DNA from: an uncultured Gammaproteobacteria bacterium
Lineage (GTDB): Bacteria > Patescibacteriota > Microgenomatia > UBA12405
Reading direction: 5' to 3'
DNA: 45,642 nucleotides
Assembly: GCA_964544275.1 (NCBI GenBank)
Contig: CAZIZX010000001.1
Span: 1 to 45,642, forward strand
Shown: positions 1 through 45,642 of the stretch, piece after piece
How positions within the stretch are numbered: position 1 is the stretch's first letter
Layout of the letters: each line of letters starts with the position of its first letter
Made by a program: the position numbers and the translations under genes
Notes under the pieces: generated by a model
Seen by the model: the letters and a program-made list of their open reading frames with translations, nothing else
Database searches by the model: none
Told to the model about the DNA's origin: nothing

Positions 1-163
1 TTGTCGGCAATTTGTAATAGTCGGGTAAGAATCGATATTGATCTTCTACAACCTTCGCTCTTTTCTCGCTCTTACAAACGTAGTATAATTAAATACTTGA
101 ATTGCCCTTTTCCTTAATCTAAAATCTTAACTCGTCGCTCATTGACAAAAAATTTGCCAAACG

Positions 164-619
164 AAAGCAAAGAGTCTTAAGGTGTGAAACCTCTTTAAAA
201 ATGCAAAGAGTTTTTTCACATTTTAACCATCTCTTTGCTTTTGGTGGTTGTTTTTTGGGACCCAATCGAAATAAAATTTTCAGTTTTATTTTGTCTGGGT
301 CCCAAAAAAAGTGAAACAACTATACCCAAAGCCCCACATTTTAAATTCGCCTGGGGGAGTCTTCGGGACGAACTTTGTCCAAGAAGACAAGGCGCGGGAG
401 TCAACCGGAGAGGGCTTGCTGAGACAGCATGCCGGTTTGACTCCCGGGGGACCACTTCAGAAAGCATATACGGGGGCTCGCCTGGAAATCAGACAACGTT
501 GTCGATTGACACGTGAGCCCCAACCCCCTTTTCCGACTTTTCCTCTTTCGCCCACCCCCCTCCTTTTCTCCTTTTTCAAATTTTTTCTACCCCACTCTTT
601 CTCTCAACCACCAAAAGCA
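164..619 (+). ncRNA. candidate structured non-coding RNA / leader of unknown family
   Basis: Hairpins 164-241 (aaagcaaagag/ctctttgcttt), 251-309 (14-bp ttttttgggaccca/tgggtcccaaaaaa), 359-388, 395-446 (10-bp cgggagtcaa/ttgactcccg) and 473-521. Perfect 15-bp IR at 236-250/605-619. G.U wobbles fall on the + strand. ORFs over it are not credible proteins. Confidence 0.5.
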
Positions 620-663
620 TTCCATCTTCTAATATTTTTATATCTTTCCATTTACTTAACTAT

Positions 664-1272
664 ATGATTACCGAAGTAATATTTGATATCGAAACCAAAA
701 AACTCTTTGAAGAAATCAGCACTAATGACCCAGCCGATCTTGGAGTTTCACTAGTCTCCCTTTACAAGCGCACCATAGACGATAATTTCAATGAAATTTC
801 AGGCCAAATTTACAGTTTCTTTGAGTCCGACTTCAATTCTATGTGGCCTCATTTTTCCAACGCCGATCGCCTTATTGGCTTTAATTCTCTCAAGTTTGAC
901 AATCTGGCTTTAGCTTCGCTTTGTCCCTTTAACTTCAAAAAACTCAATCACTTCGACATTCTGGACAAAATTAAATCTGCTATTGGTTTCCGTCTAAGCC
1001 TTAATGTCATTGCCCAGTCAACCTTGGGACACACCAAAAGCGACAACGGTATAAACGCGGTGCTATATTACCAGCAGAATACCGCCGAAAGTTTAGAGAA
1101 ATTGAAAAAATATTGCGAAATGGATGTCATGGTCACCCGTGATGTTTATGACTTTGGTCTAAAAAATGGTTTTCTCAAATACACCGACAAGTGGAACACT
1201 CCGCGTACCCTGGAAATAAACTTCTCCTATCCCAAAGCCAACAAAGACGAACAGCAAATTTCTCTGTTTTGA
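664..1272 (+). CDS. ribonuclease H-like (RNase_H_2/YprB-type DEDD) exonuclease domain protein
   Basis: N-terminal VIFDIETK, LIGFNSLKFD, HFDIL and YCEMDV acidic motifs of the DEDD/RNase H-like fold. Confidence 0.8.
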   Translation: MITEVIFDIETKKLFEEISTNDPADLGVSLVSLYKRTIDDNFNEISGQIYSFFESDFNSMWPHFSNADRLIGFNSLKFDNLALASLCPFNFKKLNHFDILDKIKSAIGFRLSLNVIAQSTLGHTKSDNGINAVLYYQQNTAESLEKLKKYCEMDVMVTRDVYDFGLKNGFLKYTDKWNTPRTLEINFSYPKANKDEQQISLF

Positions 1273-1323
1273 TTTTATTAGGTCTTTGTTGAAAATGCCC
1301 CTCTTTCTTAAGATAATAATTAT

Positions 1324-2187
1324 ATGGAACAAATAACATATCCCTCATTCAGGCAATTAGTAGCCAAAACTTTTTCCATATTCTCTCAAAACTGGAAGAG
1401 GCTTGTCGGTATCGCCTTTATCCCCACGATTCTTACAGCCATTACGTTTTTAGCTCTTTCTTTCTTTCTCGCCGCTAATGTCTTTTCGCAACTTCTTGCT
1501 CGAAATTATACTTTTTTATTGATAGGCATTCCGGTCACCATATTTTTTCTGATTGCCCTTTCTATTTTCAATTTCTGGTCTCAATCAGCTTTGTTCTATG
1601 CTGTTGTCAACATTAAGAAAGAATTTAGCGTTCGCCAAGCCTATAGTCGATCTTGGAGTTACGTTGGTCGATTTTTACAGCTCAGCCTTCTTATTGGCCT
1701 GATGACCTTGGGCGGTCTACCCTTATTTTTAATCCCAGGTTTATTAGTTATGTTTTATTCCTCCCTTGCCTTTTTAGTATTTTTTTCTGAAGACCTATCT
1801 GGTTGGGATGCCATCTATAGAAGCCAGTTCTATATCAGAAGTAACGCCAAACAATTTTTTGTTAGAATAATTATCTGGTTGCTTCTGTTGGTTCTGACAT
1901 CAGGCTTAGTCGATTCATTTTTTAACAATGTCAACAGTCCTTTTATCGAATCTTCTGTTCGTTTTGTCTACAATCTGGTGACCGGCTCTCTGAGCATAAT
2001 ATTTTTATTTCTTAATTATCAACATCTCAAGTTAATCTCACCCGACGTCATCCCCTCGTCCTATAATCACCAAAAAGCATTCTATACCATTCTTGCAATT
2101 TTACCCCTCGTTTATCTGGTCCTAGCACTGGCGGCAAGCTTTCTTTTTCAAAAGTCTCTTATCAACAACAACGGTCTGGTTTATTAA
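1324..2187 (+). CDS. multi-pass membrane protein (GDPD membrane-domain-like, CPR-common)
   Basis: About 6 hydrophobic segments; LIPGLLVMFYSSLAFLVF...GWDAIYRS pattern. Confidence 0.6.
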   Translation: MEQITYPSFRQLVAKTFSIFSQNWKRLVGIAFIPTILTAITFLALSFFLAANVFSQLLARNYTFLLIGIPVTIFFLIALSIFNFWSQSALFYAVVNIKKEFSVRQAYSRSWSYVGRFLQLSLLIGLMTLGGLPLFLIPGLLVMFYSSLAFLVFFSEDLSGWDAIYRSQFYIRSNAKQFFVRIIIWLLLLVLTSGLVDSFFNNVNSPFIESSVRFVYNLVTGSLSIIFLFLNYQHLKLISPDVIPSSYNHQKAFYTILAILPLVYLVLALAASFLFQKSLINNNGLVY

Positions 2188-2205
2188 AAATAATCCAAAA
2201 GTTTT

Positions 2206-3597
2206 TTATACACCCTGCTTTAAAGTCATAAAACAAAACAGGCAGAAAAATCCAATTTCCGCCAACATCATGCCTACTCTCAAGGCCGATGGTCGCAATT
2301 TTCTATCCAAATTTGTCAAATTAAGATACAAAACCGCCGCAGAATAAATCAACATAGATACTGCGTTCAGTGCCGCTCCAATTACCACCAGCCTCAACGG
2401 TTGTTCAAACCCAATAGCCACAATTCCAACACCCAAAGCAATCAGAACCCACAAAAAAACATAATAATAAATAGCCAAATTCTTAATTTTAAATCTTTTC
2501 TGATCCATAATTACCAGGTTTTCAGACATAATTCTTGAGGTGGCATCCATCACCGAAAGTTGAGTAGAAAAGAGCATCAAGCTGGAAAGCACTAGGAAAA
2601 TAATTCCAAAAAAAGGTAGGGTCCTGATACCAATTATTTTCGCTTCTTCGAACAAAAATCCAATTCCCTCCACCCCTCCGGTATTCAAGTGGACAGTCGA
2701 AAACGACAGCAAGCTCAAAAGCATTATTGTTATCGCTCCAGTCACCCAAAACACTAACGCGTGTTCTTGGTTAATGATCCTCCACCAGTCATTAAACCTT
2801 TTTAGGTTCTCTCTGGTCAAGGAAAAGGTCTTCCCCGTCAAAGTCATATGCTCTTTCTTTCCGGTCAATATGCTTGTTATTTTGCCTCCATATTTACCCA
2901 TGCCGTAACCCTTCTCTTTGATATAAAAAGATTGCGCCAAATTCAAATTTCCTCCTGCCCCAGAATAGGCAAAAGCCCCCAAAAAGCCCAAAAGCGACAT
3001 GCCTTCAGGGAAAAACCAATAACCATCACCTCGACCTATTATTCCCCAAGCTAAACTTTGCCAATCATTGAAGTCAGCCAATATCACAGCCAGCAAGAAA
3101 ATTATGGGCACTCCGATTAATATTAAGTTTCTTTGAAACCACTCCTGCGTTTTGTAAATTACCGGGCCCAAAGTCAAAATAACGCCAATCAACAATAGTA
3201 ACAATATCGCCAATACTTTACTGTCTAACCCTCCGAAAGTAGTTACCAATATCACCGCACAGGATAAAATTATTCCCGGCCACATCCACGGTATTAGAGT
3301 CGATAAAATAAACCAAATAGGGGACAAACGGCCAAACTTCCTAGATAATCCAACAAAAATACTTTCCCCTTTAATTAGAGTATATCTTTCAATTTCCATA
3401 TTAAGAAAAAATTGAAAACTTATCCCCAAAACCGCCCCCCAGATAATTCCCAGACCATAATTGGCGCTCATGTAAGGCCACAAAATCAGTTCTCCACTGC
3501 CCAAACCCAAACCCAGCAAAATAAAACTGGGCCCCAGAATATTTTTAAGTTTAAGTGCCTTTGGCATTTTTGCCCTGCCGACCCTTGCTAGTTTCAT
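2206..3597 (-). CDS. Nramp-family (YcsG-like) divalent metal transporter
   Basis: GPSFILLGLGLGSGELILWP N-terminal motif, ~11 TM segments, 463 aa. Confidence 0.75.
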   Translation of the reverse strand: MKLARVGRAKMPKALKLKNILGPSFILLGLGLGSGELILWPYMSANYGLGIIWGAVLGISFQFFLNMEIERYTLIKGESIFVGLSRKFGRLSPIWFILSTLIPWMWPGIILSCAVILVTTFGGLDSKVLAILLLLLIGVILTLGPVIYKTQEWFQRNLILIGVPIIFLLAVILADFNDWQSLAWGIIGRGDGYWFFPEGMSLLGFLGAFAYSGAGGNLNLAQSFYIKEKGYGMGKYGGKITSILTGKKEHMTLTGKTFSLTRENLKRFNDWWRIINQEHALVFWVTGAITIMLLSLLSFSTVHLNTGGVEGIGFLFEEAKIIGIRTLPFFGIIFLVLSSLMLFSTQLSVMDATSRIMSENLVIMDQKRFKIKNLAIYYYVFLWVLIALGVGIVAIGFEQPLRLVVIGAALNAVSMLIYSAAVLYLNLTNLDRKLRPSALRVGMMLAEIGFFCLFCFMTLKQGV

Positions 3598-3668
3598 TAA
3601 AAAATTCTAACAAAAAGCCCACCATTTAGGGTCAGAGTAATATTTTCAGTTTTCCGATACAATAAATC

Positions 3669-4988
3669 ATGCCTTTGATAATTGTTTTCTTGGCCTTTAT
3701 TTTTCGTTTAATATCAATTAATCAATCCCTTTGGCTTGACGAGGCCATTTCTCTGAGAGTGGTTTCTCAATTTTCGTTTTCTGGAATCATAAAAAGTTTT
3801 TCTCCTCTCGATTTCCATCCTCCAAACTATTACCTCCTCCTCAAGCTTTGGACCGGTATCTTTACGGACACTGTTATCTCCGCCAGAGTACTTTCCGTTA
3901 TTTTTTCCCTTGCTGCCGGAATATACCTATATCATCTAGTCAAAAACCTTCTCGATTCAAAAGCCGCCGTCTGGTCACTCTCTCTTTTCCTTTTCAATCC
4001 TCTCATTCTGTACTACTCCCAGGAGGTACGGATGTATTCTTTGCTTGTGTTTTTACTTTTGGCTGTCACCTACTATTTTTTCCAGATTATCCAAACCCCC
4101 ACCCGAAGATCAACCTTTATTTTATTTAACATATTTACCTTTTTGTCATTTCTGACCTTTTATGGTTCAGTATTTCTTATTATTACCTTTATTGCTTACA
4201 GTTTGATAAATCCCAAGTTGCGGCCTCATTTTTATCTGTTGACTCCGGGGATTATCATCGCCCTTATAACTATTTCTCCTCTCCTTTTTACCCAGTATCA
4301 GCACTCTTCGTTTGTACTCAATAATGTCCAAAATTGGTCTCTCAGCTTAGGTCGGGTGACTTTCAAAAATCTCCTTTTAATTCCCATTAAATTCGTTACC
4401 GGACGTGTTTCGTTTTATCCCAAAATTCTTTATTATATAACCGCATTTTTATCGGTAGTTATAACCTGTTTATCTTCTGCCAAAGGCTTTCAGAAAAACA
4501 GACTCCTCCTGTTTTTATTTTTCACACCTCTTGTCATCGCCACCATTTTTTCCTTTTTTTCTCCCATGCTCCAATATTTTCGCTTCTTATATTTAATCCC
4601 GTTTATCTGTATTGCCCTAAGTTACCAAAAAAAATATTTTATACTTCCCATTTTTCTAATATTTGTGGCCTTCTCTCTTTTCTATCTTTTCGACAGCAAC
4701 CAGCATCGTGAGGGTTGGAAGAATTTGTCTCAGGATCTTAATTCTCAGTATCCTGTTTTTATGGTCTCTTCTTTTGCCGACCCGATTTTGTACTACCGTC
4801 CTCAAACTCAAATTATTGGGTATGACCAAGAAACCCGACTTCCGGCCACTGGGTTTATTACGGTTGTCCCTTATGGTGAAGATATTCATGGCCTCGATCA
4901 TACCTCGATACTTTCCCGATTAGGTTTTAGCCAAGTTAATACAATAAACTACCACCAGATAAGCGCTGAAGTTTGGCAGAAAAACTAG
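3669..4988 (+). CDS. GT-C fold (PMT_2/ArnT-like) polyprenyl-phosphate-sugar-dependent glycosyltransferase
   Basis: SLWLDEA after TM1, DFHPPNYY, YYSQEVRMY; many TMs plus C-terminal soluble domain. Confidence 0.8.
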   Translation: MPLIIVFLAFIFRLISINQSLWLDEAISLRVVSQFSFSGIIKSFSPLDFHPPNYYLLLKLWTGIFTDTVISARVLSVIFSLAAGIYLYHLVKNLLDSKAAVWSLSLFLFNPLILYYSQEVRMYSLLVFLLLAVTYYFFQIIQTPTRRSTFILFNIFTFLSFLTFYGSVFLIITFIAYSLINPKLRPHFYLLTPGIIIALITISPLLFTQYQHSSFVLNNVQNWSLSLGRVTFKNLLLIPIKFVTGRVSFYPKILYYITAFLSVVITCLSSAKGFQKNRLLLFLFFTPLVIATIFSFFSPMLQYFRFLYLIPFICIALSYQKKYFILPIFLIFVAFSLFYLFDSNQHREGWKNLSQDLNSQYPVFMVSSFADPILYYRPQTQIIGYDQETRLPATGFITVVPYGEDIHGLDHTSILSRLGFSQVNTINYHQISAEVWQKN

Positions 4989-5074
4989 CTTCTTACCATA
5001 TTATTACCGCATTCTTCTCAGAGTTTCATTGCCAGTTACTAAATTTACCTTATATTAATTATTAACCAGACTAA

Positions 5075-5212
5075 ATGGCCCAAGTTATCATCTTAACCCA
5101 CAATTCGCGAGCCCAAAAAGATGTCAATTACTATCACCGGCAAGGATTGAAAATCAAAAAGTTAGCCGCCAAAAACTTTTCTAAAACATTCCAAAAAACA
5201 AGCTGCACTTAA
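5075..5212 (+). CDS. possible 45-aa basic small protein (MAQVIILTHNSRAQKDVNYYHRQGLKIKKLAAKNFSKTFQKTSCT)
   Basis: ATG-TAA ORF read by hand; fills the gap and ends inside the palindrome shared with the convergent gene; no family recognised. Confidence 0.25.
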   Translation: MAQVIILTHNSRAQKDVNYYHRQGLKIKKLAAKNFSKTFQKTSCT

Positions 5213-5223
5213 GTGCAGCTTGT
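5198..5223. terminator. perfect 26-bp palindrome, probable bidirectional terminator between convergent ORFs
   Basis: acaagctgcacttaagtgcagcttgt is its own reverse complement; preceded by an A-run on + (U-tract on - strand). Confidence 0.5.
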
Positions 5224-5250
5224 GATTCATGGTGTAGGTACTGCTAACAC

Positions 5251-5496
5251 TCACTTGATTGCTCTACCTACGGCTATAAGTATCACGGCTCCCAGTGTGG
5301 CAACTAATATACTAGTAATATTAAATCCGGTAACTCCTCCAAATCCCAGCAAATTCATCACCAAACCTCCCACTACCGCACCCACAATACCCAGCACTAT
5401 GTCCAATATCGGACCCTGTTGTGCATTCGTCTTCATGATTACCGAAGCCAACCATCCGGCTATTAGGCCCAGTAAAATCCAAAGTAATAGGTTCAT
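5251..5496 (-). CDS. GlsB/YeaQ/YmgE family (transglycosylase-associated) stress membrane protein
   Basis: WILLGLIAGWLAS...DIVLGIVGAVVGG...SILVATLGAVIL signature; strong SD AGGAGGTGA upstream. Confidence 0.92.
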   Translation of the reverse strand: MNLLLWILLGLIAGWLASVIMKTNAQQGPILDIVLGIVGAVVGGLVMNLLGFGGVTGFNITSILVATLGAVILIAVGRAIK

Positions 5497-5640
5497 CTTT
5501 GTTGCTCACCTCCTTTAGTCTTGAAACTTTATTAACCAAATGTTAATTGCCAAGCATAAGATGGCAATCAAAAAAGAGTAAGAGCTGTGTAATAAAGCCT
5601 AAATTTCCTTCTTTTTTACAATTCTGTTAGAATAGAACAT

Positions 5641-6573
5641 ATGCTTGTTCCCGCAACACATCCGCTAATTTTAATAAATAGAAGAGGACTGGTACTAACC
5701 TGGAACAAAGCAGCCAAAAAACTGATCAAAAACATTTCAACCAATAATTCGATAATCAAACTATATCAATTTAACACGCCAGAACAGCAAAAATTAACCG
5801 CCTTTTTCAATGACAAATCTTTAGATTCTATTTCTTTAAAAACTAAAAACCAAATAGTTTTATATCAAAAGCAAGATATTTTTTCTGACGGCACCGTCCT
5901 GCTAAAAATATCTCTTTTCCCGACTGAGGTTGACCTGCCCTTTGAACCATTCATTCAATTTGTTAGTCACGAGTTTAAATCTCCGCTGACAACCATAAAA
6001 CTATTTGCCGATTTGCTCTCCGTCAACATAAGCAAGCTGAATATTTCAGATCCAAAGATTTTTCATCACCTATCAAAAATTGATTCCAAAATTGATTTTG
6101 CTGTTTCCCAAATCAATGATTATGCGGACTTAGTTCGTCTCGACCAAAATATTCTTAAAATGAATTATTCTAGTCAACCGCTAAAATTATTAATAAACCA
6201 AGCCGTCAAAGAAATAGAGAACCCCCAAACAACCGTAAAGATTGACAAACTACCGCCAATCAACGTCTTTGTCGATGCTTCTCGTTTTATTCAAGCATTG
6301 ATAAATTTTGTCAATTATATCTCTCAAAAGTCCTCCTCAAATACTTTCAAAATAAGCTGCAATACACTTCCAGAGTCTATCAGCCTGCTGATTTATTCTG
6401 GCAATACAAAAATCTTAAATCACAAAAAATTTATTTCCCGTCCCTCGCTTCGCCCCGGCATTAGTTTAATCCTTTCCCAGAAACTCATGGATAGCTTTGC
6501 CGCCCGAGTCGAATACCTTGAATTTAATCATAGCCAATTTATTGTCAAGATAACCTTGCCAACTAGCAATTAA
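5641..6573 (+). CDS. cytoplasmic sensor histidine kinase-like protein (PAS-like + HisKA + degenerate HATPase)
   Basis: H-box FVSHEFKSPLTTIK; DASRFIQALINF N-box remnant; DxGxG and GxGLGL boxes not recognisable. Confidence 0.7.
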   Translation: MLVPATHPLILINRRGLVLTWNKAAKKLIKNISTNNSIIKLYQFNTPEQQKLTAFFNDKSLDSISLKTKNQIVLYQKQDIFSDGTVLLKISLFPTEVDLPFEPFIQFVSHEFKSPLTTIKLFADLLSVNISKLNISDPKIFHHLSKIDSKIDFAVSQINDYADLVRLDQNILKMNYSSQPLKLLINQAVKEIENPQTTVKIDKLPPINVFVDASRFIQALINFVNYISQKSSSNTFKISCNTLPESISLLIYSGNTKILNHKKFISRPSLRPGISLILSQKLMDSFAARVEYLEFNHSQFIVKITLPTSN

Positions 6574-6662
6574 AACCTAGTTTCTTACCTTCTTCTTGCA
6601 ATTTTCATACCTCATTATCTTAAGAAAACAGGATAAACATACTGTTACTGATTAACAAGATA

Positions 6663-7025
6663 ATGTATCAACCTAAAGTTCTAATTCTGGACGATGATAG
6701 TGATTTCCTCGAAGGGATGAGTTCGATACTCGAAGATGCTGGCTGTAATTACATTGCCACCTCCGATAGCAACACCATCCAGCAAAAGATTAGAAGCTAT
6801 CAACCCAACTTAATAATTCTCGATGTTTTTTTGAAGGACGACGAAAACGGTATCAATATTGCTCAACTGCTAAAAGACGCCAAAGACACCCACCAAATCC
6901 CCATTCTTATGGTTTCCGGATATGATCACGCCAAAGAGTACACCAAAGGTCTAACAGTAGACGCTTATATGAGCAAACCCTTTTCGTCTCAGGAATTAGT
7001 TCAAAGGATTTACCAGCTCATTTAA
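6663..7025 (+). CDS. single-domain response regulator receiver (CheY-like)
   Basis: LILDDD, LIILDVFL (phospho-Asp), LMVSG, SKPF. Confidence 0.9.
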   Translation: MYQPKVLILDDDSDFLEGMSSILEDAGCNYIATSDSNTIQQKIRSYQPNLIILDVFLKDDENGINIAQLLKDAKDTHQIPILMVSGYDHAKEYTKGLTVDAYMSKPFSSQELVQRIYQLI

Positions 7026-7034
7026 GCCGGTAAA

Positions 7035-7706
7035 TTAGTCTTTAATCGTGTATCCAAACCCACGTACCGATTGAATTAATTTCTTTTTGTAACCGTTATC
7101 CACTTTTTTCCTCAAATATCCAACATAAACATCTACCACCCGGCTTTCGATATCCGGTGAATATAACCATATCCTGTTCAAAATATTTTCTCGGGTTAAC
7201 ACCTTGCCCTTACTGGCCATCAAATACTGCAACAAATCAAATTCAGTTTTTGTCAGCTTAATTTGCCTACCGCTTCTTTCCACCATCATGGCGTCCCCGT
7301 CTAATACCAGATCATCAACTTGCAGCAATCCACCATCACCCTCCCTGTTTCTCAACTGGACCTTTATCCTTGCCAAGAGTTCATCTCCCACAAAAGGTTT
7401 TAGAATATAATCATCAGCTCCCAAATTTAATCCCGACACCACATCGCTGGTACTATGTCTGGCAGTCAAAATTACAATCGGCAGATCGGAATAATCCTTC
7501 TTAATACTGGTACACACCGACTTGCCGTCTATATCAGGCAGTCCCAAATCTAATATCACCAAATCAGGCCTTGTCTTTTTAATGTAATTTAAAGCTGACG
7601 CTCCGTCACTCACCATATCCACCGTATAATCGTTATCCATCAACAGCTCTTTTAAATACTCTCTAAGATCTTTGTCGTCTTCAACTACCAAAATCTTTTT
7701 AAGCAT
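7035..7706 (-). CDS. OmpR/PhoB-family DNA-binding response regulator
   Basis: LVVEDD, LVILDLGLP, ILTAR, GADDYILKPF, LTKTEFDLL, VDVYVGYLRKK, SVRGFGY. Confidence 0.95.
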   Translation of the reverse strand: MLKKILVVEDDKDLREYLKELLMDNDYTVDMVSDGASALNYIKKTRPDLVILDLGLPDIDGKSVCTSIKKDYSDLPIVILTARHSTSDVVSGLNLGADDYILKPFVGDELLARIKVQLRNREGDGGLLQVDDLVLDGDAMMVERSGRQIKLTKTEFDLLQYLMASKGKVLTRENILNRIWLYSPDIESRVVDVYVGYLRKKVDNGYKKKLIQSVRGFGYTIKD

Positions 7707-7800
7707 ATATCCTAATTATACTCTCAAAGCTAGACTCTTACAATTCACATATCCAAAATTCACAAATTTCTATCACAAAAAATATGATATCCTTTATTAA

Positions 7801-8703
7801 ATGATTGCCTGGATCAAAAGAAACTGGCTTGTTATAATTCTTATTCTCATTATCGTCCTTAATTATATTAATAGAAATTTCTTTGGGATTAATTTACTCA
7901 GCACTGGAAGTTTTTCCCCATCCTACAACAGTCTTTATGATAGTCGCTCATCTACAGAAAGCCTTTCTCTTGCCCCATCTACTGGTAGCCTGGGTGCGCG
8001 CCTTCCCTATAACCAAGTGCCTCCCACTGACAGTCCCGACCGGATAGTTATTCAAGACACCAGTTTATCCCTTGTAGTCAAGGATGTCTCTAAGGCCATA
8101 TCTGAAATTGAAACTGCTACCCAAAATCTTGGTGGCTTTCTTGTCAACTCTCATCTGTCCAGGCCCGAACAATCTGCCAGTGGTAACATTGTTGTTCGTA
8201 TCCCTCAAGCCCGCATTAGCGAGGCCCTGGACACTTTCAAGGGCTATGCCGTCAAAGTTGTCTCCGAATCAGTTAACGGCACAGACGTTACCGATCAGTA
8301 TGTCGACATGGAAGCTAGACTTGAAGTCCTGAATAAAACCAAAGCCAAATTTGAAGACATCATGGATCAGGCTACCACCGTCAACGATCTTCTTACCGTC
8401 CAACGCGAACTTACCAACCTTCAATCCCAAATTGACAATCTCAAAGGCCAGCAAAAATATTTAGAGCAATCTGCTAACCTTAGCCGAATCACTGTCTATT
8501 TATCCACTGATGAACTATCACTGCCTTACACGCCCGACAAATCCTGGAGACCGGCAGTCATCTTCAAAACTGCCGTCAGATCCTTAGTTGGAACCTTTAG
8601 AAGTCTTGGTTCTGCTGTCATCTGGCTTTTTGTCTACACCCCTGTTTTAATTCCGATTCTGGCAATTGTCTGGTTTGTCAAAAGAAGAAAAAAGTCTAAC
8701 TGA
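7801..8703 (+). CDS. DUF4349 domain membrane protein
   Basis: N-terminal TM; IQDTSLSLVV...IVVRIP...DVTDQYVDMEARL...IDNLKGQQKYL; C-terminal TM + KRRKK. Confidence 0.88.
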   Translation: MIAWIKRNWLVIILILIIVLNYINRNFFGINLLSTGSFSPSYNSLYDSRSSTESLSLAPSTGSLGARLPYNQVPPTDSPDRIVIQDTSLSLVVKDVSKAISEIETATQNLGGFLVNSHLSRPEQSASGNIVVRIPQARISEALDTFKGYAVKVVSESVNGTDVTDQYVDMEARLEVLNKTKAKFEDIMDQATTVNDLLTVQRELTNLQSQIDNLKGQQKYLEQSANLSRITVYLSTDELSLPYTPDKSWRPAVIFKTAVRSLVGTFRSLGSAVIWLFVYTPVLIPILAIVWFVKRRKKSN

Positions 8704-8839
8704 TTCGGATAATTCCCAGTCCCAATAGCCCGGTTATTATCAAATATAAAGCCACCAATTTTGATAACAATTTTGGATTTATTAGAATCAAAATCCCGAA
8801 CACCAAGGAAATCATTGGACTTATATTTCTCAAAATCAT
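8696..8839 (-). CDS. DUF3096-family small membrane protein (47 aa; absent from the supplied ORF track)
   Basis: Hand translation MILRNISPMISLVFGILILINPKLLSKLVALYLIITGLLGLGIIRIS* matches the SL..GILIL..P.LL...VA.YLI..GLLGL pattern. Confidence 0.75.
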   Translation of the reverse strand: MILRNISPMISLVFGILILINPKLLSKLVALYLIITGLLGLGIIRIS

Positions 8840-8918
8840 ATATTAATTTTAACCACATTACGCTTGACATGTCGACAGTTTCTTCGTATTCTAATAGAAA
8901 CCCAAATAAAACCCAAAC

Positions 8919-10091
8919 ATGAACTTGTCCACCCAAGAACCTCTAGCCGCCGCCATTCGCCCCAAGAATTTAGATGAATTTATCGGTCAAAGTCATCTGG
9001 TTGGCCCCAACAAACCACTCCGGATCGCCATCAAGAACAAACAGGTTTTTTCCATGATATTCTGGGGTCCACCGGGAGTAGGTAAAACTACTCTGGCCAG
9101 GATAATTGCTAAAGAAGCTGGTGCCGAAATTCATGAGTTGTCGGCTGTTTCGGCCGGCAAAGACGATATTCGAAAAATTATCGGCAATAGTCAAAATTCA
9201 CCCAAGCTCATCAAGACAATTTTGTTTTTGGACGAAATTCATCGTTTCAACAAAGCCCAGCAGGATTTTCTTTTGCCTTATGTCGAGTCCGGTGTTTTGA
9301 TTTTGGTTGGCGCCACCACCGAAAATCCTAGTTTTGAAGTCATCAGCCCCTTACTTTCCCGCTGCCGCGTTTTTATTCTCAACGAACTCAGCAGCAAAGA
9401 AATAGGGGAGATCATCAACCGGGCGGTCAAAAAAATGAATACAACTATTTCCAAAACCGCCAAAGATTGGTTAATTCAGATGGCCAACGGTGATGCCCGC
9501 CAAGCTATCACCATGTTGGATAATGCCCATACTTTATATGATAAATTAACTATCGATAATCTCAAATCTACCCTCCAAAACAAATATCTCCGTTTCGACA
9601 AAAAAGGGGAAGAGCACTATAACACCATCTCTGCCTTCATCAAATCTATGCGCGCCAGTAATCCCGACGCCGCCCTTTATTATCTGGCCCGCATGGTCGA
9701 AGCCGGCGAAGACCCCAAGTTCATCGCCAGAAGAATGGTCATATTTGCCTCTGAGGATATTGGTGTTGCTAATTCCTCCGCTCTAATGCTGTCCAATCAG
9801 GTTTTTCGTGCTGTTGAAACTATCGGTTATCCCGAATGTGCTATTAATTTAGCCCACGGAGTGGTCTACCTGGCCACCTCACCCAAAAACCGCTCTGCCT
9901 ACGACGGCCTCCGCTCCGCCCAAGCCGATGTTCAAACTCATGGCAATCTCCCGATCCCTCTGGAACTTCGAAATGCTCCCACTGATCTGATGAAGGAAAT
10001 CGGTTATGGTAAAGGTTATGACATGTACCCCGACAAAACTAAATCCCTCCTGCCCGATAAGTTAAAAGGTAAAAAATATTTCAAAAAATGA
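8919..10091 (+). CDS. rarA: replication-associated recombination protein A (MgsA/RarA AAA+ ATPase)
   Basis: PLAAAIRPKNL, WGPPGVGKTT, FLDEIHRFNKAQQD, GATTENPSF, ISAFIKSMRAS. Confidence 0.97.
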   Translation: MNLSTQEPLAAAIRPKNLDEFIGQSHLVGPNKPLRIAIKNKQVFSMIFWGPPGVGKTTLARIIAKEAGAEIHELSAVSAGKDDIRKIIGNSQNSPKLIKTILFLDEIHRFNKAQQDFLLPYVESGVLILVGATTENPSFEVISPLLSRCRVFILNELSSKEIGEIINRAVKKMNTTISKTAKDWLIQMANGDARQAITMLDNAHTLYDKLTIDNLKSTLQNKYLRFDKKGEEHYNTISAFIKSMRASNPDAALYYLARMVEAGEDPKFIARRMVIFASEDIGVANSSALMLSNQVFRAVETIGYPECAINLAHGVVYLATSPKNRSAYDGLRSAQADVQTHGNLPIPLELRNAPTDLMKEIGYGKGYDMYPDKTKSLLPDKLKGKKYFKK

Positions 10092-10807
10092 TCACCAATC
10101 CTCACCACCTTTTTCTCCTAAAAATTTTTCAAGACAACCAAAATATTCAACCCAACAATGATTGGGTTAGAAAATATTTAGGGACCACTAAAAAATTCTA
10201 CGGTCTCAAAACTGATGTTAAAGGCAAAAAAGTCAAAACTTATTTAAAATCTCAAAATCTAAACACCAGCGATGTTGAAAATTTACTACTCTCGCTCAGT
10301 TGGGGAACTTCTTTCGAAGAATTATCCAGTATTGGTATTGTTCTTGACCTTTATCCTGCCTATCGCCAGAAATTAAAACTCGAAATTTTAGACAAACTTC
10401 TCAATCGGGTCGAGGGCTGGGCTGAAACCGACGTCATCTGTCAATCGTGTTTTACTTCCGATGACATTCTAATGCGCTGGTCTAAATGGGAAAAATTACT
10501 CAAAAAATTTGTCACTGATCCCAACATCCACAAACGCCGTGCCAGTCTCGTTCTTCTTACTAAGCCCCTCAGCCAATCCGACGATCCTCGTCTTTCCCGC
10601 CTAGCCTTTGCCCACACTGAAAAACTAAAACACGAAAAGGACATCCTCATCACCAAAGCTGTTTCTTGGATTTTACGAAGTTTGATTAAATTTCACGCAC
10701 TCGAAGTTGAGGATTATTTAAATCAAAACCTTGAAACCCTCCCTAAAATTGCTATCAGAGAAACCAGAAACAAACTTACCACTGGAGTCAAAAACCGAAA
10801 AGCATAA
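10088..10807 (+). CDS. DNA alkylation repair protein (AlkD-like HEAT repeat)
   Basis: WAETDVIC, KRRASLV, EKDILITKAVSWILR, KIAIRETRNKL. Confidence 0.85.
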   Translation: MITNPHHLFLLKIFQDNQNIQPNNDWVRKYLGTTKKFYGLKTDVKGKKVKTYLKSQNLNTSDVENLLLSLSWGTSFEELSSIGIVLDLYPAYRQKLKLEILDKLLNRVEGWAETDVICQSCFTSDDILMRWSKWEKLLKKFVTDPNIHKRRASLVLLTKPLSQSDDPRLSRLAFAHTEKLKHEKDILITKAVSWILRSLIKFHALEVEDYLNQNLETLPKIAIRETRNKLTTGVKNRKA

Positions 10808-10808
10808 G

Positions 10809-11048
10809 TCACCTTCTATCCCTTCTCCAGACCGCCGTTACCACGTAATCAAAGCTCACCTTGGTTGCATCAGCAAAAAATAATCCTATCTCATATCCAT
10901 TATATTTCCTAACAGCCATCTTGCTGCCGTCATTAGTTTTTCCGTGTTCGCCTCGATTAAACACATCGTAAACATCTGCTTCGGAAATTCCGATCTTAAC
11001 CATTTTGTCCAATGTCTTCGGTGGAAAAAATAAAGAAATCATAATCAT
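10809..11048 (-). CDS. small DUF4258-like (RelE/BrnT-superfamily-like) protein
   Basis: KMVKIGISEADVYDVFNRG ... YVVTAVW resembles the RM..RGIS..DV..V...G...VITV pattern. Confidence 0.5.
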   Translation of the reverse strand: MIMISLFFPPKTLDKMVKIGISEADVYDVFNRGEHGKTNDGSKMAVRKYNGYEIGLFFADATKVSFDYVVTAVWRRDRR

Positions 11049-11155
11049 TTATATCAAAATTACCAGTCTTTTAGCTATATAATTAAATTATAAATATTAT
11101 TGTTAAGCAACTTCTCCAAAAGAAAAATTTACGCCTTTTAATCGGACTACTTCTC

Positions 11156-11620
11156 TTGCTGTTAATCCCGATAACCACCGACAATATTCCACAAGAAAGC
11201 CATTCCTCTCTAGTTGACGTCGTCAGGGTTGTTGACGGAGACACTCTTCAGGTAAATATCGAAGGTGAGCTGGTGACCGTTAGACTAATCGGGGTCGACA
11301 CACCCGAAATCGTTGATCCTCGTCGACCAGTTCAATGTTTTGGGCAGGAAGCCTCAAATAAAGCCAAAGAATTACTGGAAAACTCAAAAATAAAACTTGA
11401 ACCGGATGAAACCCAAGGAGACACGGATCGTTACCAGCGTTTATTGCGCTATGTGTTTCTGGAAGACGGCACCCACTTTAACAAATTAATGATTGAGCAG
11501 GGTTTTGCTCACGAATATACTTACAATGTTCCTTATCGACATCGGGATGAATTTGTCGAAGCCGAAAATTACGCCAAAACTAATAAACTTGGACTCTGGG
11601 CCGATAATGTTTGCAACTAA
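11156..11620 (+). CDS. thermonuclease (SNase/YncB family), probably secreted or membrane-anchored; true start probably upstream
   Basis: VVRVVDGDTL, VRLIGVDTPE, DRYQRLLRYV, MIEQGFA, AKTNKLGLW. Confidence 0.93.
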   Translation: MLLIPITTDNIPQESHSSLVDVVRVVDGDTLQVNIEGELVTVRLIGVDTPEIVDPRRPVQCFGQEASNKAKELLENSKIKLEPDETQGDTDRYQRLLRYVFLEDGTHFNKLMIEQGFAHEYTYNVPYRHRDEFVEAENYAKTNKLGLWADNVCN

Positions 11621-13414
11621 TTACTCTTCTTCAACCAGTTCAATATCTTTTTTAGTCAACAATCCGCCTTCGTCTGCTTCCAATTTACCTTTAGCTTGAA
11701 GATTCCACAATAGTCTATACAGTCCGCCCTTTTGTCTTATCAATTGTGAGTGAGTTCCGACCTCAGCCACACTGCCGCCATCCATCACCACAATCTTGTC
11801 AGCTTTCCTGATAGTCGAAAATCTATGAGCAATAATTATCATGGTTCTGTCCTTGGCTGTTTTCCACAATGCCTCTTGAACAGATTTCTCCGATTCCGAA
11901 TCTAAATTTGACGTTGCCTCATCAAACACGATTACCTTCGGGTTGACGATCAAAGCTCTGGCAATTGCCAATCTTTGTTTTTGCCCGCCTGATAACTTAA
12001 TACCCCGTTCTCCCACCTGAGTTTCATAGGTGTCAGGCAATTGAGCGATAAATTCGTGTAAATTTGCCATTTCAGCCGCTCCTTCGATTTCTTTTTGGGT
12101 CACATCTTTCTTGCCGTAACCGATATTAAAACCGATAGTGTTGTTAAACAACACTGGTTCCTGTGGCACCACGGCAATAAAAGAACGCAAGTGGCTTTTT
12201 GATAACTCCCGAATGTCAGTTCCATCCAAAAGAATCTGTCCACCCTTTAAATCGTAAAAACGTAGTAGTAGTTTAACAATGGTTGTTTTTCCAGCCCCAG
12301 ATTTACCCACAAAAGCCACCGATTGCCCCGGTTTAATTTCCAAGTCCACCCCATTCAACACTCGAGCCTCATTATCCGGATAGCTGAAGCTGACATTTCT
12401 AAATTCAATCTTACCTTCAATTTTTTTAAATTTCCTCGGTCTGATCGGGTCTTTAACAATTATTTCATTATCCAAAAGTTCAAAATATTTCTCTAAATCG
12501 ATAAAATTTTTGGCAATTCCCCTGAAACGATACATCAATTCAAAGAATCGATAATAAAACCCGGTAATAAAACCTGTCACCATCACAAAATCGCCAGCTG
12601 TAATTTCCTGGTTTGACAACTGTCTTATTGTCACCCACAAAATCGCCAACATTCCCAGTCCTGACAATGTTCCAATTGTCACATCCATCACCCTAAAGCT
12701 ATTACTGAATCCCCAGATTTTTCTGGTCCATTCCACAAAATTTGCTTTCAGTCTTTTTTCCTCTTCTCTTTCTTGAGCAAAAAATTTCACCGTTTCGTAG
12801 TTGATCAAATTATCAGTAATTACCCCGGATATCATGTCTTCTGCGTCATTAAACTCCTTTCTCCACTTCATGTTAAGTTTAATTAAAATCAAACTCACAC
12901 TAATGTTTATTGCAAACAAGCCCAACATGATCCACACGATCGTCCAGTTAACTCCTGAAAAAAATGACAGAACCACTATCAGACTGACAATTGCACTCAA
13001 AATATTCTCATGAATTCTTTCGTACAAATCAAAAAAAGCCTGATCACCCCGCTTGAAAGCGCTGATTAATGATCCGGTATTTTTGTTGACATGGAAAGCA
13101 AAATCAAGATCTTGTATATACCTAAAAATCTTCACCCGAACATCACGTGCTGCCGGAATTATCACCCTGTCTCCCAAGTATGCCGACAGTGACCGAAGCC
13201 AATTTGTCAAAATTCTGGATCCAACAAATACAAAAAGGATTTTTATCAGCAATTCATATTCCCGTCCCTGCGTGATATTATCGACTAGTAACTTGAAAAA
13301 ATATGGATTCAAGTTTTCCAGGACAGTCGACAACACCAAGGCTGTCAAAAAAAGTATAAAACTCTTTTTGTATACCAACAAAAACTGATAAAACCTTCTT
13401 AATATTTTGCCCAT
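11621..13414 (-). CDS. ABC half-transporter, ATM1/HMT-like exporter (TMD+NBD)
   Basis: LINYETVKFF (Atm1-like), GKSGAGKTT, LSGGQKQR, VFDEATSNLD, IAHR. Confidence 0.9.
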   Translation of the reverse strand: MGKILRRFYQFLLVYKKSFILFLTALVLSTVLENLNPYFFKLLVDNITQGREYELLIKILFVFVGSRILTNWLRSLSAYLGDRVIIPAARDVRVKIFRYIQDLDFAFHVNKNTGSLISAFKRGDQAFFDLYERIHENILSAIVSLIVVLSFFSGVNWTIVWIMLGLFAINISVSLILIKLNMKWRKEFNDAEDMISGVITDNLINYETVKFFAQEREEEKRLKANFVEWTRKIWGFSNSFRVMDVTIGTLSGLGMLAILWVTIRQLSNQEITAGDFVMVTGFITGFYYRFFELMYRFRGIAKNFIDLEKYFELLDNEIIVKDPIRPRKFKKIEGKIEFRNVSFSYPDNEARVLNGVDLEIKPGQSVAFVGKSGAGKTTIVKLLLRFYDLKGGQILLDGTDIRELSKSHLRSFIAVVPQEPVLFNNTIGFNIGYGKKDVTQKEIEGAAEMANLHEFIAQLPDTYETQVGERGIKLSGGQKQRLAIARALIVNPKVIVFDEATSNLDSESEKSVQEALWKTAKDRTMIIIAHRFSTIRKADKIVVMDGGSVAEVGTHSQLIRQKGGLYRLLWNLQAKGKLEADEGGLLTKKDIELVEEE

Positions 13415-13496
13415 AAATACCCTTGCAATTTAGAAAAGCGGTATCCAAATTATAGACCTCAAAAATAATTATTCAATAAGTAAATCAAAACAATTT

Positions 13497-13841
13497 ATGA
13501 ACAATAGGGGAGTATTTGATTTAATCAGAAATATCGTCCGCCAAATCCCACCAGGAAAGGTGTCTACGTATGGCAATGTCGCTCAGGCAGCCGGAATTGG
13601 AAATGCCCAGGTTGTTGGCTGGGCCCTGCGAGGCAACCAGAATAAAGACATCCCTTGTCACCGGGTTATTCAAAAAGGCGGCACCCTATCTTCCGGCTTT
13701 TCACTTAATGGTCCCAAGGAACAAAAAAAGCGTTTACTTAATGATGGCGTACCGTTTTTAGACGAGACCAGAGTTGACATGGATCAGGCTTTTTTCGACT
13801 TAGCCACTTTGCCCCAATTTTCTCCTGGCTCTGTTAATTAA
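13497..13841 (+). CDS. O6-methylguanine-DNA methyltransferase family protein (single domain, PCHRV)
   Basis: IPPGKVSTYGNVA, AQVVGWAL, IPCHRVI. Confidence 0.92.
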   Translation: MNNRGVFDLIRNIVRQIPPGKVSTYGNVAQAAGIGNAQVVGWALRGNQNKDIPCHRVIQKGGTLSSGFSLNGPKEQKKRLLNDGVPFLDETRVDMDQAFFDLATLPQFSPGSVN

Positions 13842-16307
13842 AAATAGTAAAGCTAGTAATCCGGGAAGTAGGTATAAATAATTTCTATCTCTTATATTCA
13901 TTGCCGGACTTGTATCTCCAAGAACCCCTTCCAAGTTTTCTTCATTTATTGCCGCCGACACTACTCCCGGCCCTAACAAATTGCCCGCCAAGCCTCTAAA
14001 TAACACCACAAACTCCGTGATTGCATTATCACTGCTCATTTCGTCTCCCTCATCTGTTTTGCCAATAACCCGGCTTTTGGAAAAATAATTAGTCGATTTT
14101 TGAATAGACACCCCCATTTCTATCCCGAAACTGACCGTCCCACTCTTCCTGGCTTTAATTTTTCCGATTCGTACCTCATCTGCTACCCACAAATTACCTT
14201 TCTCGTCAAATATTTCGTGTACTAAAACCGCCTCCGACAAATCACCGTCGCCAACATTTTCGATTACTATTTCAAATGTTACGGTATCATTGGGGAACAC
14301 ATAGCCATTAACATTGTTTTTGGCTGTTATCTTAATTTCCGGTTTATTATGATTCTTTTCACCATCCTCACTCCCACTATCCCCACCGACATTACCCGAA
14401 TTGTCAAAAAGCTTATAAATAATTATTTTTGTCTGAGTCGAGCTGCTATTGTTGAGTAAATTCGATTCAATCTGATTTGTATTGACACTGGCTCTCATTA
14501 TTGATTCAATTTCTTCGTAATCCTCTGCCGCCCAGGCCGTTTTGACCAATTTCCAGCCCGAAACCGTAGCCGTCGGCTTATTTTTTAATGCTCTCAATTT
14601 TATCTGGAACGATCCTCCTTTTCTGGCTCCGATATGGCCAATGTTCCACCTAACTTTATTTCCATCAATTCCACTTCCAATTCCACTATTGTCACCCAGG
14701 TATTCCACGCTGTCATCCAAGTTTACTTCTACCGTAGCATCAAACACATCTTCATAACCCTCATTCTTTACCACCAAAGTATAAAAAAACTCTTCGCCCA
14801 CCTCAACACTATCTTTTTCTTGCAAGACATCAATACTTAAATCTGGATAGGCAAAAATGGCATTGCCGTTCCAATTACCGACAATATTTATAATTCCATA
14901 AAACCAATTACTGCCCCAAAAATTTGTATTGACAATGTTTAATAAATTAACCAAAGCTATCGCATTTCCGGTAATAATCCCAGCCGAACCTGAGTTGTTA
15001 TTTATGTTATTATTTCCACTATCGGCTTGAGCTACAATATTATTGTTTACTACCGCATTATTTTCCAGGTCAACCACAGCAAAGAAATTTGGCCCGCTTC
15101 CGCCTACCCCTCCTCCGATTGAAAACGTGGTTACGCTACCACCTGTTTCCACCGATCCCGGTTCACTCCAATTATAAATATTGCCATTCCAGGCACCCAA
15201 AGTGTTGATGGTTAGCAAAAACAAATCACTCGAACCATTTATATTTATCCAATTATTGTTGTTTGATGATGAAACGGCGTCTCCACTTGTTAGATTAGAT
15301 TCTCCGCCTCCCAAAATATTGTTAAAACCGCTATTTGATTGAGCTTGGATCGAATTATTCACCAAAGCCCCATTCTCATTAAATACTAACCCGCCAACCT
15401 GTGAGTTATTTCCATTCTGAAACATAGTTGGTGAAGGCAAAATTATGTCTCCCAAAGTCGAACCGTCAACATTGATAACCGTTATCAAAAAATTACTGCC
15501 GATTAAGGTGGTGTTGACCAGGTTGATCACGTTGGCCAAGGCTATCGCGTTACCGCTGACAATCAATACGTCTCCGACGTTTTCATCAACTGAGTTATTT
15601 CCGCTGTTTGCAATTACCGTAGCATTGTTATTGACCTCAGCTTCATTTTTTTGACTAATCACAATAAAATTCGAATACTCTGTTGGGTTATATGCTACTT
15701 CAACTCCACTTGAATCCCCGCTTAACACTTCACCCCAAATATCTTTCAAATTAATATCAGCCACGTCTCCGCTGAAATTATTGAGTAAAAATATTTTTAA
15801 ATTACTATTGACTAGATTGGAATTTATCAAATTGACCAAATTAGCATAAGATACAGCCTCACCGGTATCAATTACTGCTTTACTGCCACTATCGGCCTGA
15901 TCAATTTGATTGTTTCCAGTTACTGACTCCGAATAACTATCATTATTTATGGTAGCTTCGTTTGTCGGTTCCTCTTCGCTCTCAGTTTCTTCACCACCTT
16001 TTTCTTGTAATTGTTCCACAGTTCCTAACTTTTCCAACGTATTGTCTTCAACCGCAACTCCTTCTAAAACGTTCTCCTCAGCAGGTTCTTTATCGATAAT
16101 TTCGTCTTCGGTTATAACTAGTTCTTCTTGTTCCAATTCTTCAAGTTCAGGCTCAACTTCAGAAGATATTTCTTCGTCTACTACGGCTGTCTCCATCGGT
16201 TCCGCTTCAGCCTCTTGGGCATACACCAAAGCCACCATCGGTTGATTAATCAACAGGCTGATTAATGTAATTCCAATAATAATATTTTTGCTAACTGTGT
16301 TTTTCAT
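13800..16307 (-). CDS. large secreted Asn/Gly-repeat surface protein with two DUF11-like Ig domains and a C-terminal TM anchor
   Basis: Signal peptide (..VYAQE); acidic linker; four N.A.(V/I).N...(A/S).(S/T)G.N...I.(T/S)G.A....N..N repeats; YPDLSI..VEVGEEFFYTLVVKNEG (DUF11-like); VLGD + TM + RARRK. Confidence 0.75.
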   Translation of the reverse strand: MKNTVSKNIIIGITLISLLINQPMVALVYAQEAEAEPMETAVVDEEISSEVEPELEELEQEELVITEDEIIDKEPAEENVLEGVAVEDNTLEKLGTVEQLQEKGGEETESEEEPTNEATINNDSYSESVTGNNQIDQADSGSKAVIDTGEAVSYANLVNLINSNLVNSNLKIFLLNNFSGDVADINLKDIWGEVLSGDSSGVEVAYNPTEYSNFIVISQKNEAEVNNNATVIANSGNNSVDENVGDVLIVSGNAIALANVINLVNTTLIGSNFLITVINVDGSTLGDIILPSPTMFQNGNNSQVGGLVFNENGALVNNSIQAQSNSGFNNILGGGESNLTSGDAVSSSNNNNWININGSSDLFLLTINTLGAWNGNIYNWSEPGSVETGGSVTTFSIGGGVGGSGPNFFAVVDLENNAVVNNNIVAQADSGNNNINNNSGSAGIITGNAIALVNLLNIVNTNFWGSNWFYGIINIVGNWNGNAIFAYPDLSIDVLQEKDSVEVGEEFFYTLVVKNEGYEDVFDATVEVNLDDSVEYLGDNSGIGSGIDGNKVRWNIGHIGARKGGSFQIKLRALKNKPTATVSGWKLVKTAWAAEDYEEIESIMRASVNTNQIESNLLNNSSSTQTKIIIYKLFDNSGNVGGDSGSEDGEKNHNKPEIKITAKNNVNGYVFPNDTVTFEIVIENVGDGDLSEAVLVHEIFDEKGNLWVADEVRIGKIKARKSGTVSFGIEMGVSIQKSTNYFSKSRVIGKTDEGDEMSSDNAITEFVVLFRGLAGNLLGPGVVSAAINEENLEGVLGDTSPAMNIRDRNYLYLLPGLLALLFLINRARRKLGQSG

Positions 16308-16321
16308 TTTCTTTGCGGCCC

Positions 16322-16341
16322 GCCCGTTTTGACGAACGGGC
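16322..16341. promoter_or_regulatory. GC-rich intergenic stem-loop between the two repeat-protein genes
   Basis: gcccgtt-ttgacg-aacgggc; no U-tract on the coding (-) strand. Confidence 0.5.
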
Positions 16342-16365
16342 CATTTGGTTTATTCGAATATTCTT

Positions 16366-16956
16366 TTAATCAAATAAACCTCCGAAACCGTTAACTCTCA
16401 GGTTAGTCATCACCCGTAGAGTACTTTTGGCTTCAGCATCTCCAGTCGAGATTTCTCTGTCTCCCCAAACTGAAGCATTGGCTTTCGACAAAAGAGAGCC
16501 CTTAACTTCAGCCTCTTCCTTTTGTTTATTGTCGCCCGTGTTGGCCGCTCCCAGCACCATATTATCAACATACGCTTGATTCTTTGTCTTGGATGAATTG
16601 TTGGAAAGACCGCAAGAACGGTTATTCTTTGCTTCAGGACAACTACAATCCTCAGCGTTGGCTATCACTGTTATATAAGAGGTAGCGGTTGCATTACCAG
16701 TTTCTATGGTTTTGTCTTCACCTCCAGCATTAGCCTCGGAACTAATGGACTTTTCCACCTTGGCTTGGCTAATCTGGGAATTAGACCCGGTATTAGCCAC
16801 AAGTTCCACCGTATTAATAACAGTGGCTTGGTTGTAAGTAGAAGTAGAAGCAGAATTAGAAGGTCGCCTATTCGACGAACGACTAGACGCCAACGCTGGA
16901 CCAACAGCATTTAATAACATGGCCACCGCAAAAACCGCAACTAATAATTTCTTCAT
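16366..16956 (-). CDS. small secreted two-repeat Asn/Gly protein with Cys-containing linker (196 aa from ATG 16956)
   Basis: SD GAGGAGGTGA upstream of ATG 16956; signal peptide ending PALA; two NQA.V.N.V...ANTG.N.Q...I.TG.A.A.S......N repeats separated by DCSCPEAKNNRSC. Confidence 0.8.
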   Translation of the reverse strand: MKKLLVAVFAVAMLLNAVGPALASSRSSNRRPSNSASTSTYNQATVINTVELVANTGSNSQISQAKVEKSISSEANAGGEDKTIETGNATATSYITVIANAEDCSCPEAKNNRSCGLSNNSSKTKNQAYVDNMVLGAANTGDNKQKEEAEVKGSLLSKANASVWGDREISTGDAEAKSTLRVMTNLRVNGFGGLFD

Positions 16957-17076
16957 AAAAATTCTCACCTCCTCAAGTAAATATTAATTAATAACCAAAA
17001 TGATGGGAGTTTGATTCACTGTTAAGTATTCAATAAAATCATTATCAAACCAAGATGTAACAAAAAATTCAAAAAT

Positions 17077-17098
17077 CAGTAATAAAACAGTAATAACA
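17077..17098. promoter_or_regulatory. 11-bp-period direct repeat resembling an OmpR/PhoB (Pho-box-like) site
   Basis: cagtaataaaa-cagtaataaca, in the divergent promoter region. Confidence 0.35.
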
Positions 17099-17150
17099 AA
17101 TACTTAAAATCTATCAGGATATATTTATGGGTTGCTGATAAAATAGAACG

Positions 17151-18827
17151 ATGATTAAAAGTATTAAACTGGCCGGTCCAGCGGGTATGGGAATCAAATC
17201 CAGCGGTCAGATTATAGCTCAAAGCCTTTTGGCTCACAGTTTAAATGTAATTGATTATAATGAATATCCGTCGTTAGTCAGAGGTGGTCACAATACTTAT
17301 CAATGTAGCTTTTCCCAGAATGAATTATTTTCGGTTTATCAAAAAGTTGACTATTTCTTTTCTATCAAACCCGGCCATTGGCAGCAACACCAAGACGAAT
17401 TTACTCCCAGGACTTTAGTTTTTTCTGATGAAAAAACAGTCAAACCAAAATCAGGCACGTTTCTTCCTTTACCGCTATCTGAATTAACTCAAAAAATCGG
17501 CAGTGCTCTAACTACCAACACCATTTGTTTGGGGGTCCTCGGTTATCTTTTAAACCTAAATAAGGACAACTTGCTTTTGCATATTGAAAACTCATACCCT
17601 AAATATAAAGACCCCAACCGGAATGCTTTCAACCTGGGTTATGAGTATGCCCAAAAAAATTATTCTCAGTTTAGAACAAGTAAACCGCTGTCTCTCAAAA
17701 ATAATTCAAAACCCATGTTTCACGATGGTAACGAATCGTTTGGTTGGGGATTTATCCAGGGTGGGGGAGACTTCTATGCTTCTTATCCCATGACTCCAGC
17801 TACTGGCACTCTCCATTTTTTGGCCGACAAACAAAAAGAATACAAAATTAAAGTTCTCCATCCCGAAGATGAAATCGCCGTGGCCAACATCGCTGCCGGC
17901 GCTTCACTTGCCGGTGCCAGATCAGCCGTTGGCACGTCTGGAGGCGGCTTTGCTTTGATGAACGAAGTAATTAGTTATTGTGGCGTTGCCGAAATTGGTC
18001 TGGTATTCTATCTCGTTTCCCGCCCTGGTCCGGCCACCGGCCTGCCCACTTGGACCTCTCAAGGAGATTTGCTCCATGCCGTCAATTCCGGTCACGGGGA
18101 ATTTCCCAAAGTTGTTCTGGCTCCCGGTGATTGGCAGGAATCATTTGAATTTGCCGCCCAAGCTCTTAACCTGGCCGATCTTCTCCAAGCCCCAATTATT
18201 GTTCTTAGTGATAAATATCTTGGCGAATCTTCCAGAAACACCCTCGATTTTTCAACTAAAAAAATTAAGATTGACCGCGGAAAAATTATAGCCAAGGTCA
18301 ATTCAAAGTACCAAAGATATGCTCTTACCAAGGATGGCATTTCACCTCGATCAATACCGGGAGTGGGGAATGGTGAATTTCTAAGCAACAGCTACGAACA
18401 TGACCAATCTGGTTATGCCACCGAAGACCCGATTCTGGCCGTCAAAATGGTTGAAAAAAGGTCCAAAAAATTAGACTTAACTCGTAAACTTTCACCCAAA
18501 GCCAATATCTTTGGCGACAACAAAGCCGAAAACTTAATTATTTCTTTGGGGTCGACCAAAGGTCCAATATTGGAATCACTCAAACTGTTTGATAATCCGA
18601 ATAAATTCGCTTTTCTTCAAATCCGAACTCTTTGGCCGATAAATTCTGATATTCAATATATAATTAACTCGTTCAAGACTAAAATAATAATCGAAAACAA
18701 TCATACTAGCCAGTTGACCGCTCTTCTTAAGTCTCAATTCGACTTTGATCCCGACATTAAGATCTTAAAATTTGACGGCCGACCATTTTACCCGGAGGAA
18801 ATCTATGAACGACTTAAATCAATATAA
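17151..18827 (+). CDS. korA: 2-oxoacid:ferredoxin oxidoreductase alpha subunit (gamma-alpha fusion)
   Basis: AGPAGMGIKSSG, YPSLVRGGHN, ASYPMTPAT, EDEIAV, GTSGGGFALM, SRPGPATGLPT. Confidence 0.93.
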   Translation: MIKSIKLAGPAGMGIKSSGQIIAQSLLAHSLNVIDYNEYPSLVRGGHNTYQCSFSQNELFSVYQKVDYFFSIKPGHWQQHQDEFTPRTLVFSDEKTVKPKSGTFLPLPLSELTQKIGSALTTNTICLGVLGYLLNLNKDNLLLHIENSYPKYKDPNRNAFNLGYEYAQKNYSQFRTSKPLSLKNNSKPMFHDGNESFGWGFIQGGGDFYASYPMTPATGTLHFLADKQKEYKIKVLHPEDEIAVANIAAGASLAGARSAVGTSGGGFALMNEVISYCGVAEIGLVFYLVSRPGPATGLPTWTSQGDLLHAVNSGHGEFPKVVLAPGDWQESFEFAAQALNLADLLQAPIIVLSDKYLGESSRNTLDFSTKKIKIDRGKIIAKVNSKYQRYALTKDGISPRSIPGVGNGEFLSNSYEHDQSGYATEDPILAVKMVEKRSKKLDLTRKLSPKANIFGDNKAENLIISLGSTKGPILESLKLFDNPNKFAFLQIRTLWPINSDIQYIINSFKTKIIIENNHTSQLTALLKSQFDFDPDIKILKFDGRPFYPEEIYERLKSI

Positions 18828-19431
18828 TACCGGTATTATTCCTACCTGGTGCTCCGGTTGCGGCAATTACCTAATATATGCTGGCATTCGGTCCGCTTTA
18901 GCAAAACACAATATCCCCTCAAAAAATCTTTTTGTCACTTATGATATCGGTTGTGCCGGCAATATGGCTGATTTTCTCAAATCTTATGGTTCCCACACTC
19001 TCCACGGACGGGCTGTTCCTGTGGCTATGGGCGCCAAGATTCACAACCCCAAACTTACCGTTTGTGTTATCGGTGGTGACGGTGGTCTCTATGGTGAAGG
19101 ATTAAACCATTTAATCTCCGCCGCCCGTCTCGATATTGACATCAAATTATTTGTCTCCAATAACTTTCTATACAGTTTGACTACCGGTCAAGCCAGCCCC
19201 ACCACCCCCAAAGGCGCTTCTACCAAATCTACTCCACTTGGAGTTGAAAATGAACCTCTCGATGCTATCAAGCTGTTGGAATCAGTTAATCACAACTTAT
19301 ACTTAAAACGCGTTGATGGTAAAGATCCGATAGCTTTAAACCAGGCTATTTTTGAGTCTTTTAGCCATATCGGATTCTCCTTGGTAGAAATAGTTCAGGA
19401 GTGTGTTGCTTTTGGTAAACAACTCAAATAA
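18805..19431 (+). CDS. korB: 2-oxoacid:ferredoxin oxidoreductase beta subunit (short form, TPP-binding)
   Basis: WCSGCGN, DIGC, HTLHGRA, GGDGG..GEG.NH, YSLTTGQASPTT; ATG 18805 with GGAGG SD overlaps the korA end. Confidence 0.92.
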   Translation: MNDLNQYNTGIIPTWCSGCGNYLIYAGIRSALAKHNIPSKNLFVTYDIGCAGNMADFLKSYGSHTLHGRAVPVAMGAKIHNPKLTVCVIGGDGGLYGEGLNHLISAARLDIDIKLFVSNNFLYSLTTGQASPTTPKGASTKSTPLGVENEPLDAIKLLESVNHNLYLKRVDGKDPIALNQAIFESFSHIGFSLVEIVQECVAFGKQLK

Positions 19432-19510
19432 TCCCATTCGCATTCAAACTATATCAATTTCCTAAAAAAGTGTTAAAATACATACACTATTTAAGAAATT
19501 GACGAAATAA

Positions 19511-20725
19511 ATGTTTACACTCAAAAACCTTTTTTTCCTCCCCGCCATAATTTTTCTATCCTCTTTTCTTCTATCAGCTCACCCGCAGGCTCAATCAGGT
19601 AATTCCGGTCAATGTCAAAATGGGGAAGTCAAAAAAATTGAAAACCCTCCCTTTAACGCTCACACCTCCTGCCTTATTACCAGACTTGGAATAAAAGCCG
19701 GAAGTCAGGCTAGTGGTCATGGTTGTACTTACTATTCGTCAAATACTAATGACGGCTGTTACAAAGTTGAAGGTATCGGCACCAATCAGGCCTCCGCCAG
19801 TCGTGTTGGACACGGTAAATTTTGCCCAGAAATTTCTCATATTAAAGTTTATTGTGACCCGATCAACACTCCCACCCCAACCGTCACCCCAACACCCACC
19901 ACTAAACCTGCCAAACCTCCCACCCCCACTAAAAAACCTCATCCAACTAAAATTCCCAAACCCACTCACACCCCTAAACCCACCAAACCCCCCTGCGCCA
20001 CACCAACTCAGATCTCCACTCCAACCAGTACTCCCACTTCGGTTCCGACTCCCACCTCCACTCAGATACCAACAGTAACCCCCACCCCAACCAATCCACC
20101 AGCTCCTACTTCTACCCCCACCCCCCAGCCTCACTCTGATCCCACCGCCACTCCTACACCTCTACCCACATCTAGCCCCGCACCGGTTGGTGGCTACAAC
20201 CCCACCGTTGTTCAAGTTTTGGGTTCTACCGACAACTACAATCCTTTAATCGACGCCATCAAGAAATCACTTATTGGCCAGGTTTTAGGTGAAAATAATT
20301 TAGCTGGCACCAGTGATCCAAAAGCTTCAAACGAAAAATTACCTTCTTCCAATCTTCTGACCCCAAAAACGATAACAATTCCTCAGATTAATTTTTCTCA
20401 ACCCATATATCAATCAGATCGAATTGGCGACGAATTACTCGTTGGCCACAATGAAGTTTTAGAAGCGGATTTAAATGGACTAAAACTTATTTATGGTCAC
20501 AATAGCCCTCAAGTTTTTGCCAACCTCTATCAGCTAAATTTAGGCCAAAGTATAACCATAGATACAGGAGATCTGACCAGCGAATACCAGATTGTCTCCA
20601 AACACTTTGTTCATGAGTCCAAAAGTAACTTTTTCGAATCTGTTAGTTCCGACAATATCGTTTTGATGACCTGTTCTTATACTCAACCTGATTACCGACA
20701 CATAATAATTGCCAGCAAAATCTAA
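19511..20725 (+). CDS. sortase-domain protein with signal peptide, Cys-rich N-domain and Pro/Thr stalk
   Basis: C-terminal IYGHN..VFANLYQLNLGQSI...YQIV...IVLMTC....YRHII: His/Cys/Arg sortase triad in canonical order. Confidence 0.8.
   Translation: MFTLKNLFFLPAIIFLSSFLLSAHPQAQSGNSGQCQNGEVKKIENPPFNAHTSCLITRLGIKAGSQASGHGCTYYSSNTNDGCYKVEGIGTNQASASRVGHGKFCPEISHIKVYCDPINTPTPTVTPTPTTKPAKPPTPTKKPHPTKIPKPTHTPKPTKPPCATPTQISTPTSTPTSVPTPTSTQIPTVTPTPTNPPAPTSTPTPQPHSDPTATPTPLPTSSPAPVGGYNPTVVQVLGSTDNYNPLIDAIKKSLIGQVLGENNLAGTSDPKASNEKLPSSNLLTPKTITIPQINFSQPIYQSDRIGDELLVGHNEVLEADLNGLKLIYGHNSPQVFANLYQLNLGQSITIDTGDLTSEYQIVSKHFVHESKSNFFESVSSDNIVLMTCSYTQPDYRHIIIASKI
19860..20200 (+). repeat. Pro/Thr-rich low-complexity linker (TPTPT-type repeats)
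   Basis: Translated PINTPTPTVTPTPTTKPAKPPTPTKKP...TPTPLPTSSP; boundaries approximate. Confidence 0.85.
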
Positions 20726-21262
20726 ATGACCAACAAATTTAAAATCATAATTACTATCATTCTGCTAATCTTGGTGGCTTTTTCCATTAGAAATATTATT
20801 TCCGATAATAGCACTGCTCCGGTGATTGAAACTGAAATCGAAGAATCAGGTCTTCCCAATGGTTGGTCTTACTCTTCAGATACTGATGGGGTCGAAATCA
20901 AACTGGAGAAACAATCCGACCAGACAGTTAAACCGGGAATTGTTTTAATCAAGTCTGATTTACCCCAAAATATCACCCCAAAAAATTATGTCGATAAACT
21001 AATTAACGGTGCCAAAGCCACCCTAACCAGTTTTCGGGTTGCTCAAAATATTGAAACGGACGGTTTTGGTTATTATCTCCGTTCTCTCCAGGGAAACTAT
21101 TTGATCAGCCAGCAACAAATCAATCTTTTACAAAGAATTTATGTTATTGACGGCCAGGTGTTCACCCTCAATGCTTCTTATTTGCCTTCGGAAACCAACA
21201 TTGAGACCGAAATTGAACAAATATTTGATTCATTAATTGAACCGGAAATTAGTTCCAGTTAA
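20726..21262 (+). CDS. membrane-anchored PsbP/DcrB-like extracellular protein
   Basis: N-terminal TM; LPNGWS...; QRIYVIDGQVFTLNAS...EIEQIFDSL. Confidence 0.55.
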   Translation: MTNKFKIIITIILLILVAFSIRNIISDNSTAPVIETEIEESGLPNGWSYSSDTDGVEIKLEKQSDQTVKPGIVLIKSDLPQNITPKNYVDKLINGAKATLTSFRVAQNIETDGFGYYLRSLQGNYLISQQQINLLQRIYVIDGQVFTLNASYLPSETNIETEIEQIFDSLIEPEISSS

Positions 21263-21821
21263 CTAATTGCCACCATTTTTCTACAAATTCCGGCCTCCGG
21301 TTCTTGTAGTCAACATAATAAGCGTGTTCCCATACGTCCAACACCAAGATTGGTTTCCAGCCATTGATTCCCAGTAAATTATGTTTCTCCACCTGACCAA
21401 TCAGCAAATCGTTTTCAGAATTTTCCCACAAAACCACCCAACCCGAACCTTCAACCGCAATTGCCGCCTGAGTAAACTCCTTTTTGAAGGCATCGAAAGA
21501 ACCAAAATTCTTTTCGATATTTTCTCTCATCTCCCCTTCGGCTTCGTTGTTTTCCCGAGCCGGCCTCATACTTCGCCAGAAAATATCATGCAATATTACT
21601 CCATTCAAATTAAAACTCAAGTCTTTCAGCACCCCTTTTAAATCTATCCCGCCCTCTCCACTTCTTAATTTTTCCACTTTTTCCAAAGCCTCATTAGTTT
21701 TGCCAACATACGCCGCATGGTGTAAATCATGATGGATTTTAAGCTGCTCTTCGGAAATTATCGGTTCCAAATCCTTGTAATCATAGGGCAGGGGAGATAA
21801 AGTATATCTTTTGTTCTGCAT
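21249..21821 (-). CDS. sod: Fe/Mn superoxide dismutase
   Basis: LPYDYKDLEP, IHHDLHHAAYV, LHDIFW, EGSGW, LDVWEHAYY. Confidence 0.96.
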   Translation of the reverse strand: MQNKRYTLSPLPYDYKDLEPIISEEQLKIHHDLHHAAYVGKTNEALEKVEKLRSGEGGIDLKGVLKDLSFNLNGVILHDIFWRSMRPARENNEAEGEMRENIEKNFGSFDAFKKEFTQAAIAVEGSGWVVLWENSENDLLIGQVEKHNLLGINGWKPILVLDVWEHAYYVDYKNRRPEFVEKWWQLVNWN

Positions 21822-21929
21822 ATTATAATTAAACTATTAATTTAGTTAATCATACCGAAGCTAAGTAAGAATCCTGTATGAAAAACGACAATATCAAAAA
21901 TTCATCCACTCTAAGGGTATAATACATCT

Positions 21930-22688
21930 GTGGTTATCATCAAAAACGGAAAACAAATTCAAGGTATCAGAAAATCCTGCCGCCTGGCCGCTGCTACTCT
22001 TCAATATCTGTCGGATTTCGTCAAACCGGGAATTAGCACTCTCGAAATTAACGACCTGGCCCACCAATACATAACTCAACATAATGCCACCCCGGCAGCC
22101 CTGGGCTATGGTGGATTTCCTCGCAGTATCTGCACCTCCATCAACAATGTCGTTTGTCATGGTATCCCTTCAGAACGCGAGATTCTCCAAGAAGGCGACA
22201 TTGTCAATATTGACATTACTACCATTCTTGACGGATATTATGGCGATATTTCCAAAAGTTTCAGTGTCGGTCGAATATCCAACGATGCCAGACTACTTTT
22301 GGAAAGGACCCAAAAATCTCTCGACCTTTCCATCGCCTGTTTGAAGCCCCAAAAATGGTTAAATGACTGTGTTGGTCAAGTAATTCAGAATTATGTGGAA
22401 CAGTTTGGTTACAGTGTCGTTCGTGAGCTGGGTGGGCACGGTGTTGGCTTGCAATTTCACGAAGACCCTTTTGTTTTTCATTTCATCACCAGTCAGGACA
22501 ATGTTAGATTAAAGTCGGGCATGATTTTCACCATCGAACCCATGATAAACGCTTCACCTGATTATTCCGTTACTATTGACAAACTGGACGGTTGGACCGT
22601 TCGTACCCGAAACGGCGCTCTCTCAGCTCAATTCGAACACACCGTCCTCATTACTCCAAAAGGGCATGAAATCTTAACCAGGATATAA
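21930..22688 (+). CDS. map: type I methionine aminopeptidase (GTG start)
   Basis: FPRSICTSINNVVCHGIP, DIVNIDIT, GDIS, GGHGVG, FTIEPMIN, AQFEHT. Confidence 0.97.
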   Translation: MVIIKNGKQIQGIRKSCRLAAATLQYLSDFVKPGISTLEINDLAHQYITQHNATPAALGYGGFPRSICTSINNVVCHGIPSEREILQEGDIVNIDITTILDGYYGDISKSFSVGRISNDARLLLERTQKSLDLSIACLKPQKWLNDCVGQVIQNYVEQFGYSVVRELGGHGVGLQFHEDPFVFHFITSQDNVRLKSGMIFTIEPMINASPDYSVTIDKLDGWTVRTRNGALSAQFEHTVLITPKGHEILTRI

Positions 22689-22694
22689 TCAACT

Positions 22695-23537
22695 ATGATA
22701 ATTCTCGACGGCAAAGCCGTTTCCCAAAAAATATTGACTGATCTGAAAAATCAAATTGCCCGGTCCCGTCAAAAACCCAGACTTGATATTGTTTTAGTCG
22801 GCGATGATCCCGCCAGCCTTCAATACACTCAAATGAAACAAAAGCGGGCCTCTGAAGTTGGCATCGAAGTTCAAGTCCATCAGTTCCCGTCGAATTCCCC
22901 GGAAGAAAAAATAATATTTTTAATAAATCACCTCAACCAAGACATCGCTGTCACCGGCATCATGGTTCAGTTGCCTCTGCCACCACCAGTTAATACTCAA
23001 TTAGTTCTCAACTCAATCGACCCTCACAAAGACGCCGACGGCCTGACCTCAACCAGTTTAGGTCAACTTTTTCAAAGGCACCCGAATGTTCTAGCCCCGG
23101 CCACAGCCGCTGGCGTCATGTCTCTTTTGGAAAATTTTAAAGTCGATCTTGTCGGAAAAAATGTGGTAATAATTGGCCGCAGCGTCGAAGTTGGTTTGCC
23201 CTTGCTTGCTCTCATGATAGCCGCCAACGCCACCGTTACCGTTTGCCACTCCCATACCCAAAATTTGACCACACTTTGTTCCCAGGCTGACATTTTAATA
23301 TCGGCCGTTGGTCAACCCAGTTTTATTTCCTCGGATTTTGTAAAAAAGAACGCTGTTGTTGTCGATGTTGGTCTCTCACCCCACCCTCAAACCGGGAAAC
23401 TCGTTGGAGACGTTGACTTTGAATCCGTCAAACAAAAAGTTAGTTATCTTACCCCGGTTCCCGGCGGAGTCGGACCCATGACCATAGCCGCTCTTCTGAC
23501 CAATACCTGGAAAATATTTCAACAAAATCAAAGCTAA
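22695..23537 (+). CDS. folD: bifunctional methylene-THF dehydrogenase/cyclohydrolase
   Basis: ILDGK, GIMVQLPLP, KDADGL, IGRSVEVGLP, VTVCHS, TPVPGGVGPMTIA. Confidence 0.97.
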   Translation: MIILDGKAVSQKILTDLKNQIARSRQKPRLDIVLVGDDPASLQYTQMKQKRASEVGIEVQVHQFPSNSPEEKIIFLINHLNQDIAVTGIMVQLPLPPPVNTQLVLNSIDPHKDADGLTSTSLGQLFQRHPNVLAPATAAGVMSLLENFKVDLVGKNVVIIGRSVEVGLPLLALMIAANATVTVCHSHTQNLTTLCSQADILISAVGQPSFISSDFVKKNAVVVDVGLSPHPQTGKLVGDVDFESVKQKVSYLTPVPGGVGPMTIAALLTNTWKIFQQNQS

Positions 23538-23625
23538 GACCCAGAAAAACAACACCAAAAATATCATAGCACATCTTCAAACTGTAGTCTTTTATTGCCC
23601 CAAACCCTTTGCTATCGTAGTAGAA

Positions 23626-23880
23626 ATGATTGAAAACAAATTCCTGATTCCGGTTACTCCCCAAGAACTTGAAGCCTGGACAAAATTCGAAGCAGCTTTA
23701 TCCGACCCGATTGCTCATGAGTCCCGTTACCGGGGTGTAGTTGGTGAAGCCAATTATATTCCCAATCCCAGGCTCAGGCTCGATTACCAAAACCAGAATG
23801 TTGTACAATTAATCAATGCGCCTCCAACTCTACGACCGCGGCAGCCCGCAAGGCAAAAAGTTGCTCAACCAGTTGGATGA
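23626..23880 (+). CDS. hypothetical protein
   Basis: Fills the gap after folD; overlaps the next ORF by 65 nt; no family recognised. Confidence 0.4.
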   Translation: MIENKFLIPVTPQELEAWTKFEAALSDPIAHESRYRGVVGEANYIPNPRLRLDYQNQNVVQLINAPPTLRPRQPARQKVAQPVG

Positions 23881-24055
23881 ATTATGCCAGCGCCTCCAGC
23901 TTGATTGTGCCCCCGAACCGGTTACCGACATGAGTCGCGTTTACTCTATGGGTGTTCAGGGCAAAACCATCTTGGTAATTAATAGCGAGGTGGTTTTGGT
24001 CGACCGCTTCCCCAGTCTAAAAGAACTTGAAGATATTTTAAACGACTATCGCTAA
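23816..24055 (+). CDS. small thioredoxin-fold protein (Thioredoxin_3/MTH895-like) lacking CxxC
   Basis: Aligns by eye to M.I.V.G.GCP.C..L......VTD...I...GV..TP.LVI..EV....R.PS..E..E.L, with GSPQG at the CxxC site. Confidence 0.6.
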   Translation: MRLQLYDRGSPQGKKLLNQLDELCQRLQLDCAPEPVTDMSRVYSMGVQGKTILVINSEVVLVDRFPSLKELEDILNDYR

Positions 24056-24843
24056 ATCAAGAATAGTTTTTTTGCGTTTTCATCGATAATCTTTTCTGTT
24101 GACTCGAAACTAATACCCCAAATTTCCGCAATTTTCCCGTAAACATATTCCACATATTCGGGTCTGTTCACCTCACCTCGATGCGGCTCCGGCGTCAAAA
24201 AGGGCGAGTCGGTTTCCAAAACCAATTTTCCCCGCGGAATCTCTCCTGCCACTAACTCCAGTCCTTCTTCATAAGTCACGTTTCCGTCAATCCCAAAGTA
24301 CCAATCGTCTCCCAAACTTAAAACCTTATTTATTCTTTTCTTTCCACCCGTGTAGCAATGAAACACACCCCTTAAGTTTTTGTATTCACCCAGTATTTCA
24401 ATCACTTCATCAATCGCTTTCCTGGCATGAATTATCAGGGGTAATTCATATCTTTTTGCCAACTCAATCTGCCCTCTAAAAAGCTCAACTTGCTCATCTC
24501 TGTTTCTTTCCTTCTCTCCCGTAGGGGCAGGGGAGTAGTCCAAGCCGCATTCGCCCACCGCCTTTATCAACCCTTTATCAGTATTTACCATACTTTCCAA
24601 CAAAATTATTTGTTCGTTTACATTCAAATTGATGTTTGGAGCTGTGTTTTGAGGATGGATTCCAACACTGGCCCAAAGTAGCTCTTTATTTACTCTGGCG
24701 ATTTTTATATTTTCTTTGGATTCTTCTACATTGCTGGCCGCCAATAGCACCGCTTTTAGTTCACTTTTTCTAATACCCTCAATTACCTCCTCTATCGAGA
24801 CGTCGCAAAATCTATCATTTATATGAGCATGGGTATCAATCAT
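24052..24843 (-). CDS. tatD: TatD family hydrolase
   Basis: IDTHAH, SVGIHP, AVGECGLDY, LPLIIHAR, GVFHC, VLETDSPFL. Confidence 0.96.
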   Translation of the reverse strand: MIDTHAHINDRFCDVSIEEVIEGIRKSELKAVLLAASNVEESKENIKIARVNKELLWASVGIHPQNTAPNINLNVNEQIILLESMVNTDKGLIKAVGECGLDYSPAPTGEKERNRDEQVELFRGQIELAKRYELPLIIHARKAIDEVIEILGEYKNLRGVFHCYTGGKKRINKVLSLGDDWYFGIDGNVTYEEGLELVAGEIPRGKLVLETDSPFLTPEPHRGEVNRPEYVEYVYGKIAEIWGISFESTEKIIDENAKKLFLI

Positions 24844-24862
24844 ATTTTTGCTATATTAACAT

Positions 24863-25627
24863 ATGGAAATATTAAATATACCCCAACAACGGTCTCCTCG
24901 CAAAAGTCAAAATTTAATCATTTTTGCTTTTATAACACTTTTTGTAATGCTAATCGGTTTTGCATACCTATTTTGGCAGCAATCATCTTCGATGTCTCAA
25001 TTAAGGTCAGAAATAGAATCACAGGAACAAAAAATTAGTCAGCTTCTACAAGAATCTAGCCCACCGGTCAATGAAACCACCCCGAAAGCTCCAGACGATA
25101 GAATCTTGCTAACTCCGGAAACTATGGAGCAGTATTGGACCAGTGAAAACGGCTGCCGGGAAAGATTTAACTATGACAAACCCAACACCTATATCACATA
25201 CCAAAGCGAATCGAGAGGTCTTTCGGTTGAAATTCCATATAATTTAAGTTGGGGAAATGAGACTTACCGTATTAATCCCTATGATGAAGTCCTCGATGGA
25301 ATCAAATTTGGCAACATTGGTCCCCTGGAAGCTTGTTCCTGGGTTAGAACAGATTTAATCTCGTTTAAGCCGGCCTTGACAGTCGCCGAAACCTTGGCAG
25401 AATTAAGTTCTAAGACCCTGTTTATAACCGATATTGAAAAAGTTGTTTTGACAAATGGGCTAACCGGGTTCAAATATTTTGAATCTGGATTGGTTGAGGA
25501 TACGGTAATCGAAGTAATCGGTAAAAAATTCAACTACAAAATTTCCATATGGCCCAAAACCATTAGCCAGGAGGAAGGGTTTGCCCTGGCAGAAAAAATT
25601 GCCAATAGTATTAAATTACTGGATTAA
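24863..25627 (+). CDS. membrane-anchored extracellular protein, PsbP-like C-terminal domain
   Basis: N-terminal TM + coiled coil; GLSVEIPYNLSW; ends EKIANSIKLLD. Confidence 0.5.
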   Translation: MEILNIPQQRSPRKSQNLIIFAFITLFVMLIGFAYLFWQQSSSMSQLRSEIESQEQKISQLLQESSPPVNETTPKAPDDRILLTPETMEQYWTSENGCRERFNYDKPNTYITYQSESRGLSVEIPYNLSWGNETYRINPYDEVLDGIKFGNIGPLEACSWVRTDLISFKPALTVAETLAELSSKTLFITDIEKVVLTNGLTGFKYFESGLVEDTVIEVIGKKFNYKISIWPKTISQEEGFALAEKIANSIKLLD

Positions 25628-27030
25628 ATCACTCTCGGAAATAACGGTTTTTCTAAAGTCTTTATTTTTCCCGTAAAACACGCCTCTATTTGCTGTGACA
25701 CTGTTGGCATAAACGGTCTTAGAAGCACACTGGCTCTTTTTACGTTTAACACTAGCCCTTTCAACAAACTGATTCTAACAGGATCGTCCGCGTCTAGTTT
25801 CCACGGCGACTCCAGGTTTAATTTGGTATTAGCAACATCAATATAATCCGCAAAAACTTTATTTAACGCTTCGTCAAAATTTAAGCCTTCAACCAAATCA
25901 ACAAAGCTACCGTCAATATCGCTTTCTACTCCCTCAACCTCCAGTCCTTCAGCCAACTTACTTAACCTCGACACTAAATTCCCCAAGTTATTCGCCAAAT
26001 CTGCATTATATCTCTCCTTAAACCTCTCGATTCCCACGTCCGAGTCATTATCAGTCGGAAAAGATCTGGCAATCAAATATCGGCTTCCGTCTACCCCAAA
26101 AAGGTCAATTAACTGCTGAGGAGAAATCACGTTCCCCAACGATTTTGACATCTTTTGCCCGTCAATTACATAAAAACTATGAATAACAGTTTTTTGAGGC
26201 AGCTCCAGTCCTGCCGACAAAAGCATTGCTTGCCAGATTACTGTATGGAACCACAAAATCTCTTTTGCCAGCAGGTGAGTATTTGCTGGCCAGAATCCTT
26301 GCTTATTTTCGACAAATCGTGTCGCGCTATAATAATTAATCAAAGCATCTATCCACACATAAATCGTATGCTTCTCGTCCCAGGGCACCGGAAGTCCCCA
26401 CTCTACATTTTCCCGTGAAATTGATATATCCCTGACTCCTGCCCTTAACTTTGACAGTACTTCACTTCTTTTTCCTTCCGGAAAAACATAATTACTTTCA
26501 TCGTTTTCTATCAGCTTAATTATTCTTGGCACATATTTTGACAACTTAAAAAACCAGTTTTCTTCCTCTTTCCACACCGTCTTTTCCGGTGGATGTAACG
26601 GACAATGACCGTCAACCAAATCAGTCTCGCTCAAAAAGCTCTCGCACCCGACACAATACCAACCCTCGTACTTTCCTTTGTAAATATCACCATTATTATA
26701 AATTTTTTGCAAAAATTCTTTCACCACCGCTTCATGTTTTGGATCTGTCGTTCTTATAAAAAAATCATTACTGACATTCAGACTCTTCCAGGCTTCAACG
26801 AAGCGGGGGGCAATCTTGTCACAATACTCCTTTGGCGACAGTCCGGCTTTTTTGGCCGAATCGTCAACCTTTTGACCGTGTTCATCCGTTCCGGTCAGGA
26901 AAAAAACGTCGTCTCCAATCTGCCGGTGTAACCTGGCAATAAAATCAGCCGCCAGTGTCGTACAGGTATGCCCGATATGGGGCACGTCATTTATATAGTA
27001 AATTGGGGTAGTAACGTAAAATTTGTTCAT
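25624..27030 (-). CDS. metG: methionine--tRNA ligase (short form without C-terminal dimerisation domain)
   Basis: YVTTPIYY, PHIGH, LTGTDEHGQK, CVGC/CPLH knuckle, YVWIDAL, KMSKSLGN. Confidence 0.97.
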   Translation of the reverse strand: MNKFYVTTPIYYINDVPHIGHTCTTLAADFIARLHRQIGDDVFFLTGTDEHGQKVDDSAKKAGLSPKEYCDKIAPRFVEAWKSLNVSNDFFIRTTDPKHEAVVKEFLQKIYNNGDIYKGKYEGWYCVGCESFLSETDLVDGHCPLHPPEKTVWKEEENWFFKLSKYVPRIIKLIENDESNYVFPEGKRSEVLSKLRAGVRDISISRENVEWGLPVPWDEKHTIYVWIDALINYYSATRFVENKQGFWPANTHLLAKEILWFHTVIWQAMLLSAGLELPQKTVIHSFYVIDGQKMSKSLGNVISPQQLIDLFGVDGSRYLIARSFPTDNDSDVGIERFKERYNADLANNLGNLVSRLSKLAEGLEVEGVESDIDGSFVDLVEGLNFDEALNKVFADYIDVANTKLNLESPWKLDADDPVRISLLKGLVLNVKRASVLLRPFMPTVSQQIEACFTGKIKTLEKPLFPRVI

Positions 27031-27100
27031 TTTTAGAAAATGTCAATTAATAAAGCAATACTCTATTTTGCCATGAATCATCCACAAAAGGAGACCATGG

Positions 27101-27406
27101 CTATGACATTTTCTTGGCCGTTGGTTTTTTAGTCTTGGGTTTTACTGTTTTGGCAGCTTTAGTACTAGTCACCTTTTTTACCTTTTGAGCGTACCCGGAC
27201 TTTAACCGGGATACTTTATTCCGATGGTAAATGTTTTCTTTTTGCATCTTATCCAGACTGGAATATACCTTTTTTAAACCATCAACGCTGGGTTTGGCCA
27301 GGAACTCTTTAACTACTTTTCTTAATTTGCTTTTGGCGTATACATTATCCTTGCGGTTTTTCAAGGACTTTCTTAATGACTTTTTTGCAGATAAACTAAT
27401 TGGCAT
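27101..27406 (-). CDS. rpsT: 30S ribosomal protein S20 with Lys/Ala/Thr/Pro-rich C-terminal tail
   Basis: MPISLSAKKSLRKS, VYSSLDK, IYHRNKVSRLKS. Confidence 0.9.
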   Translation of the reverse strand: MPISLSAKKSLRKSLKNRKDNVYAKSKLRKVVKEFLAKPSVDGLKKVYSSLDKMQKENIYHRNKVSRLKSGYAQKVKKVTSTKAAKTVKPKTKKPTAKKMS

Positions 27407-27476
27407 GGCTCCTATTCTATCTCAACCTTTGGCTATTTACAAGAATTTATATAATAGAGCATAATTCACTTAACTC

Positions 27477-29090
27477 ATGAATATTAAAAATCTCCTCGCC
27501 TTCTACACCACCCGTCGCCAAAATAGTATTCTTTCCGCCTCCATTGTTCTGGGTATTGCCTTTGGTCTTTCTGCTATCTTGGGCTACCTTCGCACCCGGT
27601 TTCTTTACGCCCAGTTTTTTAGTTGCTGCACTTCTGACTTGGATGCTTACAATGCCGCCTTCCGCCTTCCGGACCTAATCTTTAAATTATTGGTCACCGG
27701 AGCTCTTTCTGCCTCATTTATCCCCGTGTTTTCCGACTATCTACATAAAGATCCAAAACAGGCCAACAAAATCGCCTCAACCGTCATTAATCTGCTTTTT
27801 TTGGTTTTTATTGTTGCTGCTGTAATGTTGCTAATTTTCACCCGGCCCTTGTCTGAGCTTATTGCTACCGGTTTTACCCCGCAGCAGTTCGATTTGATGG
27901 TTAATCTAACCAGGATCCTCCTAATCGCCCAGATATTCTTTCTTATCAGTAACTTTATCACTGCTGTTTTACAGGTCAATCAAATCTTCCTCATACCTGC
28001 TATGGCCCCCATCGTCTATAACCTTTTTATAATTTTAAGTATTTTCACCCTGGCCCCACAATTCGGACTTTATGGTGTTGCTTACGGAGCGGTGGTCGGT
28101 GCCTTTTTTCACCTTAGCATTCAGTTACCCATTACTCGAAAAGTAGGTTTTAATTATTCATTTATTGCCGATATTAAGCTCAAAGGTGTTAGAGAGGTAA
28201 TTAGGCTGATGATCCCCAGAAGTTTATCTCTCGGTTTAGGTGAGATCGAGAACACTGTTACTCTCTTCTTTTCCAGCACCCTGCCGGTTGGGTCTTTTTC
28301 TCTGCTTAATTTAGCTCTTCAACTCATTTATCTTCCGTCCAGAATATTCGGCACCACCGTCGGACAGGCTTCCCTGCCCATATTATCCAAAAACATCGCC
28401 CGAAACGAACTGGACATTTTCCGTCAGACCGTCAACAAAACACTTCTCCAAAGCTTATTTATCTCCTTGCCCATCGCCACCTTGATTTTGGTATTACGCC
28501 TCCCTATTGTTCGCATTGCCTATGGTTCCAGACAGTTTCCCTGGGAAGCTACCGTCTTAACTGCTCAAACACTTGCTTTTCTCACCCCGGTAATTGTTAG
28601 TCAGTCTGTTATTCAAATTCTTATCCGCTCCTTTTATGCCCTCCACAACACCAAAACCCCCCTTTATATTTCTTCTGTTGCTTTGGTTTTTAATTTTGTG
28701 CTTAATTATTCTTTTATCAAATTTACCAACCTTGGCATTTTGGGACTGGCCATCAGTTCATCGGTTAGCAATTTGATTCAGGTTACCGGATTAATGTTAT
28801 TGTTCATCAAAAAAGTCGACGGTTTCAATTGGGTATTAACTTTGAAATCAGCTATTCGTATTCTAATCACATCCATATTTATGGGGGTCATCACCTGGAT
28901 CTCCTTCAAAGGATTAGATCTTTTTCTTCTTAATACCAGCCGGACCCTAAACGTCCTTCTTCTTCTTGGTGTGTCTGTTCTCGTTGGTGGCGCTACCTAT
29001 CTGATATTAGCCCAAATACTAAACATCGAAGAATTCTCAGAATACAAAAAATATTTAACCAAAACCAAGCGTTTTATTTCCGTCAAATAG
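27477..29090 (+). CDS. murJ: lipid II flippase MurJ/MviN
   Basis: LGYLRTR, DAYNAAFRLPD, GALSASFIPVF, LLPILSK-like region, RSFYALHNTKTP. Confidence 0.93.
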   Translation: MNIKNLLAFYTTRRQNSILSASIVLGIAFGLSAILGYLRTRFLYAQFFSCCTSDLDAYNAAFRLPDLIFKLLVTGALSASFIPVFSDYLHKDPKQANKIASTVINLLFLVFIVAAVMLLIFTRPLSELIATGFTPQQFDLMVNLTRILLIAQIFFLISNFITAVLQVNQIFLIPAMAPIVYNLFIILSIFTLAPQFGLYGVAYGAVVGAFFHLSIQLPITRKVGFNYSFIADIKLKGVREVIRLMIPRSLSLGLGEIENTVTLFFSSTLPVGSFSLLNLALQLIYLPSRIFGTTVGQASLPILSKNIARNELDIFRQTVNKTLLQSLFISLPIATLILVLRLPIVRIAYGSRQFPWEATVLTAQTLAFLTPVIVSQSVIQILIRSFYALHNTKTPLYISSVALVFNFVLNYSFIKFTNLGILGLAISSSVSNLIQVTGLMLLFIKKVDGFNWVLTLKSAIRILITSIFMGVITWISFKGLDLFLLNTSRTLNVLLLLGVSVLVGGATYLILAQILNIEEFSEYKKYLTKTKRFISVK

Positions 29091-29107
29091 TTGTATATAC
29101 TGTTAGT

Positions 29108-29674
29108 ATGAAACCCAAAAAAGAGATCTCTCTTTTGCCGGAAGATGTCGATCTCAATTCGCCTTCTGCTCGAATTTTACGTTGGATTACTACTGTCGGT
29201 CGGGTTGTCATCATCGTTACCGAGTTAATAGTCATTGGCGCCTTTCTTTCCCGCTTTTATCTTGATCGCAAAAATGCCGACCTGTCAGAAATTATCCGCC
29301 AACAAAAAGCTATTCTCGACAGTACCAAAAGTTTCGAGTCTGAGTTTGTTGACCTCCAGACCAAACTTAGTACCATCAAAAAAGTTTATTCTGCCTCTCC
29401 CGATTATGAAGGAAAAATAAAAAATTTAGTCAGTAGTACCCCTCTGGACATTAGATATGAGCGTCTAAGTGTCAAAAAAGAAGACAACAATCTAATTCTG
29501 GCCGACATTAGCTTAATGGCCTATCAGGAGGAATCAATTGTAAATTTCATCACTAATCTAATTTTGAACCCGGAAATAGACTCGGTCAACGTTACTTCAA
29601 TCCAAAAGAACTCCAAAGAAAACTTCTATCGGGTCAGGATTTCACTGGTTTTCAAAAAGGACACTCAAAGATGA
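29108..29674 (+). CDS. PilN-like type IV pilus alignment protein
   Basis: EISLLP N-terminus, single TM, coiled coil, ferredoxin-like C-domain pattern. Confidence 0.6.
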   Translation: MKPKKEISLLPEDVDLNSPSARILRWITTVGRVVIIVTELIVIGAFLSRFYLDRKNADLSEIIRQQKAILDSTKSFESEFVDLQTKLSTIKKVYSASPDYEGKIKNLVSSTPLDIRYERLSVKKEDNNLILADISLMAYQEESIVNFITNLILNPEIDSVNVTSIQKNSKENFYRVRISLVFKKDTQR

Positions 29675-30321
29675 ACCTACCCAATAACTATAACCTCAAA
29701 ACACAAGAGCTGACGAAGTTTGTCAAGAAACAAAGTGAAAATCAACGTTTCATGAAAACGCTTGAGACCAGTGCTACCTTCTTTTTGATCACAATTTTTG
29801 GCTTATTCGCCATTCGCCCTACTTTTGTTACCATATCAGCCCTTATTGGCGAGATAAAGGCCAAAGAAATATTAGCCAGTCAAATGCGGGACAGGATAAA
29901 AAGTGTCGTCAAGGCCCAGGAAAACTACGCTTTAGTTCAGGAAAAATATTCCATTATTGAATCAAGCCTCCCCGATGGCTATAGATTTTATAACTCATCC
30001 AGTCAGTTTCAAGCTGCTTTCCAGAACAACCAGATGAAACCCAAGCAGATATCCTACGGTTTCCAGTCGGTTGCTAATAAGCAACCGAACACCAACCTTG
30101 ACAATTACACCCTTCGAACGGGTACCAGTTCTGATTTTTCACAGATACTTAATTTCATTGGCAAAATTCTTAATATTAAGCGGCTCATTGATATTAACCA
30201 AATATCCTTCAGTCTTGATAATAGTAGTGGTTCCGAGAACCCGGGCGGGGAAGTACCTTCGGGTGAAGTAAATTTTGACCTAAATGCCGATGTTTATTAT
30301 TGGAATACCGGAAATGAATAA
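29671..30321 (+). CDS. PilO-like type IV pilus alignment protein
   Basis: TM FAIRPT, coiled coil, SSDFSQILNFIGKILNIKRLIDINQISF (G.Y..I..F...IE...RL..I..I.F pattern). Confidence 0.65.
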   Translation: MNLPNNYNLKTQELTKFVKKQSENQRFMKTLETSATFFLITIFGLFAIRPTFVTISALIGEIKAKEILASQMRDRIKSVVKAQENYALVQEKYSIIESSLPDGYRFYNSSSQFQAAFQNNQMKPKQISYGFQSVANKQPNTNLDNYTLRTGTSSDFSQILNFIGKILNIKRLIDINQISFSLDNSSGSENPGGEVPSGEVNFDLNADVYYWNTGNE

Positions 30322-30601
30322 CAAAAAAACTCCTTCTTATCTCATATTTATTTCCATATTTACCTTAGTTACCGTGCTTATCATGATTGCTCACAAAAGT
30401 TACGACAACCTTGTCCGGCCTACAGAGGTAGTTATGACGTCGGAGAATGTTAAGCCACTCAATACTACCATTGATCTTAGCGTTCTTGAAGAAATCGAAA
30501 AAAGAGAAGAACTTGTCGTACAAGATTTGAATGTTGGACTACCGGTAACTCCGGATTATTTTGAAGACGCCACCGGTACCCCATCAGCTGAGCCTCAATA
30601 A
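30314..30601 (+). CDS. small bitopic membrane protein in PilP position
   Basis: ATG 30314 coupled to the pilO-like stop; N-terminal TM; LNTTIDLSVLEEIEKR. Confidence 0.55.
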   Translation: MNNKKTPSYLIFISIFTLVTVLIMIAHKSYDNLVRPTEVVMTSENVKPLNTTIDLSVLEEIEKREELVVQDLNVGLPVTPDYFEDATGTPSAEPQ

Positions 30602-30602
30602 A

Positions 30603-31919
30603 ATGCGACAAGAAAAAAGGATACCGACACTTTTGGGCTTGTTTTTTTTAACTTTTGTGATTTTTGCCGGCGTAGTTTTGACCCAGCAGAACATTGGACT
30701 GAATATAAAAGCCAGCCCCACCTGTCAGCCCGTCAACCCTCAAGTCTCCAACATCACCCACACCTCAGCCGATGTTTCTTTCCTCACCGAATCGGTATGC
30801 TCTATCGCTTTAAAAATCGACAACCGCACCATCACTAATTTCAAGGAGAACTCAAAAGTCCACTATTTTCAGGTAAATAATCTAAAAGAATCCACTCAGT
30901 ATACTTACAGTTTTGTCATAAACGCCAAAGAAATTCAAAATGACAATTATCGATTTAAAACAGCTAATCGACCGTCAGGTAAAATGCCCACTTCAAATTT
31001 AGCCTGGGGGAAGGTTTATACTGCCGGATACAATCCTGCCGCCGATGCTGTTGTCTATTTAAACATTCCTGGCGCATCCCCACTTTCTTCCCTGGTAACC
31101 TCAAATGGTTATTGGAATATCTCGCTTGCTACCAGTTTCAACATGGACAAAAATTCCTGGTTCACCCCCCCCGACAATGTCGAAGAAGAAATCATAGTTT
31201 TATTTCCCGGTTTCTCACCCACTCAAATCACCAGCAACACCTCAAAAAACAACCCGGTCCCCGATATAATTATTGGCCAAAATTCCTTCTCCAAAATCCA
31301 AATCGATGAATTGGCTTCGGGCATTCTGCTGCCGGAAAGTGGTGGAATACCAAGCATACAACTCGATGTTCTCAATCCTAAGGATAATGAATCAATCAAT
31401 ACCCAAAAACCCGATATTTTTGGTAGCGCCCCCCCCGGCTCTGAGTTGGATATCTTAATTGAGTCACCCCAAAGCTACAACGGCAAAACAACCGCTTCTA
31501 CCAACGGCTCTTGGAACTGGTCTCCACCGGCAAATCTGGAACCGGGAGAACACACCATTACGGTCACCGCTACCGATCCCAAAACGGGCGCCATTCAAAC
31601 TATAAAAAGAAAATTTATTGTCATGGCTGCCGAAGACAACACCCTTGCCTTTACTGCTTCTGGTTCTGCCGTACAACCCAGTCCGACCCCGACGCTTAAA
31701 CCCAGCCCAACCACAGCGGTAGCTACTCCCATCCCCACTTCCGTTCCGACGACCAAGATCAACACTCCCACTTCAATCCCGGTAACCAAAACGGAAAGCC
31801 CAAGTACGGATTCAGGTATACCAGTTGCTGGTACCACCCTTCCCACACTGGCTTTAATTTTATTTGCTTCTTGCCTTCTAGGACTAGCTCATACCATATC
31901 AAAAAAATCAGGTATTTAA
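30603..31919 (+). CDS. surface protein: N-terminal TM, FN3-like, Ig-like (Big) domains, Pro/Thr stalk, IPVAG + TM C-terminus
   Basis: PQVSNITHTSADVSF...VHYFQVNNLKESTQYTY (FN3); SNGSWNWSPPANLEPGEHTITVTATD (Big-like); GIPVAGTT-hydrophobic-KK. Confidence 0.8.
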   Translation: MRQEKRIPTLLGLFFLTFVIFAGVVLTQQNIGLNIKASPTCQPVNPQVSNITHTSADVSFLTESVCSIALKIDNRTITNFKENSKVHYFQVNNLKESTQYTYSFVINAKEIQNDNYRFKTANRPSGKMPTSNLAWGKVYTAGYNPAADAVVYLNIPGASPLSSLVTSNGYWNISLATSFNMDKNSWFTPPDNVEEEIIVLFPGFSPTQITSNTSKNNPVPDIIIGQNSFSKIQIDELASGILLPESGGIPSIQLDVLNPKDNESINTQKPDIFGSAPPGSELDILIESPQSYNGKTTASTNGSWNWSPPANLEPGEHTITVTATDPKTGAIQTIKRKFIVMAAEDNTLAFTASGSAVQPSPTPTLKPSPTTAVATPIPTSVPTTKINTPTSIPVTKTESPSTDSGIPVAGTTLPTLALILFASCLLGLAHTISKKSGI

Positions 31920-31952
31920 TTCCTCCACATTTTCCTCTAAACTAACAATAGA

Positions 31953-33233
31953 ATGTTTGTTAAGAAATATCTTTACGCCTTTTTAACCATTGTTTTTATT
32001 TCACTATCTCTAGTTGGAACCCTATATCTAGTCCAAAGAAATCAGGACATTCGCGATCATGCTGCCGGGGAAAACCAGTTGGTTTGCATGCCAATTGATG
32101 ATAGCGGCAACATAACTGCTGAAAAGTATCGATATAATCGAATAAAAGTTACCAACAACACCGGTGGTAATGTAATTATCTGGATCCAGGAAAACCTATG
32201 TGATTACAAAGGGACCATGCCTTCCGCCGGATATCGTTGCGATAATTACCACCGTCGTTACAACGATACTGTCGGCCCCGGTCAATCAAAAATTTACTCT
32301 ATGGATGTTCCTTGCGGGAAAATTGGTCAACTTGATATTGCCCAGGACGATGCCCAAATGGGCACTTATGTTCCGGATTGTTACAACACCACCGATCAAC
32401 AAATTTGGAGCGGAGGCATATCTTTCACCATCAAAGCCGATACCCGCACCAACTGTTGCCCTCAGGTAAACTTAAGTGTCCTCCCCTCTCAAGTGTCACC
32501 CGGAGGCAAAGTGACTTTTGATGCCTCCAGTTCACAACCCCTTGTTTGTGTCGAAATGCAATCAGTAAACGGAACCACCGGCAGTCTCTCTCCGACTAGG
32601 ATAGAAGGAGGTCATTGGAAATGGGACGCCACCGCCATATCTACTCCCGGGAAATATACGGTCACCTTTAGAGGCAACACAAAAGACAGTGGAGTTGGCG
32701 ACTGCCCCAGTCGGGCCATCGGCGATTGGTGCCCCGCCCAGGCGACTTTTGACATTCAACCTGCCACTACCAACACCCCCACCCCTACCGCCACCAAAAC
32801 TCCAACTCCGACAGCCACTAAAACTCCGACTCCCACTGCTACCAAGACACCGACCCCAACTGCCACTCGGGTTCCCACCAACACCCCCAGTCCCACCGCC
32901 ACCAACACTCCACCCCCCGGAGCTACTCTCACATCCACCCCCATCGCCACCAACACCCTCACCCCTACCGCTACTAACACTCCAGCCCCTACTAATACTC
33001 CACCTCCCGGAGCCACCTTAACTCCCACTCCTCTGGCTACCAATACTCCAGTACCCACTCCTGTCATCGCCGAAAGCACGCCCGTTCCTCCTACAGGTAC
33101 TCCAGTTTACGTTGCCCAAGTGCCAAGCCCGACCACGGTTATTTTGCCCCAAGCCGGAGTTAATTTCCCTCTTCAGTTATTAGCTGTTGTTGGTACAATT
33201 ATCACCCTTTTTGGGTTTTTGATATTATTGTAA
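31953..33233 (+). CDS. surface protein: N-terminal TM, Cys-rich domain, Pro/Thr stalk, LPQAG + TM C-terminus
   Basis: VQRNQDIRDHAAG after TM; many Cys; tandem TPTPTATK; ILPQAGVNFPLQLLAVVGTIITLFGFLILL. Confidence 0.8.
   Translation: MFVKKYLYAFLTIVFISLSLVGTLYLVQRNQDIRDHAAGENQLVCMPIDDSGNITAEKYRYNRIKVTNNTGGNVIIWIQENLCDYKGTMPSAGYRCDNYHRRYNDTVGPGQSKIYSMDVPCGKIGQLDIAQDDAQMGTYVPDCYNTTDQQIWSGGISFTIKADTRTNCCPQVNLSVLPSQVSPGGKVTFDASSSQPLVCVEMQSVNGTTGSLSPTRIEGGHWKWDATAISTPGKYTVTFRGNTKDSGVGDCPSRAIGDWCPAQATFDIQPATTNTPTPTATKTPTPTATKTPTPTATKTPTPTATRVPTNTPSPTATNTPPPGATLTSTPIATNTLTPTATNTPAPTNTPPPGATLTPTPLATNTPVPTPVIAESTPVPPTGTPVYVAQVPSPTTVILPQAGVNFPLQLLAVVGTIITLFGFLILL
32770..33060 (+). repeat. tandem Pro/Thr repeats (TPTPTATK-type x3-4; TNTPPPGATLT(S/P)TP(I/L)ATNT x2)
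   Basis: Seen directly in the translation; the DNA is synonymously diverged; boundaries approximate. Confidence 0.85.
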
Positions 33234-33237
33234 CCGG

Positions 33238-34167
33238 ATGACCACGATTATTGGTGTCAATATTTATTCACTTTTTGAAGCTCTCCGCCCGGCCCAATGG
33301 ATAAAAAACCTAAATCTATTTGCCGCCGCGATTTTAAACGGTCAGCTGACTAACTCCGAAGTATTTCTAAAAAGCACTGGTGCCTTCGTCGTATTTTGTT
33401 TACTATCTTCATCCTCCTATTTAATAAACGATCTTGTTGACATAAAAAGCGACCGGCTTCATCCCACCAAAAAAAACCGACCCCTTGCTCGTGGCGACGT
33501 GCCTGAATCTTTGGCTGTAGTCGCAGCTTTTATTTTATTAATACTTGGCTTATTCTTGGCCCTTTTTATTAATCCAGGGTTTTTGTTGATATCTCTTCTA
33601 TTTATAATTTTGCAGTACTCCTACTCACTGGTACTAAAAAAGAAAGCCATACTGGATATTATTGGTATCGCTTTTTTCTTTATATTAAGGGCCTTTGCTG
33701 GCGAAATTGCTACCGGGTATCACTTACCAGTTTGGATTATGCTCACGGTAATTTTCCTCTCTCTATTTATTGCCAGCGGCAAAAGACGCAGCGAACTAAC
33801 TAACGTTGGTACCAAGTCCAGGTCCGCCCTCAAAGGATACAAAACGTCCTTGCTCAATTTTTACACCACCATGTTTGCGGTCTGCACTCTCATTGCATAT
33901 GCTATGTTCACTTTTCTTGAAGAATCCGTCAATTTCCAGGGTATAATTCACAACTTTCTTCTGGAAAATTTTCCAGCAGCTTTAGGCAGAAAATGGTATA
34001 TGGCCACTTTATTGCCGGTAATTTTTGGGATCATGCGTTATGGTCAGATAATCTTTGAAATGCAGGAAGGCGAGCGACCGGAAAAAGTTATCGCCACTGA
34101 CATACCTTTAATCCTTTCGGTTCTCGCCTGGGGCTTGATGCTAATTACAATTATCTATGTTCTTTAA
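33238..34167 (+). CDS. UbiA-family prenyltransferase, decaprenyl-phosphate phosphoribosyltransferase (DPPR synthase)-like
   Basis: LRPAQWIKN, SSYLINDLVDIKSDRLHPTKKNRPLARG, ASGKRRSEL. Confidence 0.85.
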   Translation: MTTIIGVNIYSLFEALRPAQWIKNLNLFAAAILNGQLTNSEVFLKSTGAFVVFCLLSSSSYLINDLVDIKSDRLHPTKKNRPLARGDVPESLAVVAAFILLILGLFLALFINPGFLLISLLFIILQYSYSLVLKKKAILDIIGIAFFFILRAFAGEIATGYHLPVWIMLTVIFLSLFIASGKRRSELTNVGTKSRSALKGYKTSLLNFYTTMFAVCTLIAYAMFTFLEESVNFQGIIHNFLLENFPAALGRKWYMATLLPVIFGIMRYGQIIFEMQEGERPEKVIATDIPLILSVLAWGLMLITIIYVL

Positions 34168-35749
34168 GCGGCGCAGTGTTTCCAGACTTATTTTAGCCAT
34201 TCTTGCCTTACTTGCTTTTATAACCCGATTTTACAAACTTGATTGGGGAGAAGGTTTCTTCTTTCACCCGGACGAACTTAATATGGCTGTTGCCGTTACC
34301 AGAATGTCACCACTCGATTTCGATCCCCGCTTTTATGCTTATGGCCAATTTCCCCTGTTTCTGACTTATTTTTCCGTCCAAATCTCTAAATTTTTCAGCC
34401 ATGAACCCATTTCTTTATCCCAAGCTGTTATTGGCCTCAGATTTTGGTCGGCCATATTTTCCCTCATTTCTGTCTATATATTTTTTCACATTGGCAAAAA
34501 TCTGTTCAAAAAATCTGTTTACCCGCTTATATTCACCTTTTTAATAATATTCACCCCAGGACTGATACAATTATCCCACTTTGGTACAACCGAGTCGTTA
34601 CTGATCCTTATCTTTGCTGCCAATATCCTGATTTCTCTCAAACTCATCAACAAAAATAAATTAAATTATAAATTGATTTTTGTAGCTTCAGCCCTCAGTG
34701 GTGTCGCCATCAGTACCAAAATCAGTTCACTTATCTTAACCGGACCGATTTTTTTATCATTTTTATTAATTTTCCTGAAAAAAAAGAAATTGGCAGCATT
34801 TTTTAAACCTTTTCTAATTTTTACCACCTTAAGTTTATTATTCTCCATCCTCTCTTCCCCTTACAATTTAAAAAATATAAACGATTATCGTTCAACTCTA
34901 AGTTACGAAACAGCAGTTGCTCTGGGTAGCACTCAAGTCTTTTATACCAATCAATTTAGAAACACCACTCCTTATTTATTCCAGCTTATTCGGATATTTC
35001 CTTACACTCAAGGTTTATTGATATTGCCGTTGTCAGCCCTGGGATTATTTTTCTTATTCAAAAAAATCGACCCAAAATGGTCACTTGTATTGATACCCAG
35101 CCTGGTCTACTTTCTGTATTTTGGTCAAATTTATGTCAAATGGACCCGCTTTATGTCGCCTGTCTTTTTTATTTTTCCTCTGTTGGCTACTTACTTTTTT
35201 AGTGTTCAAAAAAATTACAAACTGACATCATTTCTTATTATGGTTTCAGCTGTTCCCGGTCTTTATTTCTTTAAATCTTATTTTCAACCGGACACCCGTT
35301 TGCAGGCAAACAATTGGCTAATTCAAAATATTCCACCTGAAGTCAACATTTTGTCAGAGTCAGGCAATATCGTCAACTTACCTCACTCAGATCACCGGTA
35401 TCATGTCAATAATTTTGACTTTTACACACTTGAAGACAACCCGCTTCAGTTAGACACCTTGGCCAGAGAAATTCGCCTGTCTGACTATATCATTGTCCCC
35501 TCCAGACGTGTCTTCAAAAACCAGACAGGAACTGATTTTCCGATCAGTCACCGTTACTATTCTCACCTGTTTTCCGGCGGTTTGGGATTTTCCAAAATAA
35601 AACAGTTTGAACACGACAATTCTTTCCTCCTCGATCCCGAAAAAGCCGAAGAAACCTGGTCGGTTTTTGACAATCCGACTGTTCGGATCTTCAAAAAAAC
35701 CAATTCCCTGCCGTTGGAACAATATCAACAAACTCTTGGAGGTTTATGA
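34157..35749 (+). CDS. GT-C fold glycosyltransferase
   Basis: LDWGEGFFFHPDE after TM1, FYAYGQFP, HFGTTE, KWTRFMSP. Confidence 0.8.
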   Translation: MFFKRRSVSRLILAILALLAFITRFYKLDWGEGFFFHPDELNMAVAVTRMSPLDFDPRFYAYGQFPLFLTYFSVQISKFFSHEPISLSQAVIGLRFWSAIFSLISVYIFFHIGKNLFKKSVYPLIFTFLIIFTPGLIQLSHFGTTESLLILIFAANILISLKLINKNKLNYKLIFVASALSGVAISTKISSLILTGPIFLSFLLIFLKKKKLAAFFKPFLIFTTLSLLFSILSSPYNLKNINDYRSTLSYETAVALGSTQVFYTNQFRNTTPYLFQLIRIFPYTQGLLILPLSALGLFFLFKKIDPKWSLVLIPSLVYFLYFGQIYVKWTRFMSPVFFIFPLLATYFFSVQKNYKLTSFLIMVSAVPGLYFFKSYFQPDTRLQANNWLIQNIPPEVNILSESGNIVNLPHSDHRYHVNNFDFYTLEDNPLQLDTLAREIRLSDYIIVPSRRVFKNQTGTDFPISHRYYSHLFSGGLGFSKIKQFEHDNSFLLDPEKAEETWSVFDNPTVRIFKKTNSLPLEQYQQTLGGL

Positions 35750-37449
35750 AAACCAAAAACAGGATAATACTCGCCTTTGTCTTGGCACTGGCCACCATCC
35801 TCAGGTTTACTGGTTTTAACTGGGACCAAAACCACCACCTCCATCCCGACGAAAGATTTTTGACCATGGTAACTACCTCTATCGAAATTCCTCAATCGTT
35901 GACGCATTACTTTGATCCCAACATTTCCACCATGAATCCCTACAATGTTGGCTACGATTTTTATATCTACGGCACAGTTCCTCTTTACTTAACCAAAATA
36001 ATCGGTAATCTGGTCAACCAAAAAGACTATTCCACCATTCATCTGGTCGGTAGAGCCTTATCGGCCCTATTTGACTTAAGTGTTGTTCTTATTCTTTTCA
36101 AATTAGTCCACCAGTTTTTTAACTTCAAAACTGCCATTTTATCTGCTTTTCTATATGCCCTCATGGTACTCCCCATCCAGCAATCACATTTTTTCACTGT
36201 CGATTCCTTCCTCAACTTCTTTCTTTTTTTAAGCTTTAGCCTACTTGTCTATTTCCTCAAATACCCCAGGCGCTGGCTATATTTAATTGGTTCTGCCTTT
36301 ATTTTTGGTCTTAGCTCAGCCACCAAAATATCATCTCTTTATTTTGCTCCCATTCTCGGACTGATAATTTTATTTAAATATTTATCTTCAAAAGATCAAA
36401 ACCGCCTTAAAATATTTCTGGTAACTGGCCTGATATTTATTATCGTCAGTCTCTTCACACTTCGTTTAACCCAACCTTCGTTTTTCGCCAACGCCAGTTA
36501 TTTGAACTGGCAGATTAACCCCAAGTTCTTGGCCAATATAAAACAACTCGAATCCTTTAATCGACCCCAATCCTGGTTTCCGCCAGCCCTCCAGTGGCAA
36601 GGTACGCTACCGGTAGTGTTTCCGCTCCAAAACATTGTACTTTGGGGCTTGGGTTTACCGTTGGGAATAATATTCTTGGTATCAATTCCAAATTCATTAA
36701 GCTTCATAAAAAAATCGTCACCAAAAGCTCAGGTAATTCCTCGGATTATCACTTTCTTATCAATAGTTTGGATTTTTTTCCTCCTGATTTATCAGGGCAG
36801 CCAATTTTGCAAAACCATGCGCTATTTTTTGCCCCTCTACCCGTTCATTGCCATCATCAGCTCACTCTATCTAAGTCGTTTGCTGCCAAAACACAAAAAC
36901 TTTCTGGTTTTATTATTACTGGTAACTGCAATTTATCCGCTTTCATTTATCTCCATTTATACCCAGCCCACCACTCGGATTACAGCTTCACGTTGGATTT
37001 ATGACCATATCCCCGCCGGCTCTGTTCTAGCCAATGAACATTGGGACGATCCTTTACCTCTTAATTTAAACCAACATTCTTCCTCAATCTATCCCGGAGA
37101 AATGCTATCTCTCTATGATCCTGATTCTGAAGATAAATGGCGAACAATAGCCAACCAATTGGGTCGCTCTGATTATATTATCTTGTCTTCCAACCGCCTC
37201 TATGCCCCGATTGGCCATAATCCCGACCAATATCCTATAGCAACAAAATATTACCAATCCCTTTTTGACGGTTCTCTTGGTTTTCAAAAAGTTGCCCAGT
37301 TTACCTCCTATCCTTGTTTTCCGCCCCTTAGCCGGTCACTCTTTTGTCTAAACGACGACAAATCAGAAGAAGCCTTTACCGTTTATGACCACCCCAAAGT
37401 GATGATTTTCCAAAAAACTAACTCTTTTTCGCCAGAAGTATTATATTAA
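35746..37449 (+). CDS. GT-C fold glycosyltransferase (paralogue of previous)
   Basis: FNWDQNHHLHPDERF, FYIYGTVP, QQSHFFTVD, KTMRYFLP, LANEHWDDPLP. Confidence 0.82.
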   Translation: MKTKNRIILAFVLALATILRFTGFNWDQNHHLHPDERFLTMVTTSIEIPQSLTHYFDPNISTMNPYNVGYDFYIYGTVPLYLTKIIGNLVNQKDYSTIHLVGRALSALFDLSVVLILFKLVHQFFNFKTAILSAFLYALMVLPIQQSHFFTVDSFLNFFLFLSFSLLVYFLKYPRRWLYLIGSAFIFGLSSATKISSLYFAPILGLIILFKYLSSKDQNRLKIFLVTGLIFIIVSLFTLRLTQPSFFANASYLNWQINPKFLANIKQLESFNRPQSWFPPALQWQGTLPVVFPLQNIVLWGLGLPLGIIFLVSIPNSLSFIKKSSPKAQVIPRIITFLSIVWIFFLLIYQGSQFCKTMRYFLPLYPFIAIISSLYLSRLLPKHKNFLVLLLLVTAIYPLSFISIYTQPTTRITASRWIYDHIPAGSVLANEHWDDPLPLNLNQHSSSIYPGEMLSLYDPDSEDKWRTIANQLGRSDYIILSSNRLYAPIGHNPDQYPIATKYYQSLFDGSLGFQKVAQFTSYPCFPPLSRSLFCLNDDKSEEAFTVYDHPKVMIFQKTNSFSPEVLY

Positions 37450-38236
37450 CACTATTTTTTTCACCTTCATCATCACCATTCAATTTATCTATCTTGTTTA
37501 TCGGCCACAGAACTAATCTGCCCCAATAACCTAAATTTATATCTCCGAACCTATCTAACTGCCCAAACAATCCCTTTTCCACTAAATTTTTCCCAATGCC
37601 GTAAAACAGGAAGTGTGACCAGGGCAGGCAGTAGTGCGTCACTGTTCGTACTGAATCAATCACAAAACCCGACTTTTCCACTCGTCCCCGCAAATCATTG
37701 GTGTCATAAAGTCTTTTGTGATCAGCCCAAATACCCGACAACCACCATATATTGCTTGGTAAGTGCTTCCCTGTTGTCTTTTCCAGAATGTAGTTTAACG
37801 GATCCCACAAAAAGGGATAATTTTTATTTGGTACGGTTACAATCAGCCTGCCTCCCGGCTTCAACACTCTAAAAATTTCTCTCAGCGCCTTGCTGTCATC
37901 TTCCACATGCTCCAGTATTTCCGACGCAATTACTTTGTCAAAATAATTATCCTCAAATGGTAATTTACTTACATCCGCCCTGATCAACTTTACCTTACCG
38001 TCTAATTTATCTGCTTTTTTCAAATAATCATTGTTCAAGTCCACTCCCCATATTTTTAATTTGGGAAACAATCTCCCGATTGTATTTACATAAAATCCTC
38101 GCCCGCATCCCACTTCAAGCAGCCTTCTGTCTTTTTTTTCATCGATAGACCCCAAAATCACTGCCGCTCGCCTTTTATATGCCGGGTCAACTTCCTTACT
38201 TAACACATTATCAATTACCGTTAAACACTTTTTCAT
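37418..38236 (-). CDS. class I SAM-dependent methyltransferase
   Basis: LLEVGCGRG, ADVSKLPFEDNYFD, EILEHV, RVLKPGG. Confidence 0.92.
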   Translation of the reverse strand: MKKCLTVIDNVLSKEVDPAYKRRAAVILGSIDEKKDRRLLEVGCGRGFYVNTIGRLFPKLKIWGVDLNNDYLKKADKLDGKVKLIRADVSKLPFEDNYFDKVIASEILEHVEDDSKALREIFRVLKPGGRLIVTVPNKNYPFLWDPLNYILEKTTGKHLPSNIWWLSGIWADHKRLYDTNDLRGRVEKSGFVIDSVRTVTHYCLPWSHFLFYGIGKNLVEKGLFGQLDRFGDINLGYWGRLVLWPINKIDKLNGDDEGEKNSVNIILLAKKS

Positions 38237-39347
38237 AATTACTTATTGTCTTACTATAGTTAAATATTTTTTTAATTTTTGGAAAGTTTTCGATATACAG
38301 CTGTCTGTTCTCAATCACTTTTACTATCCCTTCAGCAATTGCTTCTGGACTTTTAGGTCTCACAATTACGCCCATACCGCTTGTCCTAACCGCCCACCTT
38401 GCTCCGGGAATATTGGTACAAACAGTCGGAATGCCGGACAACAGGGCTTCTATTTGCGAAGAGGGGAAACAATCGCTCTTTGATGGTTGCACTAACACGT
38501 CTAACGACTTATAAAAAACCGCCATCTCTTTCTTGTCGTTTATCAATCCCAAAAGACTGATATTCCTCTCGTATTTTTTAACCAGATGTTCAATTTTCTC
38601 CCAATATCGCTCATAAACAACCTTGTTTTCCCCGACAAAAATAAAATGGGCCTTTGGCAATTTTTTCATTACTAACGGAATTGCCATCAGTAAATATTCC
38701 ACCCCTTTCTCCTCCACAAACCTTCCCGAAAATCCAATCCTTATCTTATTTTTCAATCTATGTTTGCCAATAAATTTTTCCACATCACCCCGACTTATTT
38801 CCGGCAAGTCAAACAGAGGCATGACAACTTTCCACTTATTCCGGAATTTTTTTAACAATTTTGAATGATTAGCATAATCTTGGCTTTGTATAAATATCCC
38901 ATCCGACAATTTCATCGATAGGAAAGTCAAAAAATAATAAAATTTCTCCACCAGGCGGGCAAACAATCCGCTATTATCAGGTAGCACCAAATCTCCATTA
39001 TGCACCAGAAATAATTTTTTGGAAAAAATTTTGCTAACTATACTTACCAACAAAACTTCTTGAAGAGGTAAATAAGCCACCACCGCTTCATTTTTTCTGA
39101 CCAACCTTACTAACTCAATCGGATAAAGGGGAGTAATTACACTTCTGAAAAATTTGAACCAATAAGATAATCTGGTTACGACCACACCGTTCAAAACCTC
39201 GTTTTGTTTCAATTTTTTATCATGCTGACTGCACAAGACACTGACCTTGTGAGATTTACTAGCCAACCCTTCGGCCAATCTAGCTGCGTACTGGGTCAAC
39301 CCGGTCCAGTGAGGCCGGTAATAAGTTAGGGTGAATAATATTTTCAT
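38211..39347 (-). CDS. GT4 family glycosyltransferase
   Basis: MKILF.LTYY.P..TG, FSGRFVEEKG, DVLVQPS..DCFP..QIEA..SG.P. Confidence 0.92.
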   Translation of the reverse strand: MKILFTLTYYRPHWTGLTQYAARLAEGLASKSHKVSVLCSQHDKKLKQNEVLNGVVVTRLSYWFKFFRSVITPLYPIELVRLVRKNEAVVAYLPLQEVLLVSIVSKIFSKKLFLVHNGDLVLPDNSGLFARLVEKFYYFLTFLSMKLSDGIFIQSQDYANHSKLLKKFRNKWKVVMPLFDLPEISRGDVEKFIGKHRLKNKIRIGFSGRFVEEKGVEYLLMAIPLVMKKLPKAHFIFVGENKVVYERYWEKIEHLVKKYERNISLLGLINDKKEMAVFYKSLDVLVQPSKSDCFPSSQIEALLSGIPTVCTNIPGARWAVRTSGMGVIVRPKSPEAIAEGIVKVIENRQLYIENFPKIKKIFNYSKTISNYEKVFNGN

Positions 39348-39861
39348 AATTAACTTTAATAATTTTTGCTGTCAGCTTTTTACTGTTTAAATAATCAATA
39401 ATCAACTGATCATCTTCCAAAAAGTAATCAGCTTTAATCTTTTTTAACAGCGTTTCCTTGTACAAATGAGGTTGTTGGTTTTGTAAGTTCAAATATATTT
39501 TTGAAAATACTTTTTCCAACTTTCTTTTTTTGAGCCAGACATAAGTTTCCTTTTCCAAAAATGAATATCTACTGGACACCACCACCATTGTTGTGTTTTC
39601 CAACTTAGCCATTTTTTTTATCATTTCAATATTTTTCGCAATTGGCGGCCTAAACAAATAAAAATGCGACACCTTTCTTATCAATTGCTCGATTACCGAA
39701 TTCGGATATCTGTAATGAATTTTGTTGCTCCTTCCTCGGAACAGCAGTTCAATCAGTCGCTTTGGTACCAGCAGAGGCTTGTCAATAATCACTCCATCCA
39801 AATCTACAGCTACTAAATATTTTCTCGCCATCTTCTGAATTATAACAGTAAGCAATCCCAT
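39280..39861 (-). CDS. HAD-superfamily hydrolase (5'-nucleotidase-like)
   Basis: VAVDLDGVI motif I, VSSR, FLEDD. Confidence 0.7.
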   Translation of the reverse strand: MGLLTVIIQKMARKYLVAVDLDGVIIDKPLLVPKRLIELLFRGRSNKIHYRYPNSVIEQLIRKVSHFYLFRPPIAKNIEMIKKMAKLENTTMVVVSSRYSFLEKETYVWLKKRKLEKVFSKIYLNLQNQQPHLYKETLLKKIKADYFLEDDQLIIDYLNSKKLTAKIIKVNYENIIHPNLLPASLDRVDPVRS

Positions 39862-39880
39862 ACTTTAGATATAATTAACC

Positions 39881-40468
39881 ATGCACCCTGTTGCTTTTAA
39901 GTTAAAACAATATTTATTTTGGCAACCACCGCTCGATTTATTATCGATCTTATTGACAGCAAAAAGTGGCCGTTTTTTATTTATTATCTTAAATTACTTT
40001 ATTTGGCCCTTTCTCGCTTACCTTTCATTTATCTTAGTAGCTACCAACCCCAATATTTTTTGGCAAATACTATCCGCCTTGGTTTTAAGTGTTTTGATTG
40101 AATATTCCCTCAAATCATTTCTACCCTGGAAAAGACCAATTTCCCAAACCAAAAACGTCTTACCTTTTAAGCTGGAACAGCGATGGGCGCTTCGTGGCAG
40201 TTTCCCATCAGGTCACACCGCCAAAACTTTAATCTATTTTTTGTTTATCATCCAATACCATGTTTTTTCTCCTATAACTTTTTTGCTTATAAACATACCC
40301 TTGATTGCCTCTCGAATTATACTTGGCCTTCATTACCCCATCGATATTCTTGGAGGATTATTAACCGGATGGACAGTTTGGTTAGTTATTCGTTACATTA
40401 CTTTCCCCCCAATCCTAACCAACCTCGTTCGTGATATATTAAACCTAATTTTTAATTATGTTTTCTGA
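39881..40468 (+). CDS. PAP2-family membrane phosphatase
   Basis: K....KRP, SFPSGH, SRIILGLHYPIDILGG. Confidence 0.92.
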   Translation: MHPVAFKLKQYLFWQPPLDLLSILLTAKSGRFLFIILNYFIWPFLAYLSFILVATNPNIFWQILSALVLSVLIEYSLKSFLPWKRPISQTKNVLPFKLEQRWALRGSFPSGHTAKTLIYFLFIIQYHVFSPITFLLINIPLIASRIILGLHYPIDILGGLLTGWTVWLVIRYITFPPILTNLVRDILNLIFNYVF

Positions 40469-42545
40469 TTTAAAATTTATTATTTTCTGGTGGCTTACAA
40501 TATTTCTCGTTTCGGGATTTTCACTGCCTCTCGTATTTTCTATATTTCCTAAATTCTGGGATAAAGGCTATATCTTTGCCAAGATAACTTCTTTAATCAT
40601 CCTGACCTATTCTATTTTTGTTTTTGGTGTTCTAAAAATTCTTCCTTTCACCAATCTTTCAATTATTTTTCTGCTCTTCATTTTTGCTTCCTTAACCGGC
40701 CTATTATTATCACGCAAGAATAGATATAAATTACTTACCAACACTCTAAAATCAAACTGGAAAAAGTTTCTTTTTGAAGAAATATTATTCCTGTCTATTT
40801 TAATGTTCTGGTCATACATTAGAGGTTTCAGCCCCGACATTGAAGGTCTGGAAAAGTTTATGGATTGGGGATTCGTTAATTCTAGTCTCAGGTCTACTTT
40901 TATGCCGCCGACTGATATGTGGTTTTCCGGTCAACCCATAAATTATTATTATTTTGGCCATCTCGTTTTTGCCCTTTTGACCAAGTTGTCAAACATCGAT
41001 AGTGCCATTACTTACAATCTGTCAATTGCCAGTATAACCGCCCTCACCTTTGTTAGCACTTTTTCTATTGCTACTAATTTAATCACCAATTTCTTCAAAA
41101 AAATTTCTTCAAAAAAATTTTTAACCGTTGGATTAATTTCTGCTCTCCTCTTAACCTTTGGTGGCAACCTTCACGCTGTCTACAAAATTACCGCCATAAA
41201 CATAAAGACCAATGGCGATAAACTGGTACTGTCTTCCTCTGCCATCAAAGAAGCGGCCAATTCTTATTGGTATCCTGACGCCACTCGTTTTATTGGATTC
41301 GATCCGGAAACCGATGACAAAACAATCCACGAATTTCCCTCGTATAGCTTTGTTGTTTCCGACCTCCACGGCCACATGAACGGTATCCCAATAGTTCTTT
41401 TCTTTTTGGCCTTTTTATTTTCAATTTCTTTATCACCCCAATCATTCTCTTCCTGGAAATTAATAATCCCTTCGGGCTTTGTTCTTTCCATAGCCTACAT
41501 GACCAACGCTTGGGACATTGCCATCTATGGCTTATTTTTTGGACTTTTCCTCTTTCTGAATAAACTTAAGAAATATGATCTAAAAAATTCAATTACCAAA
41601 ACTTTTTTCAACGGGTTTTTGGTTATAGTTGTCTGGTATCTCTTCACCTTGCCTTTCTCTCTCAACTTTGTACCAATGATGGAAGGAGTTCGGCTGTCTG
41701 ATTCAAGAACTCCCTTTTTTCAGTTATTTATTCTTTACGGAGGTTTCTGGCTAATTTCTTTTCCATTTGTTTTAATTTTTGCCAAGAGTAAATTTAATCT
41801 TAAGAAAATTAATAACTCTGATCTTTTTGTTGCCTGTTTAATTTTTATTGCCACCATTCTAATTCTTATCCCGGAGATCGCTTACATCAAAGACATTTAT
41901 ATTTACGAACACCGCCGCGCCAACACCATGTTTAAGCTGACTTATCAAGCTTTTATCATGTACTCACTTGCCAGTGGCTATATTGTCATCCGTCTGCTAA
42001 ATATTCTAAAAAAAATTCCCAAGATAATTTACTGCTTGGTTTTTGCACTGGTCTTCTCTTGTCATATAATCTATCCTTACTTTGCCATAAATTCTTATTA
42101 CGGAGGCCTGAGGCAGTATAAAGGTTTATGGGGATTGAGTTTTTTAAATAATGTTTATCCGGACAATTACAACGCTATAAAATGGTTAAACGAAAACGTT
42201 GCGGGTCAACCACACATAGTGGAAGCTGTCGGTGACAGCTATACCACCTTCAACCAGGTGTCAATGGCCACAGGACTCCCGACAATCCAGGGCTGGCTTG
42301 TTCACGAATGGCTGTGGCGCGGTGGTTATGATCAACCTGGAGCTCGGGCCGAAGAAGTCAGAATAATTTATGAATCACCCCATGCCTCAGAAGTAAAACC
42401 CCTGCTCATGAAGTATTCCATAAAGTATCTCTTCCTCGGCGACAAAGAATACGAAAAATATCCTAAATTAGACGAAAAGAAATTCGAAGAAATTGGTGGC
42501 CGTATAGTCTTTCAGTCGGGTGATACCAAAATTTATGAATTTTAA
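40458..42545 (+). CDS. DUF2298 / YYY-type multi-pass membrane protein (predicted GT-C-like)
   Basis: EGLEKFMD, DMWFSGQPINYYYFGH, EFPSYSFVVSDLHGH, NAWD, NTMFK, EAVGDSY, TGLPTIQGW..HE..WR. Confidence 0.85.
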   Translation: MFSDLKFIIFWWLTIFLVSGFSLPLVFSIFPKFWDKGYIFAKITSLIILTYSIFVFGVLKILPFTNLSIIFLLFIFASLTGLLLSRKNRYKLLTNTLKSNWKKFLFEEILFLSILMFWSYIRGFSPDIEGLEKFMDWGFVNSSLRSTFMPPTDMWFSGQPINYYYFGHLVFALLTKLSNIDSAITYNLSIASITALTFVSTFSIATNLITNFFKKISSKKFLTVGLISALLLTFGGNLHAVYKITAINIKTNGDKLVLSSSAIKEAANSYWYPDATRFIGFDPETDDKTIHEFPSYSFVVSDLHGHMNGIPIVLFFLAFLFSISLSPQSFSSWKLIIPSGFVLSIAYMTNAWDIAIYGLFFGLFLFLNKLKKYDLKNSITKTFFNGFLVIVVWYLFTLPFSLNFVPMMEGVRLSDSRTPFFQLFILYGGFWLISFPFVLIFAKSKFNLKKINNSDLFVACLIFIATILILIPEIAYIKDIYIYEHRRANTMFKLTYQAFIMYSLASGYIVIRLLNILKKIPKIIYCLVFALVFSCHIIYPYFAINSYYGGLRQYKGLWGLSFLNNVYPDNYNAIKWLNENVAGQPHIVEAVGDSYTTFNQVSMATGLPTIQGWLVHEWLWRGGYDQPGARAEEVRIIYESPHASEVKPLLMKYSIKYLFLGDKEYEKYPKLDEKKFEEIGGRIVFQSGDTKIYEF

Positions 42546-42595
42546 TCTTTCCGCCACTTTCCATTCTTTAAGTTTTTGCGTATATTAAAATACGC

Positions 42596-44497
42596 ATGCG
42601 TGATATTTTAGAGGGGCTAAATCAGGATCAAAAACAGGCAGTCACCCACCAAGGGTCTCCCCTTCTTTTACTGGCTGGTGCCGGTTCAGGCAAAACCCGG
42701 GTTCTTACCCACCGAGCGGCTTTTTTTATCAGAGAAAAACTGGCCCGGCCCGAAGAAGTTCTCCTGCTTACCTTTACCAACAAAGCCGCCGGAGAGATGA
42801 AGCAAAGAATGGGGGATTTAATTGGACAATCAACCAACACTGAATTTCCCCCTAATCAGAATATCTTTGCTGGTACTTTCCATTCTTTTTGTTGTCGAAT
42901 ACTCAGAATTGAAGGGCACCACCTTGGTATTCCGGAAAACTATGTTATTTACGACAGTAACGATCAGGAAAATTTAATCAAATCAATTTTGAATGAAATG
43001 GATTTAAGTAGCAAAGAATTTAAACCAAGCAGTCTTCTTGGTTTTATTGAAGCCTCAAAAAACAAACTTCAATCACCTCAGGATATGATGGCCGAATCTC
43101 ACGGCTTTTGGCAATCATATGCTGCCCAAATTTACGCCAAATACCAATCACTTATGTTTGATTATCATGCTCTCGATTTCAATGATCTTTTGTATAAAAC
43201 CGTTGAATTGTTTTTTAACTATCCAGAAGTTTTGGAAAAATACCAGAAAAAATACAAATTTGTCCTTATCGATGAGTACCAGGACACCAACACCATTCAG
43301 TACAATCTAACCAAACTTATTTCCAGAAAATACAAGCAAATCACCGCTGTTGGCGACGCTTCTCAAGCCATTTATGGTTGGCGAGGTGCCGATTACAGGA
43401 ATCTAGTCAGCTTCACTACTGACTTTCCCGATGCCAAAATTATCAATCTCGAACAAAATTATCGCTCCACCCAAATTATCCTTGACGCTGCCAACTCGGT
43501 TATCTCCAAAAACAGCTCTCACCCGATTCTAAAATTATTTACCAACAAAAAATCAGAAGACAAAATTAAACTATACCAGGCCGAATCGGAACTCAAAGAA
43601 GCCGAATACGTCGCCTCGAAAATTAATTTTATCCACCAAAACCTCCATGTTCCGTACCGTTGTATTGCCGTTTTGTATCGAATGAACGCTCAATCCCGCG
43701 TTTTGGAAGAAGCTTTTCTCAAACGTTCAATTCCTTATGTCTTGATTGGTGGTATTCGCTTTTATGAAAGAGCCGAGATCAAAGATATTTTGGCCATGCT
43801 CCGTTTTGCCAACGATCCGGCAGACAAGATTTCTTCGGAAAGAATCGAAAAGGCTTTGGGAAAGCGACGCTTTGCTGCCTTTAACGAAAAACTCCGCGAT
43901 ATTAATACAAAAAACACCAGCTCTTTACATTTACTGGAATCTTTGGTTGTTTCTTCAGGATACTTGGACAAATTTGACCTCAAGGACGAGGATGATCAGC
44001 GAAAAATTGAAAATATCAGAGAACTTAAGTCCGTTGCCACCAACTTTCCCAAACTAAACGATTTTCTCGAAAATATCGCCTTGGTTCAACAGGAATATTC
44101 CCTTCAGGAAAAAAACAAGAAAAAAGAAAATCGGGATGGAGTTCGTCTGATGACCCTCCATTCCTCTAAAGGATTGGAATTTGAAGTTGTCTTTTTGGTT
44201 GGTTTTGAAGAGGGGATTCTGCCCCACTCCCAAAGCATGATTGAAGAATCGCAGATCGAAGAAGAACGCCGACTATCTTATGTTGGCATCACCCGGGCCA
44301 AAGACTACCTTTTCATCACCTATGCCACTCGCCGCCTCTACTTTGGCAAAAGTAGTCTCAATGAACCCAGCCGTTTTCTTATTGACATTCCCTCCCGCCT
44401 AATCGAACTTGATGAAGCCCCTGATATTGTTCGTGATTATCGTCATTCCCGAAACCAGGATAGCGATGAGTTTATTTACGATCCTGATATATACTAA
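42596..44497 (+). CDS. pcrA: UvrD/PcrA superfamily 1 DNA helicase (compact)
   Basis: AGAGSGKT, LTFTNKAA, LIDEYQDTN, VGDASQAIYGWRGA, LEQNYRS, YRMNAQSR, LMTLHSSKGLEF, EEERRL.YVGITRA. Confidence 0.95.
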   Translation: MRDILEGLNQDQKQAVTHQGSPLLLLAGAGSGKTRVLTHRAAFFIREKLARPEEVLLLTFTNKAAGEMKQRMGDLIGQSTNTEFPPNQNIFAGTFHSFCCRILRIEGHHLGIPENYVIYDSNDQENLIKSILNEMDLSSKEFKPSSLLGFIEASKNKLQSPQDMMAESHGFWQSYAAQIYAKYQSLMFDYHALDFNDLLYKTVELFFNYPEVLEKYQKKYKFVLIDEYQDTNTIQYNLTKLISRKYKQITAVGDASQAIYGWRGADYRNLVSFTTDFPDAKIINLEQNYRSTQIILDAANSVISKNSSHPILKLFTNKKSEDKIKLYQAESELKEAEYVASKINFIHQNLHVPYRCIAVLYRMNAQSRVLEEAFLKRSIPYVLIGGIRFYERAEIKDILAMLRFANDPADKISSERIEKALGKRRFAAFNEKLRDINTKNTSSLHLLESLVVSSGYLDKFDLKDEDDQRKIENIRELKSVATNFPKLNDFLENIALVQQEYSLQEKNKKKENRDGVRLMTLHSSKGLEFEVVFLVGFEEGILPHSQSMIEESQIEEERRLSYVGITRAKDYLFITYATRRLYFGKSSLNEPSRFLIDIPSRLIELDEAPDIVRDYRHSRNQDSDEFIYDPDIY

Positions 44498-44506
44498 ATC
44501 TAACAC

Positions 44507-45544
44507 ATGATTACCCGAATTCTTTACAACGAAGAAAAAGACCAATACAGCCAACTAGTCCATCACCCGGTCCAAACTTGGGAATGGGGCGACTTTCAAA
44601 CTTCACAAGGGCACCGTGTTTACCGATTAGGCGTATTTGACAAAGAAAAAATGATTTCTGCCTATTCAGTTAGTTTTCACTCCCTCCCCAAGACTAACTA
44701 TACTATCGGCACTTTACTCCGTGGCCCTTCAGTGACCAAGGATATGATTACTAATGTAGCCAAAATCGCTGGTGAAGAAAATGCCGTTTTTGTTAAATTT
44801 GAACCGGATGAGCTCGAGGCCATTTATAACAAATCTAATCAGCCCAAAAATTTTAATATAAGTTTAGATTTTCCTGGACTCACCTCTTCACCCAAGGTTG
44901 CCTTTTATCCCTATTCATACATCATCGACCTGAACAAATCCTCAGATCAACTTCTCAACGACATGCACCCAAAGACCCGGTACAATATCAAGGTTGCCAA
45001 CCGCTACGGAGTTGTTGTCGAAGAAAAAACTAATAACGGCGGCTTCGAAACCTACCTCAAGTTGCTTTTTGACACCACCAAACGTCAAGGTTTTTATCTT
45101 CACACCGAAAAATACCATCGGGACCTATGGCAGACGCTCAAGAACACCGGCATCCCCAAAATATTTTTGGCATCATACCAAGGCCAAACTCTAGCTGCTT
45201 TCATGCTTTTTATTCTAAAAGACAAACTATTTTATCCCTACGGTTCTTCCAGTGATCTCCATCGTCAAGTTATGGCCCCGACCCTCCTTATGTGGGAAGC
45301 CATTAAATACGGCCAGGAAAAAGGTTGTAAAACTTTTGATATGTGGGGCAGCCTCGGTCCTGAACCCAAACAGTCAGAACAAGGTTACGGCTTCCACCGT
45401 TTTAAGCAGGGTTTTGGTGGACAACTGGTCCGGTATGTTGGTACTTATGACCTGGTTATCAATCCCCAGGCCTACCGTTTATACAATTTAATCGACAAAT
45501 ATCGTTGGAAATATCTACGTCTTAAAGCAAAAATACTCAAGTAA
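44507..45544 (+). CDS. FemAB/FemX-family lipid II aminoacyl (peptidyl) transferase
   Basis: HPVQTWEWG, RGP, VKFEP, KTRYNIKVA, YPYGSSS, LLMWEAI, FDMWG, RFKQGFGG. Confidence 0.92.
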   Translation: MITRILYNEEKDQYSQLVHHPVQTWEWGDFQTSQGHRVYRLGVFDKEKMISAYSVSFHSLPKTNYTIGTLLRGPSVTKDMITNVAKIAGEENAVFVKFEPDELEAIYNKSNQPKNFNISLDFPGLTSSPKVAFYPYSYIIDLNKSSDQLLNDMHPKTRYNIKVANRYGVVVEEKTNNGGFETYLKLLFDTTKRQGFYLHTEKYHRDLWQTLKNTGIPKIFLASYQGQTLAAFMLFILKDKLFYPYGSSSDLHRQVMAPTLLMWEAIKYGQEKGCKTFDMWGSLGPEPKQSEQGYGFHRFKQGFGGQLVRYVGTYDLVINPQAYRLYNLIDKYRWKYLRLKAKILK

Positions 45545-45586
45545 ACAAATTAATAATTTTTAGCAATTTTAACTTATAATATAGCC

Positions 45587-45642
45587 ATGTCAGTGGGAAA
45601 AAAAATCAACCGATCCGAATTAGAGCATGTAGCCCATTTGGC
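45587..45642 (+). CDS. gatC: Asp-tRNA(Asn)/Glu-tRNA(Gln) amidotransferase subunit C, 5' partial
   Basis: MSVGKKINRSELEHVAHLA matches the I...EV.HVA.LA(RL) start; TATAAT 6 nt upstream; truncated by the window edge. Confidence 0.7.
   Translation, partial: MSVGKKINRSELEHVAHL

Follow-up and report, generated by a model that had tools for sequence, protein, structure and literature searches.

In the precursors of rRNA and of the scRNA of B. subtilis, the 5' and 3' flanks pair with each other and form substrates for RNase III. We know of few structured RNAs that are specific to CPR bacteria, which cannot be cultured alone, and a literature search on structured RNAs and leaderless usage in CPR bacteria found nothing specific. 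The element described here lies near the start of the window, by which we mean the whole 45,642-nt stretch of DNA that was analysed, and shares one feature with RNase III-type stalks, namely flanks that pair around a structured RNA and whose pairing is kept by covariation. Comparison with homologous loci indicates that it is a real, conserved and folded non-coding RNA outside the known RNA families, present in five lineages so far. Our preferred reading, to which we commit only tentatively, is that a structured non-coding RNA, with its own promoter and a paired-flank stalk that would process or clamp its ends, lies beside a leaderless exonuclease gene.

The gene downstream of the element (664-1272, + strand) encodes an RNase H-like (PolB-exonuclease-like) protein of 202 aa (PF13482, E = 1.9e-08), with 1295 homologues that, where named, belong to Shapirobacteria, Woesebacteria or Patescibacteria. 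Relatives of the locus were found by exact-protein look-up of exonuclease homologues, and 12 genomic contexts were examined. Four further lineages (L002, L121, L123 and L131) have a non-coding gap of ~600-690 bp 5' of the exonuclease gene, and in these, as in the window, the element is directly upstream of that gene, while the gene 5' of the element varies between lineages, being ChaB, IMS or a methyltransferase. The exonuclease protein is 80% identical to that of the window in L002, 73% in L121 and 70% in L123; L007 has the same sequence as L002 (99.9%), L003 is a partial copy, and L124 and L132 are the same sequences as L123 and L131, respectively. The element is absent upstream of the exonuclease gene in seven relatives (L004, L005, L122, L125-127, L128, L129 and L130), where the upstream gap is 5-116 bp.

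Searches of larger collections added little to these loci. One exact 19-mer matched 11 times among 185,579 GTDB species genomes, 10 of the matches arising by chance in unrelated phyla and the eleventh being L007. One exact 18-mer gave 104 matches in JGI metagenomes, all by chance, several of them in a conserved coding region, apparently that of a membrane transporter. Two patterns gave 1 chance match in viral contigs, and blastn against phage and plasmid collections gave no match. Given the seven element-free loci, and exact-word scans without a true match beyond L007, the element is rare and patchy. It could well be vertically inherited and narrowly distributed in Microgenomates-like CPR lineages, a judgement made jointly with that on the preferred reading. 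L007 (CAZFAI010000038.1, 7.3 kb) belongs to a MAG labelled 'uncultured Gammaproteobacteria' and is 99.9% identical over 7.17 kb to L002; it is probably mis-binned, its L002 counterpart being Microgenomates-like, with the element and the exonuclease gene within the match. Several Logan contigs, assembled from short reads of independent samples, break off within the element (L001, L003, L124 and L132), with L001 starting at window position 457, L003 at L002:3858, and L124 and L132 in the 5' hairpin H1, described below, of L123 and L131. For the last two, the likely cause of the break is a pair of co-occurring strains that are identical from H1 through the adjacent arm to hairpin H2. In the element-free relative L128, ~500 bp without a called gene (998-1506) lie ~1 kb 5' of the exonuclease gene, and the H1 model found no match there.

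The preliminary description had placed a perfect 15-bp long-range helix around the element, and this pairing was borne out, since tgcttttggtggttg (236-250, + strand) is the exact reverse complement of caaccaccaaaagca (605-619, + strand). When positions 1-663 were shuffled with dinucleotide composition preserved, a perfect inverted repeat of at least 15 nt was obtained in 0 of 2000 shuffles, the longest having 14. The core of the 5' arm is 242-250, its remaining part (236-241) being shared with the 3' strand of H1, and that of the 3' arm is 605-613, with a pair probability of at least 0.94 in the window model. In the full-length models of all five lineages, arm-arm pair probabilities were mostly at least 0.9, falling to 0.55-0.75 for a few terminal pairs of L002 and L131. 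In an alignment of the 5' domain and the 3' arm from the five lineages (A4), three of the nine core long-range pairs are compensatory, and in L121 the helix has a C-G pair in place of U-A. The arms of L123 and L131, AGCGGUCGGAU / AUCCGAUCGCU, have a sequence entirely different from that of the window's arms, with pairing kept as a 13-bp run, a length reached in only 2 of 3000 shuffles; those of L123 contain one G.U (G-T) position. Between the end of the 3' arm and the ATG at 664 there are 44 nt, close to the 45 nt given earlier. Also as described, the segment 164-174 has an alternative pairing there; its partner is 231-241, which overlaps the 5' arm by 6 nt.

That alternative pairing is the outermost stem of H1, a three-part 5' hairpin (164-241, + strand) with stems at 164-174/231-241, 177-189/214-226 and 191-196/205-210 in the predicted folds. 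Across the five lineages, 80-100% of cells are paired in each H1 helix and double-sided changes occur at 7 pairs, and a covariance model (R1) scored H1 at 86-102 bits in all five loci. A covariance-model search of 124 kb, comprising the window and related loci, found no further copies of H1 with the 5' arm. Directly 3' of the 5' arm is H2, a near-perfect hairpin of 26 bp (251-309, + strand; 88% complementary), bordered 5' by U6 and 3' by A7. Compensatory changes in H2 are found in L002 and L121, at 252/308, 262/298, 267/293 and 269/291, and its counterpart in L123 and L131 is a 20-bp hairpin in which a single A-U to G-C exchange separates the two. The possibility that a boxA-like CUCUUUG on the 3' strand of H1 signals antitermination was dropped, because the motif is not kept in L123 and L131.

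Taken in + strand order, the frame common to the five lineages consists of promoter-like motifs, H1, the 5' arm, H2 and a variable interior, followed by a last GC-rich hairpin, a G-poor tract, the 3' arm, ~45 G-poor nt and the ATG. In alignment A4, 93% of the cells pair, and double-sided changes occur at 10 pairs, compared with 0-3 in slid controls, in which the pairing partner was shifted by 1-3 columns; the covariation score is 0.32, compared with 0.05-0.15 in these controls. As the five sequences fall into two close groups with partly shared ancestry, this covariation is good qualitative evidence and no statistical proof. Of the identities proposed in the preliminary description, a divergent housekeeping RNA, a new CPR RNA or a switch, the one to emerge is a new structured CPR RNA, to which the homologues in five lineages and their compensatory base changes point; the other two were not supported, as set out below.

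The GC-rich core of the element was confirmed in the window and differs between lineages. Hairpins 251-309, 359-388, 395-446 and 473-521, all previously described, are present in the minimum-free-energy folds, the last three forming a GC-rich cargo domain (353-527, + strand) with an optional closure of GGGGG (353-357) on CCCCC (523-527), and the palindrome gacaacgttgtc is confirmed at 492-503. The core (340-535) has a folding energy of -86.8 kcal/mol (z = -4.9 relative to shuffles) and 57-62% GC, as against 40% in the window, so that the description of it as GC-rich was correct. It is preceded by a G-poor linker (310-352, + strand) that is mostly unpaired in predicted folds, and followed by a C/U-rich, nearly G-free tract (522-604, + strand) in which GC skew falls to -0.95; the G-poor zone is uninterrupted over 516-675. 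The counterparts of this tract are rich in C and U in L002 and L121, and in A and C in L123 and L131. The whole + strand of the window (1-45642) has a strongly and persistently negative GC skew, and it contains 18 tracts of at least 80 nt with three or fewer G and 0 such tracts with three or fewer C, so that G-poor tracts are common here. The most GC-rich of the window's G-poor stretches (19857-20127 and 32671-33020) encode Pro/Thr repeat linkers (PTPTPT...), one within a sortase-domain protein and the other within a 426-aa protein without a Pfam match. The window's second largest intergenic gap (23538-24051; 514 bp, 46% GC) is not an RNA candidate and holds overlapping + strand ORFs (23626-23880 and 23816-24055), which look like either one small frameshift-split gene or two short genes.

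In the window, L002 and L121 elements the interior holds three GC-rich hairpins (z = -4.9, -4.9 and -6.9, respectively), and the interior sequences are barely alignable; their cargo hairpins could not be aligned together with MAFFT/RNAalifold, L121 being too diverged. Pairing in the lower stem of hairpin 395-446 is kept in L002 through three double changes. The interiors of L123 and L131 are AT-rich and weakly structured (z = -1.8 and -0.4), with one strong hairpin after them. The window, L002 and L121 elements share no conserved ORF, and local ORFs have no Pfam match. Inside the L123 and L131 elements (2707-2823 and 2724-2834, respectively) is a + strand ORF of 36-38 codons with a Shine-Dalgarno sequence, which starts and stops at matching positions in the two lineages, differs by a 6-nt in-frame indel, and is conserved only in its first 11 residues (M..ATDSP). 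The ORF is doubtful; it could encode a true micro-protein or instead represent an RNA motif. Because the interior differs between the two types, interest moves from the GC-rich core to the frame. Together with the preferred reading, and as provisionally, we regard the frame as the conserved working part of the element, which the GC-rich core is not, and the interior as exchangeable cargo.

This divergence also bears on the suggestion of a switch. The duplication of gggagtc, at 355 and 396 with a single gactccc partner, is present in the window, but the mutually exclusive folds that had been proposed from it find no counterpart elsewhere, since the duplication is not kept in L002 or L121 and no alternative pairing is conserved. 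Neither a core sequence conserved between lineages nor conserved exclusive pairings, the marks of a riboswitch or other RNA switch, were found. The ccccc-tttt that follows the core had been pointed out as well; as a terminator it was negative in a terminator scan, which detected 0 terminator-like sites of the intrinsic terminator or attenuator kind in positions 1-800 of the window and 3300-4100 of L002.

The earlier failure to match the element to a known family was repeated in database searches, with Rfam, tRNA and tmRNA searches all negative. The Rfam 15 covariance models at gathering scores gave 0 matches over the whole window, and the relaxed search (E <= 10) returned only microRNA, snoRNA and sRNA noise of the hairpin type at 155-354 and nothing in the 350-521 core; on L121, L124, L132 and L007, nothing relevant was returned. 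The families unmatched include RNase P, tmRNA, SRP, 6S, T-box, riboswitches, OLE, ROOL, GOLLD, HEARO and raiA, and ARAGORN did not find a tRNA or tmRNA. A retron RNA, whose a1/a2 flanking inverted repeats have a likeness in the 15-bp arms, was rejected because no RVT domain is present among the 43 window ORFs or in the Pfam lists of the neighbour genes in L002, L121, L123 and L131. A MITE or insertion sequence was rejected because the flanks (...catctctt / ttccatct...) are not direct repeats and the element is single-copy in the window, and a mobile element in general because the site is fixed in all lineages, without target duplication or a phage or plasmid match.

Sites that could drive transcription of the element lie upstream of H1. 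A TATAAT hexamer (84-89, + strand), the candidate -10 of a distal promoter, is within a 22-nt block, cgtagtataattaaatacttga, to which L002 is identical and L121 matches at 19 of 22 positions in the alignment; a two-hexamer promoter scan missed this hexamer owing to its weak -35. A further promoter-like sequence, TTGAAT-17-TAAAAT (97-125, + strand; implied start ~132), is found at the same place in L002 and L121. L123 and L131 have instead an extended -10, TGTTACAAT, ~30 nt 5' of H1. Since there is no terminator 3' of the 3' arm, the transcript probably runs on into the exonuclease promoter region.

The spacer between the 3' arm and the gene (620-663, + strand) is G-free, lacks a Shine-Dalgarno sequence and is likely to hold a proximal promoter of the exonuclease gene. 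L002 and L121 show this promoter more clearly (TTGAAT/TTGTAA-17-TATCAT, 8 nt 5' of the ATG), and it is clear in L123 and L131 too (TGNTATNCT); the window's gene has a weak proximal -10, and none that is clear. In the relatives, the exonuclease homologues likewise have no Shine-Dalgarno sequence and, as is seen across the window, have -10-like hexamers 7-12 nt before the ATG. Only ~5 of 41 window genes have a Shine-Dalgarno-like motif (the starts examined include 2206-3597, 3669, 5641, 17151, 21930, 22695 and 39881), and in many a TAnnnT hexamer begins 10-15 nt 5' of the start codon. From the rarity of the one and the frequency of the other, and from the same pattern in the exonuclease homologues, leaderless mRNAs appear to be the rule in the window genome. 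The exonuclease gene, judged by these motifs, appears to be expressed as a leaderless mRNA from its proximal promoter, like most genes here.

According to our preferred reading, the element would be a + strand RNA of ~480-530 nt, corresponding roughly to window positions 130-620 and transcribed from its own promoter. The long-range helix, of 9-15 bp, would abut H1 and close the remainder of the RNA, with H1 stacked on the outer end of the helix, H2 as the first element inside the closed loop, and a G-poor unstructured tract preceding the 3' arm. The paired flanks, together with H1 and H2, may provide double-stranded sites of the RNase III type, and the resulting processing stalk may define or clamp the ends of the upstream RNA and separate it from transcription into the exonuclease promoter and gene. 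The pairing of the arms is supported by the alignments and the folding models; the RNase III processing step is pure inference. Against a stalk stand the shortness of the helix (9-15 bp) and the divergence of the cargo, which is unusual for a functional stable RNA.

The same arrangement could also be read as a long 5' leader that regulates the exonuclease gene in cis, where the distal promoter produces a long-leader isoform and the helix ~45 nt before the start codon controls read-through, interference with the proximal promoter and/or stability, and although we think this rather unlikely, several features fit it. The element is always directly upstream of the exonuclease gene and in the same orientation, though its 5' neighbour differs; the stretch from the 3' arm to the ATG has no terminator, and the G-poor zone is continuous over 516-675. 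The window's gene also lacks a good proximal -10, and, since none is clear, it may depend on read-through from the element, which favours a leader. On the other hand, most relatives seem to express the exonuclease gene without the element, as judged from their sequences, and, in this seemingly leaderless genome, translation from an internal AUG that has no Shine-Dalgarno sequence would be poor. A proximal promoter-like site is kept in L002, L121, L123 and L131, and a leader that acts as a switch is opposed by the lack of a conserved alternative pairing.

It is less probable still that the arms act at the level of DNA, either as the ends of an invertible segment, in the manner of fimS- or hin-type phase switches, or as two copies of a protein-binding site. 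As in invertons, inverted repeats flank a segment 5' of a gene, here a perfect 15-bp repeat around 354 bp directly 5' of the exonuclease gene, and the covariation of the arms between lineages would also be expected of recombinase or operator sites. The 3' arm is just 5' of the -35 of the proximal promoter, and the internal hairpin of L123 would become a strong terminator if inverted. Other features speak for RNA: the arm abuts H1 and H2 exactly, the covariation of H1 and H2 fits RNA folding, and the arms of L123 include a G.U (G-T) position. In addition, all five lineages were assembled in one orientation, and no recombinase, invertase, transposase or reverse transcriptase gene is present among the 43 window ORFs or beside the other element loci, the other scanned window ORFs of at least 100 aa being ordinary chromosomal genes.

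Transcription of the same structured RNA from the minus strand, divergently from the exonuclease gene, is about as improbable. The preliminary description had taken G.U pairs in the stems as a sign of a + strand RNA, an argument that fails because the two strands are nearly alike in folding energy, in number of pairs and in G.U count; in the conserved helices, A.C cells are about as many as G.U cells. There is also a weak promoter-like site on the minus strand (607-580). However, the best conserved promoter-like motifs are those upstream on the + strand, it is the + strand that carries the short ORF of L123 and L131 with its Shine-Dalgarno sequence, and the G-poor composition is that of the sense strand of the window's + strand genes. 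With these motifs, this ORF, the sense-like composition and an orientation relative to the exonuclease gene that is the same in all five lineages, we favour a + strand transcript. Finally, a highly divergent housekeeping RNA (RNase P, tmRNA, SRP or 6S), to which the lack of these RNAs in the annotation of the 45.6-kb window and the GC-rich, multi-hairpin core might lend some colour, is very improbable given the seven related loci without the element, exact-word scans with no true match beyond L007, an unconserved cargo and no core match in Rfam at E <= 10, and equally so are functionless chance or degenerate repeats, which the shuffle tests and compensatory changes exclude.

A further and more speculative reading is that the conserved frame constitutes a new modular CPR RNA cassette, which would present or excise an interchangeable cargo and, through the 3' arm next to the promoter, couple it to expression of the leaderless nuclease gene. 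Under this unlikely proposal, the cargo would be a GC-rich structured RNA in some lineages and a short mRNA in others. An RNA of ~500 nt in which the long-range helix covaries, the frame is conserved and the interior can be replaced would be a new candidate motif among large non-coding RNAs, and it would offer a handle on how non-coding RNAs are transcribed beside promoters in genomes with seemingly leaderless mRNAs; its practical weight is limited, as it comes from only five uncultured lineages.

Compared with described systems, the element has a mixture of familiar and unfamiliar properties. In retron msr-msd, too, flanking inverted repeats (a1/a2) close a structured non-coding RNA that has a long hairpin inside, but here no reverse transcriptase is encoded in the window or next to the homologues, and the span is much larger. 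With fimS, hin and the Bacteroides invertons it shares short perfect inverted repeats around a few hundred bp 5' of a gene; unlike them, it has no recombinase nearby, one assembled orientation in all lineages, and covariation of the RNA type in the interior and flanks. OLE, ROOL, GOLLD, HEARO and raiA resemble it in being several hundred nt long, with many hairpins, GC-rich relative to the genome and discovered by comparison, whereas their Rfam models do not match here, conservation is limited to the frame, and the element is much more narrowly distributed. The RNase III-processed leaders of rpsO-pnp and rnc also have long duplexes 5' of a nuclease gene, and leader autoregulation is conceivable here as well, but the gene is of the PolB-exonuclease-like RNase H fold and seemingly leaderless, and most of its homologues are without the element. 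The processing stalks of rRNA and scRNA have in common with it a long-range pairing of flanks, adjoining leader hairpins, a dedicated promoter upstream and compensatory changes; they differ in that the RNA enclosed here is no known stable RNA and is unconserved, the helix is 9-15 bp, and cleavage is putative. By analogy with these systems, the element would work most like a processing stalk or a structured leader.

What the first reader, a model, noticed from the sequence alone, without database searches (positions are those of the whole stretch)
13800..16956. Two-gene curli/Fap-like cassette: small secreted repeat subunit plus membrane-anchored repeat nucleator
Seen: a 196-aa signal-peptide protein consists almost only of two ~60-aa repeats (NQATVINTVELVANTGSNSQ...IETGNATATSYITVIAN and NQAYVDNMVLGAANTGDNKQ...ISTGDAEAKSTLRVMTN) joined by a CSC...C linker. 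The co-oriented 835-aa protein has four copies of the same N.A.V.N...A.(T/S)G.N...I.(T/S)G.A repeat, then two DUF11-like Ig domains and a TM + basic tail. Established: curli (CsgA/CsgB) and Fap (FapC/FapB) pair a small soluble Asn/Gly/Gln beta-repeat subunit with a cell-associated nucleator. Inference: this is a CPR surface fibre or sheath, in which the small protein polymerises (possibly disulfide-crosslinked) on the anchored large one. I know of no description of such a system in CPR. This is the best candidate for an undescribed system in the window.
Basis: partly seen in the sequence, partly recalled or inferred. Interest (0 to 1): 0.78.

Follow-up and report, generated by a model that had tools for sequence, protein, structure and literature searches.

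The report
Anchored and secreted repeat-protein pair
Two neighbouring genes of an ultrasmall (Patescibacteria/CPR) bacterium encode a stalked, cell-anchored surface protein and a small secreted protein built from a shorter form of the same uncatalogued beta-repeat; the pair is conserved across the group and probably forms a tethered surface fibre or coat, though no assembly has been shown.

Summary
Both ORFs are on the minus strand: small 16366-16956 (196 aa), large 13800-16307 (835 aa). A repeat HMM built only from large-protein relatives finds two repeats in the small protein (44.6 bits; best of 500 shuffles 6.8). Profile-profile comparison gives 95% probability.

The pair is conserved. In 25 of 26 informative loci a short-repeat secreted gene lies directly upstream of the large gene, in differing neighbourhoods. 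The small family has 967 clusters (E<=1e-3).

New findings:
- Covariation shows each repeat is two long antiparallel arms meeting on an Asn/Ala/Val face.
- Small-protein repeats lack the third strand and Trp-rich end.
- Most large proteins carry exactly four full repeats, about half with one or two short repeats fused in front.
- A strong hairpin follows the small gene in 21 of 23 loci.
- A sortase is linked, and a (Q/E)VLG motif occurs before the large protein's membrane segment and twice in the sortase.

Neither protein is a curli or Fap member. There is no Pfam, NCBIfam or PDB match to the repeat. The nearest logic is chaplins: long anchored plus short secreted forms. Polymerisation is inferred, and the small-protein model failed. 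Interest is moderate to high: a new variant of a known kind.

The parts
16366..16956 (-). Small gene: 196-aa secreted protein made of two short-type repeats. Signal peptide aa 1-24, ending ...GPALA|SS.
   Evidence: ORF; RBS and ATG; family of 967 clusters (50% identity, E<=1e-3), nearly all 150-260 aa and matched end to end; no Pfam, NCBIfam or PDB match.
16968..16974 (-). GAGGAGG ribosome-binding site, 11 nt upstream of the ATG of the small gene.
   Evidence: Read directly from the sequence.
16654..16833 (-). Small protein, short-type repeat 1 (aa 42-101).
   Evidence: HMM domain. Covariation shows two ~20-residue antiparallel arms in contact.
16582..16653 (-). Cys-containing linker between the two repeats (aa 102-125; C104, C106, C115).
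   Evidence: In the family the linker holds 2 Cys in 86 of 146 proteins, 4 or 6 in 21, and none in 25; typical forms are CxC or CxxC.
16387..16581 (-). Small protein, short-type repeat 2 (aa 126-190).
   Evidence: HMM domain; hhalign alignment.
16317..16342 (-). Intercistronic GC-rich stem-loop (11 bp, dG -20.9 kcal/mol, z -4.9) in the 58-nt spacer between the small and large genes. No U-tract follows it.
   Evidence: A hairpin in the same position with a different stem sequence occurs in 13 of 14 close loci and 8 of 9 distant loci. Only 4 of 17 spacers in the window fold this strongly.
13800..16307 (-). Large gene: 835-aa surface protein. Order: signal peptide, acidic disordered tail, four full repeats, two Ig-like domains, membrane anchor.
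   Evidence: 99 relatives, mostly Patescibacteria, all named hypothetical or DUF11; AlphaFold2 pLDDT 80.9 and pTM 0.66.
15972..16217 (-). Acidic, predicted-disordered N-terminal region (aa 31-112; 33 Asp/Glu against 3 Lys/Arg).
   Evidence: pLDDT below 50 over aa 26-85; composition.
15747..15965 (-). Large protein, full-type repeat 1 (aa 115-187).
   Evidence: pLDDT about 82-95.
15438..15647 (-). Large protein, full-type repeat 2 (aa 221-290).
15171..15377 (-). Large protein, full-type repeat 3 (aa 311-379).
14853..15065 (-). Large protein, full-type repeat 4 (aa 415-485).
14436..14843 (-). DUF11/CLIPPER Ig-like stalk domain (aa 489-624).
   Evidence: PF01345, E 4e-8. Found in 40 of 44 relatives. 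DUF11 was renamed CLIPPER and described as a stalk domain of fibrillar adhesins in PMC12617251.
13998..14345 (-). Second Ig-like beta-sandwich (aa ~655-770), CLIPPER_2/DUF7507-like.
   Evidence: AlphaFold2 strands with pLDDT above 90. The DUF7507 match is weak here (E 0.37) but significant in 13 of 44 relatives.
13917..13931 (-). EGVLG motif (aa 793-797), about 12 residues before the membrane segment. Candidate sorting or processing motif.
   Evidence: (Q/E/G)(V/I)LG is conserved at this place in most of the closer relatives. The same motif occurs twice in the linked sortases.
13803..13880 (-). C-terminal hydrophobic segment plus basic tail (aa 810-835, ...LLPGLLALLFLINRARRKLGQSG).
   Evidence: AlphaFold2 helix 813-834; sequence.
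19511..20725 (+). Linked sortase-domain protein (404 aa). Order: N-terminal anchor, Pro/Thr-rich spacer, two QVLG motifs (aa 235-238 and 257-260; nt 20213-20224 and 20279-20290), catalytic domain aa 288-402. Possibly the enzyme that processes the large protein.
   Evidence: PF04203, E 3.9e-12; sequence. Syntenic in L002-L005 and L013, and a sortase sits beside the module in L021, L023 and L024.

Best explanation
The two genes form a conserved two-component cell-surface module of Patescibacteria.

The large protein is exported and held at the cell by its C-terminus. The anchor is a membrane segment with a basic tail, possibly a sortase-type sorting signal with a (Q/E)VLG motif. Two Ig-like CLIPPER/DUF11 domains act as a stalk. 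At the far end the protein displays a rigid head of exactly four full beta-repeats.

The small protein is exported by a normal signal peptide. It is probably made in excess, because a conserved hairpin follows its gene. It consists only of the two-arm part of the same repeat and lacks the hydrophobic third strand and Trp-rich end that give the large repeats their core.

Inference: the small protein cannot bury its Ala/Asn/Val faces on its own. It therefore packs against copies of itself and against the homologous head of the large protein. The result would be a fibre or coat tethered to the cell, with the large protein as base or template and the small protein as bulk subunit. The linker cysteines would staple or cross-link the small subunits.

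Shown here: repeat homology, gene linkage, architecture, the hairpin, and the paired-arm contacts.

Inferred: excess expression of the small protein, binding of small to large, polymerisation, and sortase processing.
For: Shared repeat family: HMM 44.6 bits against 6.8 or less for shuffles; hhalign probability 95.3%.

Gene linkage: a short-repeat secreted gene lies directly upstream of the large gene, on the same strand, in 14 of 14 genome loci, in 7 of 8 distant loci and in L023, L024 and L025. The flanking genes differ between lineages.

Paired arms: covariation in two independent alignments (effective sequence numbers 349 and 336) puts all top couplings on one antidiagonal, up to z 9.6. Each repeat is therefore a pair of arms of at least 20 residues touching through the conserved N/A/V face. 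The full-type repeat adds strand C and a Trp-rich end.

No core in the small protein: the mature protein is hydrophilic (GRAVY -0.65) with 6 aromatic residues in 172.

Fusion evidence: of 123 large proteins, 47 are FFFF, 38 are sFFFF and 21 are ssFFFF (F = full repeat, s = short-type repeat). Short-type repeats are thus naturally fused next to the four-repeat head.

Variable copy number: secreted partners carry 2, 3, 4 or 6 short repeats.

Hairpin: present after the small gene in 21 of 23 loci with varied stem sequences, and uncommon in other spacers of the window.

Head, stalk and anchor of the large protein: AlphaFold2 pLDDT above 90 across the head and pTM 0.66; DUF11 match.

Sortase: linkage and the shared QVLG motif.

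Precedent: long anchored and short secreted chaplins co-assemble (PMC5618241).
Against: No assembly of any kind has been observed or modelled. The only model of the small protein is unusable (pLDDT 41.9 with 17 sequences). I could run no multimer prediction.

The four repeats of the large protein each carry position-specific conserved motifs, and their number is fixed at four. That fits a closed, finished head as well as it fits an open template.

Whether the paired arms are hydrogen-bonded hairpins (rod-like monomers) or beta-arches (stackable) cannot be decided from my covariation data.

The hairpin could be an ordinary terminator or stabiliser with no effect on the ratio of the two products.

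Cysteine counts in the linker are mostly even, which favours internal disulfides over cross-links.

The VLG motif lies 10-25 residues from the membrane segment and is not a known sortase motif. In L021 a neighbouring protein carries a canonical LPNTSG instead.
Confidence: 0.45

Rival explanations
1. Fixed heteromeric tip. The small protein is a rod of two hairpins packed on their Ala faces and stapled by the Cys linker. It binds the four-repeat head of the large protein in a set ratio, as an adaptor, cap or specificity subunit of a fibrillar adhesin. No polymer forms.
For: The head is predicted as a finished rigid body with exactly four full repeats and position-specific motifs. Short repeats fused in cis number only one or two. 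Linker cysteines are mostly even in number, consistent with an internal staple. The CLIPPER stalk plus anchor is the standard fibrillar-adhesin layout. Some lineages add a third small gene with one weak repeat, which looks like another accessory subunit.
Against: A conserved hairpin after the small gene suggests unequal expression. The secreted partner varies from 2 to 6 repeats, which is odd for a fixed docking subunit. The small protein has almost no hydrophobic core residues.
Confidence: 0.25
2. Separate functions. The large protein is a stand-alone anchored adhesin. The small protein is a paralogue that acts on its own, for example as a free coat or S-layer-like protein, a soluble competitor, or a host-binding factor. 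Adjacency would reflect common descent and co-regulation only.
For: No direct evidence of contact between the two. The large head is predicted to fold without a partner.
Against: The pair is kept adjacent, in the same order and on the same strand, in 25 of 26 loci despite 25-55% identity and changed neighbourhoods. Short-type repeats are fused to the head in about half of the large proteins.
Confidence: 0.15
3. The pair is a true curli (CsgA/CsgB) or Fap (FapC/FapB) homologue.
For: Similar logic: a small soluble repeat protein plus a cell-associated one, both Asn-rich. One of 100 family members gave a weak Curlin_rpt match (E 0.0027).
Against: No Curlin_rpt or other Pfam match in either window protein. 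One weak match among 100 searches is what chance predicts. The repeat is 60-95 aa rather than about 20 aa. None of the ten neighbouring ORFs scanned resembles a curli or Fap secretion gene.
Confidence: 0.02
4. The small Cys-containing protein is a secreted bacteriocin-like toxin, exported or serviced by the nearby ABC transporter (11621-13414).
For: Weak NCBIfam matches to a 'BLB8/JUQZ-1 family' model (E 0.006 here; 3 of 100 members). An ABC exporter follows the large gene in several syntenic loci.
Against: The matches lie far below the model cut-off (16.8 against 40 bits) and cover the signal peptide. The small protein has a normal Sec signal peptide, not a double-glycine leader. The ABC gene is absent from the non-syntenic loci. 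This reading does not explain the shared repeats.
Confidence: 0.03

Closest known systems
Streptomyces chaplins (long ChpA-C and short ChpD-H)
   Same: Organisation in a single-membrane cell: long forms with several copies of a domain plus a C-terminal sorting signal are wall-anchored, and short secreted forms consist only of that domain. Co-assembly is proposed to tether the fibrillar layer. Conserved cysteines occur in the short forms (PMC5618241).
   Different: No sequence relationship: no PF03777 or any other Pfam match. The repeats here are 60-95 aa with long paired arms, against a ~55-aa chaplin domain. The small protein is hydrophilic rather than hydrophobic. The large protein adds Ig-like stalk domains. 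The two genes are always adjacent. Amyloid formation is untested.
Curli CsgA/CsgB and Pseudomonas Fap FapC/FapB
   Same: A soluble repeat subunit paired with a cell-associated paralogue sharing the repeat. Asn-rich, low-hydrophobicity subunit. A CxxC motif is known in Fap.
   Different: Not homologous. No outer-membrane secretion genes among the ten neighbouring ORFs scanned. The repeat unit is three to four times longer. The anchored partner is a large stalked protein with a folded four-repeat head.
Fibrillar adhesins with CLIPPER (DUF11) stalks
   Same: The large protein has the standard layout: signal peptide, distal non-stalk domain, CLIPPER/CLIPPER_2 Ig-like stalk, C-terminal anchor.
   Different: The distal domain is an uncatalogued four-repeat head. 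A dedicated secreted paralogue of that head is encoded immediately upstream, which the CLIPPER survey (PMC12617251) does not describe for these adhesins. The lysine expected for the isopeptide bond is not conserved in the family consensus of domain 1.
Bacillus TasA/TapA/SipW
   Same: A secreted fibre subunit plus a cell-associated accessory protein in a Gram-positive-type envelope. One distant locus (L015) carries a SipW-like S24/S26 peptidase and proteins with a shared N-terminal motif 1.5-4 kb upstream.
   Different: No Peptidase_M73/TasA match. No such peptidase among the ten ORFs flanking the pair in the window. TasA and TapA do not share a repeat.

Membership tests
Curli (CsgA/CsgB) | Curlin repeat (Pfam PF07012) in both subunits | tested here: not met
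   No match in either window protein at E<=1. One of 100 small-family members matched at E 0.0027, which is chance level.
Curli (CsgA/CsgB) | Dedicated secretion and assembly genes (csgG, csgE, csgF) nearby | tested here: not met
   The ten ORFs flanking the pair are OFOR subunits, sortase, SOD, an MGMT-like protein, an ABC exporter, a nuclease, an M24 peptidase, FolD and one ORF with no match.
Curli / Fap / chaplin (functional amyloid) | Cross-beta fibrils (ThT or Congo red binding, SDS resistance, fibre diffraction) | not testable with these tools
   Needs purified protein. The single-chain AlphaFold2 model of the small protein was unusable (pLDDT 41.9).
Fap (FapC/FapB) | Sequence membership of the Fap repeat family | tested here: not met
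   No Pfam or NCBIfam family matched the repeats at meaningful scores.
Chaplins | Chaplin domain (PF03777/DUF320) | tested here: not met
   No Pfam match in the small protein, the large protein, or 100 and 44 relatives.
Chaplins | Long multi-domain anchored form plus short secreted form sharing the domain | tested here: met
   The large protein has four full repeats plus an anchor; the small protein has two short repeats and no anchor. This is a likeness of organisation only.
Sortase substrates | C-terminal LPXTG-type motif, hydrophobic segment and basic tail, with a sortase encoded in the genome | tested here: inconclusive
   The hydrophobic segment, basic tail and linked sortase are present. 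The motif is (Q/E)VLG rather than LPXTG and lies 10-25 aa upstream. The same motif sits twice in the sortases. No cleavage data.
Fibrillar adhesins with CLIPPER stalk | Signal peptide, CLIPPER/DUF11 stalk domain(s) and an anchoring region | tested here: met
   PF01345 at E 4e-8, above the gathering score. The second Ig-like domain, signal peptide and C-terminal anchor are seen in the model. Family description from PMC12617251.
Fibrillar adhesins with CLIPPER stalk | Intramolecular Lys-Asp-Asn isopeptide bond in the stalk domain | tested here: inconclusive
   No conserved Lys appears in the first strand of domain 1 in the family consensus.
Sortase-assembled Gram-positive pili | The polymerising subunit carries its own C-terminal sorting signal | tested here: not met
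   The small protein ends ...NLRVNGFGGLFD with no hydrophobic segment. The same holds across the family alignment.
TasA/camelysin | Peptidase_M73 domain and an adjacent SipW-type signal peptidase | tested here: not met
   No Pfam match and no such peptidase among the ten flanking ORFs in the window. A SipW-like gene lies near the module only in L015.

The most novel reading that the evidence does not exclude
Patescibacteria widely encode a previously unrecognised surface polymer. A four-repeat head on a stalked, sortase-processed protein would template open-ended stacking of a small, abundant subunit made only of long paired beta-arms with an alanine/asparagine interface. This would be a new structural class of tethered cross-beta or silk-like fibre or coat. 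(Q/E)VLG would be a new sortase recognition motif, mirrored as a pseudo-substrate in the enzyme itself. Such a structure could be the contact surface between these episymbionts and their hosts.
Probability: 0.25. Interest if true: 0.85.

Novelty: new variant of a known kind. Interest (0 to 1): 0.62.

Why it matters
Patescibacteria (CPR) make up a large share of bacterial diversity, and all cultivated members live attached to other microbes. Beyond type IV pili, little is known about their surface structures.

This module is widespread: the small family has 967 clusters at 50% identity with E<=1e-3. Every source that names a member calls it 'hypothetical' or 'DUF11 domain-containing'. The repeat has no entry in Pfam or NCBIfam and no solved relative.

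If the two proteins do build a tethered fibre or coat, several things follow. It would give a defined, testable component of the CPR cell surface. It would add a new repeat fold for self-assembly. It might also reveal a new sortase sorting motif.

If the small protein only caps an adhesin, the result is more modest. The pair would still define a new adhesin head domain with a dedicated partner.

Tried and rejected
Sequence-similarity searches.
- Pairwise BLAST between the small and large proteins and against themselves was too weak to show the repeats. I replaced it with HMM and profile tests.
- The word-index homology search with the small protein alone found one relative. That understated the family, which the exhaustive profile search put at 967 clusters.

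PDB and fold searches.
- PDB sequence and profile searches with the small protein, the large protein, the small family and the repeat profile found nothing meaningful.
- Foldseek of the large-protein model against PDB and BFVD returned only tandem Ig-like matches: integrin legs, RbmA, transglutaminase and a DUF11 protein. It says nothing about the repeat head.
- Model coordinates are not exposed, so the head could not be searched alone.

Structure prediction.
- AlphaFold2 of the small protein with 17 sequences failed (pLDDT 41.9). Both prediction jobs were then spent, so the deeper alignment A7 could not be used.

- The metagenome scan gave five short contigs, only one of them informative.

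Leads that were dropped.
- L018's downstream gene first looked like a sortase by tblastn but is an FN3 protein.
- L021's upstream two-repeat ORF and its LPNTSG protein look similar by eye but score no better than shuffles. They are not counted as homologues.
- A first covariation run used the wrong columns and was discarded.
- A first hairpin control timed out.
- The bacteriocin reading and curli/Fap membership were considered and rejected (see rival explanations).
- Literature searches found no description of this module.

Full report
**1. The observation**

A GAGGAGG site 11 nt upstream supports the ATG start of the small gene.

A simple motif scan finds the N-x-[AG]-x-[VIL]-x-N start of the repeat twice in the small protein (aa 42 and 126) and four times in the large one (aa 116, 221, 312 and 416). 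Pairwise BLAST is weak, so I tested the repeat independently:
- A repeat HMM was grown only from the 99 relatives of the large protein (454 repeat instances).
- Its consensus is NNEAEVENNVSVSANTGNNQISENGGDASITTGDATALANVLNLVNTNIVGSNWFLLIINILGNWSGDIIL.
- It scores the small protein 44.6 bits in two domains (aa 42-101 and 126-190). The best of 500 shuffles of the mature small protein scores 6.8 bits.
- Profile-profile comparison of the small family with the large-type repeat gives 95.3% probability and E 2e-8.

The linker cysteines are C104, C106 and C115. The DUF11 domain lies at aa 489-624 (E 4e-8). A second Ig-like domain and a C-terminal helix followed by a basic tail appear in the model.

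Two corrections apply:
- The small-protein repeat is a truncated version of the large-protein repeat. It matches columns 1-49 of about 71, carries a ~15-residue insertion, and lacks the last hydrophobic part.
- The large protein has no cysteine.

**2. Relatives and gene linkage**

The large protein has 99 relatives in the word-index search (100% down to about 25% identity). Those with a source name are Candidatus Shapirobacteria, Moranbacteria, 'Patescibacteria group', one 'Marinimicrobia' and one 'uncultured bacterium' record. All are called hypothetical, DUF11 or fibronectin type III proteins.

The small protein seemed nearly an orphan at first, with one relative. An exhaustive profile search then found 967 clusters at E<=1e-3 and 384 at E<=1e-10. 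The best 150 are almost all 150-260 aa and matched end to end. Those that carry a name are 'hypothetical protein' from Shapirobacteria or Patescibacteria.

Evidence for linkage:
- In 14 genome loci that encode a relative of the large protein (33-53% identity), a 155-202-aa signal-peptide ORF with two short repeats lies directly upstream on the same strand. This holds in all 14.
- The surrounding genes fall into different synteny groups, so linkage is not just preserved gene order.
- In seven more distant loci the upstream partner is again a short-repeat protein. Some have two or three repeats followed by a second ~150-190-aa gene with one weak repeat (L015, L016, L019, L022). Others have four to six repeats in a 394-519-aa protein (L017, L018, L020).
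- Only L021 lacks a detectable homologue. A compositionally similar two-repeat ORF sits in the same place but scores no better than shuffles.
- Starting from small-family members, the gene just downstream is a large-type protein in L015, L023, L024 and L025.

In all, 25 of 26 informative loci carry the pair.

**3. Anatomy of the repeat**

AlphaFold2 with 99 sequences models the large protein well: mean pLDDT 80.9 and pTM 0.66. The head (aa 113-488) is mostly above 90. It is all-beta, with strands of 15-21, 11 and 10 residues per repeat. The links between repeats have lower confidence. Two beta-sandwiches and a terminal helix follow.

I had no access to the coordinates. Foldseek matches reflect only the Ig pair.

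I therefore computed mean-field direct couplings on the repeat alignments:
- For the full-type repeat (413 sequences, effective number 349), the top couplings are 4-45, 8-43, 12-37/39, 14-35/37, 17-33, 19-30 and 21-28. They lie on one antidiagonal.
- Further couplings (44-58, 41-61, 54-71) place a third strand and a Trp-rich end against the second arm.
- For the short-type repeat (347 sequences, effective number 336), the couplings 3-60, 5-58, 7-57, 9-55, 11-51/53, 13-49/51/53, 18-45, 20-42/44 and 23-40 give the same picture, with z up to 9.6.

Each repeat is thus a pair of antiparallel arms of at least 20 residues. The arms meet on the conserved Asn/Ala/Val face. The TGxN and TGxA motifs face each other across the pair rather than forming turns.

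My data cannot tell whether the arms are hydrogen-bonded to each other (a hairpin) or pack face to face (a beta-arch that needs neighbours to bond with).

The small protein keeps only the two arms. It is hydrophilic (GRAVY -0.65) with 6 aromatic residues in 172. The head has 28 aromatics and 19% Asn. AlphaFold2 could not fold the small protein with 17 sequences (pLDDT 41.9). That result is uninformative rather than evidence of disorder.

**4. Architecture across the family**

Of 123 large proteins, 47 have four full repeats (FFFF). Another 38 have one short-type repeat in front (sFFFF) and 21 have two (ssFFFF). Other patterns are rare.

Two conclusions follow:
- The head almost always has exactly four full repeats. 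Each position carries its own conserved end motif in the family consensus, for example GKIYNWxxPGS after repeat 3 and IFAYPDL after repeat 4.
- Short-type repeats occur naturally fused to the distal (N-terminal) side of the head. This is fusion-type evidence that short and full repeats sit next to each other in space.

**5. Expression signal**

The 58-nt spacer between the two genes holds an 11-bp GC-rich stem-loop on the sense strand (16317-16342; dG -20.9 kcal/mol, z -4.9). No U-tract follows it.

A hairpin of 11-19 bp lies at the same place in 13 of 14 close loci and 8 of 9 distant loci, with quite different stem sequences. Among 17 spacers in the window only 4 fold this strongly, and the other three are long spacers of 446-652 nt.

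By analogy with the stem-loops that follow major-subunit genes in pilus operons (my own knowledge, not tested here), I read this as a device that makes the small product more abundant than the large one. That step is an inference.

**6. Anchoring**

The large protein ends in a hydrophobic segment and RARRK. About 12 residues upstream lies EGVLG. A (Q/E/G)(V/I)LG motif is conserved 10-25 residues before the membrane segment in most of the closer relatives, and one subgroup has EVRG instead.

A sortase-domain protein (19511-20725; PF04203, E 3.9e-12) lies 2.5 kb from the small gene. It is syntenic in L002-L005 and L013. Sortase genes also sit beside the module in the unrelated contexts of L021, L023 and L024.

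The window's sortase has QVLG twice, 22 residues apart, just before its catalytic domain. Its orthologues in L002, L003, L005 and L013 keep a two-copy (V/I)LG arrangement at the same spacing, while those of L004 and L023 have one such motif before the domain. In window ORFs the background rate of [QE][VI]LG is 0.22 per 1000 residues.

I take (Q/E)VLG as a candidate sorting or pseudo-substrate motif, but this is unproven. In L021 a neighbouring protein carries a canonical LPNTSG signal.

**7. What it most likely is**

The C-terminal half of the large protein matches the layout of fibrillar adhesins, in which DUF11 (now called CLIPPER) domains form the stalk (PMC12617251). The distal part is an uncatalogued four-repeat head. 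A dedicated secreted protein made of the core-less form of the same repeat is always encoded just upstream.

My best explanation (about 0.45) is a tethered two-component surface structure. The anchored protein would be the base or template, and the small protein the more abundant subunit. The small protein would pack on the head and on itself through the Ala/Asn/Val faces.

The main rival (about 0.25) is a fixed tip complex without polymerisation. Separate functions (about 0.15), a bacteriocin role (0.03) and true curli/Fap homology (0.02) are less likely.

**8. Comparison with known systems**

Neither protein belongs to curli, Fap, chaplin or TasA families. No Pfam or NCBIfam model matches the repeats in the window proteins, in 44 large relatives or in 100 small relatives. 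No solved structure matches by sequence or profile.

In logic, the closest known system is the chaplins of Streptomyces. Long forms with two domains and a sortase signal are wall-anchored. Short secreted forms consist of one domain with two cysteines. Co-assembly is proposed to tether the layer (PMC5618241). Curli and Fap share only the idea of a subunit plus a cell-associated paralogue.

**9. Novelty and score**

I found no description of this module in the papers I could search. The repeat has no library entry. The kind of system is known, but the fold, the stalked four-repeat head, the strict adjacency and the possible new sorting motif are not. I class it as a new variant of a known kind.

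Function is not shown, so interest is 0.62. The most novel reading still open is an open-ended templated polymer with a new sortase motif, at probability about 0.25.

Noticed in passing
window 20213-20224 and 20279-20290 (within 19511-20725, +): The sortase-domain protein has two QVLG motifs 22 residues apart, just before its catalytic domain. Its orthologues in L002, L003, L005 and L013 keep two (V/I)LG motifs at the same spacing; those of L004 and L023 have one. The motif matches the one before the membrane segment of the large protein. It may be a pseudo-substrate or self-processing site.
   Followed up: partly
window 16317-16342 (-): A strong GC-rich stem-loop lies between the small and large genes. 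It is conserved in position but not in sequence across 21 of 23 related loci.
   Followed up: yes
L015 2262-5341: In one distant Patescibacteria locus the module is preceded by a VWA protein, a SipW-like S24/S26 signal peptidase, and two proteins sharing an N-terminal FEAxxxNVTAHIxN motif. This recalls the TasA/SipW arrangement.
   Followed up: no
L015 6900-7481; L016 2279-2731; L019 4463-5017; L022 4497-4973: Some lineages have a third gene between the small and large genes. It encodes a ~150-190-aa signal-peptide protein with one weak repeat and an acidic C-terminal half; no well-supported Pfam or NCBIfam family (one borderline chance-looking match in L016).
   Followed up: partly
L021 2023-3268: A 213-aa protein with a canonical LPNTSG motif, membrane segment and basic tail sits next to a sortase and two genes upstream of the module. 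By eye it has one Asn/Gly/Thr-rich repeat (TGPDSNN...), but the similarity is not significant.
   Followed up: partly
window 13800-13841: The 3' end of the large gene overlaps by 42 nt, convergently, with a 114-aa ORF (13497-13841, +) that matches the DNA-binding domain of 6-O-methylguanine methyltransferase.
   Followed up: no
window 4989-5640, 23538-24051, 27031-27476: Three long intergenic stretches (446-652 nt) contain strong local hairpins (dG -19 to -24 kcal/mol). No tRNA or Rfam family is found anywhere in the window.
   Followed up: no
L001, L006-L009, L014 (record titles): Several MAG records titled 'uncultured Gammaproteobacteria' carry this Patescibacteria-type module. L001 is the closest relative of the window (53% and 63% identity). 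The taxon labels look unreliable.
   Followed up: no
L015 7478-10192: The public gene call for the large protein in this record covers only the last 423 aa. The open frame with four repeats runs to 904 aa.
   Followed up: partly
window 16885-16833 (small aa 25-41) and 15972-16217 (large aa 31-112): The mature N-terminus of the small protein is basic (SSRSSNRRPS..., pI 11.7). The distal tail of the large protein is strongly acidic (33 Asp/Glu against 3 Lys/Arg). Charge complementarity is possible.
   Followed up: no

What the first reader, a model, noticed from the sequence alone, without database searches (positions are those of the whole stretch)
19511..20725. Sortase on a stalk: adhesin-like domain + ~110-aa Pro/Thr linker + sortase catalytic domain
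Seen: signal peptide, small Cys-rich domain (IKAG...C...DGCY.V.G.G...C..ISH), long PT stalk, then a sortase domain with His (GHN ~20495), Cys (MTC ~20672) and Arg (~20696). Established: classical sortases are compact and held by an uncleaved N-terminal TM. Inference: here the enzyme is either released or projected away from the membrane while carrying a passenger domain. It could attach substrates at the outer wall face, crosslink a surface polymer, or act on the host surface of an episymbiont.
Basis: partly seen in the sequence, partly recalled or inferred. Interest (0 to 1): 0.62.

Follow-up and report, generated by a model that had tools for sequence, protein, structure and literature searches.

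The report
Sortase fused behind its own substrate
This gene from an ultra-small Shapirobacteria-type (CPR) bacterium joins a stalked surface protein, a conserved sortase-recognition-like motif and a complete sortase in one chain with no C-terminal membrane anchor, so the protein probably cuts and attaches itself; I found this layout described only for engineered proteins.

Summary
It has an N-terminal signal-like segment, a conserved Cys-rich beta domain, a 110-aa Pro/Thr stalk, and a true sortase domain (Pfam 46.5 bits, Foldseek prob 1.0, His330/Cys388/Arg396). It is not YkuD, and it fits no NCBIfam sortase class.

In this protein the motif is L264-A-G-T-S268.
- The Thr is 93% conserved across 58 relatives and lies 63-64 residues before the catalytic His in 44 of 57.
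- The same Cys-rich domain, PT stalk and VLG..LAxTG occur elsewhere in proteins that end in a TM helix and basic tail. In 5 of 5 cases checked, these lie next to a separate TM-anchored sortase gene.
- The window protein is therefore a substrate-sortase fusion.
- A membrane-anchored DcrB/LpqN-like protein follows the sortase gene in 12 of 12 loci.

My best reading (about 0.5) is cis self-cleavage that transfers the stalked domain to the wall. The main rival (about 0.27) is an uncleaved pseudo-substrate lid. No cleavage has been shown.

The parts
19511..19597 (+). N-terminal signal-peptide-like segment (aa 1-29). It has one Lys, an 18-residue hydrophobic core and an A27-Q28-S29|G30 small-x-small site.
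   Evidence: It is the only hydrophobic segment in the protein. Its layout matches the N-termini of substrate-type proteins that carry the same domain, such as LYA|QG, ISA|GQ and LAA|GG. Cleavage is inferred; SignalP was not available.
19598..19858 (+). Cys-rich beta domain (aa 30-116; Cys35, 54, 72, 83, 105, 115). It has no Pfam or NCBIfam family and was seen here only in CPR-type proteins.
   Evidence: AF2 10-residue-block pLDDT is 72-94 with strands at 41-116. A local HMM hits 24 proteins, which end either in a sortase domain or mostly in motif+TM+basic tail. No Pfam hit at E<=1.
19859..20188 (+). Pro/Thr-rich stalk (aa 117-226, 110 aa).
   Evidence: 34% P and 30% T. AF2 block pLDDT is mostly below 50, range 32-61.
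20189..20353 (+). Conserved pre-sortase module (aa 227-281): VLG (236-238), an N244-P245 helix (245-253), VLG (258-260), the LPXTG-like motif, a variable acidic spacer, then KLPSSN (276-281).
   Evidence: Alignments of 13 and 58 relatives. Per-column conservation. AF2 with 58 sequences gives block pLDDT ~80 for the helix and 88 for the block holding KLPSSN.
20300..20314 (+). Embedded sorting-signal-like motif L264-A-G-T267-S268. The predicted scissile bond is T267|S268.
   Evidence: Family consensus is L(43/57)-[P29/A14/M7]-x-T(55/57)-[G25/A24/S6]. Thr to catalytic His is 63-64 residues in 44/57. Thr is 93% conserved, while position x carries only 0.88 bits. MAFFT aligns it with the LAxTG/MPxTG of TM-anchored substrate-type proteins.
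20354..20722 (+). Sortase catalytic domain (aa 282-404) with His330 (20498-20500), Cys388 in LMTCS (20672-20674) and Arg396 (20696-20698). The protein ends 8 residues after Arg, with no C-terminal TM.
   Evidence: PF04203 at 46.5 bits. The PDB sequence search matches sortases. AF2 block pLDDT is 88-98. Foldseek prob 1.00 to class C, A and E sortases.
20726..21262 (+). Conserved partner gene (178 aa): an N-terminal TM helix plus a ~130-aa DcrB/LpqN/PsbP-like domain. Its ATG directly follows the sortase TAA.
   Evidence: A homologue follows the sortase gene within about 0-15 nt in 12 of 12 family loci that have downstream DNA. DcrB matches 3 of 4 members, best E 3e-6, and LpqN 3 of 4. No homologue was found in the fetched stretches of the loci with other sortase types, L014-L020. 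One Lys is invariant among the 12.

Best explanation
A natural substrate-sortase fusion, a 'self-sorting' surface protein. Proposed steps:
1. The protein is exported by Sec and its signal peptide is removed (inferred).
2. The C-terminal sortase domain has no TM of its own. It is held at the membrane by the co-encoded TM-anchored DcrB/LpqN-like partner (inferred from gene linkage).
3. The tethered L264-A-G-T267|S268 motif lies about 20 residues before strand beta1. It loops into the catalytic groove of its own sortase domain, or that of a neighbouring copy.
4. Cys388 attacks the Thr267 carbonyl and forms a thioacyl intermediate with the N-terminal part.
5. An amine resolves the intermediate. 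The most likely amine is the lipid II or peptidoglycan cross-bridge.
6. The Cys-rich domain on its 110-aa PT stalk ends up covalently attached to the wall. The freed sortase domain (from Ser268) may go on to act in trans.

Shown here: the architecture, conservation of the motif and its spacing, homology of the N-terminal part to substrate-type proteins encoded next to separate sortases, and the partner linkage.

Inferred: signal-peptide cleavage, docking of the motif, cleavage, the acceptor and the partner's role.
For: 1. The sortase is real and has an intact His/Cys/Arg triad.
2. The conservation pattern mirrors LPXTG: L 76%, P/A, variable x at 0.88 bits, T 93%, then G/A/S. The flanking spacer is unconserved, and Thr-to-His spacing is fixed at 63-64 residues in 44/57.
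3. Rosetta-stone evidence. The same Cys-rich domain, PT stalk and 'GQVLG..[LM][AP]xTG' end in a TM helix plus basic tail in P0013, P0016-18, P0020-23, P0026, P0027 and P0032. In 5 of 5 contexts checked, a separate N-TM-anchored sortase gene lies directly next to that gene, overlapping it by ~20 nt in three cases.
4. P0003 keeps 'LARTGNSPLAY', close to P0013's 'MAQTGSSPLTY', up to the point where the TM would start.
5. The passenger varies across the sortase tree (Cys-rich domain, FN3, others) while the C-terminal module stays constant. The rare passenger-less forms sit beside or among passenger-bearing members, needing 3 changes; P0119 lies inside the starred FN3 clade.
6. Engineered X-LPXTG-linker-SrtA 'autocyclases' form the thioester intramolecularly with 7-19-aa linkers plus about 14 disordered SrtA residues, which is comparable to the spacing here (PMC9985607).
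7. No TM follows the motif, and a TM-anchored partner is linked in 12/12 loci.
Against: - No biochemical evidence of cleavage exists.
- AF2 does not dock the motif confidently. Block pLDDT over the motif is 59-65 with 58 sequences and below 50 in the full-length model.
- Passenger-less members (P0119, P0143) keep the motif although they have no cargo to anchor. That fits a regulatory or pro-peptide role at least as well.
- Position 5 here is Ser, and it is Ala in 24/57 members, not the classical Gly.
- An earlier, unchecked note reports a second, conventional sortase in the same genome. I could not verify this because genome search was shut.
- NCBIfam's LPXTG-anchor model does not reach its cutoff on the CPR substrate-type tails. 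Their status as sorting signals rests on the tripartite layout and on adjacency to sortase genes.
Confidence: 0.5

Rival explanations
1. Pseudo-substrate lid. The LPXTG-like loop, preceded by a helix, sits in the active site without being cleaved. It gates a sortase that acts in trans on other proteins, for example the IPVAG and LPQAG proteins at 30561-33233. The passenger and stalk only decorate or position the enzyme.
For: - Class C sortases have N-terminal helices followed by a lid loop. The lid's DP[YWF] overlaps the LPAT peptide and acts as a pseudo-substrate. Lid Asp to catalytic His is 72-73 residues in GBS SrtC1 and SrtC2 (PMC3493515), against 63-64 here from the Thr.
- The best NCBIfam class hit and the top Foldseek hits are class C.
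- Passenger-less members keep the motif.
- The helix (block pLDDT ~80) and KLPSSN (88) are modelled as ordered parts of the domain.
Against: - The motif is a true L-[P/A]-x-T-[G/A] with the near-invariant Thr that sortases acylate, not a DPW-type mimic. An intact Cys/His/Arg enzyme would be expected to cleave it.
- The N-terminal part is homologous to complete substrate-type proteins encoded next to their own sortases.
- The class C hallmarks, a DP[WYF] lid and a C-terminal TM, are absent.
Confidence: 0.27
2. Trans processing by another sortase. The reported conventional sortase of the genome cleaves the embedded motif and anchors the passenger. The C-terminal sortase domain bound to the TM partner would replace the TM and basic-tail retention signal, and would then be shed or act as a second enzyme.
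For:
- In two of the five substrate-type contexts the adjacent sortase is of this MTCWP type (L018, L020).
- The partner is TM-anchored and strictly linked to the fused sortase.
Against: - The catalytic triad and core of the fused domain are invariant across 58 relatives, so the domain is under selection as an enzyme, not only as a docking module.
- Fixed spacing between motif and barrel is not needed for trans cleavage.
Confidence: 0.12
3. Plain stalked sortase. An N-terminally anchored or released sortase is projected on a PT stalk to act at the outer wall or on a host surface. The embedded motif would have no function.
For: The N-terminal hydrophobic core is 18 residues long and could stay uncleaved. 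PT stalks are common in surface proteins of this window.
Against: A functionless motif would not keep 93% Thr conservation, the LPxT[GA] pattern and fixed spacing across a family whose members are only 27-58% identical to the window protein over this region. The passenger behaves as exchangeable cargo.
Confidence: 0.08

Closest known systems
Engineered self-cleaving sortase fusions and 'autocyclases' (target-LPXTG-linker-SrtA; PMC9985607, PMC2901362)
   Same: The module order is the same: cargo, LPXTG-type motif, a short linker, then a sortase with no TM. In the engineered proteins the thioester forms intramolecularly, and the spacing between motif and barrel is comparable.
   Different: Those are laboratory constructs of S. 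aureus SrtA. Here the arrangement is natural and conserved in about 57 protein clusters. It also has a structured helix and KLPSGN element in the linker, plus a dedicated membrane partner gene.
Class C (pilus) sortases with an N-terminal pseudo-substrate lid (GBS SrtC1/SrtC2, S. pneumoniae SrtC; PMC3493515)
   Same: Both have an N-terminal helix-plus-loop extension immediately before the beta-barrel, at a similar distance from the catalytic His. Class C is the best, though weak, class-level sequence hit and the best fold hit.
   Different: The loop here carries L-[P/A]-x-T-[G/A], not DP[WYF]. There is no C-terminal TM. The class C model scores 26 bits against a 160-bit cutoff. A long passenger and PT stalk lie upstream.
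Canonical dedicated sortase-substrate gene pairs, such as the CPR pairs found here in L016-L020 and class E/F pairs in Actinobacteria
   Same: The cargo is the same: Cys-rich domain, PT stalk and VLG..LAxTG. Enzyme and substrate are linked one-to-one.
   Different: In the pairs, the substrate ends in a TM helix and basic tail, and the sortase has its own N-terminal TM. In the window both TM segments are absent and the two proteins form one chain.
Substrate-sortase fusions noted earlier in this scan in Chloroflexota/Anaerolineae and in other Patescibacteria (AI notes, unchecked)
   Same: The concept is the same: an LPXTG-type motif followed in-frame by a sortase domain.
   Different: The lineages and passengers differ, and some of those keep two TM helices between motif and sortase. 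I did not test whether the sortase domains are homologous beyond PF04203.

Membership tests
Sortase superfamily (Pfam PF04203 / MEROPS C60) | HMM match above the curated threshold | tested here: met
   46.5 bits against a 26.6 cutoff, aa 288-402, model positions 1-123 of 125.
Sortase superfamily (Pfam PF04203 / MEROPS C60) | Eight-stranded beta-barrel sortase fold | tested here: met
   AF2 block pLDDT 88-98. Foldseek prob 1.00 to solved sortases, with core RMSD of 3.5-4.3 A over 133-149 alignment columns.
Sortase superfamily (Pfam PF04203 / MEROPS C60) | Catalytic His, Cys (TLxTC-type) and Arg | tested here: met
   His330 in YGHN, Cys388 in LMTCS and Arg396. All three are invariant in 58 relatives.
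Sortase superfamily (Pfam PF04203 / MEROPS C60) | Transpeptidase activity on a sorting motif | not testable with these tools
   Needs enzyme assays.
Sortase classes A-F and GN (NCBIfam class models) | Score above the class model cutoff | tested here: not met
   Class C scores 26.1 against 160, GN 23.9 against 158, D 20.3 against 165 and F 11.9 against 166. The general TIGR01076 model scores 33.7 against 39.35.
Class C sortases | DP[WYF] lid motif and a C-terminal TM helix | tested here: not met
   The pre-sortase loop carries LAGTS or LPxTG, not DPW. There is no hydrophobic segment after aa 25, and the protein ends 8 residues after Arg396.
   No YkuD hit in Pfam at E<=1. All top-50 fold matches are sortases.
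Cell-wall sorting signal (LPXTG + hydrophobic helix + basic tail) | LPXTG-type pentapeptide | tested here: met
   LAGTS in the window protein. The family consensus is L-[PAM]-x-T-[GAS].
Cell-wall sorting signal (LPXTG + hydrophobic helix + basic tail) | Hydrophobic helix and positively charged tail after the motif | tested here: not met
   These are replaced by a ~20-residue linker and the sortase domain. TIGR01167 also fails its cutoff on the related TM-anchored proteins.
Self-processing substrate-sortase fusion (as in engineered autocyclases) | Cargo, motif, short tether and TM-less sortase in one chain | tested here: met
   The tether length is comparable to working engineered linkers.
Self-processing substrate-sortase fusion (as in engineered autocyclases) | Cys-dependent intramolecular cleavage at the motif | not testable with these tools
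   AF2 gives only block pLDDT 59-65 over the motif and no coordinates. Biochemistry is needed.

The most novel reading that the evidence does not exclude
The family is a portable, membrane-independent 'auto-sortase' cassette. After export, each molecule loads its own Cys388 with whatever lies N-terminal of its embedded motif. It then delivers that cargo not to lipid II but to a dedicated protein acceptor. One candidate is the single invariant Lys of the co-encoded DcrB/LpqN-like membrane partner, which would give a covalent membrane-tethered stalk. Another is the Gly-rich new N-terminus of the next copy, which would give head-to-tail polymers as in 'tandem autocyclases'. A third is an amine on the host cell surface of this presumed episymbiont.
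Probability: 0.13. Interest if true: 0.86.

Novelty: new variant of a known kind. Interest (0 to 1): 0.68.

Why it matters
Textbook sortases are membrane-anchored enzymes that find separately encoded substrates held back by a TM helix and basic tail. A conserved natural family that puts cargo, recognition motif and a TM-less sortase in one chain, always with a membrane-anchored partner gene, would be a new way to attach surface proteins.

It would be a monoderm analogue of autotransporters, found in the poorly understood envelope of CPR/Patescibacteria, whose surface proteins are thought to mediate attachment to host cells.

It would also be a natural counterpart of the engineered self-cleaving sortase tags and autocyclases used in protein engineering. 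These enzymes could supply compact sortases that are pre-tuned for intramolecular reaction and accept LAxT-S/A/G.

The hypothesis can be tested directly with one recombinant protein and a Cys388Ala control.

Tried and rejected
- YkuD or other folds: rejected.
- Assignment to sortase classes A-F or GN: every model is far below its cutoff.
- AF2 docking of the motif. The full-length model with 22 sequences leaves aa 198-276 below pLDDT 50. The C-terminal model with 58 sequences raises the helix and KLPSSN but leaves the motif blocks at 59-65. No coordinates are exposed, so no Thr267-Cys388 distance could be measured.
- Word-indexed searches limited to the sortase region and the Cys-rich domain found 5 and 1 proteins, so they were uninformative. 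The exhaustive representative search was needed.
- The search for related loci with the 58-sequence alignment failed because it had no stretch conserved enough. A 14-sequence alignment worked.
- Whole-genome census of sortases and substrates: the genome search was shut.
- NCBIfam LPXTG-anchor model on CPR substrate tails: below cutoff.
- Identity of the Cys-rich domain: no Pfam or NCBIfam family and no viral fold match. The PDB fold list was filled by sortase hits.
- Partner protein against PDB by profile: nothing significant.
- P0015/P0019 C-terminal domain as a second, independent sortase fusion: no PF04203 hit, so not claimed.
- Simple read-through of adjacent substrate and sortase genes as the origin of the window protein: rejected as a recent event. 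The adjacent sortases lack the pre-sortase module and are at most ~31% identical to the window domain, over ~80 residues only.
- Literature: I found only engineered self-cleaving sortase fusions and the class C lid, and no natural fusion. The library covers open-access papers only.
Full report
**1. Observation**

The ORF at 19511..20725 (+) encodes 404 aa.
- The only hydrophobic segment is at the N-terminus, aa 1-25. No 19-residue window elsewhere exceeds a Kyte-Doolittle mean of 0.64.
- Residues 117-226 are 34% Pro and 30% Thr.
- Pfam PF04203 (Sortase) matches aa 288-402 at 46.5 bits against a gathering score of 26.6.
- A sequence search of the PDB finds sortases such as 2w1k and 2kw8.
- Two AlphaFold2 models give the C-terminal domain block pLDDT of ~76-98.
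- In Foldseek against the PDB, all top-50 matches are solved sortases at probability 1.00.
All three are invariant in a 58-sequence alignment.

**2. Class and organism**

No NCBIfam class model comes near its cutoff. Class C scores 26 against 160, GN 24 against 158, D 20 against 165 and F 12 against 166. The enzyme is an unclassified sortase.

Named homologues, and most related genome loci, are labelled Candidatus Shapirobacteria, Microgenomates or Patescibacteria.

GC skew is negative in every 2-kb window. This matches the strand disparity reported for UBA1400-type Microgenomates (PMC7143001).

**3.

I aligned the C-terminal ~195 residues of 13 relatives and then 58 relatives. Between the PT stalk and strand beta1 they share a module:

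VLG - x3 - NYNPLV[DE]GI (predicted helix) - x - G-x-VLG - x3-4 - L-[P/A/M]-x-T-[G/A/S] - ~8 variable, often acidic residues - KLPS[GS]N - ~7 residues - IxIP (beta1)

In the window protein the motif is L264-A-G-T267-S268 (nt 20300-20314).

Counts over 57 members:

| Motif position | Residues |
|---|---|
| 1 | L in 43 |
| 2 | P 29, A 14, M 7 |
| 3 | variable |
| 4 | T in 55 |
| 5 | G 25, A 24, S 6 |

- The Thr lies 63-64 residues before the catalytic His in 44 of 57 members.
- Column conservation in the unbiased MAFFT alignment shows the same pattern. T267 is 93% conserved (3.85 bits), the 'x' position carries 0.88 bits, and the following spacer carries 0.6-1.5 bits.
- This is the conservation signature of a sortase recognition pentapeptide, not of a linker.

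**4. Size and shape of the family**

An exhaustive phmmer search of 1.84 billion representatives, using aa 230-404 as query, gives 57 proteins at E<=1e-10 and 18 at E<=1e-30.
- In nearly all of these, the match starts in the pre-sortase module and the sortase domain ends within a few residues of the C-terminus.
- Total lengths at that threshold range from 111 to 626 aa. The shortest entries are fragments; the shortest complete members are about 188 aa.
- Complete members begin with a signal-peptide-like segment.
- Passengers differ: the Cys-rich domain, FN3 preceded by other Cys-rich modules, or other domains.
- On a tree of the catalytic domain, passenger types are scattered. The four passenger-less members (P0119, P0143, P0154/P0156) sit beside or among passenger-bearing members and need 3 changes. 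P0119 lies inside the starred FN3 clade.
- The usual member is therefore variable cargo joined to a constant C-terminal 'motif plus sortase' module.

**5. Rosetta-stone evidence that the N-terminal part is a substrate**

An HMM of the Cys-rich domain hits 24 proteins in the set fetched here. About ten end in the sortase module. Most of the others end in 'GQVLGAS..[LM][AP]xTG' followed by a hydrophobic helix and a basic tail (P0013, P0016-18, P0020-23, P0026, P0027, P0032).

MAFFT places their motif in the same columns as the embedded motif of the fusions.

P0003 reads VLGVTTLARTGNSPLAY, against VLGASTMAQTGSSPLTY in P0013, up to the point where the TM begins.

I looked up the genomic context of five of these stand-alone proteins. 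In all five, a separate sortase gene lies directly adjacent:
- It is downstream and overlaps by ~20 nt for P0018, P0013 and P0026.
- It is directly upstream for P0027 and P0016.

The four adjacent sortases whose sequence could be read (DNA for the P0013 contig was unavailable) have a conventional N-terminal TM anchor and lack the pre-sortase module.

So the cargo of the window protein exists elsewhere as the dedicated substrate-type neighbour of a separate sortase. In the window's family the two are one chain, without either TM segment.

A read-through of substrate TM plus sortase TM would be a topologically neutral hairpin, so loss of both is a plausible evolutionary route (inference). The fusion is not recent, because the adjacent sortases are at most ~31% identical to the window domain, over ~80 residues only.

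**6. A conserved partner**

The sortase stop codon is followed directly by the ATG of a 178-aa protein (TAAATG).
- Homologues, 26-35% identical in BLASTP, follow the sortase gene within about 0-15 nt in all 12 family loci that have downstream sequence.
- The protein has an N-terminal TM helix and a domain weakly matching DcrB, LpqN and PsbP. DcrB matches 3 of 4 members, with best E 3e-6.
- No homologue was found in the fetched stretches of the loci carrying other sortase types, L014-L020.
- One Lys is invariant among the 12.

Because the sortase domain has no TM of its own, this partner is the obvious candidate for keeping it at the membrane. That role is inferred.

**7. Structure prediction**

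With 58 sequences, the model of aa 225-404 has mean pLDDT 85.9. Values are means of 10-residue blocks:

| Block | pLDDT |
|---|---|
| N244-S253 helix | ~80 |
| Block holding KLPSSN | 88 |
| GQVLGENNL | 59 |
| AGTSDPKASN | 65 |

The helix and KLPSSN are therefore modelled as ordered parts of the domain, but the motif is not confidently docked. No coordinates were available to measure distances. This neither supports nor excludes binding in cis.

**8. Mechanism**

Two literature points frame the options.
- In class C sortases, an N-terminal helix-plus-loop 'lid' occupies the groove as a pseudo-substrate, with its Pro overlapping the Pro of LPAT. The lid lies 72-73 residues before the catalytic His (PMC3493515). 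That position is similar to the motif here.
- Engineered X-LPXTG-linker-SrtA proteins form the thioester intramolecularly. They then cyclise, polymerise or hydrolyse, using linkers of 7-19 residues plus about 14 disordered SrtA residues (PMC9985607). That spacing matches the ~20 residues here.

A true L-[P/A]-x-T-[G/A/S] tethered at this distance to an intact Cys/His/Arg sortase is therefore expected to be bound, and most likely cleaved.

I favour cis (or neighbour-copy) self-cleavage at T267|S268, with transfer of the Cys-rich domain and stalk to a wall amine (0.5). The alternatives are:
- an uncleaved lid (0.27);
- cleavage by the genome's reported second sortase, an earlier unchecked note that I could not verify because genome search was shut (0.12);
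- a functionless motif on a stalked enzyme (0.08).

**9. Comparison and novelty**

The protein is a member of the sortase superfamily, since the HMM, fold and triad tests are met. It is not a member of any defined class.

It resembles class C in having an N-terminal regulatory-type extension, but it fails the DPW-lid and C-terminal-TM tests.

Functionally, the closest thing is the engineered autocyclase. Six literature searches found only engineered self-cleaving fusions and the class C lid, and no natural substrate-sortase fusion. That library holds open-access papers only.

Earlier AI notes from this scan describe the same idea for another Patescibacteria gene of apparently this family, and for Chloroflexota proteins. 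I reached the reading before seeing them (note) and treat them as agreement, not evidence.

- the 5-of-5 adjacency of stand-alone cargo genes to separate sortase genes;
- the 12-of-12 linkage to the DcrB/LpqN-like partner;
- the placement of passenger-less forms beside or among passenger-bearing members on the tree;
- the motif and spacing statistics.

**Verdict:** a new variant of a known kind, of good interest, awaiting a simple biochemical test.

Noticed in passing
window 1-45642: GC skew is negative in every 2-kb window (-0.09 to -0.32) regardless of gene strand. This resembles the whole-chromosome G/C strand disparity reported for UBA1400-type Microgenomates (PMC7143001).
   Followed up: partly
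window 30561-31919 and 31953-33233: Two tandem PT-stalked proteins end in IPVAG+TM+KK and LPQAG+TM. They have Ala, not Thr, at motif position 4, unlike the LAGTS embedded in the sortase. The NCBIfam LPXTG-anchor model does not recognise them. Family members P0141 and P0143 carry LPNAG and LPDAG as their embedded motif.
   Followed up: partly
window 13800-16307 (-): An 835-aa DUF11-repeat surface protein ends in EGVLGDTSPAMN.., a TM helix and RARRK. It has the VLG element that precedes LPXTG-type motifs in this clade, but no recognisable xTG pentapeptide.
   Followed up: no
window 20726-21262 and partners in L001-L013: The sortase-linked DcrB/LpqN-like partner has very few invariant residues across 12 loci: W in P.GW, one Lys (K62 in the window protein), and a P, Y, G, Q and S. 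The invariant Lys could be an acceptor amine.
   Followed up: partly
L016 6001-7219, L017, L019 4001-5444, and the P0013 contig: In the split version, the substrate-type gene's 3' end overlaps the start of the dedicated sortase gene by about 20-23 nt in three independent contigs. This is a tight coupling that could favour fusion by small indels.
   Followed up: partly
L020 1832-2308: A YkuD L,D-transpeptidase gene lies directly next to a sortase and Cys-rich-substrate pair in one relative.
   Followed up: no
P0015 / P0019 (579-594 aa): The same Cys-rich domain and a very long PT stalk are fused to a different C-terminal domain with an HN...YTCPP...RR pattern. It gets no PF04203 hit. It may be a very divergent sortase-like domain or something else.
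   Followed up: partly
L006 (CAYUZS010000001.1): A contig labelled 'uncultured Gammaproteobacteria bacterium' carries a Shapirobacteria-type FN3-sortase plus partner locus, 45% identical to the window domain. The bin is probably mislabelled.
   Followed up: no
P0016, P0017, P0013, P0001 N-termini: The predicted mature N-termini of Cys-rich-domain proteins are Gly-rich (GGDC.., GQGNC.., GNSGQC..). N-terminal oligo-Gly is the classical sortase nucleophile, so head-to-tail ligation is conceivable.
   Followed up: no

What the first reader, a model, noticed from the sequence alone, without database searches (positions are those of the whole stretch)
30603..33233. Two tandem LPxAG-type sortase substrates directly behind pilN/pilO-like genes
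Seen: both proteins end in motif + hydrophobic segment: IPVAG (31818-31832)-TM-KK and LPQAG (33144-33158)-TM. Both have a PT stalk before the motif and also an N-terminal TM. Established: LPxTG/LPxAG + TM + basic tail is the sortase signal, and FemAB-type enzymes (44507) supply the peptide-bridge amine acceptor on lipid II, which MurJ (27477) flips. Inference: the window holds a full wall-anchoring pathway (sortase, substrates, Fem, MurJ) coupled to type IV pilus alignment genes. The second protein lacks a basic tail, which is atypical.
Basis: partly seen in the sequence, partly recalled or inferred. Interest (0 to 1): 0.62.

Follow-up and report, generated by a model that had tools for sequence, protein, structure and literature searches.

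The report
Wall-anchor-tagged surface proteins behind pilN/pilO

Summary
Protein A (30603-31919) ends in IPVAG, a membrane helix and KKSGI. Protein B (31953-33233) ends in LPQAG and a membrane helix with no basic tail.

Both tails are conserved family features, not chance:
- **Class 1 (A, 80 species):** [V/I/L/M]-P-x-[T38/S28/A8]-G-xxx-P-T, a helix, and usually K/R at the end. IPVAG is a minority form of a [VI]PxTG-type signal.
- **Class 2 (B-type, 37 proteins):** L-P-x-[A26/S10/T1]-G-xx[F/L]-P, and in 28 of 37 exactly 24 residues after the Gly. Nearly all have no basic residue in the last eight (34 of 37). The ectodomain is swapped even between close relatives.

The upstream genes are genuine divergent PilN and PilO. 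PilN-PilO-small protein-A is found in essentially every locus examined. Class-2 proteins occupy the next slot in about 40% of species and look ancestral.

The claim of a complete pathway in one window is overstated. The window's sortase is real but syntenic in only 2 other loci, and FemAB is merely in conserved gene order.

The parts
27477..29090 (+). MurJ lipid II flippase. Conserved neighbour and possible first gene of the transcription unit.
   Evidence: Pfam MurJ E=4.7e-74. Adjacent to the PilN gene in all loci with enough flank, but on the opposite strand in the deep clade L076-L089. Best promoter-like site in the region is at 27436-27465.
29108..29674 (+). Divergent PilN (bitopic type IV pilus alignment protein). 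The N-terminus KKEISLLPED resembles the PilM-binding INLLP motif.
   Evidence: Its own sequence is below Pfam threshold, but 27 of 36 family members hit PF05137 PilN, best E=4.4e-08. Some sources name homologues PilN. K4 K5 E6 S8 L9 L10 P11 are nearly invariant.
29671..30321 (+). Divergent PilO. Overlaps the pilN stop by 4 nt.
   Evidence: 32 of 52 relatives hit PF04350 PilO, best E=1.1e-15. The family profile hits Myxococcus PilO 3jc8 at E=4.7e-11 and Pseudomonas PilO 2rjz at E=0.0013.
30314..30601 (+). Small bitopic protein with no family assignment. One TM followed by the conserved P(I/L)NPxLDxxxIxEIExR segment. The likely start is MNNKK at 30314, overlapping pilO by 8 nt.
   Evidence: No Pfam or NCBIfam hit. 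Found by BLAST in 67 loci between PilO and A.
30603..31919 (+). Protein A. Signal or anchor (aa 1-37, probable cleavage IKA|S), three beta-sandwich domains (aa 44-120, 133-211, 255-340, the last a Big_13 domain), PT stalk (aa 346-409), and a class-1 sorting signal.
   Evidence: Big_13 E=6.4e-09. AlphaFold model has mean pLDDT 78. Foldseek returns only generic FN3/Ig adhesin-like chains. At least 485 homologues.
31818..31832 (+). IPVAG pentapeptide of A (class-1 motif).
31839..31919 (+). C-terminal TM helix of A (aa 413-434) followed by the KKSGI tail.
   Evidence: At least one K/R in the last 8 residues in 66 of 80 orthologues.
31953..33233 (+). Protein B. Signal or anchor with the LVQRNQDIRDHA motif, a Cys-rich beta domain (about aa 40-165), a second beta domain (about aa 173-268), a PT-repeat stalk and a class-2 tail.
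   Evidence: The model is poor (mean pLDDT 55).
33144..33158 (+). LPQAG pentapeptide of B (class-2 motif).
33159..33233 (+). 24-residue class-2 tail VNFPLQLLAVVGTIITLFGFLILL, with no basic residue.
19511..20725 (+). Sortase on a stalk: signal peptide, Cys-rich domain, about 130 aa of PT linker, and a catalytic domain (aa 288-402). It is a candidate processing enzyme but is not syntenic in most relatives.
   Evidence: Pfam Sortase E=3.9e-12. His in YGHN, Cys in LMTC, Arg in DYRH. Best solved relative is S. pneumoniae SrtC-3 2w1k, E=1.5e-05. The same sortase plus DcrB-like pair is found in L011 and L069 only.
33238..37449 (+). UbiA/DPPR-synthase-like prenyltransferase plus two GT-C (PMT-like) glycosyltransferases, immediately downstream. 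They may glycosylate the PT stalks.
   Evidence: Conserved directly after A or after the class-2 slot in most loci of the main clade. The link to A and B is inference only.
44507..45544 (+). FemAB-family transferase. It implies a branched peptidoglycan bridge. It sits in conserved gene order, not in the operon.
   Evidence: Pfam FemAB E=1.5e-37. Seen about 10 kb downstream in several loci.

Best explanation
The locus is a conserved Microgenomates envelope module, pilN-pilO-small bitopic gene-A, followed here by an accessory gene B.

A and B are exported through Sec by N-terminal signal peptides, with probable cleavage after IKA in A and after RDHA in B. Each is held on a long, probably glycosylated, Pro/Thr stalk and ends in a tripartite sorting signal.

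**Protein A (class-1 signal).** The signal is [V/I/M]-P-x-[T/S/A]-G, then xxx-P-T at the start of a membrane helix, then a K/R tail. The most likely mechanism is the classical sortase one. The helix and basic tail hold the precursor in the membrane. A sortase cysteine cleaves between position 4 (Ala here) and Gly. The protein is then transferred to the free amine of lipid II or the peptidoglycan cross-bridge. The three Ig/FN3-like domains are thereby fixed to the wall next to the PilN/PilO platform.

**Protein B (class-2 signal).** The signal is L-P-x-[A/S]-G-xx[F/L]-P, and in most cases exactly 24 residues after the Gly with no basic residue. It is attached to an ectodomain that is exchanged between relatives. 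B is most simply a swappable surface or adhesin protein handled by the same or a second sortase.

**Shown:** the motifs, their conservation, the gene linkage, PilN/PilO family membership, and a sortase with an intact catalytic triad.
**Inferred:** cleavage, wall attachment, which sortase acts, glycosylation, and any role in pili.
For: - **Motifs and anatomy:**
- **Class-1 conservation, database homologues:** 115 of the 120 best have xPxxG about 26 aa from the C-terminus. Position 1 is I48/V45/M18, position 4 is T75/S23/A12, PT follows at +4/+5 in 105, and a basic tail is present in 99 of 115.
- **Class-1 conservation, species level:** in 80 species-level orthologues down to 30% identity the counts are P 64, T38/S28/A8, G 72, P+4 67 and T+5 67.
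- **Class-2 conservation:** L 37/37, P 34/37, A26/S10/T1, G 37/37, P+4 34/37, exactly 24 aa after G in 28/37, and no K/R in 34/37.
- **Shared feature:** both classes have a Pro four residues after the Gly, which argues for one recognition system.
- **Linkage:** PilN-PilO-(small)-A is found in every locus with enough upstream flank.
- **PilN/PilO identity:**
- **Sortase:** domain with His/Cys/Arg in the window. [quoted passage not shown]
- **Precedent:** LPx(A/S)G is an accepted minor sortase A signal in Firmicutes (PMC3436756, PMC2657157).
- **FemAB and MurJ:** both present.
- **Ectodomain swapping:** signal and tail are retained while the ectodomain changes.
Against: - There is no biochemical or proteomic evidence of cleavage.
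- Neither protein hits any curated sorting-signal model in NCBIfam (LPXTG anchor, PEP-CTERM and similar) at E<=0.1.
- The class-1 motif is degenerate. One subclade has L-Y-E-S-G with no Pro, a few have Ala for Gly, and 14 of 80 lack basic residues.
- Class 2 lacks the basic retention tail.
- Class 2 has an unusually conserved membrane helix (G.I.TL.GFLILL), which is not typical of a segment that is merely cut off and discarded.
- The only sortase in the window has no membrane helix next to its catalytic domain and is absent from this position in most relatives.
- No PilM or pilus motor genes are in the window.
- No transcript evidence was found.
Confidence: 0.65

Rival explanations
1. The tails are permanent C-terminal membrane anchors and are not cleaved. 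On this reading the conserved [VIL]Px[TSA]GxxxP(T) stretch is a juxtamembrane hinge or helix cap, and the conserved class-2 helix packs against other membrane helices, for example those of PilN, PilO and the small protein. A and B would be type I membrane proteins of the platform.
For: - The class-2 helix is far more conserved than the ectodomain and has small-residue spacing (G..I.T...G) typical of helix packing.
- Class 2 has no basic tail.
- No curated sorting-signal HMM hit.
- Some A orthologues lack Pro or Gly in the motif.
- PT also begins the N-terminal helix of A (RIPTILGL), so P-T may simply be a helix N-cap.
Against: - The pentapeptide pattern (hydrophobic-P-x-T/S/A-G), its distance from the C-terminus and the basic tail in 66 of 80 A orthologues match the sortase signal point by point.
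- Gly at position 5 is nearly invariant in both classes.
- Sortases are present in this genome and lineage.
Confidence: 0.2
2. Class 2 (B-type) tails are substrates of a different, dedicated sorting enzyme. This could be a second sortase paralogue with A/S specificity or an unknown intramembrane enzyme. Only class 1 would use the housekeeping sortase.
For: - There are two clearly separable signal classes in one operon. Position 1 is always L in class 2 but mostly V/I/M in class 1.
- Position 4 is A/S in class 2 but mostly T/S in class 1.
- Class 2 has no basic tail, whereas class 1 usually has one.
- Class 2 has a fixed 24-residue tail.
- The stalked accessory sortase in the window recurs only in L011 and L069, both of which have class-2 proteins.
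- Earlier unchecked notes report a second sortase elsewhere in this genome.
Against: - Many genomes with class-2 proteins show no stalked sortase within 10 kb (L001, L008, L009).
- Both classes share Pro at +4 after Gly.
- In the deep clade, class 2 also has P-T at +4/+5.
- No genome-wide co-occurrence test was possible.
Confidence: 0.25
3. The PilN/PilO-like pair, the small protein and A form an envelope complex unrelated to type IV pili. One possibility is a link between lipid II export by MurJ, or cell division, and wall-anchored proteins. The pilus resemblance would be only ancestry of fold.
For: - No PilM, PilB, PilC, PilT or PilD in the window or in any of the roughly 80 loci within +-10 kb.
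- MurJ adjacency survives an inversion.
- The window's own PilN and PilO fall below Pfam thresholds.
Against: - The PilN N-terminal ISLLP motif, which binds PilM, is nearly invariant.
- The family profile matches bona fide PilO of a T4aP machine.
- An earlier unchecked note says the pilB-pilT-pilC-pilin-pilD operon of this genome lacks pilMNO, so these may be its only copies (not tested here).
Confidence: 0.25

Closest known systems
LPXTG / LPX(A/S)G cell-wall sorting signals and housekeeping sortases of Firmicutes (e.g. the two LPxAG proteins of S. aureus and SUB0207/SUB0241 of S. uberis)
   Same: Tripartite C-terminal signal: a pentapeptide with P at position 2 and G at position 5, a hydrophobic helix, and (in class 1) a basic tail. 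There is an N-terminal Sec signal and a sortase gene in the genome. Ala or Ser at position 4 is an accepted variant (PMC3436756, PMC2657157).
   Different: - Position 1 is V/I/M rather than L in class 1.
- Both classes carry an extended G-xxx-P(T) element.
- Class 2 has no basic tail, a fixed 24-residue length and a conserved helix.
- Neither protein hits the curated LPXTG-anchor model.
- The window's sortase is a stalked, unclassifiable form with only weak matches to classes C and D.
Type IVa pilus alignment subcomplex PilM-PilN-PilO-PilP(-PilQ) (Myxococcus 3jc8, Pseudomonas, Thermus)
   Same: PilN followed by PilO, translationally coupled. Both are bitopic, PilN has an INLLP-like N-terminus, and the next genes encode envelope proteins.
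   Different: - There is no PilM in the operon and no secretin.
- The PilP/PilQ positions are taken by a roughly 95-aa bitopic orphan protein and a sortase-signal Ig-like stalk protein.
- The module is detached from the pilus motor and pilin genes and sits beside murJ.
Pilin and pilus-base signals of sortase-assembled Gram-positive pili (IPQTG, VPDTG and YPRTG of pneumococcal RrgB/C/A; from memory)
   Same: Ile or Val at position 1 of the pentapeptide, Ig-like domains, and a weak best match of the window's sortase to class C (2w1k).
   Different: There is no adjacent class C sortase and no conserved pilin-motif lysine. The NPxDNE stretch has no conserved Lys. A is a single-copy gene rather than part of a pilin gene set.
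Actinomyces oris GspA-type glycosylated sortase substrates and actinobacterial Pmt O-mannosylation of Pro/Thr linkers (from memory; Wu et al. 2014 is cited in PMC11623550)
   Same: Sortase-signal proteins with Ser/Thr/Pro-rich stalks, encoded next to membrane glycosyltransferases (UbiA-like plus two PMT-like GT-C enzymes at 33238-37449).
   Different: Glycosylation here is only inferred from adjacency. The donor pathway looks like polyprenyl-phospho-pentose (DPPR-synthase-like) rather than mannose.
Pam pili of CPR bacteria (PMC13278184)
   Same: CPR-specific envelope structures built from Ig-like proteins, with C-terminally membrane-anchored accessory proteins.
   Different: The gene context differs (the pam operon lies near ATP synthase). 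No donor-strand pilin architecture was detected, and A shows only generic FN3/Ig matches.

Membership tests
Sortase substrates (LPXTG-type cell-wall sorting signal) | N-terminal Sec-type signal peptide | tested here: met
   Basic n-region plus a hydrophobic helix in both proteins. The small-x-small sites IKA|S (A) and DHA|A (B) were read by eye. No SignalP run was available.
Sortase substrates (LPXTG-type cell-wall sorting signal) | LPXTG-like pentapeptide about 20-35 residues from the C-terminus, conserved in orthologues | tested here: met
   IPVAG in A and LPQAG in B. Conserved as [VILM]Px[TSA]G (n=80) and LPx[AS]G (n=37). Both are variants, not the canonical LPXTG.
Sortase substrates (LPXTG-type cell-wall sorting signal) | Hydrophobic segment after the motif | tested here: met
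Sortase substrates (LPXTG-type cell-wall sorting signal) | Positively charged C-terminal tail | tested here: inconclusive
   Met for A (KKSGI; 66 of 80 orthologues have K/R in the last 8 residues). Not met for B (none; 34 of 37 class-2 tails have none).
Sortase substrates (LPXTG-type cell-wall sorting signal) | Match to a curated sorting-signal model (NCBIfam LPXTG anchor and relatives) | tested here: not met
   No such hit at E<=0.1 for either protein.
Sortase substrates (LPXTG-type cell-wall sorting signal) | A sortase with His-Cys-Arg encoded in the genome | tested here: met
   19511-20725: Pfam Sortase E=3.9e-12, with YGHN, LMTC and DYRH.
Sortase substrates (LPXTG-type cell-wall sorting signal) | Cleavage between positions 4 and 5 and amide linkage to peptidoglycan | not testable with these tools
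   Needs biochemistry or proteomics.
Type IV pilus alignment proteins PilN (PF05137) and PilO (PF04350) | Sequence membership in the Pfam families | tested here: inconclusive
   The window proteins themselves give no hit at E<=0.01. However, 27 of 36 PilN-like and 32 of 52 PilO-like relatives do, and the PilO-like profile hits PilO 3jc8 at E=4.7e-11. The PilN-like profile found no solved PilN.
Type IV pilus alignment proteins PilN (PF05137) and PilO (PF04350) | Genomic association with PilM and the pilus motor and pilin genes | tested here: not met
   None in the window or within +-10 kb in about 80 loci.
Sortase-assembled pilins | Pilin-motif lysine, E-box and an adjacent class C sortase | tested here: not met
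   No conserved YPKN-type lysine in the A alignment. No sortase is adjacent.
Exosortase, archaeosortase and rhombosortase signals (PEP-CTERM, PGF-CTERM, GlyGly-CTERM) | Signature motif plus TM plus Arg-rich cluster, matching the NCBIfam models, with a cognate enzyme nearby | tested here: not met
   No NCBIfam hit. There is no PEP, PGF or GG signature, and no such enzyme among the window ORFs.

The most novel reading that the evidence does not exclude
In Microgenomates, which have type IV pili but no outer membrane or secretin, the PilN/PilO platform may have its own wall module. The small bitopic protein and the sortase-anchored three-domain protein A would take the place of PilP/PilQ, tying the platform covalently to peptidoglycan beside the lipid II flippase.

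The ancestral class-2 proteins carry LPx[A/S]G, a fixed 24-residue uncharged tail and interchangeable ectodomains. They would be swappable surface or adhesin cassettes loaded at the same site through an extended [hydrophobic]Px[T/S/A]G-xxx-P sorting code specific to this lineage.
Probability: 0.2. Interest if true: 0.8.

Novelty: new variant of a known kind. Interest (0 to 1): 0.55.

Why it matters
Sortases are known to be near ubiquitous in Microgenomates, but their substrates and recognition code have not been described. This locus supplies two well-defined, conserved signal classes that can be tested directly with peptides and recombinant enzyme.

The invariable pilN-pilO-small-A linkage is not in the literature I could search. 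It offers a concrete candidate for how a monoderm CPR cell couples a pilus alignment platform to its wall. Pili are central to the episymbiotic lifestyle of these organisms.

The class-2 cassettes keep constant export and anchor ends while the ectodomain is exchanged. They look like a diversification hot spot for surface proteins that may determine host or substrate contact.

Tried and rejected
- **Genome-wide scans.** I used 80 species-level loci instead.
- **Curated sorting-signal models.** NCBIfam gave no hits.
- **PilN-like profile against solved structures.** No PilN hit. Membership rests on Pfam hits of relatives.
- **Fold search with the A model.** Only generic FN3/Ig, macroglobulin and adhesin chains, with low TM-scores because the domains are beads on a string. 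No specific functional clue.
- **Structure of B.** Mean pLDDT was 55 with only 8 sequences. This is too poor for a fold search, so none was run.
- **Transcript evidence.** Only two metatranscriptomes from a study that holds the organism's DNA were available, and nothing mapped.
- **Co-variation test.** I tested whether A's position 4 co-varies with the presence of a class-2 neighbour. The raw table is striking: T with/without class 2 is 7/28, and non-T is 24/14 (Fisher p=3e-4). On the tree, however, class-2 presence changes only about 5 times and the independent-pairs test has no power. I rejected it as evidence. It mainly reflects one derived clade that lost class 2 and has the canonical-looking [VI]PKTG plus KK tail.
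- **Earlier idea that B is a lineage-specific insertion.** Rejected. Class-2 proteins lie on both sides of the deepest split.
- **Pam pilus operon and sortase-pilin readings.** Rejected on context and missing motifs.
Full report
**1. What is in the sequence**

ORF A is best started at the ATG at 30603, because orthologues begin MKKEKRIPTILGL. It runs to 31919 and encodes 438 aa. ORF B (31953-33233) encodes 426 aa.

The codons at 31818-31832 read IPVAG and are followed by TTLPTLALILFASCLLGLAHTIS-KKSGI-stop. The codons at 33144-33158 read LPQAG and are followed by VNFPLQLLAVVGTIITLFGFLILL-stop.

Both proteins start with a basic n-region and a hydrophobic helix, and both have a Pro/Thr-rich stalk before the motif.
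- In A the stalk is residues 346-409 and is disordered in the model.
- In B the stalk is encoded by imperfect 24/48/72/108-nt repeats at 32769-33007.

Among all window ORFs with a hydrophobic C-terminus, only these two carry such a pentapeptide.

**2. Protein A is a conserved family with a conserved sortase-type signal**

A has more than 485 homologues of about 430 aa. Where they are named, they come from Shapirobacteria or Woesebacteria.

Among the 120 best homologues, 115 have x-P-x-x-G about 26 residues from the C-terminus:
- position 1 is I48/V45/M18;
- position 4 is T75/S23/A12;
- 'PT' follows at +4/+5 after the Gly in 105;
- 99 of 115 have K/R among the last eight residues.

A scan of species-representative genomes gave 80 loci. 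After aligning the tails on the motif, with n=80 including the window, the counts are P 64, T38/S28/A8 at position 4, G 72 (Ala 8), P 67 and T 67 at +4/+5. At least one K/R in the last eight residues is found in 66 of 80.

The signal persists down to 30% overall identity. It sits inside an otherwise unconserved stalk, and that is the strongest argument that it is functional.

IPVAG is therefore a minority form (Ala at position 4) of a [V/I/M]Px[T/S]G signal. One subclade has L-Y-E-S-G and a few sequences have L-L-E-S-G or Ala for Gly, so the code is looser than LPXTG.

The AlphaFold model (mean pLDDT 78) shows three beta-sandwich domains at residues 44-120, 133-211 and 255-340, the last being Big_13. 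These are followed by the stalk and a helix at 413-434. Foldseek finds only generic FN3/Ig adhesin-like chains.

**3. Protein B belongs to a second, distinct tail class**

True relatives of B share two things:
- an N-terminal signal with the motif LV(K/Q)xNQD(I/L)R(D/N)(R/K)A;
- a roughly 45-residue C-terminal module, GPSPTRI(I/V)LPx(A/S)G(V/I/F)(D/E)FPx(Q/K)xLxxxGxIx(T/S)LxG(F/L)LILL.

In 37 such tails the counts are:

| Feature | Count |
|---|---|
| Position 1 is L | 37/37 |
| Position 2 is P | 34/37 (L in 3) |
| Position 4 | A26 / S10 / T1 |
| Position 5 is G | 37/37 |
| Pro at +4 | 34/37 |
| Exactly 24 residues after Gly | 28/37 |
| No K/R in the last eight residues | 34/37 |

The ectodomain is not conserved. 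The closest relatives (A 62-65% identical) keep B's signal, stalk and tail almost letter for letter but have unrelated ectodomains. B's first domain recurs in proteins that end quite differently, in ...GWR.

These proteins always sit in the same slot, directly after A. In the main clade that slot lies before the UbiA-like gene.

On a tree of A orthologues, class-2 neighbours occur on both sides of the deepest split. They are missing mainly from one derived clade of about 40 species, in which A has the most canonical-looking signal ([VI]PKTG plus KK). The slot protein is therefore ancestral and was repeatedly lost or exchanged. It is not a recent insertion.

**4. The upstream genes are divergent PilN and PilO, and the linkage to A is essentially invariant**

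The window's own proteins are below Pfam thresholds, but the family-level evidence is clear:
- 27 of 36 relatives of the 188-aa protein hit PF05137 PilN;
- its N-terminus (KKEISLLP) is nearly invariant and resembles the PilM-binding INLLP motif (from memory);
- 32 of 52 relatives of the 216-aa protein hit PF04350 PilO;
- the family profile matches Myxococcus PilO (3jc8, E=4.7e-11) and Pseudomonas PilO.

In every locus with enough upstream sequence, the order PilN-PilO-(about 95-aa bitopic protein)-A is kept, usually with overlapping stops and starts. The exception is L076, where BLAST found no PilO.

The small protein has one helix and a conserved P(I/L)NPxLDxxxIxEIExR segment, and has no family assignment.

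MurJ is adjacent throughout, but in the deep clade it lies on the other strand, with rpsT co-oriented with pilN instead.

In the window, all genes from 27477 to 37449 are co-directional with gaps of at most 33 nt. The best promoter-like site precedes murJ, and there is no convincing internal terminator. A single transcription unit is plausible but not shown, and no RNA data mapped.

**5. The rest of the 'pathway'**

The ORF at 19511-20725 is a real sortase homologue (Pfam E=3.9e-12). It has His (YGHN), Cys (LMTC) and Arg (DYRH), and its best solved relative is pneumococcal SrtC-3. It is unusual in that a signal peptide, a Cys-rich domain and about 130 aa of Pro/Thr linker precede the catalytic domain.

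It is not part of the conserved neighbourhood. Only L011 and L069 have it, with the same DcrB-like partner, within 10 kb of A. Other genomes carry IMPDH at that position.

FemAB (44507-45544, E=1.5e-37) and MurJ are genuine. They are compatible with a branched lipid II acceptor, but their position reflects the strongly conserved gene order of these small genomes rather than an operon with A and B.

No PilM, PilB, PilC, PilT, PilD or pilin gene is in the window.

**6. Most likely mechanism**

A and B are Sec-exported, stalked surface proteins that are retained by their C-terminal helices.

*Protein A.* The point-by-point match to the sortase signal includes a hydrophobic residue, Pro, any residue, Thr/Ser/Ala and Gly, then a helix and a basic tail, at the right distance from the end. 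Together with the presence of sortases, this makes cleavage before the Gly and transfer to the peptidoglycan bridge the best reading (about 0.75). LPx(A/S)G is an accepted minor sortase A signal in staphylococci and streptococci.

*Protein B.* The same chemistry is plausible, and both classes share Pro at +4 after Gly. The lack of a charged tail and the highly conserved helix leave room for two alternatives: a permanent membrane anchor, or a dedicated enzyme (about 0.55 for sortase processing).

*Platform.* The invariable coupling of A to PilN/PilO suggests that A is a structural partner of that platform and not an ordinary adhesin. This is inference from gene linkage only.

*Glycosylation.* The UbiA/DPPR-synthase-like gene and two PMT-like GT-C genes directly downstream make glycosylation of the Pro/Thr stalks a reasonable further inference.

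**7. Comparison, novelty and earlier notes**

The signals are new variants of the LPXTG family. The operon resembles pilMNOPQ, with P/Q replaced by an orphan bitopic protein and a wall-anchor-tagged Ig-like protein. I found no paper describing either.

Earlier notes of this scan, from other genomes, describe the same four-gene module and reach similar readings. They are not independent evidence. I reached the reading, before seeing them.

- the quantitative separation of the two tail classes;
- the shared +4 Pro;
- the ancestral status and cassette-like behaviour of the class-2 slot protein;
- the finding that the window's sortase is an accessory, non-syntenic gene.

An attractive correlation between A's position 4 and class-2 presence did not survive phylogenetic control.

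**8. Verdict**

This is a new variant of a known kind, of moderate interest (0.55). It has a testable bolder reading: a wall-anchored module of the PilN/PilO platform plus swappable surface cassettes.

Noticed in passing
window 19511-21262; L069:629-1560; L011:39-739: The stalked sortase (signal peptide, Cys-rich domain, about 130-aa PT linker, catalytic domain with no nearby membrane helix) is always followed by a DcrB-like bitopic protein. The pair is patchy among relatives. Other genomes have IMPDH at the same spot.
   Followed up: partly
window 31953-32070; N-termini of P0123, P0139, P0141, P0162, P0178; L076:12053, L077:12180: An N-terminal export motif, hydrophobic helix plus (L/V)xxxxQ(D/E)(I/L)Rx(R/K)A, recurs in many unrelated CPR secreted proteins. 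It may be a lineage-specific signal-peptidase or targeting motif, comparable in spirit to YSIRK.
   Followed up: no
window 30603-30650 and orthologues: The extreme N-terminus of A (M-K-K-E-K-R-I-P-T-I-L-G-L) is far more conserved than a generic signal peptide. It begins its helix with the same P-T that begins the C-terminal helix.
   Followed up: no
L055:11216-12100, L058:3733-5265, L089:11342-12829; P0122, P0123: In some genomes the slot after A holds proteins with no C-terminal helix that end in a conserved ...Y.VE..VY.P.LGWR (or ...C..WGQAQ). In the deep clade they are paired with a short LPEAG-tailed protein. This may be a secreted and anchored pair.
   Followed up: no
window 33238-37449 and 39881-42545: A DPPR-synthase-like UbiA, two PMT-like GT-C enzymes, a PAP2 phosphatase and a DUF2298 protein follow A/B in most loci of the main clade. 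This is a candidate lipid-linked pentose glycosylation route for the Pro/Thr stalks.
   Followed up: no
window 13800-16307 (-): An 835-aa DUF11 repeat protein ends in a helix plus an RARRKLGQSG tail, but has no LPxTG-like pentapeptide before it (…GVLGDTSPAMNIRDRNYLYLLPGLL…). It therefore represents a third kind of C-terminal anchor in the same window.
   Followed up: no
L010, L016, L018 and many other loci: Many record titles read 'uncultured Gammaproteobacteria bacterium', although the loci are plainly Shapirobacteria-like (same synteny, 45-65% identical A). The titles are placeholder or mislabelled taxonomy.
   Followed up: no
L051:11290-13591; L088:11348-15571: Some genomes carry two class-2 proteins, or two secreted-plus-anchored pairs, in tandem in the slot. 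The tails are near identical and the ectodomains differ, consistent with duplication and cassette exchange.
   Followed up: partly

What the first reader, a model, noticed from the sequence alone, without database searches (positions are those of the whole stretch)
33238..42545. Possible lipid-linked pentose (ribose/arabinose) surface-glycosylation pathway next to Thr-rich proteins
Seen: a UbiA/DPPR-synthase-like gene directly follows the Pro/Thr proteins, then two HPDE-motif GT-C paralogues, a PAP2 phosphatase, and a DUF2298 (YYY) membrane protein. A third GT-C lies at 3669. Established: in mycobacteria, UbiA (Rv3806c) makes polyprenyl-P-ribose-5-P from PRPP, a PAP2 enzyme (Rv3807c) is proposed to dephosphorylate it, and DprE1/E2 epimerise it to the arabinose donor for GT-C transferases. 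No DprE1/E2 is in this window. Inference: polyprenyl-P-ribose could be used directly by GT-C enzymes to O-pentosylate the TPTPT stalks, a protein modification I do not know to be described in CPR.
Basis: inference. Interest (0 to 1): 0.62.

Follow-up and report, generated by a model that had tools for sequence, protein, structure and literature searches.

The report
Lipid-linked ribose surface-glycosylation gene cluster
A tiny uncultured (CPR, Shapirobacteria-type) bacterium carries a conserved gene cluster that very probably loads ribose onto a membrane lipid and passes it to three membrane sugar-transferases outside the cell; this kind of pathway is already known in other bacteria, and the proposed target, the neighbouring Thr-rich proteins, is possible but not shown.

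Summary
The UbiA gene (33238-34167) is a true Rv3806c-type phosphoribosyltransferase. It passes NCBIfam's curated cut-off and keeps all eleven PRPP-binding positions. The two HPDE proteins are full-length paralogues with a confident GT-C fold. DUF2298 also models as GT-C, closest by TM-score to arabinosyltransferase AftA. PAP2 has all its catalytic motifs.

The core order UbiA-GTC1-GTC2-PAP2-DUF2298 recurs in about 55 species-level relatives. A hypervariable slot between GTC2 and PAP2 carries GT4, methyltransferase, HAD, SDR-epimerase or extra GT-C genes.

No DprE1/E2-type gene lies in the window or in 80 related loci, so ribofuranose is the likeliest sugar.

Direct use of polyprenyl-P-ribose by a GT-C enzyme was shown in 2024 (Citrobacter), and pilin O-arabinofuranosylation is known in Pseudomonas, so this is a new variant of a known kind.

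The link to the Pro/Thr stalk proteins rests on synteny alone, and unrelated genes (UvrD, S20) share that synteny. In four other CPR lineages the same UbiA is instead coupled to a WecA-like primer enzyme, which points to a glycan polymer. The acceptor remains open.

The parts
33238..34167 (+). UbiA-fold polyprenyl-phosphate 5-phosphoribosyltransferase (DPPRS/PPPRS, Rv3806c type)
   Evidence: NF008978 scores 213.7 bits against a cut-off of 207. PDB 8j8j matches at E=2.5e-41. The PRPP-binding residues of Rv3806c (PMC10994848) map to R17 K23 Y61 N64 D68 K78 R81 Q126 Y129 K134 F148, and these are invariant in 78 orthologues. It is the most conserved gene of the block, with median identity 72%.
34157..35749 (+). 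GTC1: GT-C-fold glycosyltransferase with an HPDE motif (residues 37-40) in the first outer loop. It overlaps UbiA by 11 nt.
   Evidence: AF2 model has pLDDT 89 and pTM 0.90. Foldseek against PDB finds STT3, ALG9/12, ArnT, PglB, AglB and Pmt4 at TM about 0.5, E down to 8e-10. P38 D39 E40 are invariant in 36 orthologues.
35746..37449 (+). GTC2: paralogue of GTC1 with HPDER (residues 33-37). It overlaps GTC1 by 4 nt.
   Evidence: hhalign against GTC1 gives probability 100%, E=7e-78. Pfam PMT_2 E=1e-9. A profile search of PDB hits Pmt1 at E=6e-4. H33 P34 D35 E36 R37 are invariant.
37418..38236 (-). Class I SAM methyltransferase, part of the variable slot
   Evidence: Methyltransf_11 E=8e-25. Present in only 7 of 80 related loci.
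38211..39347 (-). GT4 (Leloir, cytoplasmic) glycosyltransferase, part of the variable slot
   Evidence: Glycos_transf_1 E=2e-26. Present in about 36 of 80 loci, with 28-53% identity.
39280..39861 (-). HAD-like phosphatase (DLDGV motif I), part of the variable slot. It is a candidate phosphoribose 5-phosphatase.
   Evidence: Only weak library hits: NCBIfam HAD E=0.008 and PDB 5'(3')-deoxyribonucleotidase E about 0.09. It is orthologous (44% identity, E=7e-37) to the gene divergent from UbiA in L090, a locus that has no PAP2.
39881..40468 (+). PAP2 membrane phosphatase. It is a core gene and overlaps DUF2298 by 11 nt.
   Evidence: PAP2 E=9e-12. The motifs KX6RP (KSFLPWKRP), PSGH and SRX5HX3D can be read in the sequence. 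It is present with DUF2298 in 56-57 loci. The closest solved structure is PgpB.
40458..42545 (+). DUF2298 / TIGR03662 'YYY' membrane protein, predicted to have a GT-C fold
   Evidence: Pfam E=6e-100 and TIGR03662 E=1e-146. AF2 model has pLDDT 80 and pTM 0.87. The ten Foldseek PDB hits with E<=5e-4 are all GT-C enzymes: STT3, AftA (TM 0.47/0.53), DPY19 and AglB. No sequence-level PDB hit.
30561..31919 (+). PT1: surface protein with an N-terminal TM, FN3/Big_13 domains, a Pro/Thr/Ser stalk and an IPVAG + TM + KK sorting signal. It is a candidate acceptor (unproven).
   Evidence: Big_13 E=6e-9. An orthologue sits upstream of UbiA in every related locus that reaches that far, and also in L086 and L090.
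31953..33233 (+). PT2: TPTPT-repeat protein ending in LPQAG + TM. It is a variable member and a candidate acceptor (unproven).
   Evidence: Sequence read. LPx[AS]G-type counterparts occur in roughly 25 of 69 loci.
29108..30601 (+). PilN-like, PilO-like and 105-aa bitopic membrane proteins (context module upstream of PT1)
   Evidence: The window copies have no Pfam hit. However, 23 of 25 and 16 of 25 orthologues hit Pfam PilN and PilO (best E 1.5e-7 and 6.4e-6). The module is also next to the cassette in L086 and L090.
27477..29090 (+). MurJ (MOP-superfamily flippase) at the head of the co-directional gene string. It is the only flippase-type gene nearby.
   Evidence: MurJ E=5e-74 with a secondary MatE hit. 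It is not next to the module in L086, so it is probably just the lipid II flippase.
3669..4988 (+). GTC3: a separate PMT_2-type GT-C protein with an LDEA motif, 29 kb away. Its link to the cassette is unproven.
   Evidence: PMT_2 E=2.4e-14. Best NCBIfam hit is TIGR03663 (Agl23 family), E=7e-10, below the cut-off. Not homologous to GTC1/2 by hhalign.

Best explanation
The cluster most likely encodes an extracytoplasmic pentofuranose glycosylation pathway built on a lipid-linked ribose donor.

1. Strongly supported by homology: the UbiA enzyme transfers 5-phosphoribose from PRPP to a polyprenyl phosphate at the inner face of the membrane.
2. Inferred: the 5-phosphate is removed by the core PAP2 phosphatase and/or the accessory HAD-like enzyme, giving polyprenyl-P-ribofuranose.
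3. Inferred from absence: no epimerase is encoded here, so the donor stays ribose. Relatives with an SDR epimerase in the variable slot may convert it to another pentose.
4. Unknown: the flippase. Candidates are a GT-C-like protein (as proposed for TfpW and Agl23) or MurJ.
5. Fold shown, activity inferred: three GT-C-fold enzymes use the donor outside the membrane to build or decorate a surface glycoconjugate. These are the two HPDE paralogues and DUF2298.
6. Inferred: the strain-variable slot (here GT4, methyltransferase, HAD) tailors that glycan.

The acceptor is unresolved. My estimate is about 45% for a wall- or lipid-anchored glycan polymer, about 30% for the Pro/Thr stalks of the sortase-anchored neighbours, and the remainder for both or something else.
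For: Donor synthase:
- NF008978 scores above its curated cut-off.
- PDB 8j8j Rv3806c matches at E=2.5e-41.
- All 11 PRPP-contact positions named in PMC10994848 are kept (10 identical; Tyr157 to Phe, a change that paper reports in some mycobacteria), and they are invariant in 78 orthologues.

Coupling:
- UbiA/GTC1 overlap by 11 nt, GTC1/GTC2 by 4 nt, and PAP2/DUF2298 by 11 nt.
- The core order is kept in about 55 species, and 11 loci have just these five genes.
- UbiA is the only lipid-sugar synthase in the block.

GT-C fold:
- GTC1 model pLDDT 89, with GT-C hits only down to E about 0.04.
- DUF2298 model pTM 0.87, with its top ten hits all GT-C.

Precedent:
- undP-Ribf is used directly by a GT-C enzyme, and an SDR or DprE1/E2 encoded in the cluster decides the pentose (PMC11127046).

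Sugar:
- No DprE1/E2-type gene in the window.
- In 80 loci covering 10 kb on each side, the only classical SDR is far from the cassette and the extended SDR occurs in 11 loci.

Surface glycan:
- There are 23 different gene arrangements in the slot between GTC2 and PAP2 among 57 loci.
Against: - No biochemical or expression data. The two metatranscriptomes from a study that holds this organism showed nothing.
- No dedicated MATE or GtrA flippase is in the cassette.
- Which phosphatase acts on the 5-phosphate is open, and the PAP2 topology is not resolved.
- In sister lineages a CrtI-like FAD oxidoreductase (NF005560) sits next to UbiA. If a copy exists elsewhere in this genome, the sugar or the lipid could be altered.
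- GT-C fold matches have TM-scores of only about 0.5, and donor specificity cannot be read from a fold.
Confidence: 0.62

Rival explanations
1. The GT-C enzymes O-ribofuranosylate the Pro/Thr stalks of the neighbouring sortase-anchored proteins (PT1, PT2), so the block from PilN-like to DUF2298 is one protein-glycosylation unit.
For: - PT1 abuts UbiA on the same strand in every related locus that extends upstream, and it always keeps a P/T/S-rich stalk before an [ILV]Px[TSA]G + TM signal.
- The PilN/PilO/PT1 module stays next to the cassette in two more distant lineages, despite rearrangements (L086 at 52% and L090 at 46% UbiA identity).
- A sortase is in the window.
- The best fold matches of GTC1 are protein-modifying GT-C enzymes (STT3, PglB, AglB, Pmt4, DPY19) ahead of Emb/Aft.
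- Precedents exist: TfpW adds Araf to pilin, and actinobacterial PMT modifies Pro/Thr regions (my own knowledge).
Against: - The evidence is adjacency only. UvrD, FemAB, S20 and MetRS are equally syntenic, including in L090.
- PT-rich stalks are common in this genome (3 genes in this window), so a PT neighbour is not rare.
- PT2 is absent from more than half of the relatives.
- Five other lineages have UbiA without this module: four couple it to a WecA-like primer and L087 lacks it too.
- Fold ranks differ little in TM-score.
Confidence: 0.28
2. A mycobacterial-type arabinose pathway. The ribose lipid is epimerised to polyprenyl-P-arabinofuranose by DprE1/DprE2, or by a non-orthologous oxidoreductase pair, encoded elsewhere in the genome.
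For: - UbiA + PAP2 + several GT-C enzymes mirrors Rv3806c + Rv3807c + Emb/Aft.
- The best TM-score for DUF2298 is to AftA.
- The whole genome was not searchable.
- A FAD oxidoreductase accompanies UbiA in sister lineages.
Against: - In all described systems the epimerase genes are clustered with the synthase (PMC11127046).
- None is in the 45.6-kb window or in 80 related loci.
- The sister-lineage FAD enzyme is CrtI/HpnE-like, not of the VAO type like DprE1, and it is absent here.
- Earlier agents reported no DprE1/E2 step in related genomes (these are leads I did not check).
Confidence: 0.1
3. The UbiA product and the GT-C enzymes are not one pathway. The GT-C proteins and DUF2298 would use polyprenyl-P-hexose or act as flippases or scaffolds. 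The PAP2 would simply recycle polyprenyl diphosphate, and the ribose lipid would serve another end.
For: - The best NCBIfam hit for PAP2 is undecaprenyl-diphosphate phosphatase (E=2e-11, below the cut-off).
- Agl23, a GT-C-like protein, has flippase activity in vitro (PMC11182771).
- Donor specificity cannot be read from a fold.
- L087 has UbiA with no GT-C nearby.
Against: - Overlapping reading frames UbiA-GTC1-GTC2 are kept across about 75 loci.
- A GT-C gene lies next to UbiA in 8 of 9 independent lineages examined.
- No polyprenyl-P-hexose synthase (GT2/GtrB type) is in the block.
Confidence: 0.1

Closest known systems
Three-component extracytoplasmic pentofuranose system of Citrobacter youngae O1/O2 (PPPRS-PRP ORF15, MATE flippase ORF14, GT-C ORF12 = GT136; Kelly et al., PNAS 2024, PMC11127046)
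   Same: A Rv3806c-type synthase makes polyprenyl-P-ribofuranose from PRPP, and a GT-C enzyme uses it directly outside the membrane. The pentose identity is set by whether an epimerase gene is present in the cluster: 11 relatives here carry an SDR epimerase, this window carries none.
   Different: - The phosphatase is not fused. Here there is a PAP2 and a separate HAD-like protein.
- There is no MATE flippase in the cassette.
- There are three GT-C-fold proteins of other families (an HPDE pair without a library model above cut-off, and DUF2298) instead of one GT136. GT136 membership was not tested.
- The host is a monoderm-type CPR bacterium with no O antigen, and the acceptor is unknown.
Mycobacterial decaprenyl-P-arabinose pathway (Rv3806c, Rv3807c PAP2, DprE1/DprE2, Emb/Aft GT-C enzymes)
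   Same: Both have the same synthase family with identical PRPP-binding residues, a PAP2 partner and several GT-C transferases. The cell-wall gene context is similar (MurJ and FemAB here, and an LCP ligase in L090).
   Different: No DprE1/DprE2 in the window or in related loci. The GT-C enzymes resemble Emb/Aft only at fold level. There is no GtrA-type flippase.
Pseudomonas aeruginosa group IV pilin O-arabinofuranosylation (PsPA7_6246-6249 + TfpW; bioRxiv 10.1101/2020.04.19.049825)
   Same: A PPPRS-derived lipid-linked pentofuranose is put on Ser/Thr of a surface protein by a GT-C enzyme. PilN/PilO-like genes lie next to the cassette here.
   Different: There the sugar is Araf, with DprE1/E2 in the cluster, and the target pilin gene is adjacent. 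Here no pilin gene is in the window, and the candidate targets are sortase substrates.
DUF2298 / TIGR03662 'Chlor_Arch_YYY' and TIGR03663 (Agl23) families
   Same: The 695-aa protein is a clear member of this family (490 bits against a cut-off of 300).
   Different: The family has no assigned function, and I found no paper on it. Here it models as GT-C and is fixed next to PAP2 and a DPPRS gene.

Membership tests
Polyprenyl-phosphate 5-phosphoribosyltransferase (DPPRS/PPPRS, Rv3806c; NCBIfam NF008978) | Score above the curated family cut-off and clearly above other UbiA subfamilies | tested here: met
   213.7 bits against a cut-off of 207. Heme O synthase scores 42.8, UbiA 30.7 and DGGGP-type 54 or less. 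PDB Rv3806c matches at E=2.5e-41, against 1.7e-7 for the next family.
Polyprenyl-phosphate 5-phosphoribosyltransferase (DPPRS/PPPRS, Rv3806c; NCBIfam NF008978) | PRPP and phosphoribose contact residues that are not shared with prenyltransferases (Rv3806c R22 K28 Y70 N73 D77 K87 R90 Q135 Y138 K143 Y157) | tested here: met
   The window protein has R17 K23 Y61 N64 D68 K78 R81 Q126 Y129 K134 F148 (alignment; residue list from PMC10994848). These are invariant in 78 orthologues. The Y157 to F change is reported in some mycobacteria.
Polyprenyl-phosphate 5-phosphoribosyltransferase (DPPRS/PPPRS, Rv3806c; NCBIfam NF008978) | Catalytic activity with PRPP and polyprenyl phosphate | not testable with these tools
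   Needs a membrane assay.
Three-component pentofuranose system (Kelly 2024) | Phosphoribose 5-phosphatase (HAD-type PRP domain, fused or separate) | tested here: inconclusive
   A separate HAD-like gene has the DxDG motif but only weak library hits. Its orthologue is next to UbiA in L090, which lacks PAP2. A PAP2 is also present.
Three-component pentofuranose system (Kelly 2024) | Dedicated MATE-family flippase in the cluster | tested here: not met
   There is no MATE or GtrA gene between 29108 and 42545. The only MOP-superfamily gene is MurJ at 27477-29090.
Three-component pentofuranose system (Kelly 2024) | GT-C transferase of family GT136 | not tested
Only the GT-C fold was established.
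Mycobacterial DPA pathway | DprE1 (FAD_binding_4/ALO oxidase) and DprE2 (SDR reductase) | tested here: not met
   None among the window ORFs, and none within 10 kb either side in 80 related loci.
GT-C glycosyltransferase superfamily (GTC1, GTC2) | Multi-helix membrane domain, acidic motif in the first outer loop, and a GT-C fold | tested here: met
   The basic N-terminus, TM1 at 6-25 and then an invariant HPDE. Foldseek hits are to GT-C enzymes only, at probability 1.0.
GT-C glycosyltransferase superfamily (DUF2298) | GT-C fold | tested here: met
   The model has pTM 0.87, and all hits with E<=5e-4 are GT-C. The catalytic residue was not assigned, and there is no sequence-level link.
Protein O-mannosyltransferase family GT39 (PMT) | Pfam PMT above the cut-off and a MIR domain in the luminal loop | tested here: not met
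   GTC1 scores 22.4 bits on PMT, against a cut-off of 22.7. GTC2 hits only PMT_2, and there is no MIR hit. Fold similarity to Pmt4 is TM 0.53.
PAP2 acid phosphatase superfamily | Motifs KX6RP, PSGH and SRX5HX3D | tested here: met
   KSFLPWKRP, FPSGHT and SRIILGLHYPID can be read in the translation. Pfam PAP2 E=9e-12.

The most novel reading that the evidence does not exclude
In Shapirobacteria and neighbouring Microgenomates, three neighbouring gene sets form one functional unit: the PilN/PilO-like membrane module, the sortase-anchored FN3/Ig protein with a Pro/Thr stalk, and the polyprenyl-P-ribofuranose cassette. In this reading the HPDE GT-C paralogues and DUF2298 (a previously unrecognised GT-C family) O-ribofuranosylate the stalks of wall-anchored proteins. 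The hypervariable slot between GTC2 and PAP2 then diversifies the glycan from strain to strain. This would be the first protein O-ribofuranosylation system and would give DUF2298 its first function.
Probability: 0.2. Interest if true: 0.75.

Novelty: new variant of a known kind. Interest (0 to 1): 0.45.

Why it matters
CPR/Patescibacteria envelopes are almost uncharacterised, and these cells live attached to hosts, so their surface glycans probably matter for attachment and for phage and host recognition. This cassette is a core feature of the lineage: its UbiA gene is more conserved than MurJ. It would give a concrete and testable chemistry, a PRPP-derived ribofuranose on a lipid carrier. It would also give a first functional context for the large DUF2298/YYY family and for an HPDE GT-C family that no curated model covers. 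The principle itself was established in 2024 for Gram-negative O antigens, and earlier for mycobacteria and Pseudomonas pilins. The gain is therefore one of extension and new parts, not a new mechanism.

Tried and rejected
I therefore could not run the whole-genome test for DprE1/DprE2, PRPP synthase, WecA-like or LCP genes.
- Expression: only two metatranscriptomes were linked to this organism, and they contained no contigs on the region.
- Promoter and terminator scans were not above shuffled expectation.
- Sequence-profile searches against PDB gave nothing for DUF2298. For GTC1 they gave only chance hits, E>=0.04 on a 32-residue stretch of unrelated proteins. Fold prediction was needed instead.
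- The scan's look-up for look-alike stretches returned nothing.
- The contigs carrying P0121 were too short to show context, apart from the upstream FAD gene.
- A type IV pilin as target was considered: there is no prepilin motif in the window.
- The reading that GTC3 at 3669 belongs to the same paralogue family is rejected.
- The reading that the UbiA is a quinone or heme prenyltransferase is rejected.

Full report
**What is in the window**

The interval 33238-42545 holds eight genes:
- UbiA, 33238-34167 (+)
- two GT-C paralogues, 34157-35749 and 35746-37449 (+)
- PAP2, 39881-40468 (+)
- DUF2298, 40458-42545 (+)

The domain assignments are significant. The reading frames are tightly packed:
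- The TPTPT protein PT2 stops 4 nt before UbiA.
- UbiA and GTC1 overlap by 11 nt.
- GTC1 and GTC2 overlap by 4 nt.
- PAP2 and DUF2298 overlap by 11 nt.

A third GT-C gene at 3669 is real (PMT_2, E=2.4e-14). It is not related to the HPDE pair beyond the first helix (hhalign probability 5.8%). No ORF in the window has a DprE1- or DprE2-type domain.

**The donor enzyme**

The UbiA protein scores 213.7 bits on NCBIfam NF008978 (decaprenyl-phosphate phosphoribosyltransferase, cut-off 207). It scores 54 bits or less on every quinone, heme, chlorophyll or archaeal-lipid prenyltransferase model. Its best solved relative is M. tuberculosis Rv3806c (8j8j, E=2.5e-41).

The Rv3806c structure paper names the PRPP contacts R22, K28, Y70, N73, D77, K87, R90, Q135, Y138, K143 and Y157. 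It states that the phosphoribose-binding sites are not shared with prenyltransferases (PMC10994848). In the alignment these positions map to R17, K23, Y61, N64, D68, K78, R81, Q126, Y129, K134 and F148. All are invariant in 78 orthologues; one orthologue has Y at the last position.

**The transferases**

GTC1 and GTC2 are full-length paralogues (hhalign probability 100%, E=7e-78). Both have an invariant HPDE just after the first transmembrane helix. They also share a C-terminal AEE[ST][FW][ST]V[FY]D.P motif.

Curated libraries barely see them: PMT scores 22.4 bits against a cut-off of 22.7, PMT_2 gives E=1e-9, and there is no NCBIfam hit. An AlphaFold2 model of GTC1 is confident (pLDDT 89, pTM 0.90). 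It matches only GT-C enzymes: STT3, ALG9/12, ArnT, PglB, AglB, Pmt4 and DPY19 at TM about 0.5, with Emb, AftA and AftB weaker.

DUF2298 has no sequence-level relative in PDB. Its model (pLDDT 80, pTM 0.87) has ten hits with E<=5e-4, and all are GT-C enzymes. The best TM-score is to the arabinofuranosyltransferase AftA (0.47/0.53). I found no paper on DUF2298 function.

**The phosphatases**

PAP2 carries all three catalytic motifs and is fixed next to DUF2298 in all 56-57 loci that have both. I could not resolve its membrane orientation.

The HAD-like gene is accessory in this lineage (3-4 loci). Its orthologue (44% identity, E=7e-37) sits divergent from UbiA in the distant locus L090, which has no PAP2. 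Either enzyme could remove the 5-phosphate, and this is open.

**Conservation**

A scan of species-representative genomes gave 80 loci, nearly all Shapirobacteria-type. The gene order is MetRS, S20, MurJ, PilN-like, PilO-like, small protein, PT1, (PT2), UbiA, GTC1, GTC2, [variable slot], PAP2, DUF2298, UvrD, FemAB.

Median identity to the window proteins:

| Protein | Median identity |
|---|---|
| UbiA | 72% |
| MurJ | 63% |
| DUF2298 | 59% |
| GTC1 | 47% |
| PT1 | 45% |
| PAP2 | 43% |
| GTC2 | 41% |

The donor synthase is thus under stronger constraint than the lipid II flippase.

The slot between GTC2 and PAP2 shows 23 arrangements among 57 loci. It is empty in 11. Elsewhere it carries GT4, class I or FkbM methyltransferases, HAD, DUF362, extra GT-C-like proteins or, in 11 loci, an extended SDR epimerase. 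This pattern resembles serotype-type diversification of a surface glycan. It also parallels the Citrobacter case, where an SDR gene in the cluster switches ribose to xylose.

**More distant lineages**

The UbiA family is large: 1121 clusters at 50% identity with E<=1e-30. I looked at eight further lineages with 39-55% identity.

- L086 and L090 keep PilN, PilO, a small protein and a PT1-like protein next to GT-C genes and UbiA. L090 also keeps DUF2298, UvrD and FemAB, and adds an LCP ligase.
- L083/L088, L089, L091 and L092 show a different operon: a protein of about 500 aa (unannotated, or a weak GT2 hit), in three of the four a GT-C protein, a small protein (about 120-156 aa), then a WecA/MraY-like Glycos_transf_4 gene directly before UbiA. 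Often there is a convergent PEGA-SH3 protein.
- L093 has a divergent PMT_2/TMEM260_N GT-C gene.
- L087 has no GT-C gene nearby.

A GT-C partner is therefore nearly universal. A primer transferase typical of polyprenyl-PP-linked polymers is the commonest other partner.

**Which sugar**

In all described systems the epimerase is encoded with the synthase. None is in this window or in the 80 relatives, so ribofuranose is the likeliest sugar.

There are two caveats. Second, sister lineages carry a conserved FAD oxidoreductase directly beside UbiA. It belongs to NCBIfam NF005560 ('hypothetical protein', 392 bits) and is CrtI/HpnE/protoporphyrinogen-oxidase-like. It is absent from the window and from all 80 close relatives by tblastn. 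By family it could act on the isoprenoid chain rather than the sugar.

**Which acceptor**

For the Thr-rich proteins:
- PT1 always abuts UbiA.
- PT1 always keeps a P/T/S-rich stalk and an [ILV]Px[TSA]G + TM sorting signal.
- A sortase is nearby.
- The PT1 module stays linked to the cassette in L086 and L090.
- GTC1's best fold matches are protein-modifying GT-C enzymes.

Against:
- UvrD, S20 and MetRS are just as syntenic, so conserved order here is not evidence of shared function.
- PT stalks are common in this genome.
- The WecA-coupled operons, the LCP ligase in L090, the number of transferases and the strong conservation of UbiA fit a wall or lipid-anchored polymer at least as well.

I put the polymer at about 45% and the stalk proteins at about 30%.

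**Comparison and novelty**

The mechanism matches the three-component pentofuranose systems (PMC11127046). It also matches, in part, the mycobacterial DPA pathway and Pseudomonas pilin arabinosylation. It differs in these respects:
- separate PAP2 and HAD phosphatases
- no dedicated MATE or GtrA flippase
- three GT-C-fold proteins from uncatalogued families, including DUF2298
- a hypervariable tailoring slot
- a CPR host

No paper in the library links Patescibacteria to this enzyme. Earlier agents of this scan described the same cassette in at least 22 other genomes. Their pointers to the 2024 paper and to DUF2298 as a GT-C family were leads that I tested here.

My verdict is a new variant of a known kind. 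The donor step is well supported, the acceptor is undetermined, and interest is moderate.

Noticed in passing
L090:3104-4387, L086:8703-9932, L087:7636-8901, L084:1-597, L085:1-525: A conserved FAD oxidoreductase lies directly beside the DPPRS-type UbiA in four sister lineages. It belongs to NCBIfam NF005560 / PRK07233 ('hypothetical protein', 392 bits) and is CrtI/HpnE/protoporphyrinogen-oxidase-like. It is absent from this window and from all 80 close relatives. It could act on the polyprenyl chain or be a non-orthologous sugar oxidase.
   Followed up: partly
window 37418-39861 and the equivalent slot in L004-L082: The gap between GTC2 and PAP2 is a hypervariable slot, with 23 gene arrangements in 57 loci. 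It carries GT4, three kinds of methyltransferase, HAD, DUF362, extra GT-C-like membrane proteins or an extended SDR epimerase (11 loci, e.g. L043:12328-13383). It looks like serotype-style diversification.
   Followed up: partly
window 29108-30601: The two small bitopic proteins upstream of PT1 have no Pfam hit themselves. However, 23 of 25 and 16 of 25 of their orthologues hit PilN and PilO. No PilM or pilin gene is in the window. The PilN-PilO-small protein-PT1 module recurs in L086 and L090.
   Followed up: partly
L083:8938-9999, L088:8947-10008, L089:8967-10055, L091:8026-9540, L092:8961-10028: In four other Patescibacteria lineages the UbiA gene is immediately preceded by a WecA/MraY-like Glycos_transf_4 gene, in most cases with overlapping frames. 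In three of them a GT-C gene lies in the same operon. A convergent PEGA + SH3_3 protein often follows.
   Followed up: partly
L090:13485-14564: A LytR-CpsA-Psr (LCP) ligase gene lies two genes after DUF2298 in this distant relative, followed by UvrD and two FemAB genes. This hints that the glycan is attached to the wall.
   Followed up: no
window 35650-35749 and 37350-37449; DUF2298 residues 557-663: GTC1 and GTC2 share a C-terminal AEE[ST][FW][ST]V[FY]D.P motif in an outer alpha/beta domain. The C-terminal domain of DUF2298 shows a weak, non-significant profile similarity to that domain (hhalign probability 24%).
   Followed up: partly
window 39861-39881: The divergent HAD-like and PAP2 genes start only 19 nt apart. 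The called GT4 and HAD frames overlap by 68 nt, so one start codon may be miscalled, or the promoters lie inside coding sequence.
   Followed up: no
L006-L008, L011, L012, L036 and others: Many of the related MAG records are titled 'uncultured Gammaproteobacteria bacterium', and one is titled 'Candidatus Methanoperedens'. All carry the Shapirobacteria-type block, so these record names are unreliable.
   Followed up: no
window 3669-4988: The best NCBIfam match of the separate PMT_2-type GT-C protein is TIGR03663, the Agl23 family (E=7e-10, below the cut-off). The Haloarcula member of that family showed lipid-linked oligosaccharide flippase activity in vitro (PMC11182771). This makes the protein a possible flippase candidate.
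   Followed up: no
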